In this document: one piece after another, positions 1 to 64,000 of the stretch
Layout: the number at the start of each line of letters is the position of its first letter
Numbering within the stretch: the first letter of the stretch is position 1
Assembly (NCBI GenBank): GCA_964404025.1
Contig: CAYOIJ010000003.1
Location: 10,727-74,726, forward strand
DNA: 64,000 nucleotides
Reading direction: 5' to 3'
From: an uncultured Pseudomonadales bacterium
Lineage (GTDB): Bacteria; Patescibacteriota; Microgenomatia; UBA1400; PJMF01
Program-made: the position numbers and the translations under genes
Notes under the pieces: generated by a model
The model's input: only the letters and a program-made list of their open reading frames with translations
Database searches by the model: none
Told to the model about the DNA's origin: nothing

Positions 1-2
1 TA

Positions 3-590
3 AAAAATAGAGCGATTCTCTGTTACTACCCCGTCCATTTTTTGATCAAAGCTAGTTACTGGTAATTGGTCAACTAATTGACTTTCAAAAACTAAAGCTA
101 AATTTAATTTTGGTTGATGATCAATAATAAAGCGATCATAAAATCCTGCTCCCCAACCCAGACGATCTCCCTTTTTACTTACTGCCAAGGCAGGCACTAG
201 GTTTAAATCAATCTTCTCGTCCAAAAAATTTTTTATTTTTGGTTGCAAGGTATTAAAGTCACCCACGAATAATTGTGAAAAATCTTCAATGACTGCTGCT
301 CTCATTAAACCCTTTTTAATAATAAAAGGCACTGCTACTGTTTTGCCCATTCTTAATAAGTTCTTAATTAATTGGTGCGTAGTTACTTCGGTATCCCTGG
401 ACACATAACACATAATGATTTTTGCTTGTTGCAAAACAGGTAAAGCTAGAACTTTTTTTTCGATTGTTTGAGACTTAGCTTTTATTTCTTCATCGCTCAG
501 TTGAACACGTTTAAATTTCATTTCATTTCTAAGTGCTTCTTTTTTCTTTATGATTGCCAATGATTTTTTATCTGAAAAATGTTGATTCAT
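3..590 (-). CDS. 5-formyltetrahydrofolate cyclo-ligase (MTHFS family). The C-terminal end is truncated by the window start.
   Basis: Hand translation of the minus strand from ATG (revcomp CAT at 588-590) gives MNQHFSDKKSLAIIKKKEALRNEM... and ends in ...KGDRLGWGAGFYDRFIIDHQ. This contains the family hallmark G-x-R-L-G-x-G-x-G-(F/Y)-Y-D-R. It is absent from the ORF track because it runs into the window edge. Confidence 0.65.
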   Translation of the reverse strand, partial: MNQHFSDKKSLAIIKKKEALRNEMKFKRVQLSDEEIKAKSQTIEKKVLALPVLQQAKIIMCYVSRDTEVTTHQLIKNLLRMGKTVAVPFIIKKGLMRAAVIEDFSQLFVGDFNTLQPKIKNFLDEKIDLNLVPALAVSKKGDRLGWGAGFYDRFIIDHQPKLNLALVFESQLVDQLPVTSFDQKMDGVVTENRSIF

Positions 591-697
591 AGACTTTTTT
601 TAGCCTGCTTGAATTAATAGAGGCTTGACCATATAATAACACTGTTGTCGCAGAGACACCATTTTTAAAATTATTTAATCAAAAAGGATTCATCACT

Positions 698-2041
698 ATG
701 AAGACCTACATTCCCCAATTAAAAAAAACTGACCCAGAAATGGCTGATTTAATTAAAAAGGAGTGTAAGAGGCAGGAGGAAACATTGATGATGATTCCTT
801 CAGAAAATATTGCTTCAGAAGCAGTTCAACAAGCAGTTGGTACTTGCTTGGGAAATAAATACGCTGAGGGCTATCCCAATAAAAGATATTATCAGGGTCA
901 AAAATATGTTGACCTAATCGAAAACTTAACCAAAGAAAGAGCAGTTGAAGCCTTTGGTGTAGTTCATGCTAATGTTCAACCTCTCTCTGGTTCTCCAGCT
1001 AACTTAGCTGTTTATTTGGGACTACTAAAACCTGGAGACACCATTTTGGGTTTAGATCTGTCACACGGTGGACACCTAACTCATGGCTCTAAGGTTTCAA
1101 CTTCTGGCATCTACTACAATTCAGTAGCTTACACTCTGAATAAAGAAGGCAAAATGGATTATGAGGCAATTGAAAAATTAGCCATTAAACATAAGCCTCA
1201 AATTATTGTAGCTGGTATTACTGCTTATCCATTAAAAGTTAACTGGGCTAAATTTGCCAAAGTTGCCGATAAAGTTGGTGCCTATTTGATGGCTGACGTT
1301 GCTCATTTGGCTGGATTGATTGTTTCTGGAGCTTATCCTTCACCCGCGCCACACGTGCATGTGATTACCACCACCACTCATAAAACTCTTCGTGGGCCAA
1401 GAGGCGCCATGATTATGGTTACTAAGAAAGGCATAAAGAAAAATCCTGATTTACCAAAGATTATTGATAGTGCGGTTTTCCCTAGACTACAAGGTGGTCC
1501 TCATATCAATACTATTGCTGGTATTGGCGTTGCCCTAAAAGAGGCCATGTCTCCCCGTTTCAAAAAATATGGAGAACAGGTAATTAAAAATAGCCAAGTT
1601 TTAGCCAAAGAATTAAAAAGCAAGGGATTTCATTTGGTGGCTGGAGGAAGCAATACTCATCTTATCTTAATTGATTTAAAAAATAAGGGAGTAATTGGTA
1701 ATTTAGCGGCAGAAGCATTAGAAGCAGCCAACATCGTACTCAATCGCAACAGTGTGCCTTTCGACACCAATCCACCTTTTTATCCATCTGGCATCAGAAT
1801 GGGTACACCAGGCTTAACTAGCAGAGGAATGAAAGAAGCACAAATGAGCAAAATTGCCAACTGGATTAGTGAAATAATTGAAGACATTGCTAGAATTCAA
1901 AAAGAAGAAAATATTACTTTTGCCCAAGTAAAAAAGAGCTCAGTCCGTAAAAAACTCATTGCCTCTTCCAAAAAAATTAAAGCAGTTCAAAAACAAGTAA
2001 TTCAACTTTGTAAAAAATTTCCTGTCCTGGGCGAATATTAA
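698..2041 (+). CDS. glyA: serine hydroxymethyltransferase
   Basis: The PLP-lysine region VITTTTHKTLRGPRGAMI and SHMT-like sequence are present throughout. It has a ~30-aa Lys-rich C-terminal extension. Confidence 0.92.
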   Translation: MKTYIPQLKKTDPEMADLIKKECKRQEETLMMIPSENIASEAVQQAVGTCLGNKYAEGYPNKRYYQGQKYVDLIENLTKERAVEAFGVVHANVQPLSGSPANLAVYLGLLKPGDTILGLDLSHGGHLTHGSKVSTSGIYYNSVAYTLNKEGKMDYEAIEKLAIKHKPQIIVAGITAYPLKVNWAKFAKVADKVGAYLMADVAHLAGLIVSGAYPSPAPHVHVITTTTHKTLRGPRGAMIMVTKKGIKKNPDLPKIIDSAVFPRLQGGPHINTIAGIGVALKEAMSPRFKKYGEQVIKNSQVLAKELKSKGFHLVAGGSNTHLILIDLKNKGVIGNLAAEALEAANIVLNRNSVPFDTNPPFYPSGIRMGTPGLTSRGMKEAQMSKIANWISEIIEDIARIQKEENITFAQVKKSSVRKKLIASSKKIKAVQKQVIQLCKKFPVLGEY

Positions 2042-2085
2042 ATTAATTAATAATTAAAAACCTCTAATAAATAGAAAGGGTTTTA

Positions 2086-3717
2086 ATGAAATCGGATATT
2101 GAAATTGCTCAAGCAGCTAAACTTAAGCCAATTAAAGAAATTGCAAAATCAATTGCCATTGATGAAAAATATTTAGAATATTATGGCAGTACAAAAGCCA
2201 AAATTAGCTTAGATATTTTAAAAAAAATTGGTCAAAAAAAAGATGGCAAATTAGTCTTAGTTACTGCCATGACTCCCACTCCTGCTGGTGAAGGCAAAAC
2301 TACAACCACTGTAGGTTTGGGGCAAGCATTATGGAGTTTGGGTAAAAAATCAATGATTTGCTTGCGCGAACCTTCTCTTGGTCCAATTTTTGGTATTAAG
2401 GGTGGAGCAGCTGGTGGAGGTCATGCTCAAGTTTTACCCATGGAAGACATTAATCTTCATTTTACTGGTGATCTACATGCTGTCGGTGCAGCTAATAACT
2501 TATTAGCTGCTTTAATTGACAACCATATTCATCACGGCAATAGTCTCGAAATTGATCCACGCAAAATTACTTGGAGGCGCTGTGTCGACATGAGCGATCG
2601 TAGTCTGAGATCAATTGTGATAGCTTTGGGTTCAGCTAATGGCTTAGTTAGAGAAGACGGTTATGATATCACTGTTGCTTCAGAAGTAATGGCTGTTCTT
2701 TGTTTAGCAAAAGACATTAAAGATTTAAAAAAGCGTCTAGAAAAGATGGTTGTTGCCACTAATACTAAAGGTGAACCAATAACTGCCAAAGATTTAAAAG
2801 CTGCCGGAGCAATGACAGTTTTACTCAAGGATGCAATTAAACCCAACCTTGTACAAACTTTAGAGGGATCACCAGCTTTTATTCATGGCGGCCCATTTGC
2901 TAATATTGCTCATGGCTGCAACTCTTTAATTGCTACTAAAACAGCTCTAAAATTAGCGGATATCGTAGTCACTGAGGCTGGCTTCGGTGCTGACTTAGGT
3001 GTTGAAAAATTCCTAGACATTAAATGTCGGATTGGTAAACTCAAACCAAATGCCGTAGTTTTAGTTAGCACTATTCGAGCACTAAAACATCATGGTCAAG
3101 GCGAATTGAAACCTGGCCTAGCTAACCTCGGCAAACACATTGAAAACATCAAAAAATTTGGTTTACCACTAGTAGTAGCTGTTAATAAGTTTAGTACTGA
3201 TACCCCACAGGAAATTAAACTAATTAAACAATATTGTGAAGAACGCGGTACCAAGGCCATTATGTCTGATGTCTGGGCTAAGGGTGCAAAGGGTGGTCAA
3301 GATTTAGCCAAAGAAGTTTTACAGCTAGTTCAACATAAAAATAACTTTAGTTATATCTATAATCCCAAAAAAGGCCTTAAAAACTCAGTGGAAGAAATAG
3401 TGAAAAAAGTTTATGGAGGAGATGGAGTAATTTGGAGTGCTGCTGCTCGCAGAGCAATAAGAAGATTTGAAAAATGGAATATCACTGATTTGCCAATTTG
3501 TATGGCCAAGACTCAGTCTTCAATTTCAGATAATCCTAAATTGCTAGGTAGACCAGAAAACTTTAAAATCAAAGTGAGGCAAATTCGTCTCAGCGCTGGT
3601 GCTGGTTTCTTTGTAGTAATTGCTGGCAGCATTATGACTATGCCAGGCTTACCTAAACAACCTGCCTCAGACAATATCGATATTAATGATCAAGACCTTA
3701 TCGTGGGTTTGTTTTAG
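2086..3717 (+). CDS. fhs: formate--tetrahydrofolate ligase
   Basis: The P-loop [16 protein letters not shown] and FTHFS-family sequence run the full length. Confidence 0.92.
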
Positions 3718-3802
3718 TTAGTTGGCTGCTACAAATAAACTAAAAAATTATTAGTTATTTTAAAACTTCTCAATTAAAATAAGAGAAGTCTGGAGTAAAC
3801 TT

Positions 3803-4660
3803 ATGGCTCAGTTAATTGATAGTCGTGCCCTATCAAAAAAAATCCAAAATAAAATTAAAAAAGAAGTAGCTGCCTTAAATTTTAAACCAGGCTTAGCAGT
3901 GCTTTTAGTTGGCAGCGATCCAGCTTCCCAGGTTTATGTAAACAGCAAAGAAAAAGCTTGTAAAAAAGTTGGTTTCTATAGTGAAAAAATTATTTTAGAT
4001 AAAAATATAACACAGGATAAATTGTTAGTTGAAATTAAAAAGCTAAACAATAATCCAAAAATCCACGCTATTTTAGTTCAATTGCCACTACCCAAGCATT
4101 TAGACGAAAAAATCATAATTGATAATATTGACCCGCACAAAGATGTTGATGTTTTTCATCCCTATAATGTTGGTGAACTCTGCTTACAAAAACGCTTACC
4201 CAAACTCAACGACTTACTAGCTCCCTGCACTCCCAAAGGGATCATGAGAATGTTAGAAGAATATAAAATTGATTTAGAAGGTAAAAAAGCGGTGATCATT
4301 GGTCGCAGTAACCTTGTTGGTAAACCTATTGCGCTTATGCTCTTGGCTAGCAACGCCACAGTAGAGATTTGTCATTCCAAAACAAAGAATTTGACTGAAA
4401 CTAGTGCCCAAGCCGATATTGTTATTGCTGCCTTAGGCCAAGCTAATTTTCTTAAGAAAAACATGGTTAAAAAAGGAGCCATAGTGATTGATGTTGGCAT
4501 CAATCGTACTGATCAAGGCTTAACTGGTGATGTTGATTTTACTGAAGTTGAAAAAATTGCCAAATATATCACTCCAGTTCCTGGAGGAGTAGGGCCAATG
4601 ACTATTGCTTGTCTGTTAGAAAACACCCTTTTGCTGGCCAAAAAATACCGCAAGAAATAA
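3803..4660 (+). CDS. folD: bifunctional methylenetetrahydrofolate dehydrogenase / methenyl-THF cyclohydrolase
   Basis: FolD motifs are present: the YVNSKEKAC region, the GRSNLVGKP NADP-binding site and PVPGGVGPMT. Confidence 0.92.
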   Translation: MAQLIDSRALSKKIQNKIKKEVAALNFKPGLAVLLVGSDPASQVYVNSKEKACKKVGFYSEKIILDKNITQDKLLVEIKKLNNNPKIHAILVQLPLPKHLDEKIIIDNIDPHKDVDVFHPYNVGELCLQKRLPKLNDLLAPCTPKGIMRMLEEYKIDLEGKKAVIIGRSNLVGKPIALMLLASNATVEICHSKTKNLTETSAQADIVIAALGQANFLKKNMVKKGAIVIDVGINRTDQGLTGDVDFTEVEKIAKYITPVPGGVGPMTIACLLENTLLLAKKYRKK

Positions 4661-4709
4661 TAACCTGTACAAGCAAATGATTAAGGACTAAACTCGTTAA
4701 GTTAAGAGA

Positions 4710-5267
4710 TTAAGAGAGATTCTCCCTGCCCCATTTTAAAGTTTTAGCCAACCACAATAATTCTTCTAGGGATTTTTCAATTCTTTTTAAATATTTGTCA
4801 TCTATTATTAAATTTCCCTGTTGATCAAAAAGATCTTGAGCATTTGGAAAATTTAAATCTTGCCTGGAAATTATTAGCCCTAATGTTCGTAACACCGGTA
4901 GTATGGACTCAATCGCCCTCACACCTCCCCAGGGTCCACTAGAAACTCCAGCCAAAGCTACAGGCTTATGAAAATAAGCACTATACTCGCTGTCTAAAAC
5001 TCGTTTAAGAATGGCTGGATAGGAGTGATTATATTCAGGAACTACTATTAAAAGCGCATCCGCTTCTTCAATAATTTTTTTAAAATTATTGTTACTAAGG
5101 CTTGGTTCAAGATCATTTTTGGAAAAATCAAATTCAAGCGGATCGATCATCCTAGGTCTAAAACCAACAAAACTCTCAGCCACCTTATAAATGAGCTCAG
5201 CAATCTTTATAGATTCCCTCTCTCTTCGCTTAGTCCCAACAATAATGGCAATATTTAGCTCCTGCAT
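4710..5267 (-). CDS. NAD(P)H-dependent FMN reductase family flavoprotein
   Basis: It has a flavodoxin-like N-terminus (IAIIVGTKRRERES), PEYNHSYPAILK, and ALAGVSSGPWGG, which is typical of the FMN_red family. Confidence 0.65.
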   Translation of the reverse strand: MQELNIAIIVGTKRRERESIKIAELIYKVAESFVGFRPRMIDPLEFDFSKNDLEPSLSNNNFKKIIEEADALLIVVPEYNHSYPAILKRVLDSEYSAYFHKPVALAGVSSGPWGGVRAIESILPVLRTLGLIISRQDLNFPNAQDLFDQQGNLIIDDKYLKRIEKSLEELLWLAKTLKWGRENLS

Positions 5268-5336
5268 ACCTCTTATTATAGTACAATAGTTAAAATCTAA
5301 AATATAAGCAACAAATAATTATATAAACTAAGTTTT

Positions 5337-5411
5337 GCTTCTGTAGTTTAGTGGATAAAACATTGGTTTCCGGAACCAAAAACGAGGGTTCGATTCCCTC
5401 CAGAAGCACCA
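5337..5411 (+). tRNA. tRNA-Arg (anticodon CCG)
   Basis: Manual fold: 7-bp acceptor GCTTCTG/CAGAAGC, D-arm GTTT..AAAC, anticodon stem TTGGT/ACCAA with loop TTCCGGA, T-arm GAGGG-TTCGATT-CCCTC, discriminator A, and an encoded CCA. Confidence 0.8.
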
Positions 5412-5439
5412 AAAGGCACAAACTCTAGTTTTCTGGTGA

Positions 5440-5589
5440 TTTAATGATATAATATACTCAGTCTTAGATTGAAAACGTGCCGAGGTCCAATATTATTTCC
5501 TCCATAGTTCAAAACACAAGATGACCCTTAATTATAAGGGTAATTATTATTATTGTTGCAAAAATTTTTGCAACAGAAAAAAGGAAAAC
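5440..5589 (+). promoter_or_regulatory. Promoter-like -10 element (gatATAATat) followed by a structured 5' leader with two hairpins. The first is ACCCTTA-ATTA-TAAGGGT at 5524-5541. The second is TGTTGCAAAAA/TTTTTGCAACA at 5554-5575. Together they precede the RRM-protein gene.
   Basis: The inverted repeats were read directly from the sequence. The SD AAGGAAA lies 6 nt before the ATG at 5590. Confidence 0.35.
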
Positions 5590-5949
5590 ATGTCTGATTA
5601 TAGACAAGAAGAACCAAACAAAAAGAAACTTTTTGTTGGCAATCTACCTTTTAGTACTACTCAAGAGGAACTGCAAGAAGTTTTCTCAAAATTTGGCGAA
5701 ATCGCCAATGTAAACTTGATCACTGATCGTATGTCAGGTCGACCAAAAGGCTTTGCCTTTATCGAAATGAACAGCGAAGAAGAAGCTCAAGCTGCCATTG
5801 ATGGCATGAGTGGTCAAAAGATTGGTGACCGAGAAGTCATCGTTAATTTGGCTAGACCCCGCCAACCCCGTGATAACCAACGTGGTGGTTTCGGTGGTCA
5901 ACGCAACTACGGAGGTAACCGTTCAGGTGGCCGTAGCAACCGTTATTAA
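5590..5949 (+). CDS. RNA-binding protein with one RRM domain and a Gly/Arg-rich (RGG) C-terminal tail
   Basis: RNP2-like LFVGNLPF and RNP1-like KGFAFIEM are present. The C-terminus is GGFGGQRNYGGNRSGGRSNRY. The true start is the Met after a good SD; the ORF-track start at 5521 is an upstream in-frame extension. Confidence 0.85.
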   Translation: MSDYRQEEPNKKKLFVGNLPFSTTQEELQEVFSKFGEIANVNLITDRMSGRPKGFAFIEMNSEEEAQAAIDGMSGQKIGDREVIVNLARPRQPRDNQRGGFGGQRNYGGNRSGGRSNRY

Positions 5950-5975
5950 ATCAAGTAATTGCTTTAAAAACCAAG

Positions 5976-6004
5976 AAAAACCAGCTCAGATGAGCTGGTT
6001 TTTT
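5976..6004 (+). terminator. rho-independent terminator after the RRM gene
   Basis: The hairpin is CCAGCTC-AGAT-GAGCTGG followed by TTTTTT. Confidence 0.6.
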
Positions 6005-6059
6005 AATATTCAACTTCTATTGTCAAATATTTGTTTAATTTATAGTTAATAATATTTGA

Positions 6060-6818
6060 GTGAACCCATTGCTGGCGCCACTTATCATTAATGAAGTTTT
6101 TCCTAATCCCAGTGCAGGAAGTGAGTGGGTAGAAATACTGCAACTTGGAGAAAGCCCCATTAACTCTACAGATTACAGTAACTTTACTATCAGTGATGAG
6201 GGGCGTGTTATTTATCAATTTAGTGGAGATGAAAATTGGCTAGGAAAACTTTTACTAATTGAATTATCAGGACTTAATAATGGTGGTGATAGTGTTGTTT
6301 TGAAAAATGCAGAGGGCTTAATCATTGACGAAATGACTTATAGTAGCAGCCAGAAAGACATGAGTTGGTTACGAACTGATACTGAAAACCCATCATTTAT
6401 TCTTGGTAAACCCAGTCCCCTGGCCTTAAATATAACTCCCAGTCCAAGCACTAAGCCTACTCTTACCCCAACTAGTGTTCCTTCCATTACTCCTATTAGT
6501 AATCCTAGTCCAATAATTAGTACCGATCAAAATCAAGAAAATGAGCAAAAACTAAAATTAGAGCAAATAAGTAAGCCGCCAGATAAACAACAAGAAACAC
6601 TTAACAATCAAGATATTTCAGAAAAATACTTTGCTAATTATCAAAACTTTAAAAACTTAAACATTAAGTGTCAAAACAGTCAACATTTTTCTAATTCCCG
6701 TCTAGTTTTTTTGGGGCAAAGAATTCTTAAAACAGCCACTGTCAATGCTATAATAGGAAGTTCTTTATTTATTGTCGCTGCAATTCTATTAAGCTATGAG
6801 CAAAAGCCAAATCACTAG
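6060..6818 (+). CDS. lamin-tail-domain (LTD) protein with a Pro/Thr-rich linker and a C-terminal transmembrane anchor
   Basis: LIINEVFPNPSAGSEWVEILQLG...GDSVVLKNAEGLIIDEMTY matches the LTD fold consensus. It is followed by a TPSPSTKPTLTPTSVPSITP linker and a hydrophobic C-terminal segment, IIGSSLFIVAAILL. It has a GTG start and no N-terminal signal peptide. Confidence 0.55.
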   Translation: MNPLLAPLIINEVFPNPSAGSEWVEILQLGESPINSTDYSNFTISDEGRVIYQFSGDENWLGKLLLIELSGLNNGGDSVVLKNAEGLIIDEMTYSSSQKDMSWLRTDTENPSFILGKPSPLALNITPSPSTKPTLTPTSVPSITPISNPSPIISTDQNQENEQKLKLEQISKPPDKQQETLNNQDISEKYFANYQNFKNLNIKCQNSQHFSNSRLVFLGQRILKTATVNAIIGSSLFIVAAILLSYEQKPNH

Positions 6819-7197
6819 ACAAAAATCTTGGATTTTTTATATAAAAGTCTACCTACCTAGTGTGCTGTGGGCAATGTTAATTTTCATTTTATCTGATCAA
6901 ACAACATTGCCAGGATTTAAAGTCTCAGTATTAGATTTTATCTTCAAAAAAATAGCTCATATGCTTGTTTATGCTGTGCTCTATTATTTAATTTTCCGTG
7001 CTTACCTTGTTAGTAATCCAGCGCAATCACTAAACAAAAAACATTATTTGTGGCCTTTATTTTTGGCTCTATTTTATGCTATGACTGATGAATTACATCA
7101 ATCCACAGTTAAGGGTCGCTATGCAAGCACTCGTGACTTCGCTTACGATTTCCTAGGAATGGTGTCTGTATTGCTACATCAACAAAAAATGCTTTAA
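6796..7197 (+). CDS. VanZ-like family membrane protein
   Basis: It is a small polytopic membrane protein with a VanZ-like C-terminal motif, YAMTDELHQSTVKGRYASTRDFAYDFLG. It overlaps the upstream gene by 23 nt. Confidence 0.6.
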   Translation: MSKSQITRQKSWIFYIKVYLPSVLWAMLIFILSDQTTLPGFKVSVLDFIFKKIAHMLVYAVLYYLIFRAYLVSNPAQSLNKKHYLWPLFLALFYAMTDELHQSTVKGRYASTRDFAYDFLGMVSVLLHQQKML

Positions 7198-7282
7198 TTG
7201 CCACTTGACTTAATAACTCAAACTAGTACACTAATTGATACGTAAAAAGGCAAATTATAAATTAAAAAAGAAAGAGTAAACA

Positions 7283-7558
7283 ATGACCAAGTCTGAACTG
7301 ATTAATATCGTAGCCAAAAAAGCCCATTTAACCAAAAAGGCTGCAAATGAAGCTGTCGAAGCAATTTTTGACGAAATTATTCGTACTTTAAAAAAAGGCG
7401 ACAAAGTTGTCATTTCTGGTTTTGGTACTTTCTATGTTGGCAAGGTAGATGATAAGCACGTTGAACCTTTTGGTGACAAAACTAAACGCCAGCTTGTTAA
7501 AGGTCATCGCGTAGTCAATTTCCGCGTCGGCAAACCTCTTAAAAGAGAAATTTGGTAA
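7283..7558 (+). CDS. hup: DNA-binding protein HU
   Basis: It is 91 aa with an HU/IHF-family sequence, MTKSELINIVAKK...GFGTF...VNFRVGKPLK. Confidence 0.9.
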   Translation: MTKSELINIVAKKAHLTKKAANEAVEAIFDEIIRTLKKGDKVVISGFGTFYVGKVDDKHVEPFGDKTKRQLVKGHRVVNFRVGKPLKREIW

Positions 7559-7575
7559 ATTAGTTTAATATTAAC

Positions 7576-7604
7576 AAAAACCCACTTAATAAGTGGGTTT
7601 TTTT
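7576..7604. terminator. bidirectional rho-independent terminator between convergent hup and rpsI
   Basis: AAAAA-CCCACTT-AATA-AAGTGGG-TTTTTTT; the stem is flanked by an A-run and a T-run. Confidence 0.6.
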
Positions 7605-7641
7605 ATTGTAAAAAAAATATAATTAACAAAAATAAACAAAT

Positions 7642-8151
7642 TTAACGTTTTGGAGATTGACGCTTACGACGAGCTTTTCCACCCATACCAACTTTGCGAG
7701 TTTCTTTCATGCGATCGTCTCTCGTCATTAAGCCAACCGGCTTTAAAAAGGTACGAAATTCAGGATTATATTTGACTAGTGCACCTGATATACCATGAAC
7801 TACCGCGTCTAACTGAGCCCTCTTACCTGAGCCACTAACTTTAACAGAAAAAGAAATTTTACCTTTTGTACCAGTTAAATTAAAAGGCTGCATGTAAATG
7901 GCTGCAGCATTTCTGATACCAGAAAAATAGTCAGCTACTAATTGGTCATTAACTAGCAAATCACCACTGCCTTCATAAATTCTTACTCTAGCACTAGCAG
8001 TTTTGCGACGACCCACGGCTTCAACATACTTGCCACTAGGTATCTTGAAATTTGCAGTAGTTTTGGCTTGAGCTTTTTTAGCCTTAATCTTAGGCTGTTT
8101 TTTAACCACTTTTTTAATTTTGTTGGTTTTTTTATTCATGCGAATTGCCAT
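7642..8151 (-). CDS. rpsI: 30S ribosomal protein S9, with a Lys-rich N-terminal extension
   Basis: S9 core ...GRRKTASARVRIYEGSG... with a C-terminus ending in ...RRKRQSPKR. Confidence 0.92.
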   Translation of the reverse strand: MAIRMNKKTNKIKKVVKKQPKIKAKKAQAKTTANFKIPSGKYVEAVGRRKTASARVRIYEGSGDLLVNDQLVADYFSGIRNAAAIYMQPFNLTGTKGKISFSVKVSGSGKRAQLDAVVHGISGALVKYNPEFRTFLKPVGLMTRDDRMKETRKVGMGGKARRKRQSPKR

Positions 8152-8152
8152 A

Positions 8153-8581
8153 CTATTTTGCCTTTATTTGACTCTGATATGAGTGCTTATTGCCCACAAC
8201 AATTTTTAATCTTGCTAAACGCTGATCACGTAGACGATTTTTGGGAAGCATGTTTTTCACAGCTAATTCAATCACTTTAGTAGGATTTTTTTCTATCATT
8301 TCAGCAAATGTTCGCTGTCTAATACCTCCTGGAAAACCAGTGTGCCAATAATAAGTCTTCGTATTAGCCTTGTTTCTAGTAACTTCTACTTTCTCCGCAT
8401 TAATTACCACTACATAGTCACCACCATCATTGTGAGGGGTGTATGTCACTTTGTGTTTACCAATCAATTTTTCAGCAATTTCTGTGGCTAAACGACCTAA
8501 AACTTGGCCCTCAGCATCGTATTCAAACCATTGGCGCTTAATTTCTTCTTTTTTTTGAATAAAAGTTTTATTGTTTGACAT
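8153..8581 (-). CDS. rplM: 50S ribosomal protein L13
   Basis: L13-family sequence WFEYDAEGQVLGRLATEIAEKL. Confidence 0.92.
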   Translation of the reverse strand: MSNNKTFIQKKEEIKRQWFEYDAEGQVLGRLATEIAEKLIGKHKVTYTPHNDGGDYVVVINAEKVEVTRNKANTKTYYWHTGFPGGIRQRTFAEMIEKNPTKVIELAVKNMLPKNRLRDQRLARLKIVVGNKHSYQSQIKAK

Positions 8582-8583
8582 GA

Positions 8584-9099
8584 TTAATTCTCATCCTCTT
8601 TTTTCTTAGCAACACTTTTGCTTGTCTTCTTTTGGGCTGCTTTTTTTGTGCTAGCCTTTTTCTTAACTGATGTTTTTTTGCTAGTTTTTGCTTTTTCTTT
8701 TTCAACTTTTTTTGTATCGTTTTTCAAACCTTGCCATTTCTTTTCATCAACCAATAAACTTAAGCGAAAAACTGGCATATTATCTCCGCGACGATTACTT
8801 AACTTTTCTAAACTACAAAAACCACTTTTTTTATCTCCTAGTGCTGGCACCACTTGATCAAAAAGAGTGTTAACCACATCTTTCTTACCAAAAAATTTAT
8901 GAACTTCTCGACGACTTACTATATCTCCTTTTTGAGCACGACTAATAAGTTTATCTGCTAAACGACGTAACTCTTTCGCTCGACCCTCACTGGTTTCTAT
9001 TTGTCCATGTTCGATCAAGCCACGCAAAGAATTACGAAAGAGTGCTTTTCGACTCTGGGTATCACGATTAAAATGTTTAGCTTTTATACGATGTTTCAT
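8584..9099 (-). CDS. rplQ: 50S ribosomal protein L17, with a Lys-rich C-terminal extension
   Basis: The L17 core runs through to ...LSNRRGDN, followed by a tail of ~60 aa rich in K, T and S. Confidence 0.9.
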   Translation of the reverse strand: MKHRIKAKHFNRDTQSRKALFRNSLRGLIEHGQIETSEGRAKELRRLADKLISRAQKGDIVSRREVHKFFGKKDVVNTLFDQVVPALGDKKSGFCSLEKLSNRRGDNMPVFRLSLLVDEKKWQGLKNDTKKVEKEKAKTSKKTSVKKKASTKKAAQKKTSKSVAKKKEDEN

Positions 9100-9108
9100 G
9101 TTTAGTTC

Positions 9109-10053
9109 CTAAGCTGGTAAAACTACTCCTTTTTTGGACAATGCCTCTTCAATTAAGTCAATGCTTTTACCACCTAAGTTTTTCACCTTGGATATTTCAG
9201 CTTTATTAGCGGCTAAAAGATCTTTAACAGTCTCAAAACCACCTTTACGCAAAGCGTTAGCAATTCTGGTAGGTAGGTCTAGTTCTTCAACTGTTAGACG
9301 CATTACTTCTAATTCTTCAGGACTAATTTCTGGTAATTCTTCTTCCACTTCCGGTAAAACTGGATCAACAATTTGCTTAAATTGAGCTATTAAAATTTCG
9401 CTAGCCTGTTTAACAGCTTGCAGTGGAGTAACACTACCATCAGTCTGAATATCAAAAACAATACGATCATAATCAGTACGACTACCAACTCGAGTAGCCT
9501 CAACATGATAAGCTACCTTAATCACCGGTGAAAATAGAGCATCAACTGCAATTTGACCAACATTTTCTATTTCAATTTCCTTGGCTAATTTATAGCCCAA
9601 GCCAGACTCAACCACCATTTCAATTTCCAAACTTTTACCCTTAGCAAGAGTTGCCAAGTAAAGATCTTTGTTGATTACTTCAAAACCTGCCTCACATTCA
9701 ATTTCTTTAGCAGTGATTTCTTTAGGACCTTTAGCATTAAGTCTTAAAATACCTGACTCATCACTATCTGATTTAATACGAATGTTTTTTAGATTTAAAA
9801 TTAAATCAACTATATCTTCTTTTAAACCTTCATAGGTACTAAACTGATGATTCACTCCCTCAATACTTAACTTTGTAATAGCCAAACCTGGTAGTGAAGT
9901 TAGTAAAACACGACGAAGTGCATTACCCAGGGTGTGGCCATAGCCATTGTCTAATGGCTCAACAACGATAGTTGAACGTGAACCATTAGTCTCCACCTCA
10001 CTAACAGTAAAAACTGGATTTATAATGTTGTAATTCTCTAAGGCTTTTGCCAT
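9109..10053 (-). CDS. rpoA: DNA-directed RNA polymerase subunit alpha
   Basis: It is 314 aa with alpha NTD and CTD sequence, and sits at the canonical position after rpsD. Confidence 0.92.
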   Translation of the reverse strand: MAKALENYNIINPVFTVSEVETNGSRSTIVVEPLDNGYGHTLGNALRRVLLTSLPGLAITKLSIEGVNHQFSTYEGLKEDIVDLILNLKNIRIKSDSDESGILRLNAKGPKEITAKEIECEAGFEVINKDLYLATLAKGKSLEIEMVVESGLGYKLAKEIEIENVGQIAVDALFSPVIKVAYHVEATRVGSRTDYDRIVFDIQTDGSVTPLQAVKQASEILIAQFKQIVDPVLPEVEEELPEISPEELEVMRLTVEELDLPTRIANALRKGGFETVKDLLAANKAEISKVKNLGGKSIDLIEEALSKKGVVLPA

Positions 10054-10115
10054 TTCTTTTTCTCCTTTGTTTCACCTCCCTCGATATGAGGAATCTGTTT
10101 CTAGATTTATAATTA

Positions 10116-10724
10116 TTACCTATTGTAATATTCAACTATTAATTGTTCGTCAATTTTCTCGACGATATCTTCCCTAATTGGTAGTTTGACAATTTTAATT
10201 GAAGTTCCCTTCACTTCCAACCAGTTAGGAATCATTCTTTCTTCTTCCATGGCTGCAACTACCTGAGGGATTTTGGCAGTACGACTTTTCTTCATACTAA
10301 TTACATCTCCCACATCAAGCACATAAGAAGGAATGTTCATTTTTTTCTCATTAACTAAAAAGTGGTCATGATTAACTAATTGTCTAGCGGAAGCTCTAGT
10401 CAAAGCAAAACCAGCACGATAAACCACATTATCTAAACGTCGTTCTAGTAAGCTTAGTAAGGCTGTGCCAGTTGCTGCAGGGTTTTTACTAGCTTCTTCA
10501 AAAATTTTGCGCAGCTGCCTTTCCATAATGCCGTAGATATATTTTAGCTTTTGTTTTTCTTTTAACTGTAAAGCATAATCTGATACTCTTCGATGAGCTT
10601 TCGCTCCATGTTGACCAGGTCTAATGGCTAAGCGTCTAGCTGTTTTTAAAGCATTAGTTTTTAAACCCAAGTCTTCACCAATTTGTCTTTGTAGTTTTTG
10701 TTTTGGACCACTGTATCTTGCCAT
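10116..10724 (-). CDS. rpsD: 30S ribosomal protein S4
   Basis: MARYSGPK... S4 N-terminus followed by an S4 domain. Confidence 0.92.
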   Translation of the reverse strand: MARYSGPKQKLQRQIGEDLGLKTNALKTARRLAIRPGQHGAKAHRRVSDYALQLKEKQKLKYIYGIMERQLRKIFEEASKNPAATGTALLSLLERRLDNVVYRAGFALTRASARQLVNHDHFLVNEKKMNIPSYVLDVGDVISMKKSRTAKIPQVVAAMEEERMIPNWLEVKGTSIKIVKLPIREDIVEKIDEQLIVEYYNR

Positions 10725-10741
10725 ATTAATTTCTTAGAAGT

Positions 10742-11155
10742 TTAATTTCTAGCCTTTCTTGGTCTGGTGCCATTGTGTGGCACTGGGGTTAAATCAGCAA
10801 TCATGCTTACTCTAATCCCTTGAGCCCTTAGAACACGTAAAGCGACATCTCTTCCCGGTCCAGGTCCTTTTAAATAAACCTCCATTTGATTCATTCCATA
10901 ATTATTTTTAGCTTTATTAACAGCATTTTCTACAGTAATGGTAGCAGCATAAGGAGTTGACTTACGAGAACCACTAAATCCTGAGCCACCAGTGCTTTCC
11001 CAGCACAAAACATTACCTTTTTCATCTGTAATACTAACTAAGGTATTATTAAAGGTAGCACTAACGTATAGTCTGCCTTTAGTCACCGTTCTGGTGCTTT
11101 TTCTATAATTAGTTTTTTTCTTTTTATTAGTTGGTTTTTTGCTAACTTCTGCCAT
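10742..11155 (-). CDS. rpsK: 30S ribosomal protein S11
   Basis: S11 family, ...GSGFSGSRKSTPYAA... Confidence 0.92.
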   Translation of the reverse strand: MAEVSKKPTNKKKKTNYRKSTRTVTKGRLYVSATFNNTLVSITDEKGNVLCWESTGGSGFSGSRKSTPYAATITVENAVNKAKNNYGMNQMEVYLKGPGPGRDVALRVLRAQGIRVSMIADLTPVPHNGTRPRKARN

Positions 11156-11166
11156 AACAATCCTTG

Positions 11167-11571
11167 TTACTTAACTTTCTTAGCCTCTTCTGATTTAGTC
11201 GCAGCCTCTTTAGATATTGCACCAATGGTCCGTCTAGCTCCACGCTTGGTTCTAGCATTTGACCTGGTTCTTTGACCACGAGTAGGCAAGCCGGCAACGT
11301 GTCGCATACCACGATAGGCCTGTATTCTTTTTAAACGAGCAATATTATCATTGACTTCACGACGCAAATCACCCTCAATCATGTAACTATCGAGAGCTGC
11401 TTGAATACGATTAATTTCTTCACCAGTTAAATCTTTGGCTCTTTTGTCTGGATTAATTCTGCATTTTTTAACAATTTCCTCAGCTAAATGAGAACCAACA
11501 CCATAAACATACTGTAGAGAAAAATTAATCTTTTTATTATCTGGTATATCATGTCCCGCAATACGTGGCAT
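11167..11571 (-). CDS. rpsM: 30S ribosomal protein S13
   Basis: MPRIAGHDIP... S13 family. Confidence 0.92.
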   Translation of the reverse strand: MPRIAGHDIPDNKKINFSLQYVYGVGSHLAEEIVKKCRINPDKRAKDLTGEEINRIQAALDSYMIEGDLRREVNDNIARLKRIQAYRGMRHVAGLPTRGQRTRSNARTKRGARRTIGAISKEAATKSEEAKKVK

Positions 11572-11574
11572 AGT

Positions 11575-11688
11575 TTATCCTTGCCTCTGCTTGTGTTTAG
11601 GATTGATGCAAATTACATATAATTTGCCGCGTCGCTTAACAAGCTTGCAATTTTTACACATTTTCTTTAATGATGCTTTTACTTTCAT
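11575..11688 (-). CDS. rpmJ: 50S ribosomal protein L36
   Basis: It is not in the ORF track because it is too short. Hand translation of the minus strand gives [37 protein letters not shown] (37 aa), a classic L36 with a C-x2-C...C-x4-H zinc ribbon. It lies 3 nt downstream of rpsM. Confidence 0.85.
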
Positions 11689-11767
11689 AATGACAGACGT
11701 GCAATATACCTTACTAGACCGAATTTTTAAAGAGTTAAATTGGCCTATTAAAGAATATTCTTTACTC

Positions 11768-12103
11768 CTACTGATTTGTTTTAGACTGCCTATTAGTTGA
11801 GCGATAGGTAATCTTACATTTTGTTAAATCGTATTTACTAACATAGCCCTTAACTTGATCTCCAGGCATAACTCGAATTCGATAAAGACGCATTTTGCCT
11901 GCTAAGGTGCCTAATAATAAACGGCCCTTCATCTGTTCTGCTGTTGAATCAATCACCCTCACCTTAAACATCGTATTTGGCAAGCAAGATTCAACTTCGC
12001 CAATAATCTCAAAACGATCGCTTTGGCTTTGAGCGCTAGACAATGTAAAGTCAACTTGGCGCTTAGCCTTGGCAGCTCGCTTATGTTCTTGTACTTTTCC
12101 CAT
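11768..12103 (-). CDS. infA: translation initiation factor IF-1, with a ~25-aa basic N-terminal extension; the start codon is uncertain
   Basis: The core [10 protein letters not shown]...[34 protein letters not shown] aligns to the IF-1 S1-like fold. Confidence 0.8.
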
Positions 12104-12152
12104 AAACGAGCATTATACCAGATTTAGCAAAAAAAATCACTTATAAATCTGA

Positions 12153-12740
12153 CTATTTTGCTGTTTTTTTACTTTTTTGTTTATCTTTACCACTAATGTG
12201 CTCTACCTTGGTAACAATACCATTAAAAACCGCTTGAACACTCTGTTCACCATCAACTACCGCCAAATGCTTTCGTTCAGAGTAATAGTCCAGCACTTTT
12301 GAAGTTTTTTCATGAAAAAGGTTTATTCTTTTTCTAATGGCCTTCAGCGTTTCATCCTCTCGGTCAGCTTCTCGACCGGAAATTCTCCATAAGGCTTCTT
12401 TATCTGATACATCAATCAAAATTACAATTTCTTCACCTTTAGTAAATTTGTTAAAGGCTTTAGCTTGAGGGACAGTTCTCGGAAAACCGTCCAGAATAAA
12501 ACCCTTTTCATATTCAGGTTTTTTTAAATATTCAATGACTATCTCCAGGGCTTTATCGTCAGGAATTAGAAAGCCAGCATTAATTGTTTCTTTAACCCAA
12601 CGACCCAAAGCTGTTTTGCTCTTTGTCATTTGTCTAAAAATATGTCCAGAAGACAAATAGGGAACATTATATTTTTCTGATAGTAAATTACCTTGCGTGG
12701 ATTTACCCGCTCCCTGAATACCAATTAAAACTAATTTCAT
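12153..12740 (-). CDS. adk: adenylate kinase, short type without a zinc LID insert
   Basis: P-loop GIQGAGKSTQ; 195 aa. Confidence 0.9.
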   Translation of the reverse strand: MKLVLIGIQGAGKSTQGNLLSEKYNVPYLSSGHIFRQMTKSKTALGRWVKETINAGFLIPDDKALEIVIEYLKKPEYEKGFILDGFPRTVPQAKAFNKFTKGEEIVILIDVSDKEALWRISGREADREDETLKAIRKRINLFHEKTSKVLDYYSERKHLAVVDGEQSVQAVFNGIVTKVEHISGKDKQKSKKTAK

Positions 12741-12763
12741 AATGCCTTTCCGGCTATAAATTA

Positions 12764-14059
12764 TTAACTTAATTTTGTATAACGATCGTAATTTTCACTT
12801 AATAATTGAGACTCAACTTGTTTGGCTGTTTCTAAAATTACAGAAACCACAATCAATACGCTTGTTCCTCCCACAGCTAAAGCTTGAATATTGGTAAGCA
12901 TCTGGGCGATCGTGGGTAAAACAGCAATTGAAGCTAAGAAAAGTGCTCCAGCAAAAGTAACTCTTGTAACAACAAATTCTAAATATTTACGAGTCGGACC
13001 TCCAGGCCTAATTCCAGGAATAAAGGCTCCGCTCTTTTTTAATTCGTCACTAATGTCCTCAGCGTTAAAGAAAATAATGGCACTAAAATAACTAAAGACA
13101 AAGACTAAAACAAAATAAGTAATCAAATACCAAATGCTAGTAGGAGAAAAAATAAGGTTTAAGCTCTCTCCCAAGTTAACAAGAAACTCTCGGCCACTAA
13201 GAGTTAAAACACGGCCCAAAAAAGGTGGCAACATCATTAGGGAAACCGCGAAAATAATGGGCATTACTCCGGCTACATTAACCTTGATTGGTAGATGACT
13301 ACTTTGTCCTCCAACCTGTCTACCTCCTTGAATACGCTTAGCATATTGAATATTAACTTTACGCACCGCCTCATTGAAAAATACAACTAAGGCAATTACT
13401 GCTAAAGTTAAAGCTAAAATAACCAATACAACTGTTAATTGTCCACCATCTCCAATTAAGAATGATTGACCTATGCTAGCAGGAATCTGACTGACGATGC
13501 CTACTAATAGAATCATTGAAATACCATTGCCAATTCCATATTCAGAAATTAACTCACCCAACCACATGATTAACATCGAGCCTCCGATTAAAGTTAAGAT
13601 CACTATCGCCATAAACGCAGGTTGAGTATTAACTAACAAACCCTGAGAATTAAGTAAAGCCAAGGTGGCCACGGCCTGAACAGCCGCCACTGGAACAGAA
13701 ATAATGCGCATGTATTGATTAAGTTTGGCTTGACCAGCCTCTCCTTCTTTTTGCATTTCTTTAATCTTAGGAATCACCATTCCTAAAAGTTGCATAACAA
13801 TAGAGGCTGTAATATAAGGATTGATGCCTACCGCCACAATTGAAAATCTAGCTAAGGTTCCACCAGCAAATAAATTTAGAAAACTTAAAAATTGATTCGA
13901 AGCAAAAATTAATCGTAGGCGCTCAACATCTACGACTGGAACAGGAATGTGGGCAAGTAATCGACTGACAGCAAAAATGCTTAGAGTAAAAATGAGCTTT
14001 TTTTTAAGCGCTTGATTGGAAAAAATGGCCCGAATCTTTTTAATTATTTGTTCTAGCAC
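12764..14059 (-). CDS. secY: preprotein translocase subunit SecY
   Basis: It is a 431-aa polytopic membrane protein with SecY-family sequence, at the canonical position between rplO and adk. Confidence 0.92.
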   Translation of the reverse strand: MLEQIIKKIRAIFSNQALKKKLIFTLSIFAVSRLLAHIPVPVVDVERLRLIFASNQFLSFLNLFAGGTLARFSIVAVGINPYITASIVMQLLGMVIPKIKEMQKEGEAGQAKLNQYMRIISVPVAAVQAVATLALLNSQGLLVNTQPAFMAIVILTLIGGSMLIMWLGELISEYGIGNGISMILLVGIVSQIPASIGQSFLIGDGGQLTVVLVILALTLAVIALVVFFNEAVRKVNIQYAKRIQGGRQVGGQSSHLPIKVNVAGVMPIIFAVSLMMLPPFLGRVLTLSGREFLVNLGESLNLIFSPTSIWYLITYFVLVFVFSYFSAIIFFNAEDISDELKKSGAFIPGIRPGGPTRKYLEFVVTRVTFAGALFLASIAVLPTIAQMLTNIQALAVGGTSVLIVVSVILETAKQVESQLLSENYDRYTKLS

Positions 14060-14080
14060 AAAATTTTATTTTATATATAT

Positions 14081-14518
14081 TTATTCTACTTTTCCACCTA
14101 GTGATTCAATTTCTTTTTTGGCTGCCTGACTAACAGCCATTCCTTTAACATTAATTTTTCTATTTAATTTGCCTTTTTTGATAATCTTAGCCTGCTTAAA
14201 GCGCGGATCAATTAATTTATTCAACTTTAAACTATCTAAGCTAATTTCCTCTAAATCCATGGTGTTTAAATCATTAAAAGTTAGCTCTGCTGTTAAGTTA
14301 AGGGTTTTAAAACGCCCCTTACCTCGCCACATTGGTAGGCGTTTAGTTAAAGGCAGAGAACCACCTTCAAACCATAAAGGAATCTTTGAACCCCTTCTAG
14401 ATTTTTGGCCTTTTTGACCTCGACCAACTGTATGGCCCCCCTTGCCTGAACCATAACCACGACCCAAGCGCTTAGCAGATTTGGAGTTAGTTTTTTTAAG
14501 TTGAGTGAGTAATGACAT
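14081..14518 (-). CDS. rplO: 50S ribosomal protein L15
   Basis: L15 family, GRGYGSGKGGHTVGRGQKGQKSR. Confidence 0.92.
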   Translation of the reverse strand: MSLLTQLKKTNSKSAKRLGRGYGSGKGGHTVGRGQKGQKSRRGSKIPLWFEGGSLPLTKRLPMWRGKGRFKTLNLTAELTFNDLNTMDLEEISLDSLKLNKLIDPRFKQAKIIKKGKLNRKINVKGMAVSQAAKKEIESLGGKVE

Positions 14519-14520
14519 AT

Positions 14521-15243
14521 TTAGCTTTTTGCTTTTGCTTTTACTTTGGTTTTTGGTTTGGGAGTTGAAGTTTTTTTCTTAATCGAAGTTTTCTTCTTAG
14601 ATTCAACCTTGTCTTTCTTTTGGAGCTTTTTTTTAGCTTGAGCTTTGCCTTGTTCTTGAGCTTGAGCCTGTTTCTGAACTTGAGCTTTTTCTTTAGCTTC
14701 TGCTTGAATGGCAGCTATTTTTTGACGCTCCTCTGCTTCTATCTCAGCAATGGAACGCAACTTAATACCTTTAATTTTAACTAAATTAGCAATGTGCTTT
14801 AGAGCTTTAAAGGTAGCATGAACACTAGAGGCCTGATTATCACTACCCATAATTTTAGCAACCACATCTCTAACTCCCGCAACTTCTACCACTGCTCTAA
14901 CTGGGCCTCCAGCTATTACTCCAGTACCTTTACTGGCTGGCTTAAGCATTACTCTTCCAGCTCCTCGTTTAACAGTTACTGCAAAAGGAATTGTAGTCCC
15001 ATCGAGCGGAACTATAATCATTTTTTGTTTAGCTTTTTTAACCCCTTTTTGTATAGCTGATAAAACATCAGTTGCTTTACCCAAACCCACTCCAACCTTG
15101 CCTTTTCGATCACCAACTACTACTAAAGCTGAAAAACCAATTTTGTTTCCTCCTTTGGTTTTTTTGGAGACTCGAGAAATTTGAATAACTTTCTCGTCAA
15201 ATTCTTTGGGTTGATTGTGTTTTTGAAAATTATTTCTTGCCAT
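14521..15243 (-). CDS. rpsE: 30S ribosomal protein S5, with a long Lys/Ala-rich C-terminal extension
   Basis: The S5 core is followed by ~80 aa of QAQAKKKLQKKDKVESKKKTSIKKK... It lies immediately upstream of rplO, with no rpmD between them. Confidence 0.92.
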   Translation of the reverse strand: MARNNFQKHNQPKEFDEKVIQISRVSKKTKGGNKIGFSALVVVGDRKGKVGVGLGKATDVLSAIQKGVKKAKQKMIIVPLDGTTIPFAVTVKRGAGRVMLKPASKGTGVIAGGPVRAVVEVAGVRDVVAKIMGSDNQASSVHATFKALKHIANLVKIKGIKLRSIAEIEAEERQKIAAIQAEAKEKAQVQKQAQAQEQGKAQAKKKLQKKDKVESKKKTSIKKKTSTPKPKTKVKAKAKS

Positions 15244-15248
15244 ATGTT

Positions 15249-15608
15249 TTATAGATTAATACCACCTTCTCTTAGAGTATCAGCCACCGCTTTTATTCGA
15301 CCATGATATTTGTAATAAGAACGATCCAAAACTAAAGCTTTGATTTTTTTCTCCTTAAGTTTTTCTAATAATTCTTGAGCGCTTGCTATCGATTTTTCAC
15401 TTTTAGTACCCTTATGCGTTCTTTTTTTACCAAAATCTGCACTAGCCACCAAAGTTTCACCTTTAGAATCATCAATGACCTGTAAATATAAATGTTTATT
15501 AGAACGGAAAACAGTTAAACGAGGTCGCTTGCTAGTACCAAAAATTTTAGCTCTCACTCGCTTTTGTCTTTTAATACGCTGGTTAAGTGTTTTTTTAATA
15601 TTTAACAT
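15249..15608 (-). CDS. rplR: 50S ribosomal protein L18
   Basis: L18 family. Confidence 0.9.
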   Translation of the reverse strand: MLNIKKTLNQRIKRQKRVRAKIFGTSKRPRLTVFRSNKHLYLQVIDDSKGETLVASADFGKKRTHKGTKSEKSIASAQELLEKLKEKKIKALVLDRSYYKYHGRIKAVADTLREGGINL

Positions 15609-16165
15609 TAAGCCACGGTCTTTCCTGGTTTGGTTCTTACTACTTCATCGCTATATCTAATTCCCTTGCCTAAATAAGGCTCTGGTGGTCTTAGGCTACG
15701 AATATTTGCGCTTATTTGACCAACTAGCTGTTTATCTATACCCTCAACATGAATAGTGTCGTTACCCTCTATTTTAAAAGTAATTCCTGGCACCGCATCA
15801 ACAGTTACTGGATGAGAAAAACCCAGGGTCATGCTCAATCCTGCTCCCGCACTACTTACTCGGTAACCAGTGCCCACTAATTTTAAAGTTTTTTTATAAG
15901 CTTCGGTCACTCCTAAGATGTTGTTGGCAAGTAAACTTCTCATTAAACCATGGTTGGCTCGACTTTGCTTCAAATTGTTTTTGCGCTCAACAATAATTTC
16001 CTTATCTTCAATTTTTACTTTAATTCCACTAACTAAAGGTGTGCTTAATTCACCCTTGGGACCACGAATGGCTACACTATCACTGGCCACAGTGACAGTC
16101 ACTTGCTCTGGAATAATAATATTTTTTTTACCAATTTTTGACATATTCTTTACCAAATTTGACAA
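15608..16165 (-). CDS. rplF: 50S ribosomal protein L6
   Basis: L6 family; two-domain sequence. Confidence 0.92.
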   Translation of the reverse strand: MSNLVKNMSKIGKKNIIIPEQVTVTVASDSVAIRGPKGELSTPLVSGIKVKIEDKEIIVERKNNLKQSRANHGLMRSLLANNILGVTEAYKKTLKLVGTGYRVSSAGAGLSMTLGFSHPVTVDAVPGITFKIEGNDTIHVEGIDKQLVGQISANIRSLRPPEPYLGKGIRYSDEVVRTKPGKTVA

Positions 16166-16539
16166 AGTATTTCGCCACCTACTTTAGCTTTGCGAGCTGC
16201 TTTATCGTCCATAATTCCTAAGTTGCTTGATAAAATCGTTAAACCATAACCATTTAGGGTTTTGGGGATTTCATCAGCCTTGACATAAGTTCTTCTTCCT
16301 GGCTTAGAGACACGCTTTACATTGGTGATCGCACTCAACTTACCAACATATCTTAAGACAATTTTAATCTCTTTTTGAGGCTTTTTTTCTATAATTTCAT
16401 AATCTGTAATATAGTTATTCTCTTTGAGCAATTTAACAATTGCTTCTTTTACTTTTGAATGAGGCATCACAAGATCTTTGCGTTCTGCCATACACGCATT
16501 TTTTATTCTGATGATCATGTCTGCAATAGGATCTGTCAT
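16150..16539 (-). CDS. rpsH: 30S ribosomal protein S8
   Basis: S8 family, MTDPIADMIIRIKNA. Confidence 0.92.
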   Translation of the reverse strand: MTDPIADMIIRIKNACMAERKDLVMPHSKVKEAIVKLLKENNYITDYEIIEKKPQKEIKIVLRYVGKLSAITNVKRVSKPGRRTYVKADEIPKTLNGYGLTILSSNLGIMDDKAARKAKVGGEILCQIW

Positions 16540-16557
16540 ATTTTTGTTTTATTTTCC

Positions 16558-16788
16558 TTACTTACTGCTTTTAACTACTCCTGGCAATTCACCTTTGCTA
16601 GCTAACTCTCTGAAAGTTAAACGACTCAAACCAAAGAAGCGCATATAACCTCTAGGACGACCGGTAATTTTACAACGGTTTACGCCTCTAGTCGAGACTC
16701 GATTTTTTTTACGCTTACCCGCTTTCAGATAAGTGACTCTTTTTTTTAGAAGCTTTTTAGATTTAGCAATCTTTGATTTTTTAGCCAT
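16558..16788 (-). CDS. rpsN: 30S ribosomal protein S14 (76 aa; a short form with only one Cys)
   Basis: S14 C-terminal motif [11 protein letters not shown]. Confidence 0.88.
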
Positions 16789-16791
16789 AAA

Positions 16792-17361
16792 TTATTTGTT
16801 CCTTGCCAATTCTTCTTTTTCAAAAGGCATGCCTAGTAACTCTAACAATCGCAATGAGCGTTCATCATTGCTATTGCTGACTACTATATTAACTTGTAAA
16901 CCGCGAATTTTTTCAATTTGATCAAAATCGATTTCTGGAAATGCAATTTGTTCCTCAATACCTAAGCTATAATTTCCTCGACCATCAAAAGCTGTTTTTG
17001 ACACTCCACGAAAGTCTTTTACTCTAGGCAAAACTAAAGAAATCAATTTGTCTAAAAACTCCCACATTTGCTCACCCCTCAAAGTCACCATTAAACCCAA
17101 AGGATCACCCTGGCGTAATTTAAAATTAGAAATAGCTAAACGAGCCTTAGTAATCATTGGCCTTTGACCAGCAATAATTTCAAGTTGTTTAATCAAAATA
17201 GGCATAACTTTTTCTCGTGCTTTTGGATCTGCCGGATCAGTTACTCCCATATTTAAAACAATCTTCTCAATTTTAGGCACAGCAAATAAATTTGGCTGCT
17301 TAAACTCTTTTTTAAGAGTTGGCGCCACCTTTTCATGGTATTGTTTTCTTAAACGATTCAT
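16792..17361 (-). CDS. rplE: 50S ribosomal protein L5
   Basis: L5 family. Confidence 0.92.
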   Translation of the reverse strand: MNRLRKQYHEKVAPTLKKEFKQPNLFAVPKIEKIVLNMGVTDPADPKAREKVMPILIKQLEIIAGQRPMITKARLAISNFKLRQGDPLGLMVTLRGEQMWEFLDKLISLVLPRVKDFRGVSKTAFDGRGNYSLGIEEQIAFPEIDFDQIEKIRGLQVNIVVSNSNDERSLRLLELLGMPFEKEELARNK

Positions 17362-17364
17362 AAT

Positions 17365-17874
17365 TTAACCCTTGTCCTGAGTCTTTCTGATTCTGCCAAT
17401 TTTAGCAATTTTACTGATAGCTTTTTTGCTTGCCTTTTTTTCAGTCTCGATTGCCTTTTGGGACATTTTTTGGCTACTAAGACTTAGATCAGCGTCCGTC
17501 TTAGCACTTGTTTTCTTGTCTTTCTTTTTACTTTTTTTGTCTTCTTTAACTGCTTTTTCCAATTTTTCTACTTTAGCTAATTGACCAGTTTTTTTGAAAA
17601 AACGTTCTTTCTGACCATCTGCTGTTTTACGATAAGCTAAACGATCTGCTTGGTCTTTATCATTTAAAACAGCAATATTAGCTACTGGTAGGGGTCTCTC
17701 ACGTCTTATCTTTTCGCCAGGTTTGTCCATAAAGGGTTTAACGTGTTTAAAATAAAGATTGATATCTTTAACTAAAACCTTATTTTCTCTCGGCAGCAAG
17801 CCCACAATCACACTCTTTTTACCCTTATCTTTGCCAGCAGTTATTAGTACTTTGTCGCCAACTTTAAATTTCAT
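17365..17874 (-). CDS. rplX: 50S ribosomal protein L24, with a Lys-rich C-terminal extension
   Basis: KOW motif [19 protein letters not shown]; C-terminal tail of ~70 aa. Confidence 0.9.
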
Positions 17875-18245
17875 AATACCTCCGGCGCTAAGCTAGCTAT
17901 TTTACTAAAACCGTTTTCTTTAACCTCACGAGCTATTGGTCCAAACACACGAGTTCCCACTGGCTCTTTACTATCACGAGCTTGAATAACAACTGCAGCA
18001 TTATCATCAAATCTTAAATACTCTCCTGTAGAGCGTCTTTTCTCTTTAGTTGTTCTAACGATAACTGCTCTCACTTTTTCACCCTTTTTTAAATTCCCAA
18101 CGGTATCGGCACTAATCACTGAAGCAACTACTATATCACCCACAGCACCAAACCTTCTTTTAGAGCCACCATACACTTGGATAACCCTAATTTTTTTGGC
18201 CCCACTATTATCTGCAACGTTTAAAACACTTCTTAGTTGTATCAT
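17871..18245 (-). CDS. rplN: 50S ribosomal protein L14
   Basis: [18 protein letters not shown]14 family. Confidence 0.92.
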
Positions 18246-18487
18246 TGTTGTTTCTCAATTTTTTTTATTACTTTAAAGCTTTTGGTTTTACTAATGGGTC
18301 TGCACTCATGAATTTCCACCATATCGCCAATAGCTAATTTAATTTTCTTAGGATCATAGTCGCTAGCAAATTTTTTACTACGCTTAACTCTTTTTTCATA
18401 AAGAGGATGAATCCACATTCTACTCACTTCAACAGTAGCGGTTTTCTGGTTTTTCAGTGATACAACTTTACCGTTTAATTTTTTCAT
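18242..18487 (-). CDS. rpsQ: 30S ribosomal protein S17
   Basis: S17 family. Confidence 0.9.
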
Positions 18488-18693
18488 ATTGACTGTCTTA
18501 ATTCTTTTTCACGTAATATTGTTTTAATACGAGCGATGTCTTTTCTCAAGTTCTTTAATTTGGCAGGACTATCGAGTTTACCAGCTTTAGCCAATAAACG
18601 CATGCCCGCTAAATCCTTAGTCAAAACACTCAGTTCTTTATTTAATTCTAATTGGTCCTTGCCGTGCAAGGCTTTAATGTCATTAGCTTTCAT
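18484..18693 (-). CDS. rpmC: 50S ribosomal protein L29
   Basis: L29 family; 69 aa. Confidence 0.88.
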   Translation of the reverse strand: MKANDIKALHGKDQLELNKELSVLTKDLAGMRLLAKAGKLDSPAKLKNLRKDIARIKTILREKELRQSI

Positions 18694-18694
18694 T

Positions 18695-19099
18695 TTATTT
18701 CTTTACAAATATGGTCTTAACTGATAATTTGTGACTGGCCTTATTTAAAGCAGAACGAGCTATCGCTTCACTAACTCCTCCAACCTCAAACAAAATAAAT
18801 CCTGGTCTAACTGGAGCCACATATTGATCAATAGCTCCCTTTCCTGAACCCATTTTCACACCAACTGGCTTTTTTGTTAAAGATTTATGTGGGAAAACCT
18901 TAATCCAATATTTACCTTCTCTTTTAGTCACATAAGTAATTTTCTTACGAGCTGCTTCAATCTGTCTTGCAGATAACTCTCCACGCTCAGTTGCTTTTAA
19001 ACCAAAATCACCAAAAGCAAGCTCAGTACCCCGACTGGCTACACCTCGATTTTTGCCTCTAAATGTTTTGCGGTATTTAACTTTTTTTGGTTGCAACAT
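18695..19099 (-). CDS. rplP: 50S ribosomal protein L16
   Basis: MLQPKKVKYRK..., L16 family. Confidence 0.92.
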   Translation of the reverse strand: MLQPKKVKYRKTFRGKNRGVASRGTELAFGDFGLKATERGELSARQIEAARKKITYVTKREGKYWIKVFPHKSLTKKPVGVKMGSGKGAIDQYVAPVRPGFILFEVGGVSEAIARSALNKASHKLSVKTIFVKK

Positions 19100-19116
19100 T
19101 TTCTAATTTCCTAAAT

Positions 19117-19767
19117 TTAGACAATTTCTCCCTTATAAATCCAGACTTTAATGCCAACATAACCAGATCTGGTTTTAGCTGGCTGCTCATAATAATCAAT
19201 GTTAGCTCTTAAAGTTTGAGTTGGAATACTTCCCTGAAAATACTTTTCATTACGACCAATTTCTGCACCAGCAATTCTTCCAGATAATTGTATTTTGATT
19301 CCCTTAGCTCCTGCGCCCATCACTCTTTCCATGGCTTGTTTAACCGCACGTCGATGAGGATAACGAGCAATCAATTGACTAATGATTCTTTCTGTCACTA
19401 GCTTAGCGCTTAAATCTGGTTTTTTTACTTCTTCAATTTTTAATTCAATGCGTGATTGTTCTTTTTTACTTTTTGAAACGTTAACAATTTGATCAACACC
19501 AGCTTTAATTCTTTCTAAATTTTGTCCTCCCTTACCAATAACCACACCTGGTCTGGCCACCTCAATAATTAAAGTTAACTTACTAATTGAGCGTTTAATA
19601 TTAATTTCCACTAATCCAGCGTTAGATAATTTTTTTTCTAAATACTTGCGCAAACGATAATCTTCCAAAACATTCTTTGCATAATTGCTTTTGTCAGCAA
19701 ACCAACGAGATTTCCAGCTGAAAATTCCGCCCATACGCAATAGTGTTGGATTAACTTTTTGTCCCAT
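19117..19767 (-). CDS. rpsC: 30S ribosomal protein S3
   Basis: MGQKVNPTLLR... with a KH domain; S3 family. Confidence 0.92.
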   Translation of the reverse strand: MGQKVNPTLLRMGGIFSWKSRWFADKSNYAKNVLEDYRLRKYLEKKLSNAGLVEINIKRSISKLTLIIEVARPGVVIGKGGQNLERIKAGVDQIVNVSKSKKEQSRIELKIEEVKKPDLSAKLVTERIISQLIARYPHRRAVKQAMERVMGAGAKGIKIQLSGRIAGAEIGRNEKYFQGSIPTQTLRANIDYYEQPAKTRSGYVGIKVWIYKGEIV

Positions 19768-19769
19768 AT

Positions 19770-20303
19770 TTATTCTTTACTTTTTTTGCTTACTTTTTTA
19801 GTTGTAGCTTTAGTTTTACTGCTAACTTTCTTACTTATTTTAGATTTACTAGTTTTTTTACTAGCTGTTTTTGTTACTTTATTTGTTTTCTTGGTTTTTG
19901 TTGGCTTCTTTTCTTCTTTATCTTTTTTACTTGATTTGTCCATTTTTTTGACCACTTCTTTTTTGCTTGAGTCTTTTTTTTCCAGCTCAACTTTAATATG
20001 ACAGGATCTTTTTAAGATAGTGTGAGCTCGACCACGACTAACTGCCCTCCAACGCTTATAGGTTGGTGCGACATCGACTACAATATTTTTAATTTTTAAT
20101 TCATCAAGTGACAACTGATGATTATTCATTGCGTTAGCAATTGCTTGACGCAGAGTTTTTAAAATTACTAAACTAGCTCTACGCTCCATTACTGCTAATT
20201 GCTTCAGCGCATCTTCGATAGACATTTTTTTAACAACATCAGCTACATAGCGAACTTTGCGTGCAGTTTGTCTGGTGTTTTTTTGTGTTGCAGTAATAAT
20301 CAT
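19770..20303 (-). CDS. rplV: 50S ribosomal protein L22, with a Lys-rich C-terminal extension
   Basis: The L22 core is followed by ~65 aa of KKDSSKKEVVKK...KKVSKKSKE. Confidence 0.9.
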   Translation of the reverse strand: MIITATQKNTRQTARKVRYVADVVKKMSIEDALKQLAVMERRASLVILKTLRQAIANAMNNHQLSLDELKIKNIVVDVAPTYKRWRAVSRGRAHTILKRSCHIKVELEKKDSSKKEVVKKMDKSSKKDKEEKKPTKTKKTNKVTKTASKKTSKSKISKKVSSKTKATTKKVSKKSKE

Positions 20304-20321
20304 TTTTTCCTAATATGAATT

Positions 20322-20606
20322 TTAAGTTTTAGCCAAAATTCTTTTAACCATTTTCCCATGACCTCTAAAAGTGCGAGTGGGAGCAAACTCACCTAACTTA
20401 TGACCCACCATCATCTCAGAAATAAAAACTTCTACAAAATTTTTACCTTGATGAATTAAAAAAGAATGTCCAACAAATTCTGGAGCAACAGTACAAGCTC
20501 TGCTCCAAGTCTTAATTGGAGTTTTATCACCAGTTTCTTTTTGCTTCATCACTTTTTTGAGAAGCTTTTGATCAACAAATGGTCCTTTTTTATTTGATCT
20601 AGACAT
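20322..20606 (-). CDS. rpsS: 30S ribosomal protein S19
   Basis: S19 family, [16 protein letters not shown]. Confidence 0.92.
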
Positions 20607-20620
20607 TAATTAGTTTTCCT

Positions 20621-21457
20621 TTAACTTTTACTACGACGATCACGTACAATCCACTTATTAGTTTTTCGAGGACTGCGTGTTTTTTTACCTGGAGCTGCAA
20701 TTTTACCCCAAGGTGTTTTCTGGTATTTTAAGCCAACACCACTGCGACCTTCACCACCACCGTGGGGATGACTGCCTGGGTGCTGAGCAGTACCACGCAC
20801 TGCTGGGCGAATACCCATTAGGCGTTTGGTACCAGCCTTACCAAGTTTGCGATTTTTCCAATCAGCATTAGCAAGACTGCCTATTGTAGCGAAACAATCA
20901 AGATTTATCAATCTAAATTCTTTAGAAGGTAGTTGAACAGTTGCATAGTTTTTTTCTTTGGATTGAATAATTGCTCCTAAACCAGCTCCACGAACTAATT
21001 GGGCTCCTTTGCCTGGCCTAAGTTCTATATTATGAATTTCAACACCAAGAGGAATATTCTTTAAAGGCATGGCATTACCAACTGCGGTGCTGAGTTTTTC
21101 ACCAGCCATTACCTCATCTCCAATTTTTAAATTTTCTGGAGCCAAGATATAGCGTTTTTCACCATCCTTATAAACCAAAAGAGCAATATTAGCGCTGCGC
21201 ATTGGATCGTATTCAATTCTCTTAACCACTGCTGGAACATTCAATTTATTACGCTTAAAATCAATGATGCGTTGACGCTTTTTAACTCCTCCTCCTCGAT
21301 GACGCATGGAAATATGTCCCTTAGCATCTCTGCCAGAACGTTTTTTATGACCTTTGCGCAACAAAGATTTTTCAGGAGCACCTTTGTGCAACTTTTTACG
21401 ATCTATGTCAACTCGGTGTCTAGTACCAGGAGTACCAGTTTTGTTTTTCTTCAACAT
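20621..21457 (-). CDS. rplB: 50S ribosomal protein L2
   Basis: L2 family, ...HPHGGGEGRS... Confidence 0.93.
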   Translation of the reverse strand: MLKKNKTGTPGTRHRVDIDRKKLHKGAPEKSLLRKGHKKRSGRDAKGHISMRHRGGGVKKRQRIIDFKRNKLNVPAVVKRIEYDPMRSANIALLVYKDGEKRYILAPENLKIGDEVMAGEKLSTAVGNAMPLKNIPLGVEIHNIELRPGKGAQLVRGAGLGAIIQSKEKNYATVQLPSKEFRLINLDCFATIGSLANADWKNRKLGKAGTKRLMGIRPAVRGTAQHPGSHPHGGGEGRSGVGLKYQKTPWGKIAAPGKKTRSPRKTNKWIVRDRRSKS

Positions 21458-21756
21458 TATTGATCTCCTCCAATATCAAAAAGAGCAATGGTTTGGCCCT
21501 TGGCCAGCTTAATGTAAGCCTTTTTTGTTTTTGGACTAACTGTACTAATTCTTTTTCGACCGGTTTTTTTCTTTACTCGATGTCTAACTACTGTGTTAAC
21601 TTCCAAAACTTTAACATCAAAAACATCTTCCACTGCTTGTTTAATTTGTCCCTTGTGGGCGTTCATCAACACTTCAAAAGTATAGACATTAAGCTTATTG
21701 GCTAAGCTTAGTGATCTTTCAGTAATGACTGGTTTTTTGATTAAATAAGCGTTCAT
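21457..21756 (-). CDS. rplW: 50S ribosomal protein L23
   Basis: L23 family. Confidence 0.9.
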
Positions 21757-21758
21757 GT

Positions 21759-22403
21759 TTATTTCTTAATACTTTTCTTCTTAACTTTAACAAATCTATC
21801 TTCTAGAGTTTTTAAAGCAGTTAAATCGATAAGAATCTTGTCTGCTGAAACTACTTGTAAGACATTAAGCCTCTCAGCTGTAGTTACCAATACATTGGGC
21901 AAATTAGCTAAAGCTCTTATAACAGCTTCATTAACCTTGTTTAAGACTACCAAAACCTTGTCCATATCCTGACCAACTTTTACTATTAATTTTTGAGCTT
22001 CTTTGGTTTTGCCTTTAAGACCAACTATATCTTTACTAACAAACAAGTTCTTTTTCTGTAAAGTTAAAGCGTGTTTGAGAGCAATTAATTTAGATTTTTT
22101 ATTTAATTTAAGAGACCAGTTTTCAATAGCACGAGGTCCATGGGACACGCCACCTCCAACAAAAATATTGGGAGTTCTTGCTCCATGACGCGCATTACCC
22201 GTACCTTTTTGTTTGTACCATTTTTTCTTAGTTCTCTTAACCTCACTCCGAGTTTTAGTGTAGCTAGTACCCTGCCTTAAATTGGCCTGATAAACTCTAA
22301 CCGCTTGAGCTAATAGTGCATCAGCAGCTTGATCAGAAAACAAAATATCGTTTACTCTGATTTTTTCGTTTTTGCTAGTAGAGTCAATAATTGGCAATTG
22401 CAT
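21759..22403 (-). CDS. rplD: 50S ribosomal protein L4
   Basis: L4 family. Confidence 0.9.
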
Positions 22404-23215
22404 TAAGCTAATTTTTCTTCTTTAACTTCTTTATTTGTTTCTATAACTTTTTTCTCAGCTTTTTCCTCGACTTTTTTTTCACTTACTTTGTTTTCAACTT
22501 GTTTTTCAAGCTCTTCTTTTTTATCCTCTTTTTTTACTTCTTGCTCATCTGTTTTTTTAAACAAAGACATGTTTAGTTCTAAATCTTTCTTTTCACCAGT
22601 TTTTTGAATTCTAACTATAGAATTTTTATGACCAGGAACTGGACCTGTCACCCAAACCTCTTTGTTTTCTAAATCAATATGAGCCACTACTAATCCCAAA
22701 ACAGTCTTTGTCTCGACTCCGTAGTGACCAGGCATTTTTTTACCTTTCCAAACTCTACCAGGATCAGTACCTGAGCCAATAGATCCAGGAGCACGCTGAC
22801 GGTCAGATTGACCATGTGTTCGTGGCCCACCATGAAAACCGTATCGTTTAACTACACCGGCAAAACCACGCCCCTTACTAACCCCCTGAACAGCCACCAC
22901 ATCTCCAACCTCTAGAACCTGATTTGCCTGAATTTTTTCACCTTTTTTAATATCTTCATCGGCCTCAATAGCTCTAATTTGCCTAAAACCAGAAGAAAAA
23001 CCACTCTGTGAGATTTGTTCTCGGAGTGGTTTAGCTACATTTTTTAATTTCTTTGCGCCGTAAGCAATCTCAGCCTTTAAAACTTGATTTTGATCTTTTT
23101 TAACACTTAAAACACAGTTGTCATCAACCATTAGTTTAGTAATAGGAAGACGTTTTCCCAGCTTTGACCAAGCTTGAGACATGCCGATTTTTGTAGCAAA
23201 TATTGTATTTAGCAT
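22403..23215 (-). CDS. rplC: 50S ribosomal protein L3, with a Lys/Glu-rich C-terminal extension
   Basis: The L3 core is followed by ~60 aa of KKTDEQEVKKEDKKEELEKQ... Confidence 0.9.
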   Translation of the reverse strand: MLNTIFATKIGMSQAWSKLGKRLPITKLMVDDNCVLSVKKDQNQVLKAEIAYGAKKLKNVAKPLREQISQSGFSSGFRQIRAIEADEDIKKGEKIQANQVLEVGDVVAVQGVSKGRGFAGVVKRYGFHGGPRTHGQSDRQRAPGSIGSGTDPGRVWKGKKMPGHYGVETKTVLGLVVAHIDLENKEVWVTGPVPGHKNSIVRIQKTGEKKDLELNMSLFKKTDEQEVKKEDKKEELEKQVENKVSEKKVEEKAEKKVIETNKEVKEEKLA

Positions 23216-23271
23216 TCTTCCTTTTATTCCGTCTGGTCAATTTAGTTTTAGTCCTTAAATAAATTAATAAC

Positions 23272-23592
23272 TTACATTTTAATTTGGATGTCTACACCTG
23301 CTGGCAACTCCAAATGCATTAAAGAGTCAATAGTTTTATTAGTTGGATCAATAATATCAATTAGGCGCTTATGAGTACGAATCTCGTAATGTTCCTGAGC
23401 ATCCTTATCTGTGTGTGGAGAAATCAAAACAGTAAAAGATTTAGTATGAGTGGGTAAAGGAACTGGTCCTATAACCTTAGCTCCTGTAGAAAGAGCTGTT
23501 TGTAATATTTTGCGACTAGCCTCATCAATCACTCGATGATCATATGATTTTAGTCTCACTCGAATCTTGTATGTGTTTTGGTTCTTTGCCAT
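23272..23592 (-). CDS. rpsJ: 30S ribosomal protein S10
   Basis: [14 protein letters not shown]..., S10 family. Confidence 0.92.
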
Positions 23593-23828
23593 ACTAATTT
23601 TTTAACACTTTATTAACTTGTTATAGGTTTTTGCTAATTAAAGCAATTTAGACCTGACTCCTACTTGAGACAAATATTTCTCTGTAGAAATCACAAAGCG
23701 CGATTATAACTAATTTTCTTCAAGTTGTATAGATGATAAATAAAAAAATTAATCTTCCAGCGCTTTTACCTATCTCTTTTAGCGAGACTTGTATTTTACC
23801 AGAGAGAAAAATAAAGAGCAAGAGAAAC

Positions 23829-23854
23829 TAAAAACCCTCATCAACGGACGAGGG
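23829..23854 (-). terminator. rho-independent terminator downstream of tuf, upstream of the S10 operon leader
   Basis: On the minus-strand transcript this reads CCCUCGUC-CGUU-GAUGAGGG, an 8-bp stem with one G:U pair, followed by UUUUU. Confidence 0.55.
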
Positions 23855-23880
23855 TTAGTTTAGCAATAATTAAGCTTTAC

Positions 23881-25077
23881 TTATTCAATAATTTTAGTAA
23901 CTGCACCAGCTCCAACAGTTAAACCACCTTCTCGAATTGCAAAACGAAAACCATCGTGAATAGCAACTGGAGTAATTAGTTCAACAGTCATCTTGGCATT
24001 ATCACCAGGCATAACCATTTCAACACCTTCTGGTAATTTAATCTCACCAGTTACGTCTGTGGTGCGAATGTAGAATTGGGGTTTATAACCAGAGAAAAAT
24101 GGTTTATGACGACCACCTTCTTCTTTCTTCAAGATATAAACTTCAGCTTCAAATTTCTTATGAGCTGCGGCGCTGCCTGGAGCAGCCAATAATTGACCAC
24201 GCTCAACACCATCTTTTTCAGTGCCACGCAATAAAATACCAACGTTATCTCCAGCCTGCCCTTGATCAAGCATTTTTCTAAACATTTCTACACCAGTAAC
24301 TGTAGTTGATTTTTTGTCACGGATACCAACTATATCTACTGTTTCGCCAACTTTAACTACACCAGTCTCAATACGACCTGTGACTACTGTTCCGCGACCT
24401 TTGATAGAAAAGACGTCTTCAATATACATGGAAAAAGGCTTGTCAATATCACGCACTGGTTCAGGAATGTAGTCATCGACTGCATCGAGTAGTTTCATAA
24501 TTTGATCTTGAGCATCTTTGTCACCTTCTAGGGCTTTAAGGGCGCTGACTCGCAAAACTGGAGCGTTGTCACCATCATAACCATATTTAGTTAAAAGCTC
24601 TCGAACTTCCATTTCCACTAAATCAAGTAATTCCGCATCATCAACCATGTCACACTTGTTCAAAGCAACAATTAGTTTAGGTACGTTTACCTGATTAGCC
24701 AATAAGATATGCTCTCGAGTCTGAGGCATTGGACCATCAGTAGCTGATACTACTAAGATAGCTCCATCCATTTGAGCAGCACCAGTAATCATGTTTTTAA
24801 TATAGTCAGCATGACCTGGGGCATCGATGTGAGCGTAGTGGCGCTTTTCTGTTTCATACTCTATATGAGAAATATTAATTGTAATACCTCTCGCAATCTC
24901 TTCAGCACTACTTTCAACATCGTCATATTTCATAGCTTTATTGGTTTCTGTTGGAACCTTTTCTGCTAAAACATGAGTCATTGCTGCTGTTAAAGTAGTT
25001 TTACCATGATCAACGTGGCCAATTGTACCAATATTGACGTGGGGTTTATTTCTGACAAATTTTTGTGCATCTGCCAT
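23881..25077 (-). CDS. tuf: elongation factor Tu
   Basis: [13 protein letters not shown] plus full-length EF-Tu sequence; 398 aa. Confidence 0.95.
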
Positions 25078-25148
25078 AACTTTTATCTCCTTTTTATAAT
25101 ACTTACTAATAATTTTTAACCATCTTATTATACACTAAATCTGAAAAA

Positions 25149-27281
25149 TTAGGCTTTTTTGCCTTTTCTTTCTTCAATGATTCCCTCGGTGATATTACGA
25201 GGCACTTCATCATAGTGGCTGGGCAATAAAACACTTGTGGCCCGACCCTGAGTCATGCCACGTAAGGTCGTTACATAACCCTGCATCTCTGCTAGTGGGG
25301 CGATAGCTGTAATAATACTAATATTACCACGTTGATTGGTTCCTTGAATTTGTGCTCTACGACTACCTAAGTCACCAATGACATCTCCCATATATTCTTC
25401 TGGAGTGCTAACTTCAACCTTCATAATTGGCTCAATCAACACCATGTCTGCCTTGCTTACTGCGTCACGCATAGCAAACGAGCCAGCCATTTTAAAAGCT
25501 AACTCACTAGAATCAACCTCATGATAAGAACCATCATATAGAGTTACTTGAACGTCAACCATAGGATAATTGGCCAAAAAACCACGATCTAGGGCTTCTT
25601 TCACACCCTTATTGGTTGGCTCAATATACTCTCTAGGTACTGTTCCACCTTTAATTTCATTGACGAACTCATAGCCAGTGCCACGATCCTTAGGTTCAAT
25701 GCGCAATAAAACGTGACCGTATTGTCCACGACCACCAGATTGTTTAATGTATTTACCCTCACCCTCAGCTTCTCTTTTAATTGTTTCACGATAAGCTACT
25801 TGAGGCTTACCAACATCAGCATCAACATGAAATTCGCGTTTGAGGCGATCAACGATAATTTCTAAGTGTAGTTCGCCCATACCACCAATAATGGTTTGGC
25901 CAGTTTCTTGATCTGACTTAATGCTAAAAGTTGGATCTTCTTCACTCAGTTTTGCAAGAGCCATACCCATCTTTTCTTGATCAACTTTAGTACGTGGTTC
26001 GATAGCTAAATAAATGACTGGTTCGGCAAAAGTAATGCCCTCCAAAACTATTGGATGTTTTTCATCACACAAAGTATCACCAGTCTTGGTTTCTTTTAAA
26101 CCAATCATTGCTACAATTTCTCCAGCTGCGGCTTCACTAATTTCTTCTCTTTGATTAGCATGCATCAACAACAAACGTCCCAAGCGTTCTTTAGTGTCTT
26201 TACTAGAGTTATAAATATAACTGCCAGATTGCATAGTTCCTGAATAAATACGAAAATAAGTTAATTTTCCAACGTGAGGATCAGTTTGAATTTTAAAAGC
26301 TAGGCCACAAAATTTTTCTTCAGGAGTTAGTTTGCGTTCAATTACTTCTTCAGTACCTGGTTCAAGGCCAGTAATATGTTCTATATCTAAAGGAGATGGT
26401 AAATATTCAACAACCGCATCCAGCAGTGGCTGGAGTCCGGTGTTTTTAAGCGAAGAACCAGCATAAACTGGAACAAGTTTGTAATCAATAACTGCTTGTC
26501 GTAGGGCTATCTTTAATTCATTAAGTTCAATTTCTTCCGAATTAAGGAATTTTTCCATCAATTTATCATCAGTCTCGGCAATTGACTCTACTAACTCAGC
26601 TCGCATTTTTTCCACTTCTGATTGATATTGTTCAGGAATCTCTTTAACTTCAGGTTCAGTAGCTGCCTCATGATCTTCCCAGAAATAAGCTTGACGAGTC
26701 AATAAATTTATTATCCCATCAAAATTATCTTCACTGCCCATTGGTAAGACCATAACTGCTGGTTTCACACCAAATTTAGTACGGATATCTTCTACTGTTG
26801 CCTTAAAATCTGCCCCCAATTTATCCATTTTATTAACAAAACAAATTCTGGGAACATTATATTTATCAGCTTGACGCCAAACTGTTTCTGACTGAGATTG
26901 CACACCTTCACTAGCATCTAGGACCGTAATCCCACCATCAAGCACTCTCAGTGAACGCTCTACTTCGGCAGTAAAATCAACGTGTCCTGGAGTATCAATA
27001 ATGTTGAAACGATAGGATTCTTTAGCTAAATGAGTATCAAAATAAGGCTTCCAAAAACAAGTGGTAGCTGCTGACATAATAGTAATACCACGCTCTTGTT
27101 CTTGCTCCATCCAGTCCATAGTGGCAGCACCCTCGTGAACTTCTCCGATCTTATAGTTACGACCAGTGTAAAAGAGAATTCTCTCTGTGGTGGTGGTTTT
27201 GCCAGCGTCAATATGAGCAATGATTCCAATATTTCTAATTCTATCTAGAGCTACTTTACGCTGACCTGAAATATCTGACAT
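25149..27281 (-). CDS. fusA: elongation factor G
   Basis: [12 protein letters not shown] plus full-length EF-G sequence; 710 aa. Confidence 0.95.
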
Positions 27282-27370
27282 AAATACTTTTGCGCGCTTT
27301 AGGCGCTTTTTTCTAATAATATAATAAACAATAATTCTATAATTTTTTTACTTAAATAACTAGCGATATT

Positions 27371-27847
27371 TTACCAACGGAAATGGGAAAAAGCCTTGTT
27401 AGCTTCGGCCATTCGGTGAGAGGTATTTCGTTTTTCAATTGCTCCGCCTTGTTCAGTCAAAGCATCTAAGATTTCAGCTGCTAATTTTTCTGCGAAAGTG
27501 TGGAATTGTTTATTTGGCCTCTTGTTAGCCTCATTAATTAACCAACGAATACTCAAAGAACGAGCCCTTAAATCTCTGACAGGCATTGGTACTTGATAAG
27601 AAGCCCCTCCTACACGACGAGTTCTTACTTCCATTTTTGGCTTAATTTTTTCTAAAGCTTCTTCTAAAACTTCTACAGGCTTGCGTTTACTTTGCTTAGA
27701 CACAATTTCCAGCGCTGCATAAACTTGTTTTTGAGCTACTGATTTTTTACCATCCCTCATACTACGGTTAATTAAACCCTGTACTAAGGTGGATCCGTGC
27801 TTAACATCTTTTTCTACAGGACGAATGGTGGCTTTCTTAGTTCTCAT
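27371..27847 (-). CDS. rpsG: 30S ribosomal protein S7
   Basis: S7 family. Confidence 0.92.
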   Translation of the reverse strand: MRTKKATIRPVEKDVKHGSTLVQGLINRSMRDGKKSVAQKQVYAALEIVSKQSKRKPVEVLEEALEKIKPKMEVRTRRVGGASYQVPMPVRDLRARSLSIRWLINEANKRPNKQFHTFAEKLAAEILDALTEQGGAIEKRNTSHRMAEANKAFSHFRW

Positions 27848-27852
27848 AAATC

Positions 27853-28263
27853 TTAACTCCTCTTCACCCCATATTTACTACGGCTTGATTTTCTTTCATC
27901 AACGCCAGCACAATCATACTTGCCACGGACAATATGGTATTTAACTCCAGGTAAATCTTTAACTCTACCACCGCGCACTAACACCACGCTGTGTTCTGCT
28001 AAATTATGTCCCTCTCCTGGAATATAAGCTGTCACTTCAACCTTATTTGACAAACGCACTCTTGCTACCTTACGCAGTGCAGAGTTAGGCTTCTTTGGCG
28101 TCATGGTTTTAACCACAGTACACACACCCCGTTTTTGAGGGTTAATTGTTTTAGTCGGACGATTAGTATTTGAATTAAAACTACGACGCAGCGCAGTTGC
28201 TTTAACGCGTTTAGTTCTTTTCTTTCTTCCGCCTTTTCTGATTAGTTGATTAATAGTTGGCAT
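27853..28263 (-). CDS. rpsL: 30S ribosomal protein S12
   Basis: [13 protein letters not shown]..., S12 family. Confidence 0.93.
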
Positions 28264-28332
28264 AAATATTTTTATTTTCTATAACTTGAAGGGCAATTTT
28301 AACATAAGAGTCAGAGTTTATCCAGATTCTCT

Positions 28333-31300
28333 CTAATCTAAACGCGCCCTTTCTTCACTAGTAGGAATTAAGCGGCCAATAATTACATTCTCCTTCAAAC
28401 CCTTGAGGTAATCAATTGATCCCTCAGCGGCAGCATCAGTCAAAACATGCTTAGTGTGTTGGAAAGAAGCTGCTGACAACCAAGAATCAGTAAATAGTGA
28501 GGAACGAGTGATACCCAAAAGAAGCACTCTAGCAGTAGCGGGGTCACCACCGGCTGCCATTACATCCTCATTGGCATCAACAAAACGACTACGCTCCACT
28601 ACTTCACCAACTAAGAAATCAGTATCTCCTGGTATATCGATCTGTAACTTGTCGCCCATTTTTCTGGCTATAACTTCAAAGTGTTTATCATTAATAGTGA
28701 TACCTTGTGATTCGTAAACTGCCTGGACTTGATCAACTATATATTGCTGAGTAGCTAATAATCCAGAAAGCTGTAGTAATTCCTGAATATTAATTCCACC
28801 AGAAGTTAGGGGTTGTCCCGTAGAAACTAATTCTTTATCTGCTACTTTGAGAGTAATAGAACTAGATAAGGTATAACTTTCTTCCTCACCATTATCACCT
28901 TTAATAGTAATTTCCTGGTCATTATCTTTTTGTTTAATCCTCACCTTTCCAGGAAAATGGGCAATAATTGCCTGAAGTTTAGGGTTGCGCGCTTCTAATA
29001 ACTCCTCAACACGTGGTAAACCCTGAGTCACATCTAAACCAACAATACCACCAGAGTGTTTAACTCGCATGGTTAACTGCGTACCAGGCTCTCCAATTGA
29101 TTGGGCCGCTAATACTCCGACAGGAACACCAATTTTAACTTGACTACGATTAGAGAAATCCCAACCATAACACTTGGCACACAAGCCGTGCTTGGCACGA
29201 CAGGTAAGAGCAGATCTCACCCAAACTGACTCAACACTGCTTTGATTTATCTTTTCAGCTAAATCAGGAGTGATTAATTCACCAGTTTTTACTAAAATCT
29301 TCTTTCCTTCTTTAATATCTTTGCTCACATGTCTGCCAATAATTCGAGCCATGAATACGTCTTTTCTTGGCAACCTGATGATTTCAATTCCATCTTCAGT
29401 GCCACAATCTTCAGAACGAATGATGGCATCGTGAGCTACATCAACAAGTCGACGAGTTAAATAACCAGCATCAGCAGTTTTGATTGCTGAATCAGTTAAA
29501 CCTTTTCGGGAGCCACGAGCTGACGTCACATATTCAAAAATACTCAGACCTTGTCTAAAGTTAGATTTGGTAGGCATTTCCACAATATTGCCTAAAGGAT
29601 CAACAACCAGGCCACGCATGGCTGCCAATTGTTTAACTTGATCTTTAGAAGCACGAGTACCACCAGAATCAATAATAGTTTTAACACTATTGTTATCATC
29701 ATAAGTAGCCCAAGTTTTCTCCGCTAATTCTTCTGTAGTTTTAATCCAAACATCTAATGATTGACGACGACGTTCCTCTTCAGCAATCAATCCTTGGGTG
29801 TAATAATCTTGAATTTTTTCTACTGACTTGTTGGCCTTGTCGATAATCTGATCTTTTTCTTCAATCATGCCACAATCAGTTACACCTACTGACAAACCAG
29901 ATTTAGTGGCTGCCTCAAAGCCCAAATCTTTAATATCATCAATCATAGTGGCTACAACAGACTCTGGCTCAGTCTCAATTGCTTTAGTTACAATTTGCTT
30001 AATTCTTTTAGAATCTATGGTTTCGTTAATAAAACGCAAGCTAACAGGTAAGACACTATTAAATAACAAACGACCTACACTAGTTTCAACTAAATGAGTT
30101 TCTCCTTTGATCTTGAATTTAACTTTAATTTTTTGACGAAGTGCTAAGCGTCCTGTTTGATAAAGATGATAAGCTTCATTTTTACTACTTAAAACAGCAG
30201 GAAAATCTTCTAAGTCCTCATCAAAACCAGTATAATAATAAGCGCCCATAGCCATATCTTTGTTTGGCAAAGTAACCGGCTCACCATTCGCTGGTTTGAG
30301 CAAATTATGCTCAGGCATCATTAGCTCAATAGCCTCTTTTTGAGCCTCTTTGGTAAGAGGCACATGAACAGCCATTTGGTCACCATCAAAGTCAGCATTA
30401 TAACCAGCACAAACACAAGGATGGAGTGCAATCGCACTACCTTCAATTAGAACTGGAAAGAAAGCTTGAATACCAAGTTTGTGTAAAGTTGGAGCTCGAT
30501 TGAGTAAAACTGGATGATTCTCAATTACTTTTTCCAAAACTGCATAAACATCTGCTTCTCGACGATCTACTAAGTGACGAGCGCTCTTTACATTAGGAGC
30601 AATACCACGAACAATTAATTCTCGCAAAACATAAGGCTTAAACATTTCTAAAGCCATATCTTTAGGCAAACCACACTGATTAAGTTTTAATTCTGGACCA
30701 ACAATAATTACACTACGTCCAGAGTAATCAACTCGTTTACCCAATAGGTTTTGACGGAAACGACCAGTTTTACCACGCAACATTTCGGAAAGAGAGCGTA
30801 ATGGTCGACGATTTGAACGACGACGAGTTTGTTTAGCTTGAGAGCTATCAATTAAGGAATCTACAGCTTCTTGCAACATGCGCTTTTCATTACGTAAAAT
30901 AATTTCTGGAGCACCTAAATTTATCAAATGAGCTAAACGGTTATTACGATTGATCACTCTACGATACAAATCATTTAAATCTGAAGCAGCAAAACGACCA
31001 CCAGATAATTGGACCATTGGTCTTAAGTCTGGAGGTAAAACAGGTAAAATGGACAAAAACATCCAACTTGGACTAATTTCAGACTTTTTTAAACCTTCAA
31101 AAACTCGTAAGCGTTTGATAATTTTAGTCTTCTTCGCCCCTTTGCTTTCAACAAGTTCGTCACGCAGAGAAACTATTTCTTTGTCAAGATCAACCTCTTT
31201 AATTAATTCTAAAATAGCTTCTGCTCCCATCCCGACTCTTAAATGTGAGTTGGCGTTGTATTCATCAAGTTTTAAATATTCATCTTCTGTCAAAACTACT

Positions 31301-32052
31301 TTTTTCTTGATTTTTTTAACCATTTGTTTAATGGTTTTATAAATCTCTTCAGTTTGTTCAATTTGCACTTCTAATTGTTGTTTTGCCGCTACAATTTTAT
31401 TTTTAGTTTTTAAATCTAATTCAACTAGTTTTAGTTGAAGAGTTTCTTTGCTTTTAACCTTGTCTTTAAGAGCTTGAGTTTCAGTTTTAAAATCTTCCTT
31501 AATTTTTAATATTGCTTGCTCAGCATTATCTTTAAGCTCATCTATAGCAGCTACACCATCAACGTCTAATTGTTCTAGAACCGCTTTCTTTTCTTCACTA
31601 TCAACTCCCAAAACAATATATTGGGAAAAATACATAATAGAATTTAAGTTGCGTGGAGAAAGATTTAACAAGAGAGAAAGTTTAGAAGGAGCTCCCTTAA
31701 AAAACCAAATGTGAGCAACGGGGGCTGCTAATTGAATATGTCCCATTCTCTCACGACGCACTCTTGATTCAGTTACTTCCACCCCACACTTGTCACAAAT
31801 AATACCCTTGTAACGAATGCGCTTATACTTGCCACAGTGACACTCATAATCTTTGACCGGACCAAAAATTTTCTCATCAAATAGACCATCTTTTTCTGGC
31901 TTTAATGATCGATAATTAATAGTCTCTGGTTTTTTAACTTCTCCATAAGACCAATCCTTAATTTCTTCAGGAGAAGCAATTTTGATTTGTAGAGCACTAA
32001 AATCAATGATATCTTTAGTTTTTTTGACTGGTTGGTTAAAAAATTTTGGCAT
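28333..32052 (-). CDS. rpoC: DNA-directed RNA polymerase subunit beta'
   Basis: It is 1239 aa with a zinc-binding CHCGKYK...CDKCG motif and the [12 protein letters not shown] catalytic motif. Confidence 0.95.
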
Positions 32053-32090
32053 AAGTTTTTTCGATTATTCTTACTAAAAAAATGTAATTC

Positions 32091-35000
32091 CTAATCCTCA
32101 TCCTTTCCGTCTTCTTCAATTATTGCTTCATCTTCAGTGCTTTCTTCAAGATCATCTTCAGCATCATCTTCTTGTTCAATATTGTCTTCATTAGGTTCAT
32201 CTTCATCACTATTTGCCTCAGCATCTTCTTTGGCATCAGCTTCTTCAGACTCTAAATCTTCCAAGATTAACAATTCTTCTTGATCTTTTTCAGCGGCTGG
32301 TTCTTCACTGCTAAGCACCACTTCTTCAAGAGGATTAATATTCAGTGCTAAGGAATTTAACTCTTTGCACAAAACTTTAAATGATTCTGGAACTGTAGGT
32401 GCTGGAATTTCTTCGCCTTTAACAATAGCCTCAAAGGCTTTAGCTCTACCACGCACATCATCTGATTTAATAGTCAACATTTCTTGTAACACATGGGCAG
32501 CTCGGTGTGCTTGTAGTGCCCAAACCTCCATTTCACCCATTCTCTGACCACCCATTTGAGCTTTACCTCCCAGTGGTTGTTGAGTCACTAAAGAGTAAGG
32601 ACCAGTTGAACGAGCGTGAATTTTATCCTCAACCATATGGCTAAGTTTTAAAATATAGTTAATTCCAACTACTGATTTTTCATGATAAGCCTCACCAGTT
32701 AATCCGTTATAAAGTTGAGCCTTACCAGAAACAGGTAGGCCTGCTTTTTCTAGTTCTTGCCAAATTTTATCTTCATCAAATGCTTCAAAAGCTGGTGTGG
32801 CAACACTATAACCCAATTTATCTGCCGCCCAACCTAAATGAGCCTCCAATAATTGACCAAGATTCATACGGGCTAAAACTGATAATGGTGAAACAATAAT
32901 ATCCACTGGAGTGCCATCTTCTAAATGGGGCATATCCGCTTGTGGTACTATTTTGGAAATTACACCCTTATTGCCATGACGACCGGCTAATTTATCTCCT
33001 ACAACAATTTTTCTTAACTGAGCAACTTTGACTATTACTTCTTTGATGGTGCCAGGATCTAATTCATCCCCCAAATCACGATCTAAAATTTGCACATCAA
33101 TTACAGTTCCTTCTTCTCCGTGAGGCATACGTAAAGAAGTGTCTCGAATTTCTTTTGATTTTTCACCAAAAATAGCTCTCAATAAACGTTCCTCTGGAGA
33201 AAGCTCCGTTTCACCTTTGGGAGCTACTTTACCTACTAAAATATCTCCTGATTTAACATGGCTACCGACCTGAATGATGCCATCAATATTTAAATTGGCC
33301 AAAAAAGTTTCACTAACATTTGGAATATCATTAGTTAACTCTTCAGGACCTAAACGAGTATCCATAACCTTGGCTTTATGTTCGCTAATTTGGATAGAAC
33401 TAAGGGTATCTTCTTTGACTAAGCGGTCAGAAATAATAATAGCATCTTCATAACCTAAGCCATTATATGAGGTGTAAGCTATTAATAAATTGGTACCTAG
33501 GGCTAATTCCCCTTTTTCAGTAGCTGGTCCATCAATCAATACATCACCCTTTTTCAACTTATCTCCAACTTTAACTTCAGGAGTTTGATTGTAACAAGTG
33601 CTTTGGGCAGTGCGAACAAATTTGTTTAGAGTATAAACAAGAGTTCCTTGCTGATAACTAACATGTTCATCTTTATTTGTTTCAACCCAGTTCTTTGCTT
33701 TATCATAATATTTTGGATCAATCTTTAAGACTATTTCACTAGCGTCAACACTTTGAACTTCTCCAGGAAATTCTGCTAACACTGTCCAACCCATAGCAGA
33801 CGCTATTTCTTTTTCCATACCTGTACCGATAATAGGCGCCTGAGTTTTAAGCAAAGGAACAGCCTGGCATTGCATATGAGAACCCATTAAAGCTCGGTTG
33901 GCTTCATCATGAGCAATAAAAGGAATAAGTGAAGCGCTGCTACCCACCACTTGACGGGGCACCACATCAATATATTCAACTTTTTTCACTGAACCCTCAA
34001 TAAATTCATTAGCATGACGCATTGGGATCCAATCTTGAACAATATATCCCTTATCATCAATCTTTACTCCAGCGTGAGTAATGTAATAATCTTCTTCTTC
34101 ATCGGCACTTAAATAAACAATTTCATCAGTAATTTTCATTTTTCCTCGAAAGTCAGTTACCTTAAAGTAAGGGGCTTCCAAAAATCCATATTTATTAACT
34201 CTGGTATAAAGCGCTAAATAAGTAACCAAACCAATGTTTGGTCCTTCAGGAGAACGAATTGGACAGATTCTAGAATATTGAGAAGCATTAATATCACGCA
34301 TAGAAAATGATGCGCGATCACGAGTCACTCCACCTGTTCCCATTACCGATAAACGACGTAAATTATCAATTTCCGATAAAGGATTTGTTTGGTCTAAAAT
34401 AGTTGACAAACGATTACGACGGAAAAATTCAGCAATTGAAGCAATTAGGGGTCGAGCGTTAACTAAAGCCGAAGGAGTTAAAACCTCATCAGTTTTAGTC
34501 AAAGACATTTTTTCACGAATTGAGCGCTCTAAACGAATTAAGCCAATACGAAAAGCACTAATCAAGACTAATTCTCCAACCTGACGAACTCGACGATTAG
34601 ATAAATGATCTATGTCATCAACCTTACCTTCTCCATTTTGTAATTTAATTAAATATTTAATACTAGCCAAAACATCATCTTTAGCTAAAACAGTTAATTT
34701 ATCGTCCATTTTAATACCTAAGCGACGATTCATCTTGTAACGACCCACTTCACCTAAATCATAACGGCGTGGATCAAAAAACATATTTTTTAAAAATTCA
34801 CGAGCAGTTTCAAGTACTGCTGGCTCTCCTGGCCTCATTTTTTCGTAAACCTCAATCAAAGCTTCTGCTTGATTAGTTGTTGAATCTTTCCTGAGAGTGT
34901 TGTTGATTAAATCTAATTTATCTTGTTCTAATGTTTCTCCCAAGGCTTGAGCAATATCTTCATTACTTTCCCAACCCAAGGCTCGAAGAAGTACAGTGGC

Positions 35001-35567
35001 AGGCATCTTACGTCGACGATCAATTTTAATTGTCAAAACATGACGACGGCTAACGTTAATTTCCAACCAAGAACCTCGCATGGGTCGTAATTCTGCTTTA
35101 TAAAGAAGTTCTTTAGAACTTTGGTCTTCTTCTCCAGAGAAAAATACTCCTGGAGAGCGGACCAATTGTGTTACAATTCCCCGTTCGATACCATTGATAA
35201 TAAAGGTGCCAGTACTAGTCATGGCTGGAATATCACCCAAAAATACTTCCTGAGTTCTCTCTTCACCAGTCTTTTTATTCAAAAGAGTTGCCTCAACATA
35301 GAGAGGTTGATCATAAGAAACATTTTTATTTTTAGCTTCAGTGGGAGTATATTTAGCTTGACCAAAACGATATTGACCAAATTTTAAAGACCAGTTTTTA
35401 CCGGTAAAATCTTCAATGCCATTGTCAGAATTAATTTCTTTTAGTGATTCTTTAATACCATTATTTAAAAAATCTTGATAACTATTGATTTGTAGGGCAA
35501 TTAAATCTAATTTAGGTAAAATCTCATGATTTTGTCCCCAGTTCTGACGATTCATTGTTTGTGGCAT
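32091..35567 (-). CDS. rpoB: DNA-directed RNA polymerase subunit beta, with an acidic C-terminal tail
   Basis: It is 1158 aa of RpoB sequence throughout. The C-terminus is an extremely acidic ~90-aa tail (EEADAKEDAEANSDEDEPNEDNIEQEDDAEDD...). Confidence 0.95.
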   Translation of the reverse strand: MPQTMNRQNWGQNHEILPKLDLIALQINSYQDFLNNGIKESLKEINSDNGIEDFTGKNWSLKFGQYRFGQAKYTPTEAKNKNVSYDQPLYVEATLLNKKTGEERTQEVFLGDIPAMTSTGTFIINGIERGIVTQLVRSPGVFFSGEEDQSSKELLYKAELRPMRGSWLEINVSRRHVLTIKIDRRRKMPATVLLRALGWESNEDIAQALGETLEQDKLDLINNTLRKDSTTNQAEALIEVYEKMRPGEPAVLETAREFLKNMFFDPRRYDLGEVGRYKMNRRLGIKMDDKLTVLAKDDVLASIKYLIKLQNGEGKVDDIDHLSNRRVRQVGELVLISAFRIGLIRLERSIREKMSLTKTDEVLTPSALVNARPLIASIAEFFRRNRLSTILDQTNPLSEIDNLRRLSVMGTGGVTRDRASFSMRDINASQYSRICPIRSPEGPNIGLVTYLALYTRVNKYGFLEAPYFKVTDFRGKMKITDEIVYLSADEEEDYYITHAGVKIDDKGYIVQDWIPMRHANEFIEGSVKKVEYIDVVPRQVVGSSASLIPFIAHDEANRALMGSHMQCQAVPLLKTQAPIIGTGMEKEIASAMGWTVLAEFPGEVQSVDASEIVLKIDPKYYDKAKNWVETNKDEHVSYQQGTLVYTLNKFVRTAQSTCYNQTPEVKVGDKLKKGDVLIDGPATEKGELALGTNLLIAYTSYNGLGYEDAIIISDRLVKEDTLSSIQISEHKAKVMDTRLGPEELTNDIPNVSETFLANLNIDGIIQVGSHVKSGDILVGKVAPKGETELSPEERLLRAIFGEKSKEIRDTSLRMPHGEEGTVIDVQILDRDLGDELDPGTIKEVIVKVAQLRKIVVGDKLAGRHGNKGVISKIVPQADMPHLEDGTPVDIIVSPLSVLARMNLGQLLEAHLGWAADKLGYSVATPAFEAFDEDKIWQELEKAGLPVSGKAQLYNGLTGEAYHEKSVVGINYILKLSHMVEDKIHARSTGPYSLVTQQPLGGKAQMGGQRMGEMEVWALQAHRAAHVLQEMLTIKSDDVRGRAKAFEAIVKGEEIPAPTVPESFKVLCKELNSLALNINPLEEVVLSSEEPAAEKDQEELLILEDLESEEADAKEDAEANSDEDEPNEDNIEQEDDAEDDLEESTEDEAIIEEDGKDED

Positions 35568-35828
35568 GAAAGTCCTTGCTAAATTCTTTTATTTATTTAA
35601 TTTTTTATTTAATAACTAAAATGTGTTTTAATTTGTCATTCAGATGTTTTAAGATAAGAGCAATAGTAAAAAACACAGCCAAAGTTTCTGATTACTTGCT
35701 GTGGTGAACTCAATTAATTTTTTGTTGTGTTCTTAGAACAAAGTTCACGAATTAATTCTGCTACTTGCTATTGGTTCGGGCTAAAAGTCTCTTTTTAGAC
35801 AATCGCACATTCTAACAGTAAACCAGGA

Positions 35829-36824
35829 TCAACGCAAGTATTGATTTACATTAGCATTGTGACCCTCAAGAGTCTCTGCTATATGAATTTTACCAGATAA
35901 ATCATGGATATAATAAAAGGCGCTTGTTGATTGGGGCGTAAGTACAGCTTCAATCGCTGTCAAACCAGGATTACAAATTGGTGAGGGAGGTAAACCAATC
36001 TTTTGGTAGGTATTAAAAGGCGAATCTAAATTTTTATCTGCTGCAGTGGGAGTGGGCCACCAGTTTTGTTCAGCACTACTATAAGCTTTTATATATTGAA
36101 GCGTTGCATCAACCTGTAGGGGCATTCCAATATCTAATCGATTGAATAAAATACCAGCAATTAGTGGCATCTCAGCATCATTAGCACTTTCTCTTTGCAC
36201 CAAAGAAGCGAGGGTCAAAATTTGCTTTAAGCTTAATTCGCTATTATTGATATCATCATCTAAAACTAGAAGTACTTTATTTTCAAAAGTGTTGTGTAAA
36301 AGATTAAGCAAAGCCTCAGCACTAATACTTTTTGATACTAAATAGGTGTCTGGAAACAATTGTCCCTCTAAGCCACTGCTTAGCTTAAGAAAATTTTCCT
36401 CATCAAAAGCATTTAGGTCTTGTTTAGATAAGCTTGTCGCTATTTCTTCACGCCGCCAACCTTCTGGAATAGTAATCCATAAATCATCAGTTCCTTTAGT
36501 TAAAGATTGAGCCAACTCCCAAGTTGATGAGCTTGGTGAAAGCTTGAATGAGCCTGCTTGAATTTTATTTTGTAAGCCTCTTTGGTAAACCACTCCACGG
36601 AAAACTAAGCCAGAACGAACTAAACCTGCCTGGCGAAGCCGTTGAGCAATTTGCTGAGTTGCCTGTCCCTTGGGAACGACAAAGGTGATAGTTGTTCGAT
36701 CACTGCTGTCCACTGGTCTTAATAAAGATAATACAGTTACAGAGACGGAAATAGAAATAAGCAAAACAGCAAGTAAAATAACTCTAACAAATTTGAAATT
36801 TTTTTTAGAACTTGGGAGTGGCAT
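35829..36824 (-). CDS. mltG: endolytic murein transglycosylase MltG/YceG family
   Basis: It has an N-terminal TM anchor and YceG-like sequence (...GLPPSPICNPGLTAIEAVL...). It shows the conserved alaS-ruvX-mltG neighbourhood. Confidence 0.8.
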   Translation of the reverse strand: MPLPSSKKNFKFVRVILLAVLLISISVSVTVLSLLRPVDSSDRTTITFVVPKGQATQQIAQRLRQAGLVRSGLVFRGVVYQRGLQNKIQAGSFKLSPSSSTWELAQSLTKGTDDLWITIPEGWRREEIATSLSKQDLNAFDEENFLKLSSGLEGQLFPDTYLVSKSISAEALLNLLHNTFENKVLLVLDDDINNSELSLKQILTLASLVQRESANDAEMPLIAGILFNRLDIGMPLQVDATLQYIKAYSSAEQNWWPTPTAADKNLDSPFNTYQKIGLPPSPICNPGLTAIEAVLTPQSTSAFYYIHDLSGKIHIAETLEGHNANVNQYLR

Positions 36825-36843
36825 AATAATGAAGAATCCTAGT

Positions 36844-37245
36844 CTAGCATAAATCTAAATAGTTTTCGAGAATAAGTGCAGCAGCATAATGATCAATGGC
36901 TTGGCGTCTATTTTTTTTTGGCAGGTCTTTAAGCTTTTCTTCAACCTCATAAGATGAAAGCGTTTCGTCTGCCATAACAATCTCAACATCCAATAAAGAT
37001 TTTAGATAATTAAAAAACTTTATCGTTTGCTCTGCCATCTTAGATTCAGAAAGCCCAATAACAATTTTCTCTACTTTTTCTTTTTGGATAACTGCCTGTA
37101 TTTCTTCGAGAGCTCGAGGACCAATAGGCAATTCATGACCGAGCAAATCATTTTTTATTACTTTGAGAGGTTCAACTAAACCCACAAAAGAAATAGCTAA
37201 GCCAATCCTTGCTAAACCATAATCAATTGCTAAAATTGTTGGCAT
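36844..37245 (-). CDS. ruvX: putative pre-16S rRNA nuclease / Holliday-junction-resolvase-like YqgF (RuvX)
   Basis: MPTILAIDYGLARIGLAIS, a RuvC-like fold with an N-terminal catalytic Asp; 133 aa. Confidence 0.8.
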   Translation of the reverse strand: MPTILAIDYGLARIGLAISFVGLVEPLKVIKNDLLGHELPIGPRALEEIQAVIQKEKVEKIVIGLSESKMAEQTIKFFNYLKSLLDVEIVMADETLSSYEVEEKLKDLPKKNRRQAIDHYAAALILENYLDLC

Positions 37246-37260
37246 TTCTACTAGATTATA

Positions 37261-38217
37261 CTAGTCTTTTATTAATTGTGCTGTTACTACCCCGCGACGT
37301 AAAGTAGTCCCCTCAGGAGTACAAGTCACTAACTTCAACTGACGCACATCGTAGCGTTGAGCTAAAATAAAGGTGTCATCTGGCTTAACCTCTGTCTTGC
37401 TTTGCACAATGTAAGTATATTTAACATTATCATGAGTTAAATATATTTTTTCTCCTCTTTCCAGCAACATAATTTTGCTAAAAATAGAAGTATAGCGACG
37501 AGGGTTATTTTCACTAGGATTGTAGAATTGACGCAAAACAGAATGGCCAAAAAGCACTGGTGAACCCAATTGTCCTGGTAGACCAGTACCAGGATAATGA
37601 ATTAAGCTCTGGTTAAGATCTGTGCCTCCAACCCTTACTTTCGCATTAGTAATATTTAAACTAGGAATATCTAAAGTATATTCAATAAATTCACTTTTAT
37701 TTAATTCTGGAACATCGAGCTCACTACTAAACCAATTACTTAAGTCAGTAAAATCAAGAGCCTGATCTAAAATGACTGGTCCATTTTCAGCACTCTTATT
37801 TGCCTGGCTTTCTTCAAGATCGACCTGAGCTTGAGCGGAAATAAGAGGCGTACTAAGTAATAATTGGGAGTGTGGAACCGGGGACAATAAGGCTAATTTT
37901 TCTTGTTTATTCCAGGGTAAATAATATTCTATCAGAGGCCAAAGCGCAGATAAGGCTAGAACTAAGCCAAAAGCTATTAATGCCAAAGGTAATAAAGTTG
38001 CCCCAAATCTAATTCTTCTTGGCAAACGTCGCCAAAAATTTAATTTAATTTGTTTGTCCAAAACCTGTTCTTCTTTACGACTAACAACGTCTTGTTTTAA
38101 AAAATAATTAACTTTTTTATTCAAATCTTGAATAGCCACCCCTTCCTTGAGAGCTTGACGGTAAAGCTTTAGAATTTGCTTTTTTTGCAGAGATGGTTGG
38201 GAATCTTTTTTGGCCAT
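37261..38217 (-). CDS. sortase-family transpeptidase (membrane-anchored)
   Basis: It has one TM helix. The catalytic His is in LFGHSVL, the catalytic Cys is in the TLxTC-like LKLVTCTPEG, and Arg follows (RRGVV). It lies 5 nt downstream of the 747-aa gene. Confidence 0.75.
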   Translation of the reverse strand: MAKKDSQPSLQKKQILKLYRQALKEGVAIQDLNKKVNYFLKQDVVSRKEEQVLDKQIKLNFWRRLPRRIRFGATLLPLALIAFGLVLALSALWPLIEYYLPWNKQEKLALLSPVPHSQLLLSTPLISAQAQVDLEESQANKSAENGPVILDQALDFTDLSNWFSSELDVPELNKSEFIEYTLDIPSLNITNAKVRVGGTDLNQSLIHYPGTGLPGQLGSPVLFGHSVLRQFYNPSENNPRRYTSIFSKIMLLERGEKIYLTHDNVKYTYIVQSKTEVKPDDTFILAQRYDVRQLKLVTCTPEGTTLRRGVVTAQLIKD

Positions 38218-38222
38218 AGGAA

Positions 38223-40466
38223 TTAATTAATAACAAAATTAAAACGAGCAGTGTTTTTTGGTAACTTTTGCACTAGCTTGGACAAAAATTCTGGTTGATA
38301 TACTATTTCTGCTTTGCTTATTAATTCTTGGTCTTCTAGATTATTTTCTGCTTCTTCAATGCTCTTGCCAACTAATAAGTCTGTCAACGACTCTTCATCA
38401 ATATTTGCTCTAGATTTAGCTGATAACTCTGTACTTAAAATTAAACGATTACTGTCATCTTCAGTCGGAACAGCTCGATCGCTTAGTAGTGATGGCTCTT
38501 CATCAACAAATTCATAATTTTCTGGCAGATCCATAAGCAAAACTGCTCGCGCCAACTGTTTCAAGTCACTAGATAAATATTTGACGGCCTCAACTTCTAA
38601 ATTCATTTTTAAAGAAAGAGTTTCCACCTCGTCTCCCTCTTCGTGATCATATTCAAAAAAAGTAATACGACTCTTATCACTTGCTACAAAATAAACACCA
38701 TCTCTAGACTCTTCAGCAAACTCATCTTTAGCAATTTCGTTTAAACTTGTTCTTAATTGACTCAGTAAATTTTCTAAATCCTCTTTGGAAACCACTCTCA
38801 CCTCTCTACTAGAACCACCAGAAAAATTTTCAAGAGCAGTAGCTGAATAGGTATCTTCACTAAAATCTGCAACTTTTAATTTACTATCTTTTTCAATATT
38901 GGCGTCTGCTCCTATGTCTTTAGCAACCACCATCGCTTCTTTACTCCCATAATTCATTCCAGCACCACCCTCTTCTTCTTCAGCAGCAGCTACTATTACT
39001 TCTTCCTCAAATTCAAACAAAACACCCTCGTGCTCCAAAGTTGTACTAGCAGCAAAAGTTTTTTCACTAGAAGTCTTATTAAATAATTTAATCTTTCCCT
39101 TAGCTTTTTCTCCTACTAAACTAATACCAGTTGTACTTAAGCTGTCTTCACCGCTAATTTCTTTTTTTACTAATGACGCTTTGAGTAAATTTTTATTATA
39201 ATCAGATTCTGCTAGTTGAGGATCAAGAATGATATCGAGATTTTTTTGCAGTATTTGTTCGTCCGCTTTAATTCTGACTGTTATATTCGATAAGAAAAAA
39301 CTAAAAATAAGTAGAATAATCGTTAGAGCTAATAGACCGCTGCTAACTCCAATTATTAATGATTTACGATTTTTTCTTAAAAAACGAGCTAAAGGAGTCA
39401 TTTTTTTTATTTTTTCTGGGTTTTTTGTTAATACGGGTTTAACAACTTGATGATTTACTTGATCGGGATTAAATTCTTTCAATTCTTCAGATTTAAAATC
39501 AGTGAATTGAGCTCTATTATTCTCTTCATCCGCCTTGACTTTATCAGAAGCGAAATCAATACCAAAACTACTAATTTTTTGCTCTTCACTCTTTACCTCA
39601 ACTTCATTTGCTAAATTATTTTCCAGATCAGTACCTTTTTCAACACCATGAACTATGCTTAAATCCTGATCAAGTTTAGATCTGAAGTCAGTTGATAGCA
39701 TATGACTGGCTGCTAAACTTAGAGACTTAATTAAAAAGTCTATTTCTAAAACTACAAATTGTGGTGCTTGTAAAAAACCACTGACTTTTGTCCAATCAAA
39801 GGCTTGCAGTTGTGACTGCTCCTTTTTTAAAGATTTTTGACTAAGATTTAATGAGGTCAGAAAAAGTTTGTTGGGAAAATATTTGCCCTGTTCTCCTAGC
39901 TCTTGGCTAACTCTTGCTAAACCCTCTTGTAAATCGTCAGTCAATTTTGCTGATCTACCAACTCGAAGATTAAGTAATAATTGACCATGTTTAATCAAAA
40001 TTAAATCAAAATCTCGCTCACGCAAATAGATAGTGAGGGAAGAGTCACGAGGATCATTAATAATCCGAGATCTATGAATTCCCTCACTTACACTCATTTG
40101 TCCCAAAGCAGATAGGCTTAAACTTTCTGATAATTCTTGAACTATGACTTTTTTACTATCTAATAATTCACCATCTTTCAACCAAGACTCATCAAAAATA
40201 AAAACACAATCTGCTACTTCGTCTGCTAATAATCCCAAGTCTTGTAGTGACTGGTCGAGTTGAATTAACAAATCTTGACGATCAAAATAAGTTTTAATTG
40301 CAGAATACTCTTTAATTTCTTGCTTCTTATTAACTAAAGCGCTCTGCAACTCTTGATCACTTAAAATGATAGAAATAAATAATTCCTCATGATTAAGGTT
40401 CTCAGTTAGATCATGATGCTTCTTTTCTTTTTTTCTCTGAGTAAATTTTTTCAATAAATTGGGCAT
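38223..40466 (-). CDS. uncharacterised 747-aa bitopic membrane protein. It has a ~370-aa cytoplasmic N-domain, one TM helix, and a ~350-aa acidic extracytoplasmic C-domain. It is the first gene of the sortase operon.
   Basis: The single hydrophobic segment is LIIGVSSGLLALTIILLIFSFFL at ~aa 372-394, after a basic stretch KNRKS. The N-domain has a weak actin-fold/PilM-FtsA-like feel (LILIKHGQLLLNLRVGRSAKLTDDLQEGLARV), but no recognisable motif could be confirmed by eye. Confidence 0.5.
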   Translation of the reverse strand: MPNLLKKFTQRKKEKKHHDLTENLNHEELFISIILSDQELQSALVNKKQEIKEYSAIKTYFDRQDLLIQLDQSLQDLGLLADEVADCVFIFDESWLKDGELLDSKKVIVQELSESLSLSALGQMSVSEGIHRSRIINDPRDSSLTIYLRERDFDLILIKHGQLLLNLRVGRSAKLTDDLQEGLARVSQELGEQGKYFPNKLFLTSLNLSQKSLKKEQSQLQAFDWTKVSGFLQAPQFVVLEIDFLIKSLSLAASHMLSTDFRSKLDQDLSIVHGVEKGTDLENNLANEVEVKSEEQKISSFGIDFASDKVKADEENNRAQFTDFKSEELKEFNPDQVNHQVVKPVLTKNPEKIKKMTPLARFLRKNRKSLIIGVSSGLLALTIILLIFSFFLSNITVRIKADEQILQKNLDIILDPQLAESDYNKNLLKASLVKKEISGEDSLSTTGISLVGEKAKGKIKLFNKTSSEKTFAASTTLEHEGVLFEFEEEVIVAAAEEEEGGAGMNYGSKEAMVVAKDIGADANIEKDSKLKVADFSEDTYSATALENFSGGSSREVRVVSKEDLENLLSQLRTSLNEIAKDEFAEESRDGVYFVASDKSRITFFEYDHEEGDEVETLSLKMNLEVEAVKYLSSDLKQLARAVLLMDLPENYEFVDEEPSLLSDRAVPTEDDSNRLILSTELSAKSRANIDEESLTDLLVGKSIEEAENNLEDQELISKAEIVYQPEFLSKLVQKLPKNTARFNFVIN

Positions 40467-40558
40467 ATTTTTTGAATAGTAAAAGACTGGGTTAAATTAA
40501 ACCCTCACTTATATTAAAGCAGAGTTTCAGTTAATTTTGAAGAACTGAGTGCTTGTTA

Positions 40559-42463
40559 TTATCTGAAACGAATATAGATCCGTCTAATTCCTTGAGCTAT
40601 AGCCTGTTCTTTAAAAATTTCCAATTCTCCAAGACGAGCTATTTGCGAGGTGTGCTCGACGTGAGGTCCGCCACAAAGCTCCTTTGATATCCAATTTTGC
40701 TTATCACCAATAGTATAAACTTTTACTTTTTGTGGATAACGTTCAGCAAAAAAAGCAATTGCACCAGACGCTAGAGCCTCTTCTTTAGACATTGTTTCGC
40801 TAGACACCTGCAGATCATCTTCAAGCCACTGATTTAATAATTTTTCTATTGATTTGAGTTGCTCATCACTAAGTGATTGATGATAACTAAAGTCGAAACG
40901 AAGGCGATCACTACTAATGTTCGAGCCTTTTTGCTGTACTTCATTACCCAAAATTTTTCTTAGAGCAGCTTGCAGCAGGTGAGTAGCTGTATGAAAAGCA
41001 GTGGTTTTGGCATCTTGATCAGCCAAACCTCCTTTGAATTTTTTCTGAGTAGTCTGCCGAGATAATTGCGCATGTTGGCTGCGTTTTTCAACAATTTTAT
41101 TTTCAATTTGATCTTCAAGTGCAATATTCCTTGAATTAGCCTCTTCAATGGATAATTCAAAAGGAAAGCCATAGCTCTCATACAGTCTAAAGGCTAGTTC
41201 AGCTGTTAATTGATCTTTATTTGCTATTAAACGATTAAACTCTTTTAAACCTCTGATCAAAGTTCTATTGAATTTTTGCTCTTCAGTTCTTAAAACATTG
41301 CTAATCAAATCTTTTTTCTTTAATAAGTCAGGATAAAAATCTTGATAAAGTGCCAATATGTCTGGCACGATTTCCGTCACAAAATTTTCTTTTAAATCTA
41401 GATGTCGAGCCTGCCTCAAAGATCGTCTAACTAAACGACGTAACAAATAGCCTTGTTCTTTATTGCTAGGCAAAACTCCATCACCAATTAACATCACGCT
41501 GGCACGAATATGATCAGCAATAATACGAAAAGCCGGCTTATACTGTGAATTTTGATATTCTTTAGCACTCAATTTAACTAGTTTATTAATAATGTTTGAA
41601 AAAGCACTGGTTTGAAAAATATCTACCTGGTTTTCTACTGCTGCTAATAATCGCTCTAAGCCTCCACCAAAATCAATATTTTTTTGCTCTAATTCTTTAA
41701 AACCGTCTTGATCACGCTGATATTGCATAAATACACTGTTACCGATTTCTAGGAAACGACCACAGTCACAATTAATGTGGCAAGGCTGACTGGCAAACTT
41801 AGAATGTTGGTGGATGTCAACATTAGACTCAGAATCAGTGAAATCATAGAAAACCTCACTGTCTGGCCCACCCAATTCACCAATAGGCATTTTGGATGGT
41901 GCACCAGACCTTGACCACCAATTTTTCTCTTCATCATAGAAAAATATTCGACCTCCTTGTAGTCCCAATTGAGGCCTATCAATAATTTTAGCTTCAACAC
42001 CTCTCTCTTGGAATAATTTTTGCCAAATGTTTGCTGATTCATTGTCTTTGGGAATATTAAGTTCTTTCTTGCCTGCAAAAACTGATACATAAAGACGCTC
42101 TGGCTTTAGCTTGAGAACATCAACTAAAAATTCAAAACAAAAATTAATTTGCTCTTTTTTAAAGTAGTCACCAAACGACCAATTGCCCAACATTTCAAAA
42201 AAAGTTGTATGACGATTGTCACCCACTTCTTCAATATCTTCACTGCGAAAACATTTTTGTGAATTAACTATTTTTTTACCAAGAGGATGATTTTGGCCAA
42301 AAAAATAAGGAATCATTGCTTGCATACCAGCACTGGTAAATAAGGTCGTCGGATCATTTTCTGGCACTAAACTTGCTGAAGGTACAATAACGTGACCCTT
42401 AGCAATAAAAAAATCTAAGTATAAGCGACGTAAACTAGATAAGGTTAAAGAAGAATGAGACAT
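40559..42463 (-). CDS. alaS: alanine--tRNA ligase, short form of 634 aa. It lacks the C-terminal C-Ala domain.
   Basis: The N-terminus is LYLDFFIAKGHVIVPSASLVPENDPTTLFTSAGMQ. The editing-domain motifs HTATHLL and CGGPHV are present, and the protein ends shortly after them. Confidence 0.88.
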   Translation of the reverse strand: MSHSSLTLSSLRRLYLDFFIAKGHVIVPSASLVPENDPTTLFTSAGMQAMIPYFFGQNHPLGKKIVNSQKCFRSEDIEEVGDNRHTTFFEMLGNWSFGDYFKKEQINFCFEFLVDVLKLKPERLYVSVFAGKKELNIPKDNESANIWQKLFQERGVEAKIIDRPQLGLQGGRIFFYDEEKNWWSRSGAPSKMPIGELGGPDSEVFYDFTDSESNVDIHQHSKFASQPCHINCDCGRFLEIGNSVFMQYQRDQDGFKELEQKNIDFGGGLERLLAAVENQVDIFQTSAFSNIINKLVKLSAKEYQNSQYKPAFRIIADHIRASVMLIGDGVLPSNKEQGYLLRRLVRRSLRQARHLDLKENFVTEIVPDILALYQDFYPDLLKKKDLISNVLRTEEQKFNRTLIRGLKEFNRLIANKDQLTAELAFRLYESYGFPFELSIEEANSRNIALEDQIENKIVEKRSQHAQLSRQTTQKKFKGGLADQDAKTTAFHTATHLLQAALRKILGNEVQQKGSNISSDRLRFDFSYHQSLSDEQLKSIEKLLNQWLEDDLQVSSETMSKEEALASGAIAFFAERYPQKVKVYTIGDKQNWISKELCGGPHVEHTSQIARLGELEIFKEQAIAQGIRRIYIRFR

Positions 42464-42485
42464 TAAATTATTATAACAGCCAAAA

Positions 42486-42842
42486 CTAAATACCTTTAAA
42501 TTGATTCTTTTTTTCTTGTCTTCGTAAACGCTTGCGTGTTTTTTCTTTATTCTTTGATCTCTCTAGCTTTGATAAAACTAAAGATAAATTATTCTTAAAT
42601 TCAAATAGAGAGTTCTTAAGTTGTGAGTAATATCTATCTTTTACTTCTTCTAAAGATAGGTTTGGATTATCAATCAAATTTTTTTTATATAAATCAAGAC
42701 GAGCAGCTTCCCAATCTTTCGCTAACTTTTTCCAGGTTTTCTGGCCTTGTTCACTAGAAAAATAAGTAATGACACTACCTAAAGAAAACCCTATAGCTAA
42801 ACCCGATAAAAAGCCATTAGCTTGCTGCTTATCTTCTGTCAT
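42486..42842 (-). CDS. YtxH-like small membrane or stress protein
   Basis: The N-terminal GFLSGLAIGFSLGSVITYF motif is typical of YtxH (DUF948-partner) proteins. It has a basic coiled-coil C-terminus. Confidence 0.45.
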   Translation of the reverse strand: MTEDKQQANGFLSGLAIGFSLGSVITYFSSEQGQKTWKKLAKDWEAARLDLYKKNLIDNPNLSLEEVKDRYYSQLKNSLFEFKNNLSLVLSKLERSKNKEKTRKRLRRQEKKNQFKGI

Positions 42843-42845
42843 TTT

Positions 42846-43181
42846 TTATTTTTTCTTTTTGCTTAATGGGCTTTGATCCTGTTTTTTTGAATCGTCCTCA
42901 CGATGACGATTTAACCAAGCCATAAAACCTTCGGTTACTTTTAAACCAGCAGTAAAATTAGTAATAAAAGCACTTAAACTATGAAAAGGATTAAGGATGC
43001 CTTCAATTTTGTTTTGAGTTGTATCAACTACTTGATTGGCTTTATCAATAACTTGATTAAATTTTTGTAAAGAATGCTTGATCTGACTCAAAACCATAAT
43101 TAGCTTGATAGCTAATATAACTAGTACCACAGTTAAACTAGCAACAGAAATAGTTAGAACTAAGGGTAAAATCTCTGACAT
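42846..43181 (-). CDS. DUF948 (YtxG)-like membrane protein
   Basis: It has an N-terminal TM helix and then a coiled coil (QKFNQVIDKANQVVDTTQNKIEGIL). It is adjacent to the YtxH-like gene, as in Firmicute ytxGH. Confidence 0.45.
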   Translation of the reverse strand: MSEILPLVLTISVASLTVVLVILAIKLIMVLSQIKHSLQKFNQVIDKANQVVDTTQNKIEGILNPFHSLSAFITNFTAGLKVTEGFMAWLNRHREDDSKKQDQSPLSKKKK

Positions 43182-43250
43182 AATTGGCTTTCTTGTTAAT
43201 TAAGATCATTCTACGACAAGGAGGGCCAATTTGCCAGTTGTGCTAAAAAT

Positions 43251-43934
43251 TTAATAATCAATCTGAATGGTTCGCTGAACGACACTTGTTTTACCTCGCT
43301 CATCAGTCGCTTTAATTGTAATAGTGGTCGGTCCTTCAATATCATAATAAAGCTCGGTGTTAAAAAAACCACCCGCCTGCAATGCTACAGGCTGTGCATT
43401 TACTAAAACACTGGCATTCATTATTGTTTGGCCTTCAACTACTACTCTGGCTGCGCTAATATCACCATCTTTTGGTTGGAACACTTCTAGACGCGGTGGC
43501 CTGCTTAAAGAATACCATTGCCAGGCCGCATAAGTTAAAAAAATTAAAAAAACACTGCTAATAAACAGGATGGTTAAACGCACCGGAGAAAATAAATTTG
43601 TTTTCTTAAAAGAATCGCGTAGAAATTCTCTGGGCAATAGGCGCCCCTTAGCACTTTCTTGGTAATCTCTGCGCAAGATCGCTAATAAAGGTCTTGGATT
43701 AACTCCAAGTAATTTAGCATAATTGCTAATGTAGGCTTTGGCATAACTAGCATTTGGTAAAATAGCAAAATCATTTTTTTCAATTGCCTGAAGATAACTC
43801 AGCTTGATAAAAGTGCTGTCCGCAATATCTTTCAACTCTAAACCAGCTGCTTTTCGATGTTTAATCAACAAATCACCTACAGTTTGCGTTTTAATCGTTT
43901 GACTCATTAGGCCAATTCTAGAAAGAATTCTCAA
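43251..43934 (-). CDS. RodZ-like cytoskeleton-associated protein (N-terminal HTH, TM, C-terminal beta domain)
   Basis: It has an XRE-like HTH (TVGDLLIKHRKAAGLELKDIADSTFIKLSYLQAIEKN), a single TM helix, and a C-terminal DUF4115-like region. Confidence 0.6.
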   Translation of the reverse strand: MRILSRIGLMSQTIKTQTVGDLLIKHRKAAGLELKDIADSTFIKLSYLQAIEKNDFAILPNASYAKAYISNYAKLLGVNPRPLLAILRRDYQESAKGRLLPREFLRDSFKKTNLFSPVRLTILFISSVFLIFLTYAAWQWYSLSRPPRLEVFQPKDGDISAARVVVEGQTIMNASVLVNAQPVALQAGGFFNTELYYDIEGPTTITIKATDERGKTSVVQRTIQIDY

Positions 43935-43952
43935 TCAAAGCAAGTTCTAAAC

Positions 43953-44387
43953 TCAATTTTTTAAAGTTTTTTTGAGTACAGCCGCAATTCGAGATCCATC
44001 AGCTTGAGCAGCTAATTTTTTAGTTATTTGACCCATTAAAGGACCAAAATCCTTTACGCTGCTTTCAGCAATGAACTCTTCAATAAATTTTTCCAAATCT
44101 TCATCACTCATTTGTTTGGGTAAATAACTTTCCAAAGCCTTAATTTTACTCTCAGTCTCACTAATTAAATCTTGACGATCAGCCTTTTTAAAATCTTCAA
44201 GCGCATCTAGTTGCTGATTGAGCATTTTTTTAATTATTTTCTGTACTGTTAAATCATCAGCCACTCCATGATCAATTTCAAAATTTTTAATTTCACTACG
44301 AATTAAGCGAATAATCCCTAGACGATCGGCATCTTTAGCCCTCATAGCTGTTTTCATCTCTTCCATCAATTGTTCTTGCAGTGTCAT
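43953..44387 (-). CDS. GatB/YqeY domain protein
   Basis: It is a 144-aa all-helical protein. The motifs RLIRSEIKN and LESYLPKQMSDEDL match the YqeY family. Confidence 0.7.
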   Translation of the reverse strand: MTLQEQLMEEMKTAMRAKDADRLGIIRLIRSEIKNFEIDHGVADDLTVQKIIKKMLNQQLDALEDFKKADRQDLISETESKIKALESYLPKQMSDEDLEKFIEEFIAESSVKDFGPLMGQITKKLAAQADGSRIAAVLKKTLKN

Positions 44388-44404
44388 AAATTCCTTTTTT
44401 TAAT

Positions 44405-44481
44405 TGGTGGACAATACTGGACTCGAACCAGTGACCTCACGAATGTGAATCGTGCGCTCTAACCAGCTGAGCTAATTGTCC
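44405..44481 (-). tRNA. tRNA-Val (anticodon CAC)
   Basis: Manual fold of the reverse complement: acceptor GGACAAT/ATTGTCC, D-arm GCTC-AGCTGGTTA-GAGC, anticodon stem CACGA/TCGTG with loop TTCACAT, T-arm ACTGG-TTCGAGT-CCAGT, and an encoded CCA. Confidence 0.8.
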
Positions 44482-45249
44482 TTTACTGGCAGCCTGTATT
44501 ATAAAACAAAGCCTGACTTTTTAAAAAAGCAAAGTCAATTTTCTGTCAATTCGAAATTTTACAATGCTTTAGTGAAAAATTTTTCATTTTTTCATTGTTG
44601 GCAAGCTTATCTCTTACCAGATTTTTGCCAACATTGCCAAAAACTGGGCCCCATGCTTTGTGAAAGTTGTTATCAATTGATAGAGTTTTTTTGGCAAGAA
44701 GATTTTGGGCCGTTTTTTAGTAAAAATTTTGAAAAAGTTTATTTTAATCAAATAAGAGTAATGGCTCGTTTTAAAACTCCAATCAGCTCACTAATTAAAT
44801 CATTAAAATATCAACACCACAGTCGGGCCAGTAAATTCTTAGCTCAAATGTTATTTTTTCATCTTAATATCAATTATGAGAAGTTTGATTTAATCACTTT
44901 TATCCCTATTCACAGCCAAAAAATTAAAAAACGAGGATATAATCAAAGCCAGCTTATTGCTGAAGAATTAGCTCTGTGGACTAAAAAGCCCTGTCTTGGT
45001 CTGTTAAAAAAAACCATCAACAACAAGGCTCAGGCACAAATTAGCGATAAACAAGAGCGCTTGCAACGACTCAAGAAAACTTTTAAAATTTCTCATTCTT
45101 ATTCTCACCAACAATCCTTAAAAGATAAAAGAATTTTATTAATCGATGATGTTATTACTACTGGTGCCACCATAAATAGTGCGAGTAGCGTATTAAAAAA
45201 ACACGGAGCAAACTTTGTTTCAGTCTTAACTTTGGCAGCTAATCTATAA
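44476..45249 (+). CDS. comF: ComF-family protein (ComFC-like, phosphoribosyltransferase domain). The annotated start overlaps tRNA-Val by 6 nt, so the true start is probably further downstream.
   Basis: It has an N-terminal Cys-rich region (CQHCQKLGPMLCESC), a PRPP-binding motif RILLIDDVITTGATI, and ends in VSVLTLAA. Confidence 0.6.
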   Translation: MSFTGSLYYKTKPDFLKKQSQFSVNSKFYNALVKNFSFFHCWQAYLLPDFCQHCQKLGPMLCESCYQLIEFFWQEDFGPFFSKNFEKVYFNQIRVMARFKTPISSLIKSLKYQHHSRASKFLAQMLFFHLNINYEKFDLITFIPIHSQKIKKRGYNQSQLIAEELALWTKKPCLGLLKKTINNKAQAQISDKQERLQRLKKTFKISHSYSHQQSLKDKRILLIDDVITTGATINSASSVLKKHGANFVSVLTLAANL

Positions 45250-45270
45250 ATTAAAACAGATTGCTGAATA

Positions 45271-45299
45271 TTGATTTTCTCGAGTATAAATGCTATAAT
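45271..45299 (+). promoter_or_regulatory. sigma-70-type promoter for ssrA: TTGATT-N17-TATAAT
   Basis: The -35 TTGATT (45271-45276), a 17-nt spacer, and the consensus -10 TATAAT (45294-45299) sit ~16 nt before the mature tmRNA 5' end. Confidence 0.45.
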
Positions 45300-45315
45300 A
45301 ACTTGTTCATTAACA

Positions 45316-45717
45316 GGGGATGTATTGTATTGACGTCAGTCAACTTTAATCATAGCAGATCATCTTTGGTGAAAAGATGTTAAAAAACACTAAAAAATAA
45401 CTGTCAAAAACAGTTTTAAAACAGCAGTTAATAAAGTCGCCAGTCTTTTTGACTTCGGCTTCGTAGCTGCTCCTGCTTTTGCTTAATTGTAAAAGTAGGC
45501 ATCTAGTGTTGAACTCTTATCGACGGTTCACATTAGGTGAAAACCTAGTCGATTAACAGAAATAAAGAATCAGGTCGCTTTGTTTCTAAGAATTAGGCCT
45601 GGATGAAGCAAAAAAAGTTTGTCTATTCACTTCTTGCTTCAAATCAAAAATAAACTAAATCTGTAGACATCGTTAAAGTCAGATTAGCGGACGCGGGAGC
45701 AAAACCCGCCATCTCCA
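45316..45717 (+). ncRNA. ssrA: transfer-messenger RNA (tmRNA, SsrA)
   Basis: The 5' GGGGATG pairs with the 3' CATCTCC to form a 7-bp acceptor stem with G3:U70. The 3' tRNA-like end GGAC-GCGGG-AGCAAAA-CCCGC-CATCTCC-A matches the E. coli GGAC-GGGGG-UUCAAAU-CCCCC-CGCCUCC-A architecture. The 5' D-analog is ATTGTATTGACG. An internal tag reading frame follows AGTC, from the GCC resume codon at 45439 to the TAA at 45484-45486, encoding ASLFDFGFVAAPAFA. The CCA is not encoded; the sequence reads A-CAA. Confidence 0.7.
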
Positions 45718-45745
45718 CAAAAATAAATATTTATCTGAAAATTAG

Positions 45746-46231
45746 TTAGTTTTTGAATTTAAGGCTTAGACCTAAGCCAAGCGCTAATATCCCTAAAGCA
45801 AAAATTATAATTGTATTCTCTAGAGCACCTGATTCTGGCAGAGTTGTTTTCGCAGAGGGGGTACTCATGCTAGCCACTTCTGACACATTCACGACTAAAT
45901 CTAGTGATTCGCCAGCAGAACTAACTACCAAATTATTGTTCCCGTAAGCAACATCGCTAAAATTAACCCCCCAACTACCCAAAGAATCAGCGGCAGTATT
46001 ATTGTTCAAATCCCCAAGCGCTACTCGCACCTCAGCTGAAGGAGAAGCAGTTCCTCTGACGGTAAAGCTTGTTAGGGTAGTATCATAAGTTTTCACTGTA
46101 GATCCCAAACCCACAATTGAATCGTTACCTCCTATGGCATCAATCGTAAGAGCGCTGGCAAACACTGGTTTAATCAAAACAAGAGATAAAAACAAAAAAA
46201 ATAATAGGGCAATTTTTGTGATTTTTTTCAT
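45746..46231 (-). CDS. small secreted surface protein with a C-terminal LPESG sortase sorting signal (paralog A)
   Basis: Signal peptide MKKITKIALLFFLFLSLVLIKPVFA. The C-terminus is TTLPESG-ALENTIIIFALGILALGLGLSL-KFKN: motif, hydrophobic segment, then a basic tail. Confidence 0.7.
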   Translation of the reverse strand: MKKITKIALLFFLFLSLVLIKPVFASALTIDAIGGNDSIVGLGSTVKTYDTTLTSFTVRGTASPSAEVRVALGDLNNNTAADSLGSWGVNFSDVAYGNNNLVVSSAGESLDLVVNVSEVASMSTPSAKTTLPESGALENTIIIFALGILALGLGLSLKFKN

Positions 46232-46298
46232 ACAGTCTTTAGCTTAACATCTTTTTAAATACAAAATCAATTGTTTTGAGTATTTTCAATTTTTATTA

Positions 46299-48548
46299 TT
46301 AGAAACTTTTTGTACCTAAATACTCCTGTATTTTGGCTCTAAAAACCTCTCTGGCTTTACTGCCCTGAGCAGGACCCACAAAACCAGCTTCTTCTAATTG
46401 GTCTAAAATACGAGCTGCTCGAGCATAACCTACAGATAAATGACGTTGAATAGCACTAGAAGAAGCACTGTCACTAGTACTAAATAACTGCGCTGCTTCA
46501 TCAAATCGTTCATCTCGATCAGCTTCTCCTTCTACACTAACGCTAACCGTGCCGCCAACTCTGCTAACCTGATATTTATTAGTAATTTCCTCCTCATAAT
46601 TTGGTTTTTTACCTCTAGACTTAAGAAAATCAATCAATTGATCAATTTCTTTAGCATCAACATAAGTGCCTTGAATACGCATTGGTTTAGCTCGATCGGG
46701 AGATAAATAAAGCATGTCTCCTTTACCCAAAAGCTTTTCTGCTCCAGGGGTGTCTAAAATTACTCGACTATCGGTCACACTAGAAACATTAAAAGCAATT
46801 CTGGTGGGCATATTAGCTTTAATTAGACCAGTGATCACATCAACAGAAGGTCGCTGAGTAGCTAAAACCAGATGAATTCCCACTGCTCTAGCCATTTGAG
46901 CAATCCTGGTAACATTATCCTCCACCTCTTTGGGAGCAAAAAGCATAATGTCTGCCATTTCATCAATAACAATCACAATATTTGGCATAGTAGCCAAACC
47001 AGCTAATTCATTGTAATCTTGAATGCTTCTGACTCCCACATCTTCAAGCATTTTATAACGCTTGGACATTAGCTCCGAAGCCCACTTAAGAGCTGATACC
47101 ACTTTGTCGGGATCAACTATAACTGGCGTTAATAAATGAGGAATGTCCTTGTATTTGGTTAGCTCTACGCGCTTAGGATCAACCAAAATTAGCTTTACTT
47201 CTTCTGGTGTAGCACGGAATAAAATAGAACACAAAAATGAGTTAACACAAACAGACTTGCCTGAACCAGTGGCCCCAGCAATGAGTAAATGAGGCATTTC
47301 AGCAATATCTGCCACAATTGGTTTACCCGCTACATCAACTCCTAAACTAACTGCTAGTTTTGAGGGATGTTTTTTCACCACCGGTGAAGATAACATTGTT
47401 TTTAGGGGCACAATTTCAGCACTATGATTAGGCACCTCCACCCCAACTAGATTACGACCAGGAATTGGCGCTTCAATTCTTACTTGTCCGGTAGGTGCTG
47501 CTAGAGCTAAGGCTAAATCAGTTGATAGAGCCGTAATTTTTGATAAACGAGTTCCCTTACTAATGTCTAAGGCATACTGAGTAACTGCTGGACCGGGGTT
47601 ATATTCTGCAACCTTGGCATTAATACCAAAAGAATCTAGAGTATTTTCAATAACTTGAGCATTTGCCTTAACATCCCCACGATCGGCTTTTGCTCCTCTC
47701 TCCACAGACAATAAAGACAAGGGAGGATAATCCCAAACCATTGGTAGAGATGAAGCATTGAGGGCTTCTTCTCCTTCCAAACCACCTGAAGGATTTTTAG
47801 CAAGCTGACTTTCTGCTTTAGTCAAAACAGCAGTACTGCTAGTTTGATCAAGCTCTATTTCTTCATTAAAATCCGCTCCTTTTTTGAGGGTTTTCTTGCC
47901 AAAAGCTAATTTAGGAATTGAAAAGTGGCGAGATTTTTTTATTTCCCTATCAGTTACATCCTCATCAACTGACTTAAGACCTTTTTTGGCTAATTTTGCT
48001 TTGCGACGGCTAGCAAACACTTTACTTAAACCATTAACTAAATCGCTTAAAGAACTCTGGGAAAGAATCAAAAAACCAATCAGAGCTAAAGAAGAAAAGA
48101 CTATGTAAGCGCCTATCACGCTAATTAATCTTGATAAATTATTGAAAATATTAATTCCAATTTCGCCAGAACGAGATACGCCCATCACCCCAATCATCAT
48201 TAAAATCACTCCAAGTAAAATTGTTGGCTTAGACCAAGCATGCTTACTACGAATCATCACCAAGCCTGAAGCAATAAAAACAAATGGTAAAAATAACATG
48301 GATAAACCAAGTTTATTTGCTAAAAAATTGTTAAGAGCTATTAGCCACTGTCCTTGCCCACTAAAAGAAACCAAGACCAAACCACCAAACATAATTAGCA
48401 AAACTGCTATTATCGAATAGGTGGTATCAGCTCGCATTTTTAAACGAATTGCTTTACGCTTTTTGCGACGAGACTTTCTTTTTGCCATATTTTGATCAAA
48501 ATAGTTAACTATATTTAAAAGCAAAACTCTTGAAACTGCAAGCAGCAA
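46299..48548 (-). CDS. ftsK: DNA translocase FtsK/SpoIIIE. The start is probably the internal Met at MAKRKSRRKK.
   Basis: It has an N-terminal multi-TM domain, an acidic linker, an ATPase domain with Walker A LLIAGATGSGKS, and a C-terminal gamma winged-helix domain (...LFSTSDSASSSAIQRHLSVGYARAARILDQLEEAGFVGP). Confidence 0.9.
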   Translation of the reverse strand: MLLAVSRVLLLNIVNYFDQNMAKRKSRRKKRKAIRLKMRADTTYSIIAVLLIMFGGLVLVSFSGQGQWLIALNNFLANKLGLSMLFLPFVFIASGLVMIRSKHAWSKPTILLGVILMMIGVMGVSRSGEIGINIFNNLSRLISVIGAYIVFSSLALIGFLILSQSSLSDLVNGLSKVFASRRKAKLAKKGLKSVDEDVTDREIKKSRHFSIPKLAFGKKTLKKGADFNEEIELDQTSSTAVLTKAESQLAKNPSGGLEGEEALNASSLPMVWDYPPLSLLSVERGAKADRGDVKANAQVIENTLDSFGINAKVAEYNPGPAVTQYALDISKGTRLSKITALSTDLALALAAPTGQVRIEAPIPGRNLVGVEVPNHSAEIVPLKTMLSSPVVKKHPSKLAVSLGVDVAGKPIVADIAEMPHLLIAGATGSGKSVCVNSFLCSILFRATPEEVKLILVDPKRVELTKYKDIPHLLTPVIVDPDKVVSALKWASELMSKRYKMLEDVGVRSIQDYNELAGLATMPNIVIVIDEMADIMLFAPKEVEDNVTRIAQMARAVGIHLVLATQRPSVDVITGLIKANMPTRIAFNVSSVTDSRVILDTPGAEKLLGKGDMLYLSPDRAKPMRIQGTYVDAKEIDQLIDFLKSRGKKPNYEEEITNKYQVSRVGGTVSVSVEGEADRDERFDEAAQLFSTSDSASSSAIQRHLSVGYARAARILDQLEEAGFVGPAQGSKAREVFRAKIQEYLGTKSF

Positions 48549-48576
48549 GGCTAAAAAAGCAATAATTTAGATACAA

Positions 48577-50241
48577 CTAAAAATCCCAAATTACCGGCAA
48601 AATCATAGGTTCACGACGAATAATTTTGAATAGACGACGAGCTAAACGCTTTTCTAAATGGTGTTTTAATTCTTCGTCTTTAACATTTCTTCCCAACCCC
48701 TTAATGATGGTTACCGTTTCTTTTTCAATATATTTAATTACTTCATCAGCTTCTTTCATAAAAACAAAACCTCGTGAAATAACCTGCATTTTATTGAAAT
48801 CAAACCGTCTTTTAAATCTTGGCAACAATAAAACAATAATTCCAGCTTTAGATAAATTTAAACGATCAGATAAAACCACTGGCCCAACATCACCTATGCC
48901 AAAACCATCAATAGTTTTTGCAGATAGGGATATTTCTCGAGCAACTGATGCACCTTTTTGATCAATTTGTAAAATTTCTCCACTCTTGGGTATTAAAATT
49001 TGCCAATCTTTATAACCTAAGGGTCTAGCCACCGTTTTTTTGAATAAAGTGCGATGACGATCAGCACCTCCAATCGGCATAGTTAATTTAGGCTTGAGTA
49101 GTTTCAACATTACTTCTTGCTCACCACGACTAGCATGGCCAGAGCGATGAATATCTGGACGAATATCCGGATAAACAACCTCTACATCATCAGCTGCTAA
49201 TTGATCTATAGCTGCGTAATAGGGAATTTCATTGCCTGGAATCACATCTGCTGAAAAAATAACTTTATCTTGATTGGTGATTTGCACTATTTGATGATCA
49301 CCATAAACAGCTCTAACTAGAGAAGAGCCCTCTTGTCCCTGACTGCCAGCAATAATTATACAAAGCTTGTCATCTGCTAATTGGTTAATTTTTTTCTTAT
49401 CTAAAAGTAAGCCTTTGGGAATGTTCAAGCTTTTGGATTGAGTGGCACTTCTTACATTTTGCTCTACACTTCGACCTACAAAAACAACCTTTCGGCCTAA
49501 TTTAATACAAGCATCAAGTGTTTGTTGAATACGATGCAAATGAGAACTCATTAAAGTGACTAAGATTTTTCCCTTAACATCTTTCATTTCCCTAAGCAAA
49601 GCAGGACCAACCGTTGATTCAGATGGAGTCCAATCGTCTCTTTCTACCCTTAGACAATCTAAAGAGGCCATTAACAAATCTCCATCTTGACCAATTTTTT
49701 CTATGAAATCCATATCACTAAGTCGTCCGTCAACGGGATGTTTATCTAATTTAAAATCACTACCATGATAAATTTTACCTACAGGAGTCTCTAGTAAAAT
49801 ATGTTTTGAGTCAGGCACTGAATGAGTAACAGCAATTAATTGAAATTTAAAAAATTGACTTAAATTTAATTGTTGTCGATCATTTAAAACTTGAATTTTT
49901 CTATCAAGTTTTTTATCTAATAAGCGATCATGAGCAAATTGAGCTGTCAGTGGTGAAGCATAAATAGGAAAATCCGGTAAATTTGGTAATAAATAAGGCA
50001 AAGCCCCAATGTGATCATCATGACCATGACTCAAAATCATACCAACTATTTTTGCTCCTGATTCTAGTTGATTTAACAAATAACTTATATCTGGAATGAG
50101 AGCATCGACTCCGGGCATATACATGTCAGGAAAACCAATGCCACAATCGATTAATAAAATTTCCTGTTGATACTGGTATAAATAAAGATTTTGGGTAACT
50201 CGACCCATACCTCCTAAAGCTAAAAAGTTAAGTTTTGACAT
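48577..50241 (-). CDS. rnj: ribonuclease J (metallo-beta-lactamase / beta-CASP)
   Basis: The HGHDDHIGALPYL metal-binding motif is present, with 554 aa of RNase J-family sequence. Confidence 0.88.
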   Translation of the reverse strand: MSKLNFLALGGMGRVTQNLYLYQYQQEILLIDCGIGFPDMYMPGVDALIPDISYLLNQLESGAKIVGMILSHGHDDHIGALPYLLPNLPDFPIYASPLTAQFAHDRLLDKKLDRKIQVLNDRQQLNLSQFFKFQLIAVTHSVPDSKHILLETPVGKIYHGSDFKLDKHPVDGRLSDMDFIEKIGQDGDLLMASLDCLRVERDDWTPSESTVGPALLREMKDVKGKILVTLMSSHLHRIQQTLDACIKLGRKVVFVGRSVEQNVRSATQSKSLNIPKGLLLDKKKINQLADDKLCIIIAGSQGQEGSSLVRAVYGDHQIVQITNQDKVIFSADVIPGNEIPYYAAIDQLAADDVEVVYPDIRPDIHRSGHASRGEQEVMLKLLKPKLTMPIGGADRHRTLFKKTVARPLGYKDWQILIPKSGEILQIDQKGASVAREISLSAKTIDGFGIGDVGPVVLSDRLNLSKAGIIVLLLPRFKRRFDFNKMQVISRGFVFMKEADEVIKYIEKETVTIIKGLGRNVKDEELKHHLEKRLARRLFKIIRREPMILPVIWDF

Positions 50242-50243
50242 AT

Positions 50244-50903
50244 TTAAAATAATTCCTCTCTCAATTGCGCTTTTAATTTCAAAGTCTCTTGTTGTGAATC
50301 TATCCAGCTTATAATTTTTTTAATTTTCTTGAAATCCTCAATAAATAGTTTTTTTACTTTAACAGACCTTAGGGCTGCTGCTGGATGATACATTGGTAAA
50401 ATAAACAAATCTTGATCCTGCCATCTTAACCTATGTAAGCGACCATGTATTTGTGAAATTTTAACATCTTCTAAAAATTTAGCCATACTAAAACGCCCCA
50501 AGGTAACAATTAATTTGGGTTTGATTAGTTCAATCTCCTTATCTAAAAAAGGTTTAAAAGCTAAAATTTCTTTAGGTAAAGGGTCTCGATTATTTGGTGG
50601 ACGTACTTTAATAATATTTGTGATAAAAACTGTTTCAGTGGGACAATTAACTTCTAAAAGAGTTTTACGTAACAATTGACCAGAACGACCAACAAAAGGA
50701 CGTCTTTCTAAGGTTTCATGATAACCAGGAGCCTCACCAATTAACATAATGTCTGCGCTTTGCTTTCCTTCACCATAAACTACATCCTCAGCTCGATTAA
50801 CTAGAGGAAGCGTTTTTGCAGTTTCTTCAATCAGAGATTCTAATTTAGATAAAGTTTTAAGTTCAATTAATAGTTTCTCCACTGATAAATCAGTCTTTGG
50901 CAT
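50244..50903 (-). CDS. uracil-DNA glycosylase, family 4
   Basis: GEAPGYHE and the FVGRSGQLL motif are present. Confidence 0.8.
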   Translation of the reverse strand: MPKTDLSVEKLLIELKTLSKLESLIEETAKTLPLVNRAEDVVYGEGKQSADIMLIGEAPGYHETLERRPFVGRSGQLLRKTLLEVNCPTETVFITNIIKVRPPNNRDPLPKEILAFKPFLDKEIELIKPKLIVTLGRFSMAKFLEDVKISQIHGRLHRLRWQDQDLFILPMYHPAAALRSVKVKKLFIEDFKKIKKIISWIDSQQETLKLKAQLREELF

Positions 50904-50922
50904 ACCCCAATTCTAACATAAG

Positions 50923-51987
50923 CTAATAGGTGGGTAGAAAAATTTTGACATTATCTGGCCTAATAATCACTTCTTCAAAACCACGCTCTACAATAATTCG
51001 TGCTGCTTTACGCACCGCACCCTTAAGAGTGCGCTGCAGCGTTCTTACTCCAGCATCAAAACCCAAAGGACGCACTAAGGTTGGCCAAATTGCTTCATCA
51101 ATTTTGAATTGACTTTCTTTCAAACCAGCCTCTTTGATAATGCTTGGCAAGATATACTTTTTAGCAATTACTATCTTTTCTTCATCGCTATAAGATGGCA
51201 TATCAATCCGTTCCATACGATCAATTACTGCGGTTGCAATGCGTCGAGTGTTATTACAAGTAGCAATGAAAATTGCTTGGCTCAAATTAACTGGGTAATT
51301 AATGTAATTATCTACAAAAGCATGATTTTGAGCTGGATCTAACAGCTCTACTAAAACCCCCATAATATCATTATTGGCTTCATCAGCGGCTCGATCAATT
51401 TCGTCAAGCAAAATCACAGGATTCATTGTTTTAGCTTCACACAAACCCTGTATCACTGCTCCGGGTTGAGCTTCTAAAATCAGTCGCGATTCACCACGCA
51501 GTTCTTTAGCAGATACCATGCCGCCAATGGGAATGCGCACTAATTGACGCCCTAGCGCTTCTGCCAAAGAATAGGCAAAAGTAGTTTTTCCAGTGCCCAC
51601 TAGACCGACTAATAGTAAAATCGGTGCAGAGAATTCTTGGCTAGTAAAGTTTTGTTTTTGTAAATTAAGAATAGCTAAATATTCTAAAAAACGATCCTTA
51701 ACCTCTTTTAAACCATAATGATGTTTATCAAAAACTATTTTAGCCGCCTGAATATCTAGAGTGTCTTCACTTTTTTGAGCAAAAGGGATCTTAATTACCC
51801 AATCTAAATAACGAGAAACTTTGTCGTATTTTTCATCATAATTTCCCAATTTGACACTGCGCTCTAGAGAGCTTAATTCTTTTTTTAATTTTGATAAAAG
51901 CTCTTCTGGCAATTGAATTTGTTCAATTTTTGCTTTAAGCTCGTCAAGTTCTTGATTTAAAATTTCTTCAGAATTAATTTGAGACAT
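50923..51987 (-). CDS. Lon-like AAA+ ATPase. It has a Lon ATPase module but no LON N-domain and no S16 protease domain.
   Basis: It aligns by eye to the Lon region ...YLDWVIKIPF...DKHHYGLKEVKDRFLEYLA...GLVGTGKTTFAYSLAEALGRQLVRIPIGG...ILLDEIDR. The protein ends at 354 aa. Confidence 0.65.
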   Translation of the reverse strand: MSQINSEEILNQELDELKAKIEQIQLPEELLSKLKKELSSLERSVKLGNYDEKYDKVSRYLDWVIKIPFAQKSEDTLDIQAAKIVFDKHHYGLKEVKDRFLEYLAILNLQKQNFTSQEFSAPILLLVGLVGTGKTTFAYSLAEALGRQLVRIPIGGMVSAKELRGESRLILEAQPGAVIQGLCEAKTMNPVILLDEIDRAADEANNDIMGVLVELLDPAQNHAFVDNYINYPVNLSQAIFIATCNNTRRIATAVIDRMERIDMPSYSDEEKIVIAKKYILPSIIKEAGLKESQFKIDEAIWPTLVRPLGFDAGVRTLQRTLKGAVRKAARIIVERGFEEVIIRPDNVKIFLPTY

Positions 51988-51993
51988 AAAAAA

Positions 51994-52512
51994 CTAAAAT
52001 TGCTTTGCTTGAAGTGCGAAGCCCAAACCAATACTAAGCATAGCTAAAGCCAAGAATATAATAGTCGTAGTAGTTGAACCAGCTTGTGGCAAAGTTCCAT
52101 CCGAAGCACTGGCTATTGCTTCTGTTGATGCTGTTGACCCTGTTGCTTCAGTACTATCACCAATAGTTAAAACAAAATCTAGTGTTTCTGCTCCAGATTC
52201 TAAATTAAACTGATGCCTGCCCTCAGTTAATGATGACACCAAATTAGTCCAACCCCCCTCTGCATCAGCTGTCGCAGTTTGTGTTGAATCATCAATTAAA
52301 ATTGATACGGTGGCCGAAGGAGAAGCTAAACCTGTTAATTCAAATGTGCCACCAGAATAAGTGTAGTTCTTTAAACTGCCTCCTAGATCTAGTCCCGAGA
52401 CATCTATGGGTCCTAAGCCCGTAATCTTTAAAGAAGCAGCCGAAACTTTTTTGACAAAAAGCAAGGGAAAGAGAAGTAATAAAAGTACAGTGCTAATAAA
52501 AAATTTTTTCAT
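51994..52512 (-). CDS. small secreted surface protein with a C-terminal LPQAG sortase sorting signal (paralog B)
   Basis: Signal peptide MKKFFISTVLLLLLFPLLFVKKVSA. The C-terminus is GTLPQAG-STTTTIIFLALAMLSIGLGFAL-QAKQF. It shares blocks with paralog A (GLASPSATV / GTASPSAEV; ETLDFVL / ESLDLVV). Confidence 0.7.
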   Translation of the reverse strand: MKKFFISTVLLLLLFPLLFVKKVSAASLKITGLGPIDVSGLDLGGSLKNYTYSGGTFELTGLASPSATVSILIDDSTQTATADAEGGWTNLVSSLTEGRHQFNLESGAETLDFVLTIGDSTEATGSTASTEAIASASDGTLPQAGSTTTTIIFLALAMLSIGLGFALQAKQF

Positions 52513-52535
52513 GTCTCCAGTTCAGTCTAGCATTA

Positions 52536-53474
52536 TTATTTTTTTTGTGCAGCTAGTAATTCTAACATTTGATCACGACGCAACAAGCCAGTCTTGGCTC
52601 CATAAAATTTAACAACACTACTAGCATTTCGCACTCCCCAAACGATCGCCTCCTCAACTTTTCGCTTATCTAACAAAGCAGCAATGTAAGCAGCTGCAAA
52701 AGAATCTCCAGCCCCTGTATTATCTATGGCCTTACTAGACTGGCCCTCATAGATAAATTTCTTTTTACCATACAAGTACACTTCTCCACCTTTTTTACCC
52801 ATTGTCACAATTACCTGTGGAAAATGGGCTAGAATCTCTTGTTGGACCTCAGCTAACATTAGCCATTCCTGTTGATTAACAAAAAATACTTCACAGGGAA
52901 CTTTCTCTAAATCAAAAGTCTTATTTATTAATAACTCTATTTCACTTTTACCAGGATTCCAAGACAACTTAGTGTCCTGATCCTTAATTAAACTACGAAA
53001 AATTTTTGATAAAGTGTCTTTCTGACCAGCAATACTAGACAAATGAACCCAAGTCGCTTGAGTCAACCAAAAAGAAGGTATGTCATAAGGATCGAGCATA
53101 GAAGCTGCACCTCGATAAGTCATGGCTACTCGATTACCACCTTTGGTTACGAGCAGCACGCTTCCACCAGTTCTTTCTAATTTTTCTTTAATTAACAATT
53201 GTGTGTTCACTCCTTCACGTTCAAAATCATTCATTATCAAATCAGAAAACTCATCCTGACCAGTTTCAGAAATAACAGCCACCCTGTAACCTAAGCGTGC
53301 TAAAGCCACTGAAGTATTGCTAGCACCACCACCAGTAAATATATGAAAATCACTTAGGGCCAATTTGTCACCATAGGTTAAAATTTGTTCTTGCTTACTA
53401 TGACTAGCCTCTAGATCTTTAGAGCTAATAAAAATGTCAACTAGTGAAGATCCAATACTGATGCAGTCGTACAT
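52536..53474 (-). CDS. PfkB-family carbohydrate or nucleoside kinase (ribokinase-like)
   Basis: GGGASNTSVALARLG and the PfkB signature DNTGAGDSFAAAYI are present. Confidence 0.8.
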   Translation of the reverse strand: MYDCISIGSSLVDIFISSKDLEASHSKQEQILTYGDKLALSDFHIFTGGGASNTSVALARLGYRVAVISETGQDEFSDLIMNDFEREGVNTQLLIKEKLERTGGSVLLVTKGGNRVAMTYRGAASMLDPYDIPSFWLTQATWVHLSSIAGQKDTLSKIFRSLIKDQDTKLSWNPGKSEIELLINKTFDLEKVPCEVFFVNQQEWLMLAEVQQEILAHFPQVIVTMGKKGGEVYLYGKKKFIYEGQSSKAIDNTGAGDSFAAAYIAALLDKRKVEEAIVWGVRNASSVVKFYGAKTGLLRRDQMLELLAAQKK

Positions 53475-53540
53475 AGGCAGGTAAAAACATTGTACAAGAA
53501 AATTAAGTAGATTTGCAAGACTTGAGATTATTTTTTTATC

Positions 53541-54161
53541 TTATTCTAAGCGCTTTTGCATTTCTTCTTCGAACAAGTGAAGAGCTACTTTAAACTCTTC
53601 TAAATTATCAACAATTCGATAAACCTTTGATTCCTTGTAGCCAATTAAAAAATGTTTATGAATAACATCCATCACTTCGTGCCAGAAATGACCATATAAA
53701 ATCATTGGCTTATGATTGCCATAATAAAGGTGAGCTAAAAGCCAAGCAGTAGCCCATTCACTCAAAGTGCCGGTCCCACCCTGAAAGCAAACGAAAAGAT
53801 CTGCATTATCCATGAGACCAAACATACGTTCTATATAGTTACTAGTTTTAATTTCTCGATCAACTATATTTTCAAAATCACGACCCTCAAATTCAGGCAT
53901 ATTAACTGGGTTAAAGGTAACCGCTAAAATTTCACCATTCACTGACTTTGCCCCTTTGCTAGCTGCACCCATTACCCCAGGACCACCACCGTTGATCACA
54001 ATCTTTTTTTGGCTAGCCACATAAGCGGCTACTGCAAAAGCAGCTTGGCAAACCGGATGGTCAGTGTTTAAGTCTGCACCTCCATAAAAAGCAATTTTCT
54101 CTACTTTACATAAGCGGTTTGCTCTAGGAACCACTATTTTTTTTCGTTCCTCTTGATTCAT
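53541..54161 (-). CDS. LOG-family protein (nucleotide 5'-monophosphate phosphoribohydrolase / TIGR00730 Rossmann fold)
   Basis: GGGPGVMGAAS and the LOG motif GGTGTLSE (PGGxGTxxE-like) are present. Confidence 0.75.
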   Translation of the reverse strand: MNQEERKKIVVPRANRLCKVEKIAFYGGADLNTDHPVCQAAFAVAAYVASQKKIVINGGGPGVMGAASKGAKSVNGEILAVTFNPVNMPEFEGRDFENIVDREIKTSNYIERMFGLMDNADLFVCFQGGTGTLSEWATAWLLAHLYYGNHKPMILYGHFWHEVMDVIHKHFLIGYKESKVYRIVDNLEEFKVALHLFEEEMQKRLE

Positions 54162-54823
54162 AAAAGTTCTTTCTTTAAATTACTAAAAGCTAAATCAAAA
54201 TTTTGGGCATTAAACAATGCAGATCCGACAGCCACTTGGTCAACACCAGCTTGTTTTAAAATCTTGATGTGCTGCTGTTTAACTCCACCATCAACACTGA
54301 TTTTAAACTGTTTATTTAGCTTCTCTGCTAGAGTTTTTAACTCTTTAATTTTATCAAGCACTAAATTATCAAAACTTTGCCCTTGTTGACCAGCCTCAAC
54401 TGCCATTAACAAAAAATGATCTGACCATTCCCAAGAAGCATCTTCTATGCTCTCAAGAGGTGTAAAGAGATCCAGTGCTAGACCGGCTTGCCAACCAGCT
54501 TTTTTAATTTCTTCTAAGAAATCTACCTGCTGAGACATCTTTTCAACCTGACCAATTACTGATCTTGTTGGTAATCGCTTACCACACTCAATCAATTCCC
54601 AAACATAATCCATTGGTTCCTCTGTCATTAAATGAAAATCTATTGACAATTTACCAAAATCAAAATCCAGCAAATCACTTGGATAAACAGTAATATTATT
54701 TGTAAATAAAGCATCAATTATATCTATTTGTATAACCTCAATGTCTACTTGATTTTTCACTAACTCTAACTGCTGAGCAAAAGTAGCCAAACTATCAGTT
54801 AAAATAGCTGGATTAATTTTCAT
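54158..54823 (-). CDS. divergent ribulose-phosphate 3-epimerase-like TIM-barrel protein
   Basis: It aligns to Rpe at INPAILTDSLATF (PSILSADFA), IDFHLMT (DVHLMV), AVEAGQQGQSF (SVNPGFGGQSF), SVDGGVK (EVDGGVK) and VAVGSALF (VAGSAIF). The first metal-binding His (HxDVMD) is replaced by IQIDIID. Confidence 0.55.
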   Translation of the reverse strand: MKINPAILTDSLATFAQQLELVKNQVDIEVIQIDIIDALFTNNITVYPSDLLDFDFGKLSIDFHLMTEEPMDYVWELIECGKRLPTRSVIGQVEKMSQQVDFLEEIKKAGWQAGLALDLFTPLESIEDASWEWSDHFLLMAVEAGQQGQSFDNLVLDKIKELKTLAEKLNKQFKISVDGGVKQQHIKILKQAGVDQVAVGSALFNAQNFDLAFSNLKKELL

Positions 54824-55271
54824 TGCCAGCCCTCATTTGTTCTTCATATTCAGCAATTTGTTTAATTCTTCTTAAATGTCTTTCTTCATCGCTAGGTTTT
54901 GTATTAATAATTGTTAACAAATAATCTAAAACTTTCTGCTTGCTTAAAAAATCAGCTCCAAAAGCAAAAACATTAGCATGATTATCCTTAACCGCATGTT
55001 TGGCGATGCTTTGATCATAAACATCAACTGCTCGCACGCCTTTAACTTTGTTAGCAGCAATTACCATACCCGAACCAGAACGACAAAATAATAAACCAAT
55101 GCTGTCATCTTTAGCATGAGCTATTTCTTCTGCTAGTTTAAAAGCAAATTTAGGATAGTCATCATCTGGATCAAGCTTCATTGGACCGAGATCAACAACT
55201 TGCTCATTTAAGAATTCTTTAACTTCTTCCTTAAGATTAAATCCTCCATGATCACTGGCCATATAAATTTT
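54813..55271 (-). CDS. rpiB: ribose-5-phosphate isomerase B. The true start is at MKIYMASDHGG; the ORF-track start at 55325 is an upstream extension.
   Basis: SDHGGFNLKE and the catalytic-Cys region LLFCRSGSGMVIAANKVKGVRAV are present. Confidence 0.82.
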   Translation of the reverse strand, partial: KIYMASDHGGFNLKEEVKEFLNEQVVDLGPMKLDPDDDYPKFAFKLAEEIAHAKDDSIGLLFCRSGSGMVIAANKVKGVRAVDVYDQSIAKHAVKDNHANVFAFGADFLSKQKVLDYLLTIINTKPSDEERHLRRIKQIAEYEEQMRAGNEN

Positions 55272-55364
55272 CATAGACTTATCATAACAAATATATGAGA
55301 AAAGCAAAAAAGAAAAACCCCACATTAATAAAAAGGTGGGGTTTTAATTGACAAATGAGAAAAA

Positions 55365-55565
55365 TTATTTTTTCTTCAATACTGGCATGCCAGTGCGAGA
55401 TGTCTCAACAACCATGTAACCGGCTGGGACTGCACTCAACGAACCATCACGAATGTCACGTGCAAAAAAGTAAATGGTTTGCACACGACCATTTTTCAGG
55501 GTCACATCACGAGTGTGAAGGTAATAAGTTTGACCCTTTTTATTGGTGTAGCTAAAAGCTGCCAT
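55365..55565 (-). CDS. small conserved hypothetical protein (66 aa)
   Basis: A strong SD (AAGGAG) lies 8 nt upstream. The sequence MAAFSYTNKKGQTYYLHTRDVTLKNGRVQTIYFFARD...VPAGYMVVETSRTGMPVLKKK has the look of a conserved small protein. It is preferred over the fully overlapping plus-strand ORF. Confidence 0.5.
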   Translation of the reverse strand: MAAFSYTNKKGQTYYLHTRDVTLKNGRVQTIYFFARDIRDGSLSAVPAGYMVVETSRTGMPVLKKK

Positions 55566-55703
55566 ACTATTCTCCTTTTTCCTGACTCTTGGCCAGGATA
55601 ATTGTTAATTACTAATTCTTAGCCTAACATACTTGACTAGTATATCAAGAAGCAATTTCAATTTTTAACTATCAAAATATATCAATATATATCAATAAAA
55701 TAT

Positions 55704-56201
55704 TTAATTTTCAATAATTCCTCTTAGGAGAGCGTCCTCAAGAAGTAAATCTGATTCTGTGCTAACAACCACTTCAATAGGTAAAACCTCAGCAGGCACT
55801 GAAGCTGAACCAATAAAACCTGCCTTAGAATAAGTGAGCGTAAACACTTTTTTCTTAGTATCACCATCAATTTCTTTAAGCCAAACTGCAAAAGCCTCGC
55901 TGCTATCTGGCAAGTTAGCTGTTACTGTAAAGTTGAGCTTATCATCTACCAACTGATAACGAACTTCACCACTAGCTTCCCCAACAGCCATCATTTCAAC
56001 TGTCGCAAAATCAGCAGTCCCTCTAATAATACTTTCCTCTTCTTCTTGAGTTAGGGTTGTAATTTCCAAATCATTACTCAATAAACTATTCCCTTGCTCA
56101 GCCACTCTGTTAGAGTACCAGCGAAAAAACATAAAAACGACAAAAGCAAAAGCTAATAGTGGGAAAATATAAGGGACAACTTTTTTAAGTTTTTCTTGCA
56201 T
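55704..56201 (-). CDS. hypothetical membrane-anchored protein (N-terminal TM, acidic ectodomain)
   Basis: It has a single N-terminal hydrophobic segment, VVPYIFPLLAFAFVVFMFF, and no recognisable motif. Confidence 0.4.
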   Translation of the reverse strand: MQEKLKKVVPYIFPLLAFAFVVFMFFRWYSNRVAEQGNSLLSNDLEITTLTQEEEESIIRGTADFATVEMMAVGEASGEVRYQLVDDKLNFTVTANLPDSSEAFAVWLKEIDGDTKKKVFTLTYSKAGFIGSASVPAEVLPIEVVVSTESDLLLEDALLRGIIEN

Positions 56202-56318
56202 GAGACCTTTGGCCTAAGCCAGTAACTGCTATATTGTGATACTATTTTGAAGTATAAATAAGAAGCTGTCAAGATCAGTTGATTTTAATATTATGGGATT
56301 GAAATTTCATTTAAAATT

Positions 56319-56885
56319 TTAAGTCTTTTGCCAATCCCTACCATACCATAAACCAATCGCTAATTTGGCAATTGCCACATACTCTTCAGTACGATCAATG
56401 AAGCCTTTGGTTAAAATTCCAATTGCCCCACTTTTACGTTTCAAATCTAAATCATCAAATAAATCACCGATAACATGCCCGAGTTCTTGGCCAGCTAAGA
56501 TTCCATTAGCTAAAACCTGAGGCAAACGAAATCTAGCTCCGCTAGCAGAATAAATATCTCCTTTTTGATCGAGAACACTAATCCAAACTGTGGACCAGAG
56601 CTCACTATCATTTTGAACAAATTTTGGACAATAAACCCCACCCTCTGCACCAATAAACAAAGCTTCTTCATCTGGCAAACAATAGGATTTTGCCAAAACT
56701 ATTTTTTTTAATGCCTTAGCTCGATTAATAGAACCTCTTAGAGTTTCTTCATCTGTCATTGGTTGTTCCGAAACCCCACTGGCAACTGCAAGTCCACGCA
56801 CTTCAACGTCGGGATAGTTATCACTAGCAGCAATGGTGATAGCATTAATCTTAACTGGATTTTCTGAAGCTACAAAAATTTTCAT
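56319..56885 (-). CDS. yjjX: inosine/xanthosine triphosphatase (YjjX family non-canonical NTP pyrophosphatase)
   Basis: MKIFVASENPVKINAI...ASGVSEQPMTDEETLRGSINRAKA aligns with E. coli YjjX (VCATTNPAKI...[22 protein letters not shown]). Confidence 0.7.
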   Translation of the reverse strand: MKIFVASENPVKINAITIAASDNYPDVEVRGLAVASGVSEQPMTDEETLRGSINRAKALKKIVLAKSYCLPDEEALFIGAEGGVYCPKFVQNDSELWSTVWISVLDQKGDIYSASGARFRLPQVLANGILAGQELGHVIGDLFDDLDLKRKSGAIGILTKGFIDRTEEYVAIAKLAIGLWYGRDWQKT

Positions 56886-56953
56886 TAGTCACTTTTATTA
56901 TTCTAAATGCTTATATTGTTCTAAATACAGTACTTAACACTCATCAGTTGGCG

Positions 56954-57889
56954 CTATTCACTTAAAAAACCTCGCAAAATTAAATCTTCAGCCTCTCCAG
57001 CACTCAAACCTCGACTGCGCAGATAAAGAATTTGCTCCGCTGACAACTTACCAATTGAAGCCTCATGGGTTAATTGGGCGTTGGGGTTTTCTACCAATAA
57101 TTCGGGAATTAGTTCTAACTTCGCACTTTTATCAAGCATTAAGCCACCACAATCCAAGTGACCCTTGGCAGCAGCTCTAGCTATAATTCTGGAACGCGCT
57201 TTCACTTCAGCAGCTTTTCGACCAACTATGCGTAAAGTAGAAATGGCATTGGCGCCCGCTCCATTTAAATAAGCAATATCTGTTAAACTCATTTTAGTAT
57301 CTTGACAATTAGCCAGTATTTTTAAATCAGAGCGGGCGCCCTTTGCTAGATGAATTTGTGCGTTCAACTGCATGGCCTTGGCCGCTTTTTCAATTTTATA
57401 AGTATATTCTAAACTAGCTCCTTGTTCTAAAAAAAACTCATAATTAGTGCTAACCTGATCATTTTTGTCCCAATCATGAACATGCTGATAATATAGACTA
57501 GCTCCTTGGCGTAGTAGCAGTTTACCTTTTGCTTGGTGAGAGCGGCCTTTTCCTACAACTTTTTCACTAAGTAAACTCGCTGACTCACAAGTACCAGTCA
57601 AATCAACATACAAGCCAGCCTCTATCACAATCAGGTTGTTTAATTGTTGTTTAGTGCCGGGCTTATCCAGGGAGACACAGCCCAAAAAAGAACAACTGGG
57701 CTGCTCTTTAATCCAAACAAAATATCCTTCTTTAGGTTTATCAACAAAATACTGTCTAGTCCAAGGGAATTTGTCCCAAGCCTCTACTGAGCTTAACACT
57801 TCTGAGCCAGACATACTAAGAATTTCTTCAATATGATGGTCTAGTTGTTTATAAGCAGTTTTTACAGCTTTCGCACTTTTGATAGCCAT
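56954..57889 (-). CDS. sufD: SufB/SufD-family Fe-S cluster assembly protein (short, 311 aa)
   Basis: The C-terminus has the SufBD beta-helix and the motif QLTHEASIGKLSAEQILYLRSRGLSAGEAEDLILRGF. It overlaps sufC by 41 nt. Confidence 0.7.
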   Translation of the reverse strand: MAIKSAKAVKTAYKQLDHHIEEILSMSGSEVLSSVEAWDKFPWTRQYFVDKPKEGYFVWIKEQPSCSFLGCVSLDKPGTKQQLNNLIVIEAGLYVDLTGTCESASLLSEKVVGKGRSHQAKGKLLLRQGASLYYQHVHDWDKNDQVSTNYEFFLEQGASLEYTYKIEKAAKAMQLNAQIHLAKGARSDLKILANCQDTKMSLTDIAYLNGAGANAISTLRIVGRKAAEVKARSRIIARAAAKGHLDCGGLMLDKSAKLELIPELLVENPNAQLTHEASIGKLSAEQILYLRSRGLSAGEAEDLILRGFLSE

Positions 57890-58565
57890 ATTTTTTAATA
57901 GTCTTTAATACTTTTTTAATGTCTCGACTTTGGCAAACTAATTCTCCCTGACGCAAAATAGCAATGCGATCGGGTTTAATTTCATCTAGAACTGCTCCAG
58001 AATGAGTGATAATTAATAAGGCTATTTTTCGCTTTTTTAATTCTTGCTTAAGGGCAGTTAAAACTTTTCCTAAATTCTCAATATCTAAACCAGAATCTAG
58101 CTCATCAATAACCAGTAGCTTTGGGTTTTGATTTAATACTTGAACTAATTCGGCAATCTTCTTTTCTCCACCAGAGAAATTACTATTAATTTCTCTAAAC
58201 AAAAGAGAGTCTGCTAGTTCATAGTCATAGTCACCATCGTGAATTTCTTGAATTAAATTTAGTAAAGTAAATAGTTCAACTCCTTTAATTGCTGGAGATT
58301 GCTGCCAAACAAAAGCTAGGCCTGTTTTAGCTCGTTCTTCTGGTTTAAGAGCAATTAGATCTTGACCAGCAAATTCAATTAAACCTGCTCCCACTTGATA
58401 ATTATCATCGCCTAGTAAAACCCTAACCAAAGTTGATTTACCAGCTCCATTAGCTCCCATTAAAGCAACTAATTCTCCACTATTAATAGCCAAAGAAATA
58501 TTTTTTAGAATTAATTTCTTGTCAGCTTCTACATCTAGATGCTTAATTTTGAGTAAATTTTTCAT
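57849..58565 (-). CDS. sufC: Fe-S cluster assembly ATPase SufC
   Basis: Walker A GANGAGKST, the ABC signature NFSGGEKK and Walker B LLVIDELDSGLD are present. Confidence 0.85.
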   Translation of the reverse strand: MKNLLKIKHLDVEADKKLILKNISLAINSGELVALMGANGAGKSTLVRVLLGDDNYQVGAGLIEFAGQDLIALKPEERAKTGLAFVWQQSPAIKGVELFTLLNLIQEIHDGDYDYELADSLLFREINSNFSGGEKKIAELVQVLNQNPKLLVIDELDSGLDIENLGKVLTALKQELKKRKIALLIITHSGAVLDEIKPDRIAILRQGELVCQSRDIKKVLKTIKKYGYQKCESCKNCL

Positions 58566-59053
58566 TATTTATGAAAAGCCTTGTTCAAAATATTTTTAAC
58601 AAACTGGCCTCTTTCACCACCAAAATCATAACTGTCCAAATCATTTAAACTAACCCAGGTAAACTCCTGATGTTCTCTTGAAATTGTGATTTCTGCCTGA
58701 TCGCTTTCTGAAAAATCTAAATACCAGCCACAATTAATGCTATAAAGATCCCGATCAGCTTCAAAGTAACTAGCAAAATAAATAAGATGCTCAAAATCAA
58801 AAAGACCTGGTTCAACTAATAAATTACTCTCTTCTTTGACTTCTCTAGCAATATCCAATTGGTGTAGATTAGCAGTGCTTTCTTGCTCTAGACTAGGCCA
58901 TTCAGCATTGCCACCTGGTAAATCCCAGGCATTAGGACGTGAAATTGCGTTATTGCTGCGCTTTAAAATTAAAGCCTCTTTTTGACCCTGATTAACTCTG
59001 ACGATTGCTACCTTGTGTAAAAATTTAACTTTTTTGCTTAGTTGCTGCTTCAT
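58565..59053 (-). CDS. Nudix hydrolase
   Basis: Nudix box ...DLPGGNAEWPSLEQESTANLHQLDIAREVKEESNL. Confidence 0.65.
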   Translation of the reverse strand: MKQQLSKKVKFLHKVAIVRVNQGQKEALILKRSNNAISRPNAWDLPGGNAEWPSLEQESTANLHQLDIAREVKEESNLLVEPGLFDFEHLIYFASYFEADRDLYSINCGWYLDFSESDQAEITISREHQEFTWVSLNDLDSYDFGGERGQFVKNILNKAFHK

Positions 59054-59081
59054 AAAAACTTTCTGTCTCTGATTATAACAG

Positions 59082-59621
59082 CTAACTGTTTAGTAATTTA
59101 AAAGCCAAAATTAACTCAGATCTAACTTGTTCGAAAATTTCTTCTTTCGACATTTTTTTAATTTGATCTAAACTAAACCAATCAATTTTTTCTGACTCAC
59201 TGTTTTGCTCTAAAGTAGACAAATCAACTTCACTGGCCAACAAATATTGAAAATCTAGGTGTTGCTCACAACCTTTTAGCCAATCTTTTTCTCTTTTCTT
59301 TTGACCAGCTAAACGATATTGATAATTTTTTTTTGAAATCCAATGTAAGCTAATACTGATTGGCACAGGATGAAAAGAAATATCCTTATCTTTTTTATCA
59401 AAATTTAAATCAAAGTTGGGTGGACTAATAGCCTTCACCTTTAATCCAGTTTCCTCAAGAAATTCTCTTTCAGCTGCCTGATGTAAAAACTCGCCTTCTT
59501 CAAGATGGCCTCCGGGAGTTAACCAGCTTTTTAATTTTTTATGTTTTAATAACAAAACTCGCTGATCAATAACTAATACTCCAGAGGCAGTATAACAAAA
59601 TTGTGGCTGGATTGTTTTCAT
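59082..59621 (-). CDS. Nudix hydrolase
   Basis: Nudix box LTPGGHLEEGEFLHQAAEREFLEETGL. Confidence 0.75.
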   Translation of the reverse strand: MKTIQPQFCYTASGVLVIDQRVLLLKHKKLKSWLTPGGHLEEGEFLHQAAEREFLEETGLKVKAISPPNFDLNFDKKDKDISFHPVPISISLHWISKKNYQYRLAGQKKREKDWLKGCEQHLDFQYLLASEVDLSTLEQNSESEKIDWFSLDQIKKMSKEEIFEQVRSELILAFKLLNS

Positions 59622-59626
59622 GTTTT

Positions 59627-60211
59627 TTAAATTAAACTCATTTGTGTACCACTAGCTTTTTTTGCTACAAAAGAAAAATCGACAGGAGCTTGGATTAATC
59701 GATTCCATTTATTACGAAATTTAACCTCGCCATTTCTTAATCCGTAATCATAAACATCTCTAGTAACTTTAACATCTTCTAAACAATATTTTTCAAGAGC
59801 CTTTAAGTCACCAGTTTGGTAATAGCGAATAGCATCAAGCCCATCACCAATTTTCCCTGCCCCTAAAGTCTCTTGAGCAACAGCATCCAAAGCAATCCGA
59901 TGACCAACACTATCTTTGATGCGCGTCAATAAATCGAGTGTAGGAATCTTTTTAATATCTGCTTGATAGTAAGGAATAAGGGTAGGCATATCAAAATTAT
60001 CTACATTAAAGCCAATCACTACATCTGCTCTCTCCAACAGGGGAAAAAGTTTTTTTAAATCCTTTTCAAAAAAAGAAAGAAATTGGCCTTTTTTATCACC
60101 ATTTTCTCTTAAACATAAACCAACAAAGGAAATGCCTAATTTCTCTGGAAAATAACCCCCAACGTCATCGGAACTTTGTTTAGTTTCTACATCCAAAATC
60201 ACTTCTAACAT
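59627..60211 (-). CDS. DEDD-type 3'-5' exonuclease (RNase H-like fold)
   Basis: Exo I-like ILDVET, Exo II-like VIGFNVDNFDMP and Exo III-like YCLEDV motifs are present. Confidence 0.55.
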   Translation of the reverse strand: MLEVILDVETKQSSDDVGGYFPEKLGISFVGLCLRENGDKKGQFLSFFEKDLKKLFPLLERADVVIGFNVDNFDMPTLIPYYQADIKKIPTLDLLTRIKDSVGHRIALDAVAQETLGAGKIGDGLDAIRYYQTGDLKALEKYCLEDVKVTRDVYDYGLRNGEVKFRNKWNRLIQAPVDFSFVAKKASGTQMSLI

Positions 60212-60258
60212 AGGAAACTATCCTAAAACAAGTTCCTGTTGACTGCAAGCTCAAACTC

Positions 60259-60891
60259 TTACGAATAATTTTTTGTTAAAGCAGTTTGATAGCGTTTTTC
60301 TACAGTAGCAAAGTCAAGTACTTGCCACCAAGCGTCTACATAGTCAGCACGACGATTTTGATATTTTAGATAATAAGCATGTTCCCACACATCAACCCCT
60401 AGTAATGGCTGATGATGCAAAGTTAAAGGTGAGTCTTGGTTGGGTAAACTATACATTTCAAGCTTTTTATCTTGATTAAGCACTAACCAAGCCCAACCAG
60501 AGCCAAACTGACTCGTTGCTAAATCAGTAAATTCTTGTTTGAATTTGTCAAAACCACCAAGATCTTCAATTAAATTTTTAAGATCTCCAATGGGTTTTCT
60601 TGGTCCTTCAGGAGACATGATTTCCCAAAAAATATTGTGGTGAGCAAAACCTCCACCATGGTTATTCAAAGCCACCCAAGTTTTAGAATTAAGTTTTTCT
60701 TTTAGGCTTGGTAGGCGCCATAAAATTTCATCAACTGTTAAATCTTTTAAATCTGGCAGATCTTGGAGAGCTAATTTAAATTTATCTAAATAAGACTGAT
60801 GATGTTTATCATGATGAATTCTCATTGTTTCTTCATCAATGTAAGGTTCAAGAGCATCATAAGCATAAGGTAATGGTTTAAGTTCTAACAT
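60259..60891 (-). CDS. sod: Fe/Mn superoxide dismutase
   Basis: HHDKHHQSYLDKF, NNHGGGFAHHNIFWE and DVWEHAYYLKYQNRRADYV are present. Confidence 0.92.
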   Translation of the reverse strand: MLELKPLPYAYDALEPYIDEETMRIHHDKHHQSYLDKFKLALQDLPDLKDLTVDEILWRLPSLKEKLNSKTWVALNNHGGGFAHHNIFWEIMSPEGPRKPIGDLKNLIEDLGGFDKFKQEFTDLATSQFGSGWAWLVLNQDKKLEMYSLPNQDSPLTLHHQPLLGVDVWEHAYYLKYQNRRADYVDAWWQVLDFATVEKRYQTALTKNYS

Positions 60892-61023
60892 AGGCCTCCT
60901 TTTTAAATATCAATTAAATAATATATTCTTATTATAGCACGAGGCTTGTGAATAATCAATTATAAAAAGGATTGATTAATCAATATAATAAACATATATC
61001 AAACAATAATTGTATCCAAATAT

Positions 61024-61851
61024 TTAGAGAGTTAATTCTTCAGCTATACGATTAAGCTCAATCAATCTGTCTCTTAGGGTGGTGCGCACAAAGTTTTGCA
61101 TGGCTGGCCAATCAAATTCTTGATCAGCTTGGCGAAATTGAACTAATTCTCGCCATAAAAAATTTCCTAAATAAAAACCCTTTGCCCCATTTTCCATTGC
61201 AATTCTAAAATTTTCTTTAAACTTTTCGTAACTTAAATTTTTTTGATTATCCCCACTTAATAACCAGGGAATATCTACTTCACTACTGATAGTAGCTGCT
61301 AATAGCGGATTGGAAACATTTTCTAAAACCAAAATATCTGTAAAAGAATGAACTTCGCTAATACTGCTTAAAAGAATTTCTTCATTATCAAAATTAGTAT
61401 TTAGCTTGAGCAAAAAATTAATTTTTAGGCTCTCACTATAATCTTTAATTTCAGCTAACAATTGTTTTTTTGATAAAGCTTGTTCTTCATGAGACTGATA
61501 GCTGAGTCCTAATTTTGCTAAGGCATAATTATTTTTAATCTCTAAAAGTGAAAAATTGGGAAAAAGCTGAGGAATATCCTGCGCTTCTACCAATTGGTGT
61601 TGTTCTAAGCGAACAAGTGCTCCTACATCACTAGGTTTATGAGCTAATAAAGGTAAGCTATAAATTGGATCTACAACTAGACCAGTTACCTCCTGAGATA
61701 ACTCAAGCAATAAAAGATAAATCTGTTCTAAAAAAGATAAATTGTCAGTTAAGCTTAAATCCAAAGATAGGGTTTCACTTAAAGATAAAACATCATCCAA
61801 GGCTAAGATACCAAATAATTGGCGCTGATTGCTAATTGCGGGCAACTGCAT
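61024..61851 (-). CDS. hypothetical protein, possibly an aldolase-like TIM barrel
   Basis: It is 275 aa. The GILALDD and VVDPIYSL segments are vaguely reminiscent of class I aldolase/DeoC-LacD proteins, but no motif was confirmed. Confidence 0.3.
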   Translation of the reverse strand: MQLPAISNQRQLFGILALDDVLSLSETLSLDLSLTDNLSFLEQIYLLLLELSQEVTGLVVDPIYSLPLLAHKPSDVGALVRLEQHQLVEAQDIPQLFPNFSLLEIKNNYALAKLGLSYQSHEEQALSKKQLLAEIKDYSESLKINFLLKLNTNFDNEEILLSSISEVHSFTDILVLENVSNPLLAATISSEVDIPWLLSGDNQKNLSYEKFKENFRIAMENGAKGFYLGNFLWRELVQFRQADQEFDWPAMQNFVRTTLRDRLIELNRIAEELTL

Positions 61852-61893
61852 CTTTTTAGTATAGCAAAAAAACCCTGGTTACGCTCAATTTAA

Positions 61894-64000
61894 TTAAGAA
61901 CGGCGCCTGTTGTTTTGATTATTATTCGAACGATAGTTGCGATTACTACTTCGACCCTGATCAAAACGTCTTTGACCTCCACCACGTCTTGAATTAGAAC
62001 GAGCTTCTTTTTGAGCGGCTTCTTCCTCTGGAGTGAGAGCTGTTAAAGCTACCTTACCATCTAGGCCTATTTCTTTAATACGTATCTTTAAATGATCACC
62101 TAGTTTAACTTTTTCATTAGCGTCCCGCACATAATCAGTAGACATATTAGATACATGAAGCAGACCATCTCGTCCTGGCAAATATTCAACAAAAGCACCG
62201 TAGTTTTCAACTCTAGTTACTTCGCCTTCAAATTCATCACCGACTTCTACTTCTCTAACTAGGCCATCTATCATTTCCAAAGCTTGATCTATTGCTTTTT
62301 GATCAGGAGAAGAAATATTAATAACGCCTTGTTTCTTTTCCTTATCTTCAACTACATTGACCTCTGCTCCAGTTTTTTCAATAATATCCTTAATGACACT
62401 ACCACCACTGCCAATCACTGTACCAATCTTTTCTGCAGGAATAACTAATTGAGATACTTTTGGCGCATATTGGCTTAATTCTTCTCGTGAGCTAGTAATA
62501 TTTTTAAGCATTTCTTGCATAATATGCATGCGACCCTTATGAGCTTGAGAGAGAGCTTTAACTAAAATATCTTTATCTATACCTTTTAGTTTAATATCCA
62601 TCTGAATAGCTGTAATTCCTTTTTCACTACCAGCTACTTTAAAGTCCATGTCACCGACGTGATCTTCTAAGCCCTGAATATCCGAGAGAATGACAAACTT
62701 ATCTTTACCGTCACTCATCAATCCCATAGCAATACCTGAAACAGGTCGCTTAAGAGCAACACCAGCTGCCATTAAAGACAAGGTGGAACCACAAACAGCA
62801 GCTTGAGAGGTTGAGCCATTAGAACTCATTATCTCAGTTACCACTCGAATCGCATAAGGAAATTCTTCTTGTGAGGGCAACATTGGTCTCAACGCTCTTT
62901 CAGCAAGGGCTCCGTGACCAATTTCTCGTCTCTTAGGATAAGCAATGCGTCCAGCTTCTCCAGAAGCATAGGGAGGCATGTTGTAATGGTGCATGTAATG
63001 TCTCACTCTCTCACCAGTAATATCTTCAACTGTTTGACCCAAAGAAGGATCTGCTAAAGTTACTACAGTCAAAGCTTGAGTTGCACCTCTTTTAAACATA
63101 GCGCTACCGTGAGCCCTAGGTAAAACATCAATTTCTGTCCAAATTTGTCTAATTTCATCAGTTTTTCGACCATCAGGACGAACTCCGTCTTCAAGAATCA
63201 TTCTTCGAGCTTCATCTTTTTCTAATTGATAAATGATATCTGCTACCATAGCAGCACTAACTTCTTTATCATCCTCTTTGGCCTGATCAGTTTTTTCAGC
63301 AACAATCTTTTCAATTAATTCGCTGATGCCAGAATCTTCTAGTTGTGCTTTCTTAAGCACAGCCTGATTAATTTCTGGACCATACTTTTGATCAATTTCT
63401 GACTTTAATTCGCTGATAAATGATTGTTCATCTTCGCTGATTTCCTCAGTCAAAACTGCTTTTTCTTTACCAATTTCTTTGGCAATCTTTTCAATTTCTC
63501 CACAAACTCCAGATAAAACTTCTTGAGCTTTAACTAAAGCATCGACAATAATTGACTCTTTAACCTCGTTTGCTCCAGCTTCTACCATCACAATTGAAGT
63601 TTTAGAAGCTGACACAATTAAATCAAGATCATTTTCTTCGATTTCGCTTTTTAGAGGGTTAAAGATAAATTGTTCTTTTGAACCATCCTTAGCTAAAGCT
63701 AATCTAGCTCCGGCAATGGGTCCATCAAAAGGAATTTCACTAATTTGTAGTGCTAAACCAGCAGACAATAAAGCCATCATGTCTGGCTCATTTTCACCAT
63801 CATAAGATAGGACTGTGCTGATTATTTGTACTTCATGTTTAATTCCATCTGGAAATAAAGGACGCATGGTGCGATCTATCACTCTAGCTCGCAAAATTGC
63901 ATCATCCGTAGGACGACCTTCTCTTTTTACCCAACGAGAACCTTTAATCATGCCACTTGAATAGAGTTTCTCCTCAAATTCAACTGACAAGGGAAAGTAA
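61894..64000 (-). CDS. pnp: polyribonucleotide nucleotidyltransferase (PNPase). The N-terminus runs off the window end.
   Basis: It has an RNase PH domain (REGRPTDDAILRARVIDRTMRPLFP), KH and S1 domains (GDEFEGEVTRVENYGAFVEY), and an Arg/Gly/Asn-rich C-terminal tail. The Met at 63990 is internal; the homologous N-terminus needs ~60 more residues. Confidence 0.9.
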   Translation of the reverse strand, partial: YFPLSVEFEEKLYSSGMIKGSRWVKREGRPTDDAILRARVIDRTMRPLFPDGIKHEVQIISTVLSYDGENEPDMMALLSAGLALQISEIPFDGPIAGARLALAKDGSKEQFIFNPLKSEIEENDLDLIVSASKTSIVMVEAGANEVKESIIVDALVKAQEVLSGVCGEIEKIAKEIGKEKAVLTEEISEDEQSFISELKSEIDQKYGPEINQAVLKKAQLEDSGISELIEKIVAEKTDQAKEDDKEVSAAMVADIIYQLEKDEARRMILEDGVRPDGRKTDEIRQIWTEIDVLPRAHGSAMFKRGATQALTVVTLADPSLGQTVEDITGERVRHYMHHYNMPPYASGEAGRIAYPKRREIGHGALAERALRPMLPSQEEFPYAIRVVTEIMSSNGSTSQAAVCGSTLSLMAAGVALKRPVSGIAMGLMSDGKDKFVILSDIQGLEDHVGDMDFKVAGSEKGITAIQMDIKLKGIDKDILVKALSQAHKGRMHIMQEMLKNITSSREELSQYAPKVSQLVIPAEKIGTVIGSGGSVIKDIIEKTGAEVNVVEDKEKKQGVINISSPDQKAIDQALEMIDGLVREVEVGDEFEGEVTRVENYGAFVEYLPGRDGLLHVSNMSTDYVRDANEKVKLGDHLKIRIKEIGLDGKVALTALTPEEEAAQKEARSNSRRGGGQRRFDQGRSSNRNYRSNNNQNNRRRS

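Follow-up and report, generated by a model that had tools for sequence, protein, structure and literature searches.

The locus studied here raises the question whether the motor of Lon can exist as a protein in its own right and, if so, what such a protein does. Lon is the textbook AAA+ protease, with motor and protease fused in one chain, and a protease-independent chaperone role has long been discussed for it, mostly from active-site mutants. The window, i.e. the whole 64 kb stretch of DNA that was analysed, contains a gene for a 354-aa protein (below, Lon-AAA), which an earlier sequence-only reading had taken either for a Lon-derived unfoldase or chaperone that stands alone, or else for a decayed Lon.

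Reading frame and relationship to LonA

The gene, its stop codon and the gene that follows it have these positions:
50923..51987, minus strand: complete ORF of the putative standalone LonA-derived AAA+ ATPase, ATG start, 354 aa
50923-50925, minus strand: TAG stop codon of the Lon-AAA ORF
50244..50903, minus strand: family-4 uracil-DNA glycosylase (UDG; PF03167; TIGR00758 169 bits, above cut-off)

The ORF is closely bordered on both sides. Two codons 5′ of the ATG there is an in-frame TAG at which the preceding gene terminates, a gene for a secreted 172-aa protein that carries the sorting signal LPQAG; therefore no N-domain is hidden upstream. On the other side 19 nt separate the Lon-AAA stop codon from the start of the complete UDG gene, so correction of a frameshift cannot restore an in-frame S16 domain. 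Two domains characteristic of LonA, the N-terminal LON substrate-binding domain (LON_substr_bdg, PF02190) and the S16 Ser-Lys proteolytic domain (Lon_C, PF05362), had no Pfam match in the 354-aa protein. Of a probe made from the C-terminal half of E. coli Lon, only the AAA+ part matched the window in tblastn, at the Lon-AAA ORF itself, and S16-like sequence was absent from every frame of the 64 kb. The absence of both domains, and of a protease-domain ORF from the flanks (UDG downstream, surface protein upstream), agrees with what had been read from the sequence, and the hidden downstream S16 domain considered there as a way in which that reading could fail is ruled out by the nearby UDG gene and the tblastn search. 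Scans for promoters and terminators near the gene gave nothing better than shuffled sequence.

In the protein Pfam recognized AAA (PF00004, residues 124-261) and Lon_lid (PF22667, residues 285-336), and nothing else related to Lon. The NCBIfam model TIGR00763 ('lon') matched through profile positions 252-568 of 795 with 313.9 bits (E 2.7e-93), about half of the curated LonA cut-off of 608.05, as expected with two of the three LonA domains missing; NF008053 scored 223.2 against a cut-off of 891. The best PDB sequence matches (E about 1e-70, aligned to LonA ~246-575) were all LonA, with relatives from T. thermophilus, B. subtilis, Meiothermus, E. coli and Yersinia, and human LONP1; in the same sequence search the lid matched the isolated Lon alpha-domains 1x37 and 1qzm. 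When an AlphaFold2 monomer model (pLDDT 76, pTM 0.67) was used in Foldseek, the top 50 matches were likewise all LonA (TM 0.70-0.79), and the AAA+ fragment of E. coli Lon, 6n2i (TMt 0.76), was among them. Lon-AAA thus has the Lon-type AAA+ module with the Lon lid and the pre-AAA helical region that are found in LonA.

Aligned with the LonA proteases (E. coli Lon, B. subtilis LonA, T. thermophilus Lon, human LONP1), residues 12-351 of Lon-AAA correspond to LonA ~246-580 at about 35-41% identity, with the same ATPase residues and the same fold. LonA carries a LON N-domain and an S16 Ser-Lys protease, whereas Lon-AAA has neither. The boundaries of Lon-AAA are almost those of the E. coli Lon 241-584 fragment (PDB 6n2i, 338 residues in the structure), and the engineered 'AAA-P' constructs of the B. 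subtilis and Meiothermus enzymes begin near residue 240. These laboratory fragments are artificial truncations with canonical pore loops, whereas Lon-AAA is a natural, conserved gene with rewritten loops.

In the Lon relatives LonB and LonC the set of domains is altered: the N-domain of LonA is missing from both, and both have S16. In LonB a membrane anchor is inserted in the AAA+ module, whereas the Walker A-to-Walker B spacing of Lon-AAA is that of LonA, with no insertion. In LonC the Walker motifs are degenerate and S16 is retained; in Lon-AAA this is reversed, the ATPase being intact and the protease absent. Searches of Pfam, NCBIfam (E<=0.01) and the PDB gave no match to the LonB, LonC or RuvB families, and RuvB_N (PF05496) did not match the query at E<=0.01. 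The comparison with LonA, LonB and LonC, which had been proposed earlier as a check, indicates that Lon-AAA clearly descends from LonA. A RuvB-like or other AAA+ protein unrelated to Lon, the alternative named at the same time, was rejected, as every strong sequence and fold match was Lon.

ATPase residues, pore loops and C-terminal tail

The domains and residues discussed below are located as follows:
51643..51987, minus strand: helical pre-AAA region, residues 1-115, homologous to LonA ~246-350
51202..51633, minus strand: AAA+ alpha/beta (large) subdomain, residues 119-262 (PF00004 at residues 124-261)
51580..51606, minus strand: Walker A, G128-L-V-G-T-G-K134-T-T, invariant in 121/121 close homologues
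51460..51498, minus strand: pore loop 1, R164-G-E-S-R-L-I170-L-E-A-Q-P-G (in LonA RGHRRTY[IV]GAxPG)
51391..51411, minus strand: Walker B, L193-L-D195-E196-I-D-R199, D195/E196 invariant
51358..51390, minus strand: pore loop 2 region, A200-A-D-E-A-N-N-D-I-M-G210, in which ..N.DIMG replaces LonA [W/F/Y]RGDP
51253..51255, minus strand: sensor-1 Asn245 (in ATCNNT), invariant across the clade
51217..51219, minus strand: arginine finger Arg257 (in VIDRME), D256-R257 invariant
50980..51201, minus strand: Lon-type alpha-helical lid (small AAA+ subdomain), residues 263-336 (PF22667 at residues 285-336)
51043..51045, minus strand: sensor-2 Arg315 (in DAGVRTLQR), invariant
50926..50958, minus strand: C-terminal tail P344-D-N-V-K-I-F-L-P-T-Y354, homologous to the LonA AAA-to-protease linker motif

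All motifs from which a Lon AAA+ module had been recognized in the earlier reading were found (SRYLDWVIKIPF, HHYGLKEVKDRFLEYLA, GLVGTGKTT and ILLDEIDR). The statement that the protein begins just before the AAA+ core was incorrect, however: it retains ~110 residues of the helical pre-AAA region of LonA (LonA ~246-350). This region, which contains YLDW..IPF and HYGL.EVKDR.LEYLA and was aligned to residues 246-350 of T. thermophilus Lon and to B. subtilis Lon, comprises the end of a long helix and a three-helix bundle; in the AlphaFold2 model the helices extend over residues 6-23, 28-46, 52-66, 79-89 and 94-113.

The residues of an active AAA+ ATPase (Walker A and B, sensor-1, arginine finger, sensor-2) are all present in Lon-AAA. 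K134, D195, E196, N245, R257 and R315 did not vary among 121 close homologues or among 15 diverse members of the clade described below, and this includes the arginine finger and the two sensors, whose conservation had been singled out for checking. The arginine finger acts in trans and would be meaningful only in an oligomeric ring, and its invariance therefore suggests that Lon-AAA works as an ATP-hydrolysing oligomer. The sequence around the catalytic lysine has its own character in the clade, whose Walker A signature is G[LV]xGxGKT (GLVGTGKTT in Lon-AAA) as against GPPGVGKTS in LonA.

Both pore loops depart systematically from the canonical form. A tyrosine occupies the characteristic position of pore loop 1 in 88 of 90 canonical LonA representatives, whereas ten different residues were found there in the standalone clade, with Phe in about a third of it. 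The clade consensus for pore loop 1 is RGxS[RK]xxx[DE]AEPG. In the window protein Leu-Ile-Leu (L-I-L-E) stands in place of the T-Y-[IV]-G of LonA, with Ile at the Tyr position, and the sublineage to which it belongs has an invariant hydrophobic S-R-L-[LIV]-L. In pore loop 2 the clade has ..[RN]xDIM[GA] (N.DIMG in Lon-AAA) where LonA has an aromatic residue followed by RGDP ([W/F/Y]RGDP), the aromatic position being filled by A, S or T. Both loops are constant inside sublineages and divergent between them, the opposite of the universal pore-loop paddle of LonA. The loss of the aromatic paddle argues against efficient processive threading of a polypeptide. The earlier proposal of a standalone Lon-derived unfoldase or chaperone is supported by the conserved architecture, the invariant ATPase residues and the descent from LonA; the non-canonical loops weaken the simple 'unfoldase' reading, and the word may be wrong.

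The C-terminal tail corresponds to the linker NL..YLG...[F/Y] of LonA, and the protein ends there, on an aromatic residue. Among the close homologues N346, I349, F350 and P352 of the tail never change, and K348 and Y354 hardly ever; across the clade the tail is conserved within sublineages only.

A Patescibacteria clade and its genomic context

The close homologues, taken as the best 120 matches in a word-indexed search of 5.8 billion proteins, were 66-92% identical to Lon-AAA; 93 of them have 352 aa and nearly all others 351-355 aa. An architecture of 351-354 aa recurs in hundreds of homologues from independent assemblies. Those close homologues that carry a taxonomic label are assigned to Woesebacteria, Pacebacteria or the 'Patescibacteria group', and Levybacteria, Shapirobacteria and Dojkabacteria are further named members of the clade. 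Distant members retain the architecture at 39-52% identity. An exhaustive search of representatives added about 19 further 50%-identity clusters, in which the match runs to the protein's own C-terminus and all of which are without Lon_C. A family HMM scored the clade clusters at 323-444 bits, against <=299 for any canonical Lon.

The longest clade members reach 703 aa, by extensions that are low-complexity and Q/P/S/N-rich and contain no Pfam domain. Two proteins, P0161 (548 aa) and P0152 (428 aa), were considered as protease-bearing relatives and dismissed, their C-terminal extensions being low-complexity, S/N/Q/P-rich and devoid of Pfam domains; the same description applies to the N-terminal extensions of P0132, P0138, P0139 and P0140.

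A neighbour-joining tree built from AAA+ modules showed the standalone clade as monophyletic, with moderate bootstrap support (62/100). Its nearest full-length relatives are ordinary LonA proteins, with named sources in Clostridiales, Megasphaera, Deinococcus, Cardiobacteriaceae and a mite; none of these nearest full-length Lons bears a Patescibacteria label. P0232, which of all canonical Lons comes closest to the clade, was considered as a possible Patescibacteria Lon, and its relatives turned out to be LonA proteins of Bacilli and Erysipelotrichales. An origin of the clade as a split-off extra ring of multi-module Lons is not supported: the tandem modules have canonical motifs, and at a mean distance of 1.39 they lie farther from the standalone clade than ordinary LonA does (1.20).

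The search for S16 was extended to about 36 clade loci, of which 13 came from GTDB species representatives (L011-L022, L028), 13 from metagenomes (L091-L103) and 10 from an exact-protein look-up (L001-L010). No S16 domain was found in the ORF or in the retrieved flanks (up to 10 kb), and no peptidase gene adjoined Lon-AAA or lay within 8-10 kb of it at these loci. As a positive control the same probe was applied to 133 canonical Lon loci, and at 131 of them it detected S16 within the Lon ORF itself; contig ends cut off the remaining two.

Besides the UDG gene, three genes of the window are needed to describe the neighbourhood:
48577..50241, minus strand: RNase J, of all downstream neighbours in the clade the one conserved most widely
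46299..48548, minus strand: FtsK/SpoIIIE DNA translocase, following RNase J in the conserved cluster
61894..63999, minus strand: PNPase, running off the window end

The conserved order is PNPase, Lon-AAA, (UDG), RNase J, FtsK. It persists to about 42-50% identity of the ATPase, and the genes are often separated by 1-40 nt or overlap. PNPase lies directly upstream of Lon-AAA in L008, L022, L092, L094, L095 and L102; in the window ~10 kb separate the two (SOD, Suf, RpiB, RPE, LOG-like, PfkB and the surface protein). RNase J and then FtsK follow downstream, with or without UDG, in L011, L012, L014, L015, L017, L019, L020 and L028 and in the metagenome loci L091-L094, L096-L099 and L102. The UDG gene adjoins Lon-AAA in some lineages only, although this adjacency recurs even at 42% identity. 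In many lineages RNase J directly follows Lon-AAA without UDG, so that UDG belongs to the cluster only optionally and was dropped as a dedicated partner. The UDG and the LPxxG protein that the sequence-only reading gave as neighbours are thus both there, but the former is just one element of the wider cluster.

The surroundings are different in some lineages. Unrelated genes stand beside Lon-AAA in L013, and in L016 and L018 it is divergent from adjacent groES-groEL, a proteostasis context in two lineages that was counted for a chaperone role. The genes that steadily accompany Lon-AAA encode enzymes of nucleic acids (PNPase, RNase J, UDG, FtsK) and no chaperones, which was counted against such a role. 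On the B. subtilis map pnpA, rnjB and ftsK/spoIIIE are presumably also no more than about 20 kb apart. If these genes are clustered there too, the order pnp ... rnj-ftsK is inherited synteny and no sign of shared function, and much of the cluster order may be of this kind.

Possible roles of the Lon-AAA ring

Our best explanation, in which we place slightly better than even confidence, is that Lon-AAA is an active, protease-free AAA+ ring derived from LonA that serves as a chaperone-like unfoldase or remodeller, and, jointly with this, that the standalone clade is restricted to Patescibacteria and has lost both the LON N-domain and S16. That Lon-AAA forms an active ring is very probable, judging from the conserved catalytic residues. 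Its chains would assemble into an ATP-hydrolysing ring; assembly without the protease domain is assumed here, and in LonA the protease domain contributes much to the hexamer interface. The ring would act without proteolysis on proteins or protein complexes, and would contact its substrates through non-aromatic, lineage-specific pore loops (S-R-L-[LIV]-L in the lineage of the window). The gene is probably co-transcribed with the downstream housekeeping genes for UDG, RNase J and FtsK. Both for yeast Pim1 and for bacterial Lon, the proteolytically inactive enzyme keeps a chaperone-like activity.

Decay of a lon gene, which the earlier reading had offered as its second option, would make Lon-AAA a pseudogene remnant, and mis-assembly would make it a frameshifted part of a full-length gene. 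The sole point in favour is that two of the three LonA domains are missing. The recurrence of the 351-354 aa architecture in hundreds of independent assemblies, the invariance of the catalytic and many other columns, the complete unrelated genes that tightly flank the ORF on both sides and the absence of S16-like sequence from the window leave this explanation a practically negligible chance, and decay was rejected. The protease could instead be encoded elsewhere, with the ring docking on a standalone S16 Lon_C, a ClpP/TepA-like or an HslV-like peptidase. An ATP-dependent protease would then be rebuilt in trans as in ClpX-ClpP and HslU-HslV, with the C-terminal tail as the docking element. It fits this idea that Lon-AAA ends exactly where the linker of LonA enters the protease domain, and that the tail is conserved within lineages and usually has an aromatic end (..FLPxY, ..YLPQW, ..FVQAW, ..YVPAW). 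Other sublineages, however, end in ..LPDQGPLS, ..REYL or ..RDFK, so the tail is not a feature of the whole clade, and it is more simply seen as a remnant of the LonA linker. ClpX and HslU resemble Lon-AAA in being standalone single-ring AAA+ proteins related to Lon with no protease domain of their own. They retain the aromatic pore-loop-1 residue, whereas the window protein has Ile, and pore loops meant to feed a protease would here do so without the canonical gripping motif. No counterpart of their defined docking elements, the IGF loop of ClpX and the C-terminus of HslU, was found in Lon-AAA. ClpX and HslU are also encoded beside ClpP and HslV or always accompanied by them, and near Lon-AAA there was no peptidase gene at the loci surveyed. 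We regard a split protease, including the version with a docking tail, as unlikely.

A role on nucleic acids, in which the ring would work on RNA- or DNA-protein complexes in connection with PNPase and RNase J, or would bind DNA through the Lon lid, is suggested by the tight and far-reaching conservation of the gene cluster. LonA is a known DNA-binding protein, and the title of PDB entry 6n2i reads 'DNA-binding ATP-dependent protease La'. On the other side stand the possible inheritance of the gene order, suggested by the B. subtilis map, and the different neighbours in L013, L016 and L018, and Lon-AAA has gained no nucleic-acid-binding domain; on balance we consider this role quite unlikely. 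The short protein might also be an accessory subunit that mixes into, or stacks on, the rings of a full-length LonA in the same genomes and modulates it. Multiplied or stacked modules are viable, as is apparent from Lon proteases in which two or three AAA+ modules of the Lon type stand in tandem (for example P0121, P0122 and P0124). The clade is, however, more distant from these modules than from ordinary LonA, and its signature motifs occur in none of them. The full-length Lons nearest to the clade, including P0232 with its Bacilli and Erysipelotrichales relatives, are not labelled Patescibacteria, and a weak argument in the same direction is that all 67 canonical Lon loci retained from the GTDB scan lack that label. 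An accessory subunit therefore seems very improbable. The protease-free chaperone-like ring accounts best for the observations taken together.

A further-reading possibility, which we put forward tentatively as a minority view, is that these Patescibacteria have no Lon protease and keep a protease-free motor with re-invented substrate loops as a housekeeping factor. In its boldest version the Lon motor may remodel ribonucleoprotein or nucleoid complexes together with PNPase and RNase J, the RNA-decay enzymes whose genes enclose its own. If it is true that only the motor was kept, the ATP-driven 'chaperone' activity of Lon would have been separated from proteolysis by nature. A naturally conserved Lon motor without protease and N-domain would in any case be a natural experiment on the Lon ATPase alone, and it suggests that protein quality control has been reorganised in the reduced genomes of Patescibacteria.

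A full-text literature search, in which subscription journals were thinly covered, returned nothing relevant, whether on a Lon without protease or on the Lon proteins of CPR, Patescibacteria or Microgenomates, and NCBIfam holds no curated family model that covers standalone Lon-AAA proteins. In the public records the homologues are called 'AAA family ATPase', 'ATP-dependent Lon protease', 'Lon protease' or 'hypothetical protein'; this is an annotation problem, since proteins are named Lon protease that lack the capacity to be proteases.

The uracil-DNA glycosylase gene beside the standalone Lon ATPase

The gene directly downstream of the standalone Lon-derived AAA+ ATPase gene (Lon-AAA) was assigned to a uracil-DNA glycosylase (UDG) family:
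50244-50903, minus strand: family-4 UDG, scoring above the TIGR00758 cut-off and carrying the motifs GEAPG and HPAA

Because the predicted protein contains a single cysteine, it seems to lack the 4Fe-4S ligands usual for family-4 UDGs. UDG directly follows Lon-AAA also in loci L007, L021, L091, L097, L099, L100 and L102, and in some loci the stop and start codons of the two genes overlap. The adjacency persists among Lon-AAA members sharing just 42% identity. In other lineages the cluster (PNPase, Lon-AAA, RNase J, FtsK) occurs without UDG.

Putative sortase substrates and groES-groEL as neighbours

The block from Lon-AAA to FtsK is flanked on either side by one of two paralogous genes, and the window also contains a gene for a sortase:
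51994-52512, minus strand: small secreted protein, paralogue of the 45746-46231 product
45746-46231, minus strand: small secreted protein, paralogue of the 51994-52512 product
37261-38226, minus strand: sortase gene

The two products share 30% identity (E 7e-15) and the same layout: signal peptide, Ig-like central region and, at the C-terminus, an LPQAG or LPESG motif ahead of a hydrophobic anchor. Given the sortase gene, they are likely sortase substrates.

In two lineages groES-groEL beside Lon-AAA replaces the PNPase/RNase J setting, in head-to-head arrangement:
L016, 7869-9865: Lon-AAA and groES-groEL
L018, 7784-9862: Lon-AAA and groES-groEL

This layout may hint at shared stress regulation.

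Several MAG records (L011, L013-L017, L019; GTDB genomes, TPA_asm) have 'uncultured Gammaproteobacteria' or 'Pseudomonadales bacterium' as their title; their Lon-AAA gene and synteny are both of Patescibacteria type. The titles look like wrong taxonomic labels.

Lon proteases with tandem AAA+ modules

The search of 50%-identity representatives also yielded proteins (P0121, P0122, P0123, P0124, P0125, P0126, P0127 and others) in which a single S16 domain is preceded by two or three Lon-type AAA+ modules in tandem, each with its lid ('double-' or 'triple-module' Lons). One example is the 1113-aa P0121 of Candidatus Dependentiae. Most modules retain an aromatic residue in the pore loop. Such proteins were rare in this search, their clusters being mostly singletons, and we know of no description of these architectures.

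Other genes of the window

Three ORFs of considerable size had no Pfam/NCBIfam match at E<=1e-5:
38223-40496, minus strand: 757-aa ORF, immediately upstream of the sortase gene
55704-56201, minus strand: 165-aa ORF
61024-61878, minus strand: 284-aa ORF

A compact one-carbon block lies on the strand opposite to most of the window:
629-4660, plus strand: serine hydroxymethyltransferase, formate-tetrahydrofolate ligase, FolD

Follow-up and report, generated by a model that had tools for sequence, protein, structure and literature searches.

Organization and transcription signals of the cluster

The stretch of DNA that was analysed (64,000 nucleotides, hereafter the window), from an ultra-small bacterium of the CPR/Patescibacteria, carries four genes on its minus strand in the order RpiB, Rpe-like, LOG-like and PfkB. 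The features identified at the locus were the following:

54813..55274, minus strand: rpiB (ribose-5-phosphate isomerase B), first gene of the unit, 153 aa (PF02502, TIGR00689)
54158..54823, minus strand: divergent ribulose-phosphate 3-epimerase homologue (Rpe-like), 221 aa (PF00834)
53541..54161, minus strand: LOG-family (SLOG) protein (LOG-like), predicted nucleoside 5'-monophosphate phosphoribohydrolase, 206 aa (PF18306, PF03641)
52536..53474, minus strand: PfkB-family sugar(-phosphate) kinase, 312 aa (PF00294)
55306..55345, minus strand: intrinsic terminator of the upstream 66-aa gene, with a 10-bp G+C-rich stem and a U-run
55281..55289, minus strand: extended -10-like element TGTTATGAT, a possible promoter recognised by direct reading of the sequence
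53489..53518, minus strand: promoter-like site TTGCAA-18-TACAAT in the LOG-PfkB spacer, from a consensus scan

The RpiB and Rpe-like frames overlap by 11 nt (ATGAAAATTAA), the Rpe-like and LOG-like frames overlap by 4 nt (ATGA) and 66 nt separate the LOG-like gene from pfkB. A previous sequence-only reading of this DNA had described four same-strand genes with overlaps of 4 and 11 nt, an observation that our analysis confirmed. The gene order given in its text was right and that in its title was wrong, and the end that it assigned to the cluster (55271) fell 3 nt short of the rpiB start at 55274. Since the RpiB open reading frame extends to 55325, the start was placed at the ATG at 55274-55272 on the basis of the public gene call (153 aa) and of the terminator, which overlaps the extension of the frame. 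This terminator (-14.3 kcal/mol, z = -4.5), whose folding was equalled by none of 200 shuffled sequences, delimits the transcription unit on its 5' side. The -10-like element, which the consensus scan did not list, ends 7 nt 5' of the rpiB ATG, and no Shine-Dalgarno sequence was found between the terminator and this ATG; the element is a possible promoter that would yield a leaderless rpiB mRNA. In the LOG-PfkB spacer, both hexamers of the promoter-like site were kept in the closest relative (L002), where the remaining spacer had diverged, and were missing in L083. No terminator was found in this interval. We infer that the four genes are co-transcribed, and pfkB may in addition have its own internal promoter in the spacer.

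Almost every gene between 7.6 and 64 kb of the window lies on the minus strand, so same-strand packing is uninformative on its own. Two NUDIX hydrolases, an ITP/XTP-type NTPase, UDG, RNase J and PNPase are encoded in the wider gene string of the window, and at 44.5-45.2 kb there is a gene for a phosphoribosyltransferase. The cluster has no genes for transketolase, aldolase or GAPDH, and searches of the window and of record positions 1,424-82,577 of the 122,925-bp contig found none.

Families and active sites of the RpiB, Rpe-like and LOG-like proteins

The family assignments made in the sequence-only reading held for all four proteins in profile searches. RpiB scored 126.1 bits against PF02502 and 126.9 bits against TIGR00689 (RpiB/LacAB subfamily), above the cut-off of 88.3. 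When aligned to the solved RpiBs 6mu0 and 3he8, it kept DH(GG), the catalytic Cys in FCRSGSG, HN..N and RH..R. By both score and catalytic residues, it is predicted to be an RpiB/LacAB sugar-phosphate isomerase. The Rpe-like protein reached 126.6 bits against PF00834 (cut-off 21.1) and 123.5 bits against TIGR01163, below the equivalog cut-off of 212.6. Its metal-binding and catalytic tetrad is Q-D-H-D instead of H-D-H-D, that is, the first His is replaced by Gln while the second His and both Asp are retained, in agreement with its earlier description as a divergent Rpe. The QDHD tetrad was present in 49 of 80 LOG-linked Rpe homologues, in which both catalytic Asp were near-invariant.

The LOG-like protein scored above the Pfam cut-offs (PF18306, 56.6 bits against 26.3; PF03641, 45.3 against 27) and under those of NCBIfam (TIGR00730, 50.6 against 96.35; TIGR00725, 48.8 against 106.9). 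Its AlphaFold model (pLDDT 84.7, pTM 0.85) retrieved only LOG or PpnN structures among its best 50 PDB matches (E down to 2e-12, TM 0.64-0.77). Type II LOGs ranked first, with TM values of 0.72-0.77 to 1wek, 5wq3, 5zi9 and 9us2. On this model, the protein has a LOG fold and is closest to type II LOGs. The nucleotide loop GGGPG.M (GGGPGVM), Arg112 and Glu135 in GGTGTLSEW were invariant across 23 homologues; the GGGxGxM loop, the catalytic Arg and the Glu of GGxGTxxE are shared with type II LOGs and E. coli PpnN/YgdH. In contrast to the canonical PGGxGTxxE, its motif is QGGTGTLSEW; in the clade, Pro is changed to Gln, Lys or Asn and Asp to Ser, and the motif is GG(T/S)GT(L/I/V)SE(W/F). The Lys that follows the catalytic Arg has been lost from the clade, and a clade-specific 7-residue FEG(R/K) insertion replaces the canonical LPHEQ..NPY segment. 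By sequence, the protein belongs to a distinct clade, which forms a compact, well-separated long branch (40 representatives at E <= 1e-30) and shares only 22-25% identity with type II LOGs and PpnN. In 5 of 6 comparisons, it was better conserved than the other three proteins of the cluster. No PADLOC defence-system match to the SLOG protein was found at E <= 0.01, and the score against the cytokinin-specific LOG profile was far too low (NF058542, 36.5 bits against a cut-off of 300).

LOG-family enzymes liberate ribose-5-phosphate from nucleoside monophosphates (NMPs), with AMP among the substrates of many members from outside plants (PMC11228631). The LOG-like protein is expected to split nucleotides into free base and ribose-5-phosphate (NMP + H2O -> base + ribose-5-P), the same chemistry as that of type II LOGs and PpnN. 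Its substrate specificity could differ, given the motif deviations and the clade-specific insertion.

Gene neighbourhood of the LOG clade

A clade-specific motif retrieved 120 independent metagenome loci of this LOG clade, of which 69 could be evaluated on each side. The gene upstream of LOG encoded Rpe in 52 of the 69 loci, GAPDH in 9 and RpiB in 1 (62/69 altogether), while the downstream gene encoded a split transketolase (TktN) in 46 and PfkB in 11 (57/69). At about 86-90% of the evaluable positions, a gene of the pentose phosphate pathway (PPP) or glycolysis was directly beside LOG. In 11 of 12 GTDB species representatives, LOG was preceded immediately by Rpe, GAPDH or RpiB or followed immediately by transketolase or PfkB. 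The usual operon in relatives was RpiB..GAPDH-Rpe-LOG-TktN-TktC-aldolase-PfkB-(2-hydroxyacid DH). Only one of 208 loci (~2 Mb in total) contained a transaldolase gene. The hosts of the clade were CPR from groundwater, bioreactor and sludge.

Close relatives from the window's own lineage are syntenic over the entire NUDIX-to-FtsK region, so conservation among them is weak evidence by itself. In distant lineages, the flanks vary and Rpe-LOG-Tkt is retained. LOGs of another branch, at four loci from Saccharibacteria and Peregrinibacteria, also adjoin RpiB-Rpe or transketolase. In contrast, among 63 canonical LOG loci outside CPR, RpiB was adjacent in only 1, and Rpe or transketolase in none. The above-chance signal is the conservation of the neighbourhood and not the same-strand packing. 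The central idea of the sequence-only reading, that LOG feeds the PPP, found strong support in this comparison. The search for transketolase that it had suggested gave a clear result in the relatives, with the split transketolase gene following LOG directly at 46 of the 69 loci.

Probable substrate of the PfkB kinase

PfkB scored 131.4 bits against PF00294 (cut-off 25.8), and D13, G49, N53 and T253-D257 were invariant in its homologues, which places it in the PfkB superfamily. None of the NCBIfam equivalog cut-offs was reached. The best NCBIfam match was the bacterial ribokinase TIGR02152 (108.8 bits, cut-off 299.65), followed by the ATP-dependent ribose-1-phosphate kinase (102.5 bits, below the cut-off), and the score against the Pfk-2/FruK/LacC subfamily TIGR03168 (45.4 bits, cut-off 216.4) was that of a non-member. 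The profile was closer to ribokinase RbsK (112.7 bits) than to Pfk-2 (52.3 bits), its best solved match was YdjH (154.5 bits) and Pfk-2 was not among its best 60 solved relatives.

PfkB shares with RbsK the fold and the family branch. It retains Asp13, Gly-Gly and Asn53, which bind ribofuranose, and the catalytic Asp257 (equivalent to RbsK Asp16, Gly41-Gly42, Asn46 and Asp255), while Leu, Gly and Ile occupy the positions of ribokinase Asn14, Lys43 (motif I, XGKG) and Glu143. The TIGR02152 score and these three positions speak against a ribokinase. The motif-I Lys was found in 0 of 42 PfkB homologues, which carry Gly, Asn or Ala instead, whereas Lys37, Arg115 and Trp142 were invariant in all 42, both aldolase-adjacent and LOG-adjacent. 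In a profile alignment, the lid residue Lys37 aligned with Lys27 of E. coli Pfk-2; the RbsK control gave the PDB score exactly. In Pfk-2, Lys27 stands in for the motif-I lysine in trans and binds sugar phosphates (PMC6429617). Adenosine and nucleoside kinases also lack the motif-I Lys, so that the analogy with Pfk-2 depends on a single aligned lysine together with the gene context.

Of the 44 related loci, 16 had an FBP aldolase gene next to PfkB (7 DhnA-type class I, PF01791; 6 class I, PF00274; 3 class II, PF01116), rather than the rbs transport genes of RbsK, and 21, the window included, had LOG directly beside it. The window PfkB itself is flanked by LOG and a secreted protein, with no adjacent aldolase. 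A counterpart in the Saccharibacterium Nanosynbacter lyticus, TM7x_02415, is annotated as a ribokinase, adjoins an FBP aldolase gene and is induced by glucose; a pfkB-type phosphofructokinase had already been predicted for it (PMC12815258). As in Pfk-2, PfkB has a small residue in place of the motif-I lysine and the lid lysine aligned to Pfk-2 Lys27, although it lies outside the Pfk-2 subfamily and is only 26-30% identical to the Saccharibacteria PfkBs. Altogether, residues and context suggest that PfkB is more likely a 1-kinase of fructose-6-P, possibly also of sedoheptulose-7-P, than a ribokinase. The sequence-only reading had placed a ribokinase-like kinase in its route to ribose-5-P, and the idea of a ribokinase or nucleoside kinase supplying this product is not supported. 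It had itself named a phosphofructokinase as a refuting outcome, by which this step probably fails. PfkB would then act at the end of the pathway, and the idea of the pathway itself stands. As a whole, the earlier interpretation is partly supported.

Proposed pathway

We propose with moderate confidence that the cluster is a local, shortened version of a PPP and lower-glycolysis operon widespread in CPR/Patescibacteria, with the LOG-like protein as its NMP-splitting entry and PfkB at its exit. The LOG-like enzyme would hydrolyse the N-glycosidic bond of NMPs, derived from scavenged or turned-over RNA and nucleotides, into free base and ribose-5-phosphate. RpiB would then convert ribose-5-P to ribulose-5-P and the divergent Rpe would convert this to xylulose-5-P, and the split transketolase, encoded in relatives, would act on the pentose phosphates. 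At the far end, PfkB would phosphorylate C1 of fructose-6-P, possibly of sedoheptulose-7-P, and FBP aldolase would cleave the product. Pentose carbon could in this way reach the trioses with neither PfkA nor transaldolase, and a fermentation would be completed by GAPDH and D-2-hydroxyacid dehydrogenase. Gene order, families and fold, the conservation of catalytic residues and that of the neighbourhood are shown by the data, and we infer the substrates of LOG and PfkB as well as the catabolic direction of flux, which gene context has no power to give. A bypass of transaldolase by phosphofructokinase and aldolase is established in Entamoeba (PMC7029132) and in cellulolytic clostridia (PMC12203962). 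The recurrence of the arrangement, in about nine in ten of the related genomes sampled, suggests that in these ultra-small CPR/Patescibacteria ribose from scavenged nucleotides is channelled into sugar fermentation. Enrichment cultures of other Patescibacteria are grown in a medium whose supplements include nucleoside monophosphates (PMC10936435).

Alternative explanations

PfkB could instead act upstream of or parallel to LOG, either as a nucleoside kinase (nucleoside + ATP -> NMP, from which LOG would release ribose-5-P) or as a ribokinase (ribose + ATP -> ribose-5-P). This is possible but doubtful. It would fit the two top NCBIfam matches, the retained ribofuranose-binding and catalytic residues, the motifs GSSLVD and GGGASNT, which resemble those of adenosine and nucleoside kinases, and the frequent position of PfkB beside LOG. 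A PfkB cytidine kinase that feeds an NMP-cleaving enzyme is known from the pentose-bisphosphate pathway of archaea. However, all scores lie far under the equivalog cut-offs, the three ribokinase residues are missing and it would be left unexplained why members of one orthologous group, all with the same invariant residues, lie beside FBP aldolases of three unrelated families; the prediction and glucose induction of TM7x_02415 also point the opposite way (PMC12815258). An unlikely explanation is that LOG serves pool balancing, sanitation or the supply of ribose-5-P to PRPP and base salvage, as a PpnN-like enzyme, and that its link to the PPP is the shared ribose-5-P pool. In E. coli, the NMP nucleosidase PpnN has a LOG domain, CPR bacteria lack de novo nucleotide synthesis and must rebalance scavenged pools (PMC6031116), and the nucleotide-related genes of the window would agree with such a role. 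The constant neighbours across the clade are nevertheless Rpe, transketolase, GAPDH, aldolase and 2-hydroxyacid dehydrogenase, a catabolic and fermentative set, while NUDIX and phosphoribosyltransferase genes are not constant neighbours and PRPP synthetase was not seen in a non-systematic look at the loci.

Recruitment of the LOG-like protein to a non-nucleotide substrate, as a PPP enzyme proper, would account for its position between Rpe and transketolase in most operons, for the clade's changes near the active site and for the compactness of the clade. It might release ribose-5-P from ribose-1,5-bisphosphate or PRPP, or perform another sugar-phosphate step that fills the gap left by transaldolase, absent from 207 of 208 loci. 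We regard this as improbable, as the protein keeps both catalytic residues of LOG enzymes, Arg and Glu, together with their nucleotide-phosphate loop, PfkB with aldolase would already provide a bypass of transaldolase and no enzyme with the LOG fold is known to use a non-nucleotide substrate. It is very improbable that the adjacency is an inherited gene order devoid of functional meaning, a housekeeping string in a compact single-strand genome. The collinearity of the NUDIX-to-FtsK region and the strand bias of the window would be expected from it, but Rpe-LOG-Tkt persists in distant lineages despite changed flanks, the association is repeated in the second LOG branch and it is missing from the non-CPR loci. 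A cytokinin-activating enzyme, the classical LOG role, is scarcely credible. Such a role has been proposed for the LOG of a rhizosphere Saccharibacterium (PMC6031116), and both the name of the family and a weak match to NF058542 would be in line with it; against it, the score of this match is far under the cut-off, the clade is found in CPR of groundwater, bioreactors and sludge and is firmly tied to PPP genes, and the context holds no isoprenoid or adenylate isopentenyltransferase genes.

Comparison with known systems

The sedoheptulose-1,7-bisphosphate bypass is described for Entamoeba histolytica (PMC7029132) and cellulolytic clostridia (PMC12203962). The operons of the relatives hold the set that it needs (RpiB, Rpe, transketolase, FBP aldolase and a kinase, with no transaldolase). 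The described bypasses rely on PPi-dependent enzymes of the PfkA family, and in the present operons a PfkB (ribokinase-like) kinase is the candidate. The activity of PfkB on sedoheptulose-7-P is conjectural, and the window cluster is without aldolase and transketolase genes.

The pathway of AMP phosphorylase, R15P isomerase and form III RuBisCO, which occurs in archaea and some CPR, follows the same logic, by which the ribose-phosphate of nucleotides is freed from the base and enters central carbon metabolism. A PfkB-family kinase takes part in the archaeal version of this pentose-bisphosphate pathway. In contrast to that pathway, the proposed LOG cleavage would be hydrolytic and not phosphorolytic, its product would be ribose-5-P and not ribose-1,5-bisphosphate, and the route downstream would consist of RpiB, Rpe and transketolase instead of R15P isomerase and RuBisCO. 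The three enzymes of the pathway were not seen in the examined loci, which were inspected without a sequence search. Finally, the LOG-like protein differs from PpnN in having no PpnN-type regulatory domains, and from canonical LOG loci in being encoded within a PPP operon.

Organisation and transcription signals of the cluster

The cluster consists of four minus-strand genes, listed here in the 5'-3' direction together with the terminator of the preceding gene:

54813-55274, minus strand, RpiB, 153 aa
54158-54823, minus strand, Rpe-like protein, 221 aa
53541-54161, minus strand, LOG-like protein (LOG, family of nucleoside 5'-monophosphate phosphoribohydrolases), 206 aa
52536-53474, minus strand, PfkB, 312 aa
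55345-55336 / 55323-55314, minus strand, stem plus U-run of the intrinsic terminator of the upstream 66-aa gene, -14.3 kcal/mol, z = -4.5

The window spans positions 10,727-74,726 of the record ENA ERZ4240871 NODE_90 (122,925 bp), and the public gene call of this source contig places the RpiB start at 55274. The longest RpiB ORF reaches 55325; this 170-aa form was discarded, as the 17 codons gained at its 5' end belong to the terminator of the preceding gene. Since this terminator sits directly upstream, rpiB opens a new transcription unit. As read from the sequence, an extended -10-like element (TGTTATGAT) ends 7 nt 5' of the rpiB ATG and the region upstream of the ATG contained no Shine-Dalgarno sequence, suggesting that the rpiB transcript is leaderless. 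RpiB shares 11 nt (ATGAAAATTAA) with Rpe, and Rpe 4 nt (ATGA) with LOG; the three genes are probably translationally coupled. No terminator was found in the 66-nt spacer between LOG and PfkB, which carries a promoter-like site (TTGCAA-18-TACAAT, 53489-53518) that the closest relative retains and another relative lacks; PfkB may be expressed by read-through from LOG and/or from its own promoter. The cluster is putatively co-transcribed. The shared orientation of its genes carries little weight, because nearly all genes from 7.6 to 64 kb are on the minus strand.

The coordinates, the overlaps and Pfam, which confirmed all four families, bore out the four-gene cluster described by the sequence-only reading. 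That reading had called the epimerase divergent. The term fits more than the epimerase, since, of the NCBIfam cut-offs, only that of the RpiB/LacAB subfamily was reached, and the scores for Rpe, LOG and the kinase stayed below the curated thresholds.

A separate LOG clade with the catalytic residues of LOG enzymes

The LOG-like protein had 742 detectable homologues, with identities of 59-100% among the best 120 of the 742; the few carrying names were labelled Pacebacteria, Woesebacteria or 'LOG family protein'. When solved structures were searched with its profile, type II LOGs came out on top (5wq3 with 68 bits, 9us2, 1wek and 5zi9), followed by type I LOGs and then PpnN. Similarly, the best 50 matches of its AlphaFold model (pLDDT 84.7) were all LOG or PpnN proteins (TM 0.64-0.77, 16-25% identity). 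GGGPG.M, FEGR, Arg112 and GGTGTLSE(135)W were invariant in an alignment of 23 sequences, and Arg112 and Glu135 aligned with the catalytic Arg and Glu of LOG enzymes. The chemistry that we propose for this protein is that of known LOG and PpnN enzymes. In contrast to canonical LOGs, the clade has Gln, Lys or Asn in place of the Pro of PGGxGTxxE and Ser in place of Asp, lacks the Lys after the catalytic Arg, and replaces the LPHEQ..NPY segment with a 7-residue insertion ending in FEG(R/K). A rough NJ tree placed it on a long branch of its own. When 1.84 billion cluster representatives were searched exhaustively with the profile, only 40 proteins reached E <= 1e-30, the next-best being proteins of about 180 aa that scored about 100 bits and were borderline TIGR00730 members. 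A defence-system role for this SLOG protein was also considered and rejected, as the PADLOC models gave no match.

LOG-family enzymes are phosphoribohydrolases that release ribose-5-P, AMP being accepted by several non-plant members, and their 'lysine decarboxylase' name is a historical misannotation (PMC11228631). The sole earlier reading that we found is that of one Saccharibacteria LOG, interpreted as a cytokinin activator (PMC6031116). Genes of the clade are currently annotated as hypothetical, TIGR00725/TIGR00730 or LOG-family proteins, and would gain a function if the LOG-like protein is an entry enzyme into the pentose-phosphate pathway (PPP).

LOG-clade genes lie within PPP operons in several CPR phyla

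In the close relatives of the window, the region from NUDIX to FtsK is entirely collinear, so the argument from gene neighbourhood rests on distant loci. A first scan of the GTDB was dominated by generic LOG motifs and only 12 of its 80 loci belonged to the clade. It was replaced by an independent sample of 120 loci from a metagenome collection, obtained with a degenerate DNA pattern that was designed by hand to capture the motif specific to the clade. Among the GTDB species representatives, LOG touched a PPP or glycolysis gene in 11 of the 12 clade loci, and in two more distant relatives (L010 and L011) Pfam analysis of the neighbours gave the order RpiB-Rpe-LOG-TktN-TktC-(DeoC/LacD-family aldolase)-PfkB-(D-2-hydroxyacid dehydrogenase), TktN and TktC being the two halves of a split transketolase. 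The LOGs of Saccharibacteria and Peregrinibacteria (L043, L048 and L051) fell on another branch of the tree, yet they lie beside the same PPP/glycolysis genes.

Gene order around LOG in relative loci, and neighbours of LOG in the metagenome loci (69 evaluable on each side)

L006, GAPDH-LOG-TktN-TktC
L007, RpiB-Rpe-LOG-TktN-TktC
L009, LOG-PfkB-FBA class II
L043, GAPDH-RpiB-Rpe-LOG
L048, GAPDH-RpiB-Rpe-PfkB-LOG
L051, TktN-TktC-LOG
Upstream of LOG, Rpe in 52/69, GAPDH in 9/69, RpiB in 1/69
Downstream of LOG, TktN in 46/69, PfkB in 11/69

The order found in the window, RpiB-Rpe-LOG-PfkB, was seen again in three loci (L095, L150 and L172) and in a named Pacebacteria genome. By comparison, among 63 loci of canonical LOGs from other phyla, RpiB was adjacent in one, and Rpe or transketolase in none. 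This gene neighbourhood is the decisive evidence for the LOG-PPP link. In addition, LOG was the most conserved of the four cluster proteins in five out of six comparisons.

Some further features of these loci were recorded. Transketolase is split into two genes in L007, L008, L010, L011, L019 and most of L089-L208: one encodes the N-terminal part that binds TPP (about 285 aa), the other the pyrimidine-binding region together with the C-terminal part (about 320 aa). In L084, a 282-aa gene without a Pfam match (9137-9985) is inserted between Rpe and LOG. Several public MAG records in which this typical CPR operon occurs bear the titles 'uncultured Pseudomonadales', 'Gammaproteobacteria', 'Anaerolineales' or 'Vitreimonas sp.' (L002, L005, L008, L009, L011, L012 and L018; protein P0119), and these titles are probably mislabelled or the genomes mis-binned.

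LOG-linked epimerase homologues have a modified metal site

Every catalytic residue is present in RpiB. Alignment of the Rpe-like protein to solved Rpe and AlsE structures showed that Gln stands where S. pyogenes Rpe has His34, the first metal ligand, and that Asp36, His67 and Asp176 were kept. Among 80 LOG-linked Rpe homologues (L002-L208), the metal tetrad read QDHD in 49, QDQD in 10, SDQD in three and the canonical HDHD in 13. Both acid/base Asp residues were near-invariant in this set, which makes epimerase chemistry plausible; the systematic replacement of metal-binding His residues suggests a different metal requirement, and the metal preference has probably changed. An epimerase role would fit the need of the adjoining transketolase for xylulose-5-P.

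In related loci PfkB is linked to FBP aldolase genes

The sequence-only reading had described PfkB as a ribokinase-like kinase. NCBIfam gave 108.8 bits for ribokinase and 102.5 bits for ribose-1-P kinase, both far under the cut-offs, and in all 13 PfkB orthologues tested the ribokinase, ribose-1-P kinase, IolC and fructokinase models reached similar sub-threshold scores. The best solved relative of the PfkB profile was YdjH (154.5 bits), ahead of ribokinases, adenosine kinases and MJ0406. A small NJ tree showed no more than a common grouping of the CPR kinases. The substrate is beyond the reach of family-level methods.

We then considered individual residues and gene context. Asp13, Lys37, Asn53, Trp142 and Asp257 were invariant in 42/42 homologues, as was Arg115 save for one Lys, irrespective of whether the gene adjoined LOG or an aldolase. 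None of the 42 had Lys at the motif-I position. In a profile alignment, in which the RbsK control reproduced its PDB score of 112.7 bits, Lys37 fell on Lys27 of E. coli Pfk-2. Pfk-2 has a glycine in place of the motif-I lysine, making room for the ketose, and Lys27 from the partner subunit substitutes for that lysine and binds the 1- and 6-phosphates (PMC6429617). PfkB adjoined LOG in 21 of 44 loci, and in 16 of the 44 an FBP aldolase lay within 400 nt on the same strand:

PF01791, DhnA-type class I aldolase, 7 loci
PF00274, class I aldolase, 6 loci, 344-394 bits
PF01116, class II aldolase, 3 loci

The best matches of the PF01791 aldolase were class I FBP aldolases or ADH synthase. Pairing with PfkB as a DeoC-DeoK (deoxyribose) module was rejected, since this aldolase resembles the DhnA type and not DeoC.

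Thus, in several CPR phyla, PfkB occurs with aldolases that belong to three families. A constant kinase next to a varying aldolase fits an enzyme that makes the substrate of the aldolase, and is hard to explain with a ribose or nucleoside kinase. Together with the Pfk-2-like Lys37 and the loss of ribokinase residues (Asn14, Lys43 and Glu143 are not kept), this makes a ribokinase or nucleoside kinase doubtful, even though PfkB is overall nearer to RbsK than to Pfk-2 (113 vs 52 bits) and nucleoside kinases also lack the motif-I Lys. We give an even chance to PfkB being an F6P/S7P 1-kinase, regard a ribokinase or nucleoside kinase as less likely, and consider some other activity unlikely. A 2025 study of Nanosynbacter lyticus predicted that TM7x_02415, a glucose-induced 'ribokinase' beside FBA, is a pfkB-type phosphofructokinase (PMC12815258). 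Our comparison extends this prediction, pointing to misannotated PfkB 'ribokinases' as the 'missing' CPR phosphofructokinase.

A putative transaldolase-free route from nucleotides to trioses

The operons of the relatives encode RpiB, Rpe, transketolase, aldolase and kinase, and no transaldolase. Using two transaldolase query sequences, tblastn gave a match in one of 208 loci (about 2 Mb), L192, which served as positive control. These operons suggest a transaldolase-free pentose pathway, their enzyme set being that of the sedoheptulose-1,7-bisphosphate bypass. By its established stoichiometry, the PPP converts three pentose phosphates into two F6P and one GAP; a phosphofructokinase would be valuable in a pentose-catabolic operon, because without it most pentose carbon would halt at F6P. 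The bypass is known from Entamoeba and cellulolytic clostridia (PMC7029132; PMC12203962). In the window, Pfam scans of the large non-ribosomal ORFs found SHMT, FTHFS, FolD, AlaRS, sortase, YceG and PRT, and no transketolase, aldolase or transaldolase. Neither these three enzymes nor GAPDH were found in the window or in the gene tables for record positions 1,424-82,577 of the 122,925-bp contig.

From the established gene order, families, fold, catalytic residues and conserved neighbourhood, we infer substrates and a direction of flux as follows. The LOG-like enzyme would split NMPs, scavenged or from turned-over RNA, into base and ribose-5-P, from which RpiB and Rpe would yield ribulose-5-P and xylulose-5-P. 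Transketolase, which adjoins LOG in most relatives and would be elsewhere or unlocated in this genome, would rearrange the pentose phosphates. PfkB and FBP aldolase would then cleave F6P, and perhaps S7P, into trioses, and GAPDH and 2-hydroxyacid dehydrogenase would finish a fermentation. The core of the nucleotide-ribose salvage first proposed for the cluster is thus backed and extended by the conserved neighbourhood, while its kinase step was probably misassigned.

Other roles deserve consideration. The cluster could have its physiological role in balancing or sanitising nucleotide pools instead of in energy metabolism; the same gene string holds two NUDIX genes, an ITP/XTP-type NTPase, UDG, RNase J, PNPase and a phosphoribosyltransferase gene. 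Alternatively, the compact LOG clade may have ceased to be a nucleotide hydrolase and been recruited as a true PPP enzyme with a sugar phosphate as its substrate. It could, for instance, free ribose-5-P from ribose-1,5-bisphosphate or PRPP, or provide the step that cells without transaldolase lack; this would account for its Rpe-transketolase slot and best-conserved status, and we regard it as quite improbable.

CPR bacteria represent a large share of bacterial diversity, and little is understood of the sources from which they draw carbon and energy. If the LOG clade is the entry enzyme, it would open a hydrolytic route from scavenged nucleotides or host RNA to fermentable sugar phosphate, different from the AMP-phosphorylase/RuBisCO shunt. 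Nucleotide synthesis is missing from CPR genomes (PMC6031116), and other Patescibacteria have been enriched in co-cultures with nucleoside monophosphates among the medium supplements (PMC10936435). Within the literature searchable, we found no paper on a LOG-PPP link in CPR/Patescibacteria, and the main text of a Southlakia Tn-seq paper does not mention the cluster genes. LOG/PpnN chemistry, the textbook PPP steps and the idea of a pfkB-type PFK in one Saccharibacterium are already known. What appears new within that literature is a distinct, CPR-restricted LOG clade inside a PPP operon (Rpe-LOG-transketolase) in several CPR phyla, the Gln-substituted Rpe found alongside, and how broadly PfkB is coupled to aldolases.

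Other genes near the cluster

The 66-aa ORF upstream of rpiB (55365-55565, minus strand; MAAFSYTNKKGQTYYLH...) is preceded by a good Shine-Dalgarno sequence (AAGGAG) and followed by a strong terminator of its own. No match to it was found in Pfam, NCBIfam or PADLOC, and it is the most conserved protein of the neighbourhood, being 78-98% identical where the LOG of the relatives is only 47-75% identical. Just upstream of the cluster (56319-59621, minus strand) is a run of genes for nucleotide sanitation and Fe-S functions, encoding an ITP/XTP-type NTPase (DUF84), SufD-like and SufC-like proteins and two NUDIX hydrolases, and UDG and RNase J lie downstream; this arrangement could reflect a wider nucleotide-turnover theme in this lineage. 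The product of the gene after pfkB (51994-52512, minus strand) resembles a sortase substrate: it is a secreted protein that combines an LPQAG motif with a hydrophobic stretch and a basic tail. The sortase gene itself is 14 kb away (37261-38217, minus strand). A Lon-like protein (50923-51987, minus strand) comprises the AAA+ module and lid only (positions 252-568 of the 795-position Lon model), without N-terminal or protease domain, and a version of about 352 aa is kept downstream of PfkB in the relatives. Finally, SHMT, formate-tetrahydrofolate ligase and FolD are encoded together (698-4660, plus strand), a folate one-carbon module within a genome that is minimal in other respects.
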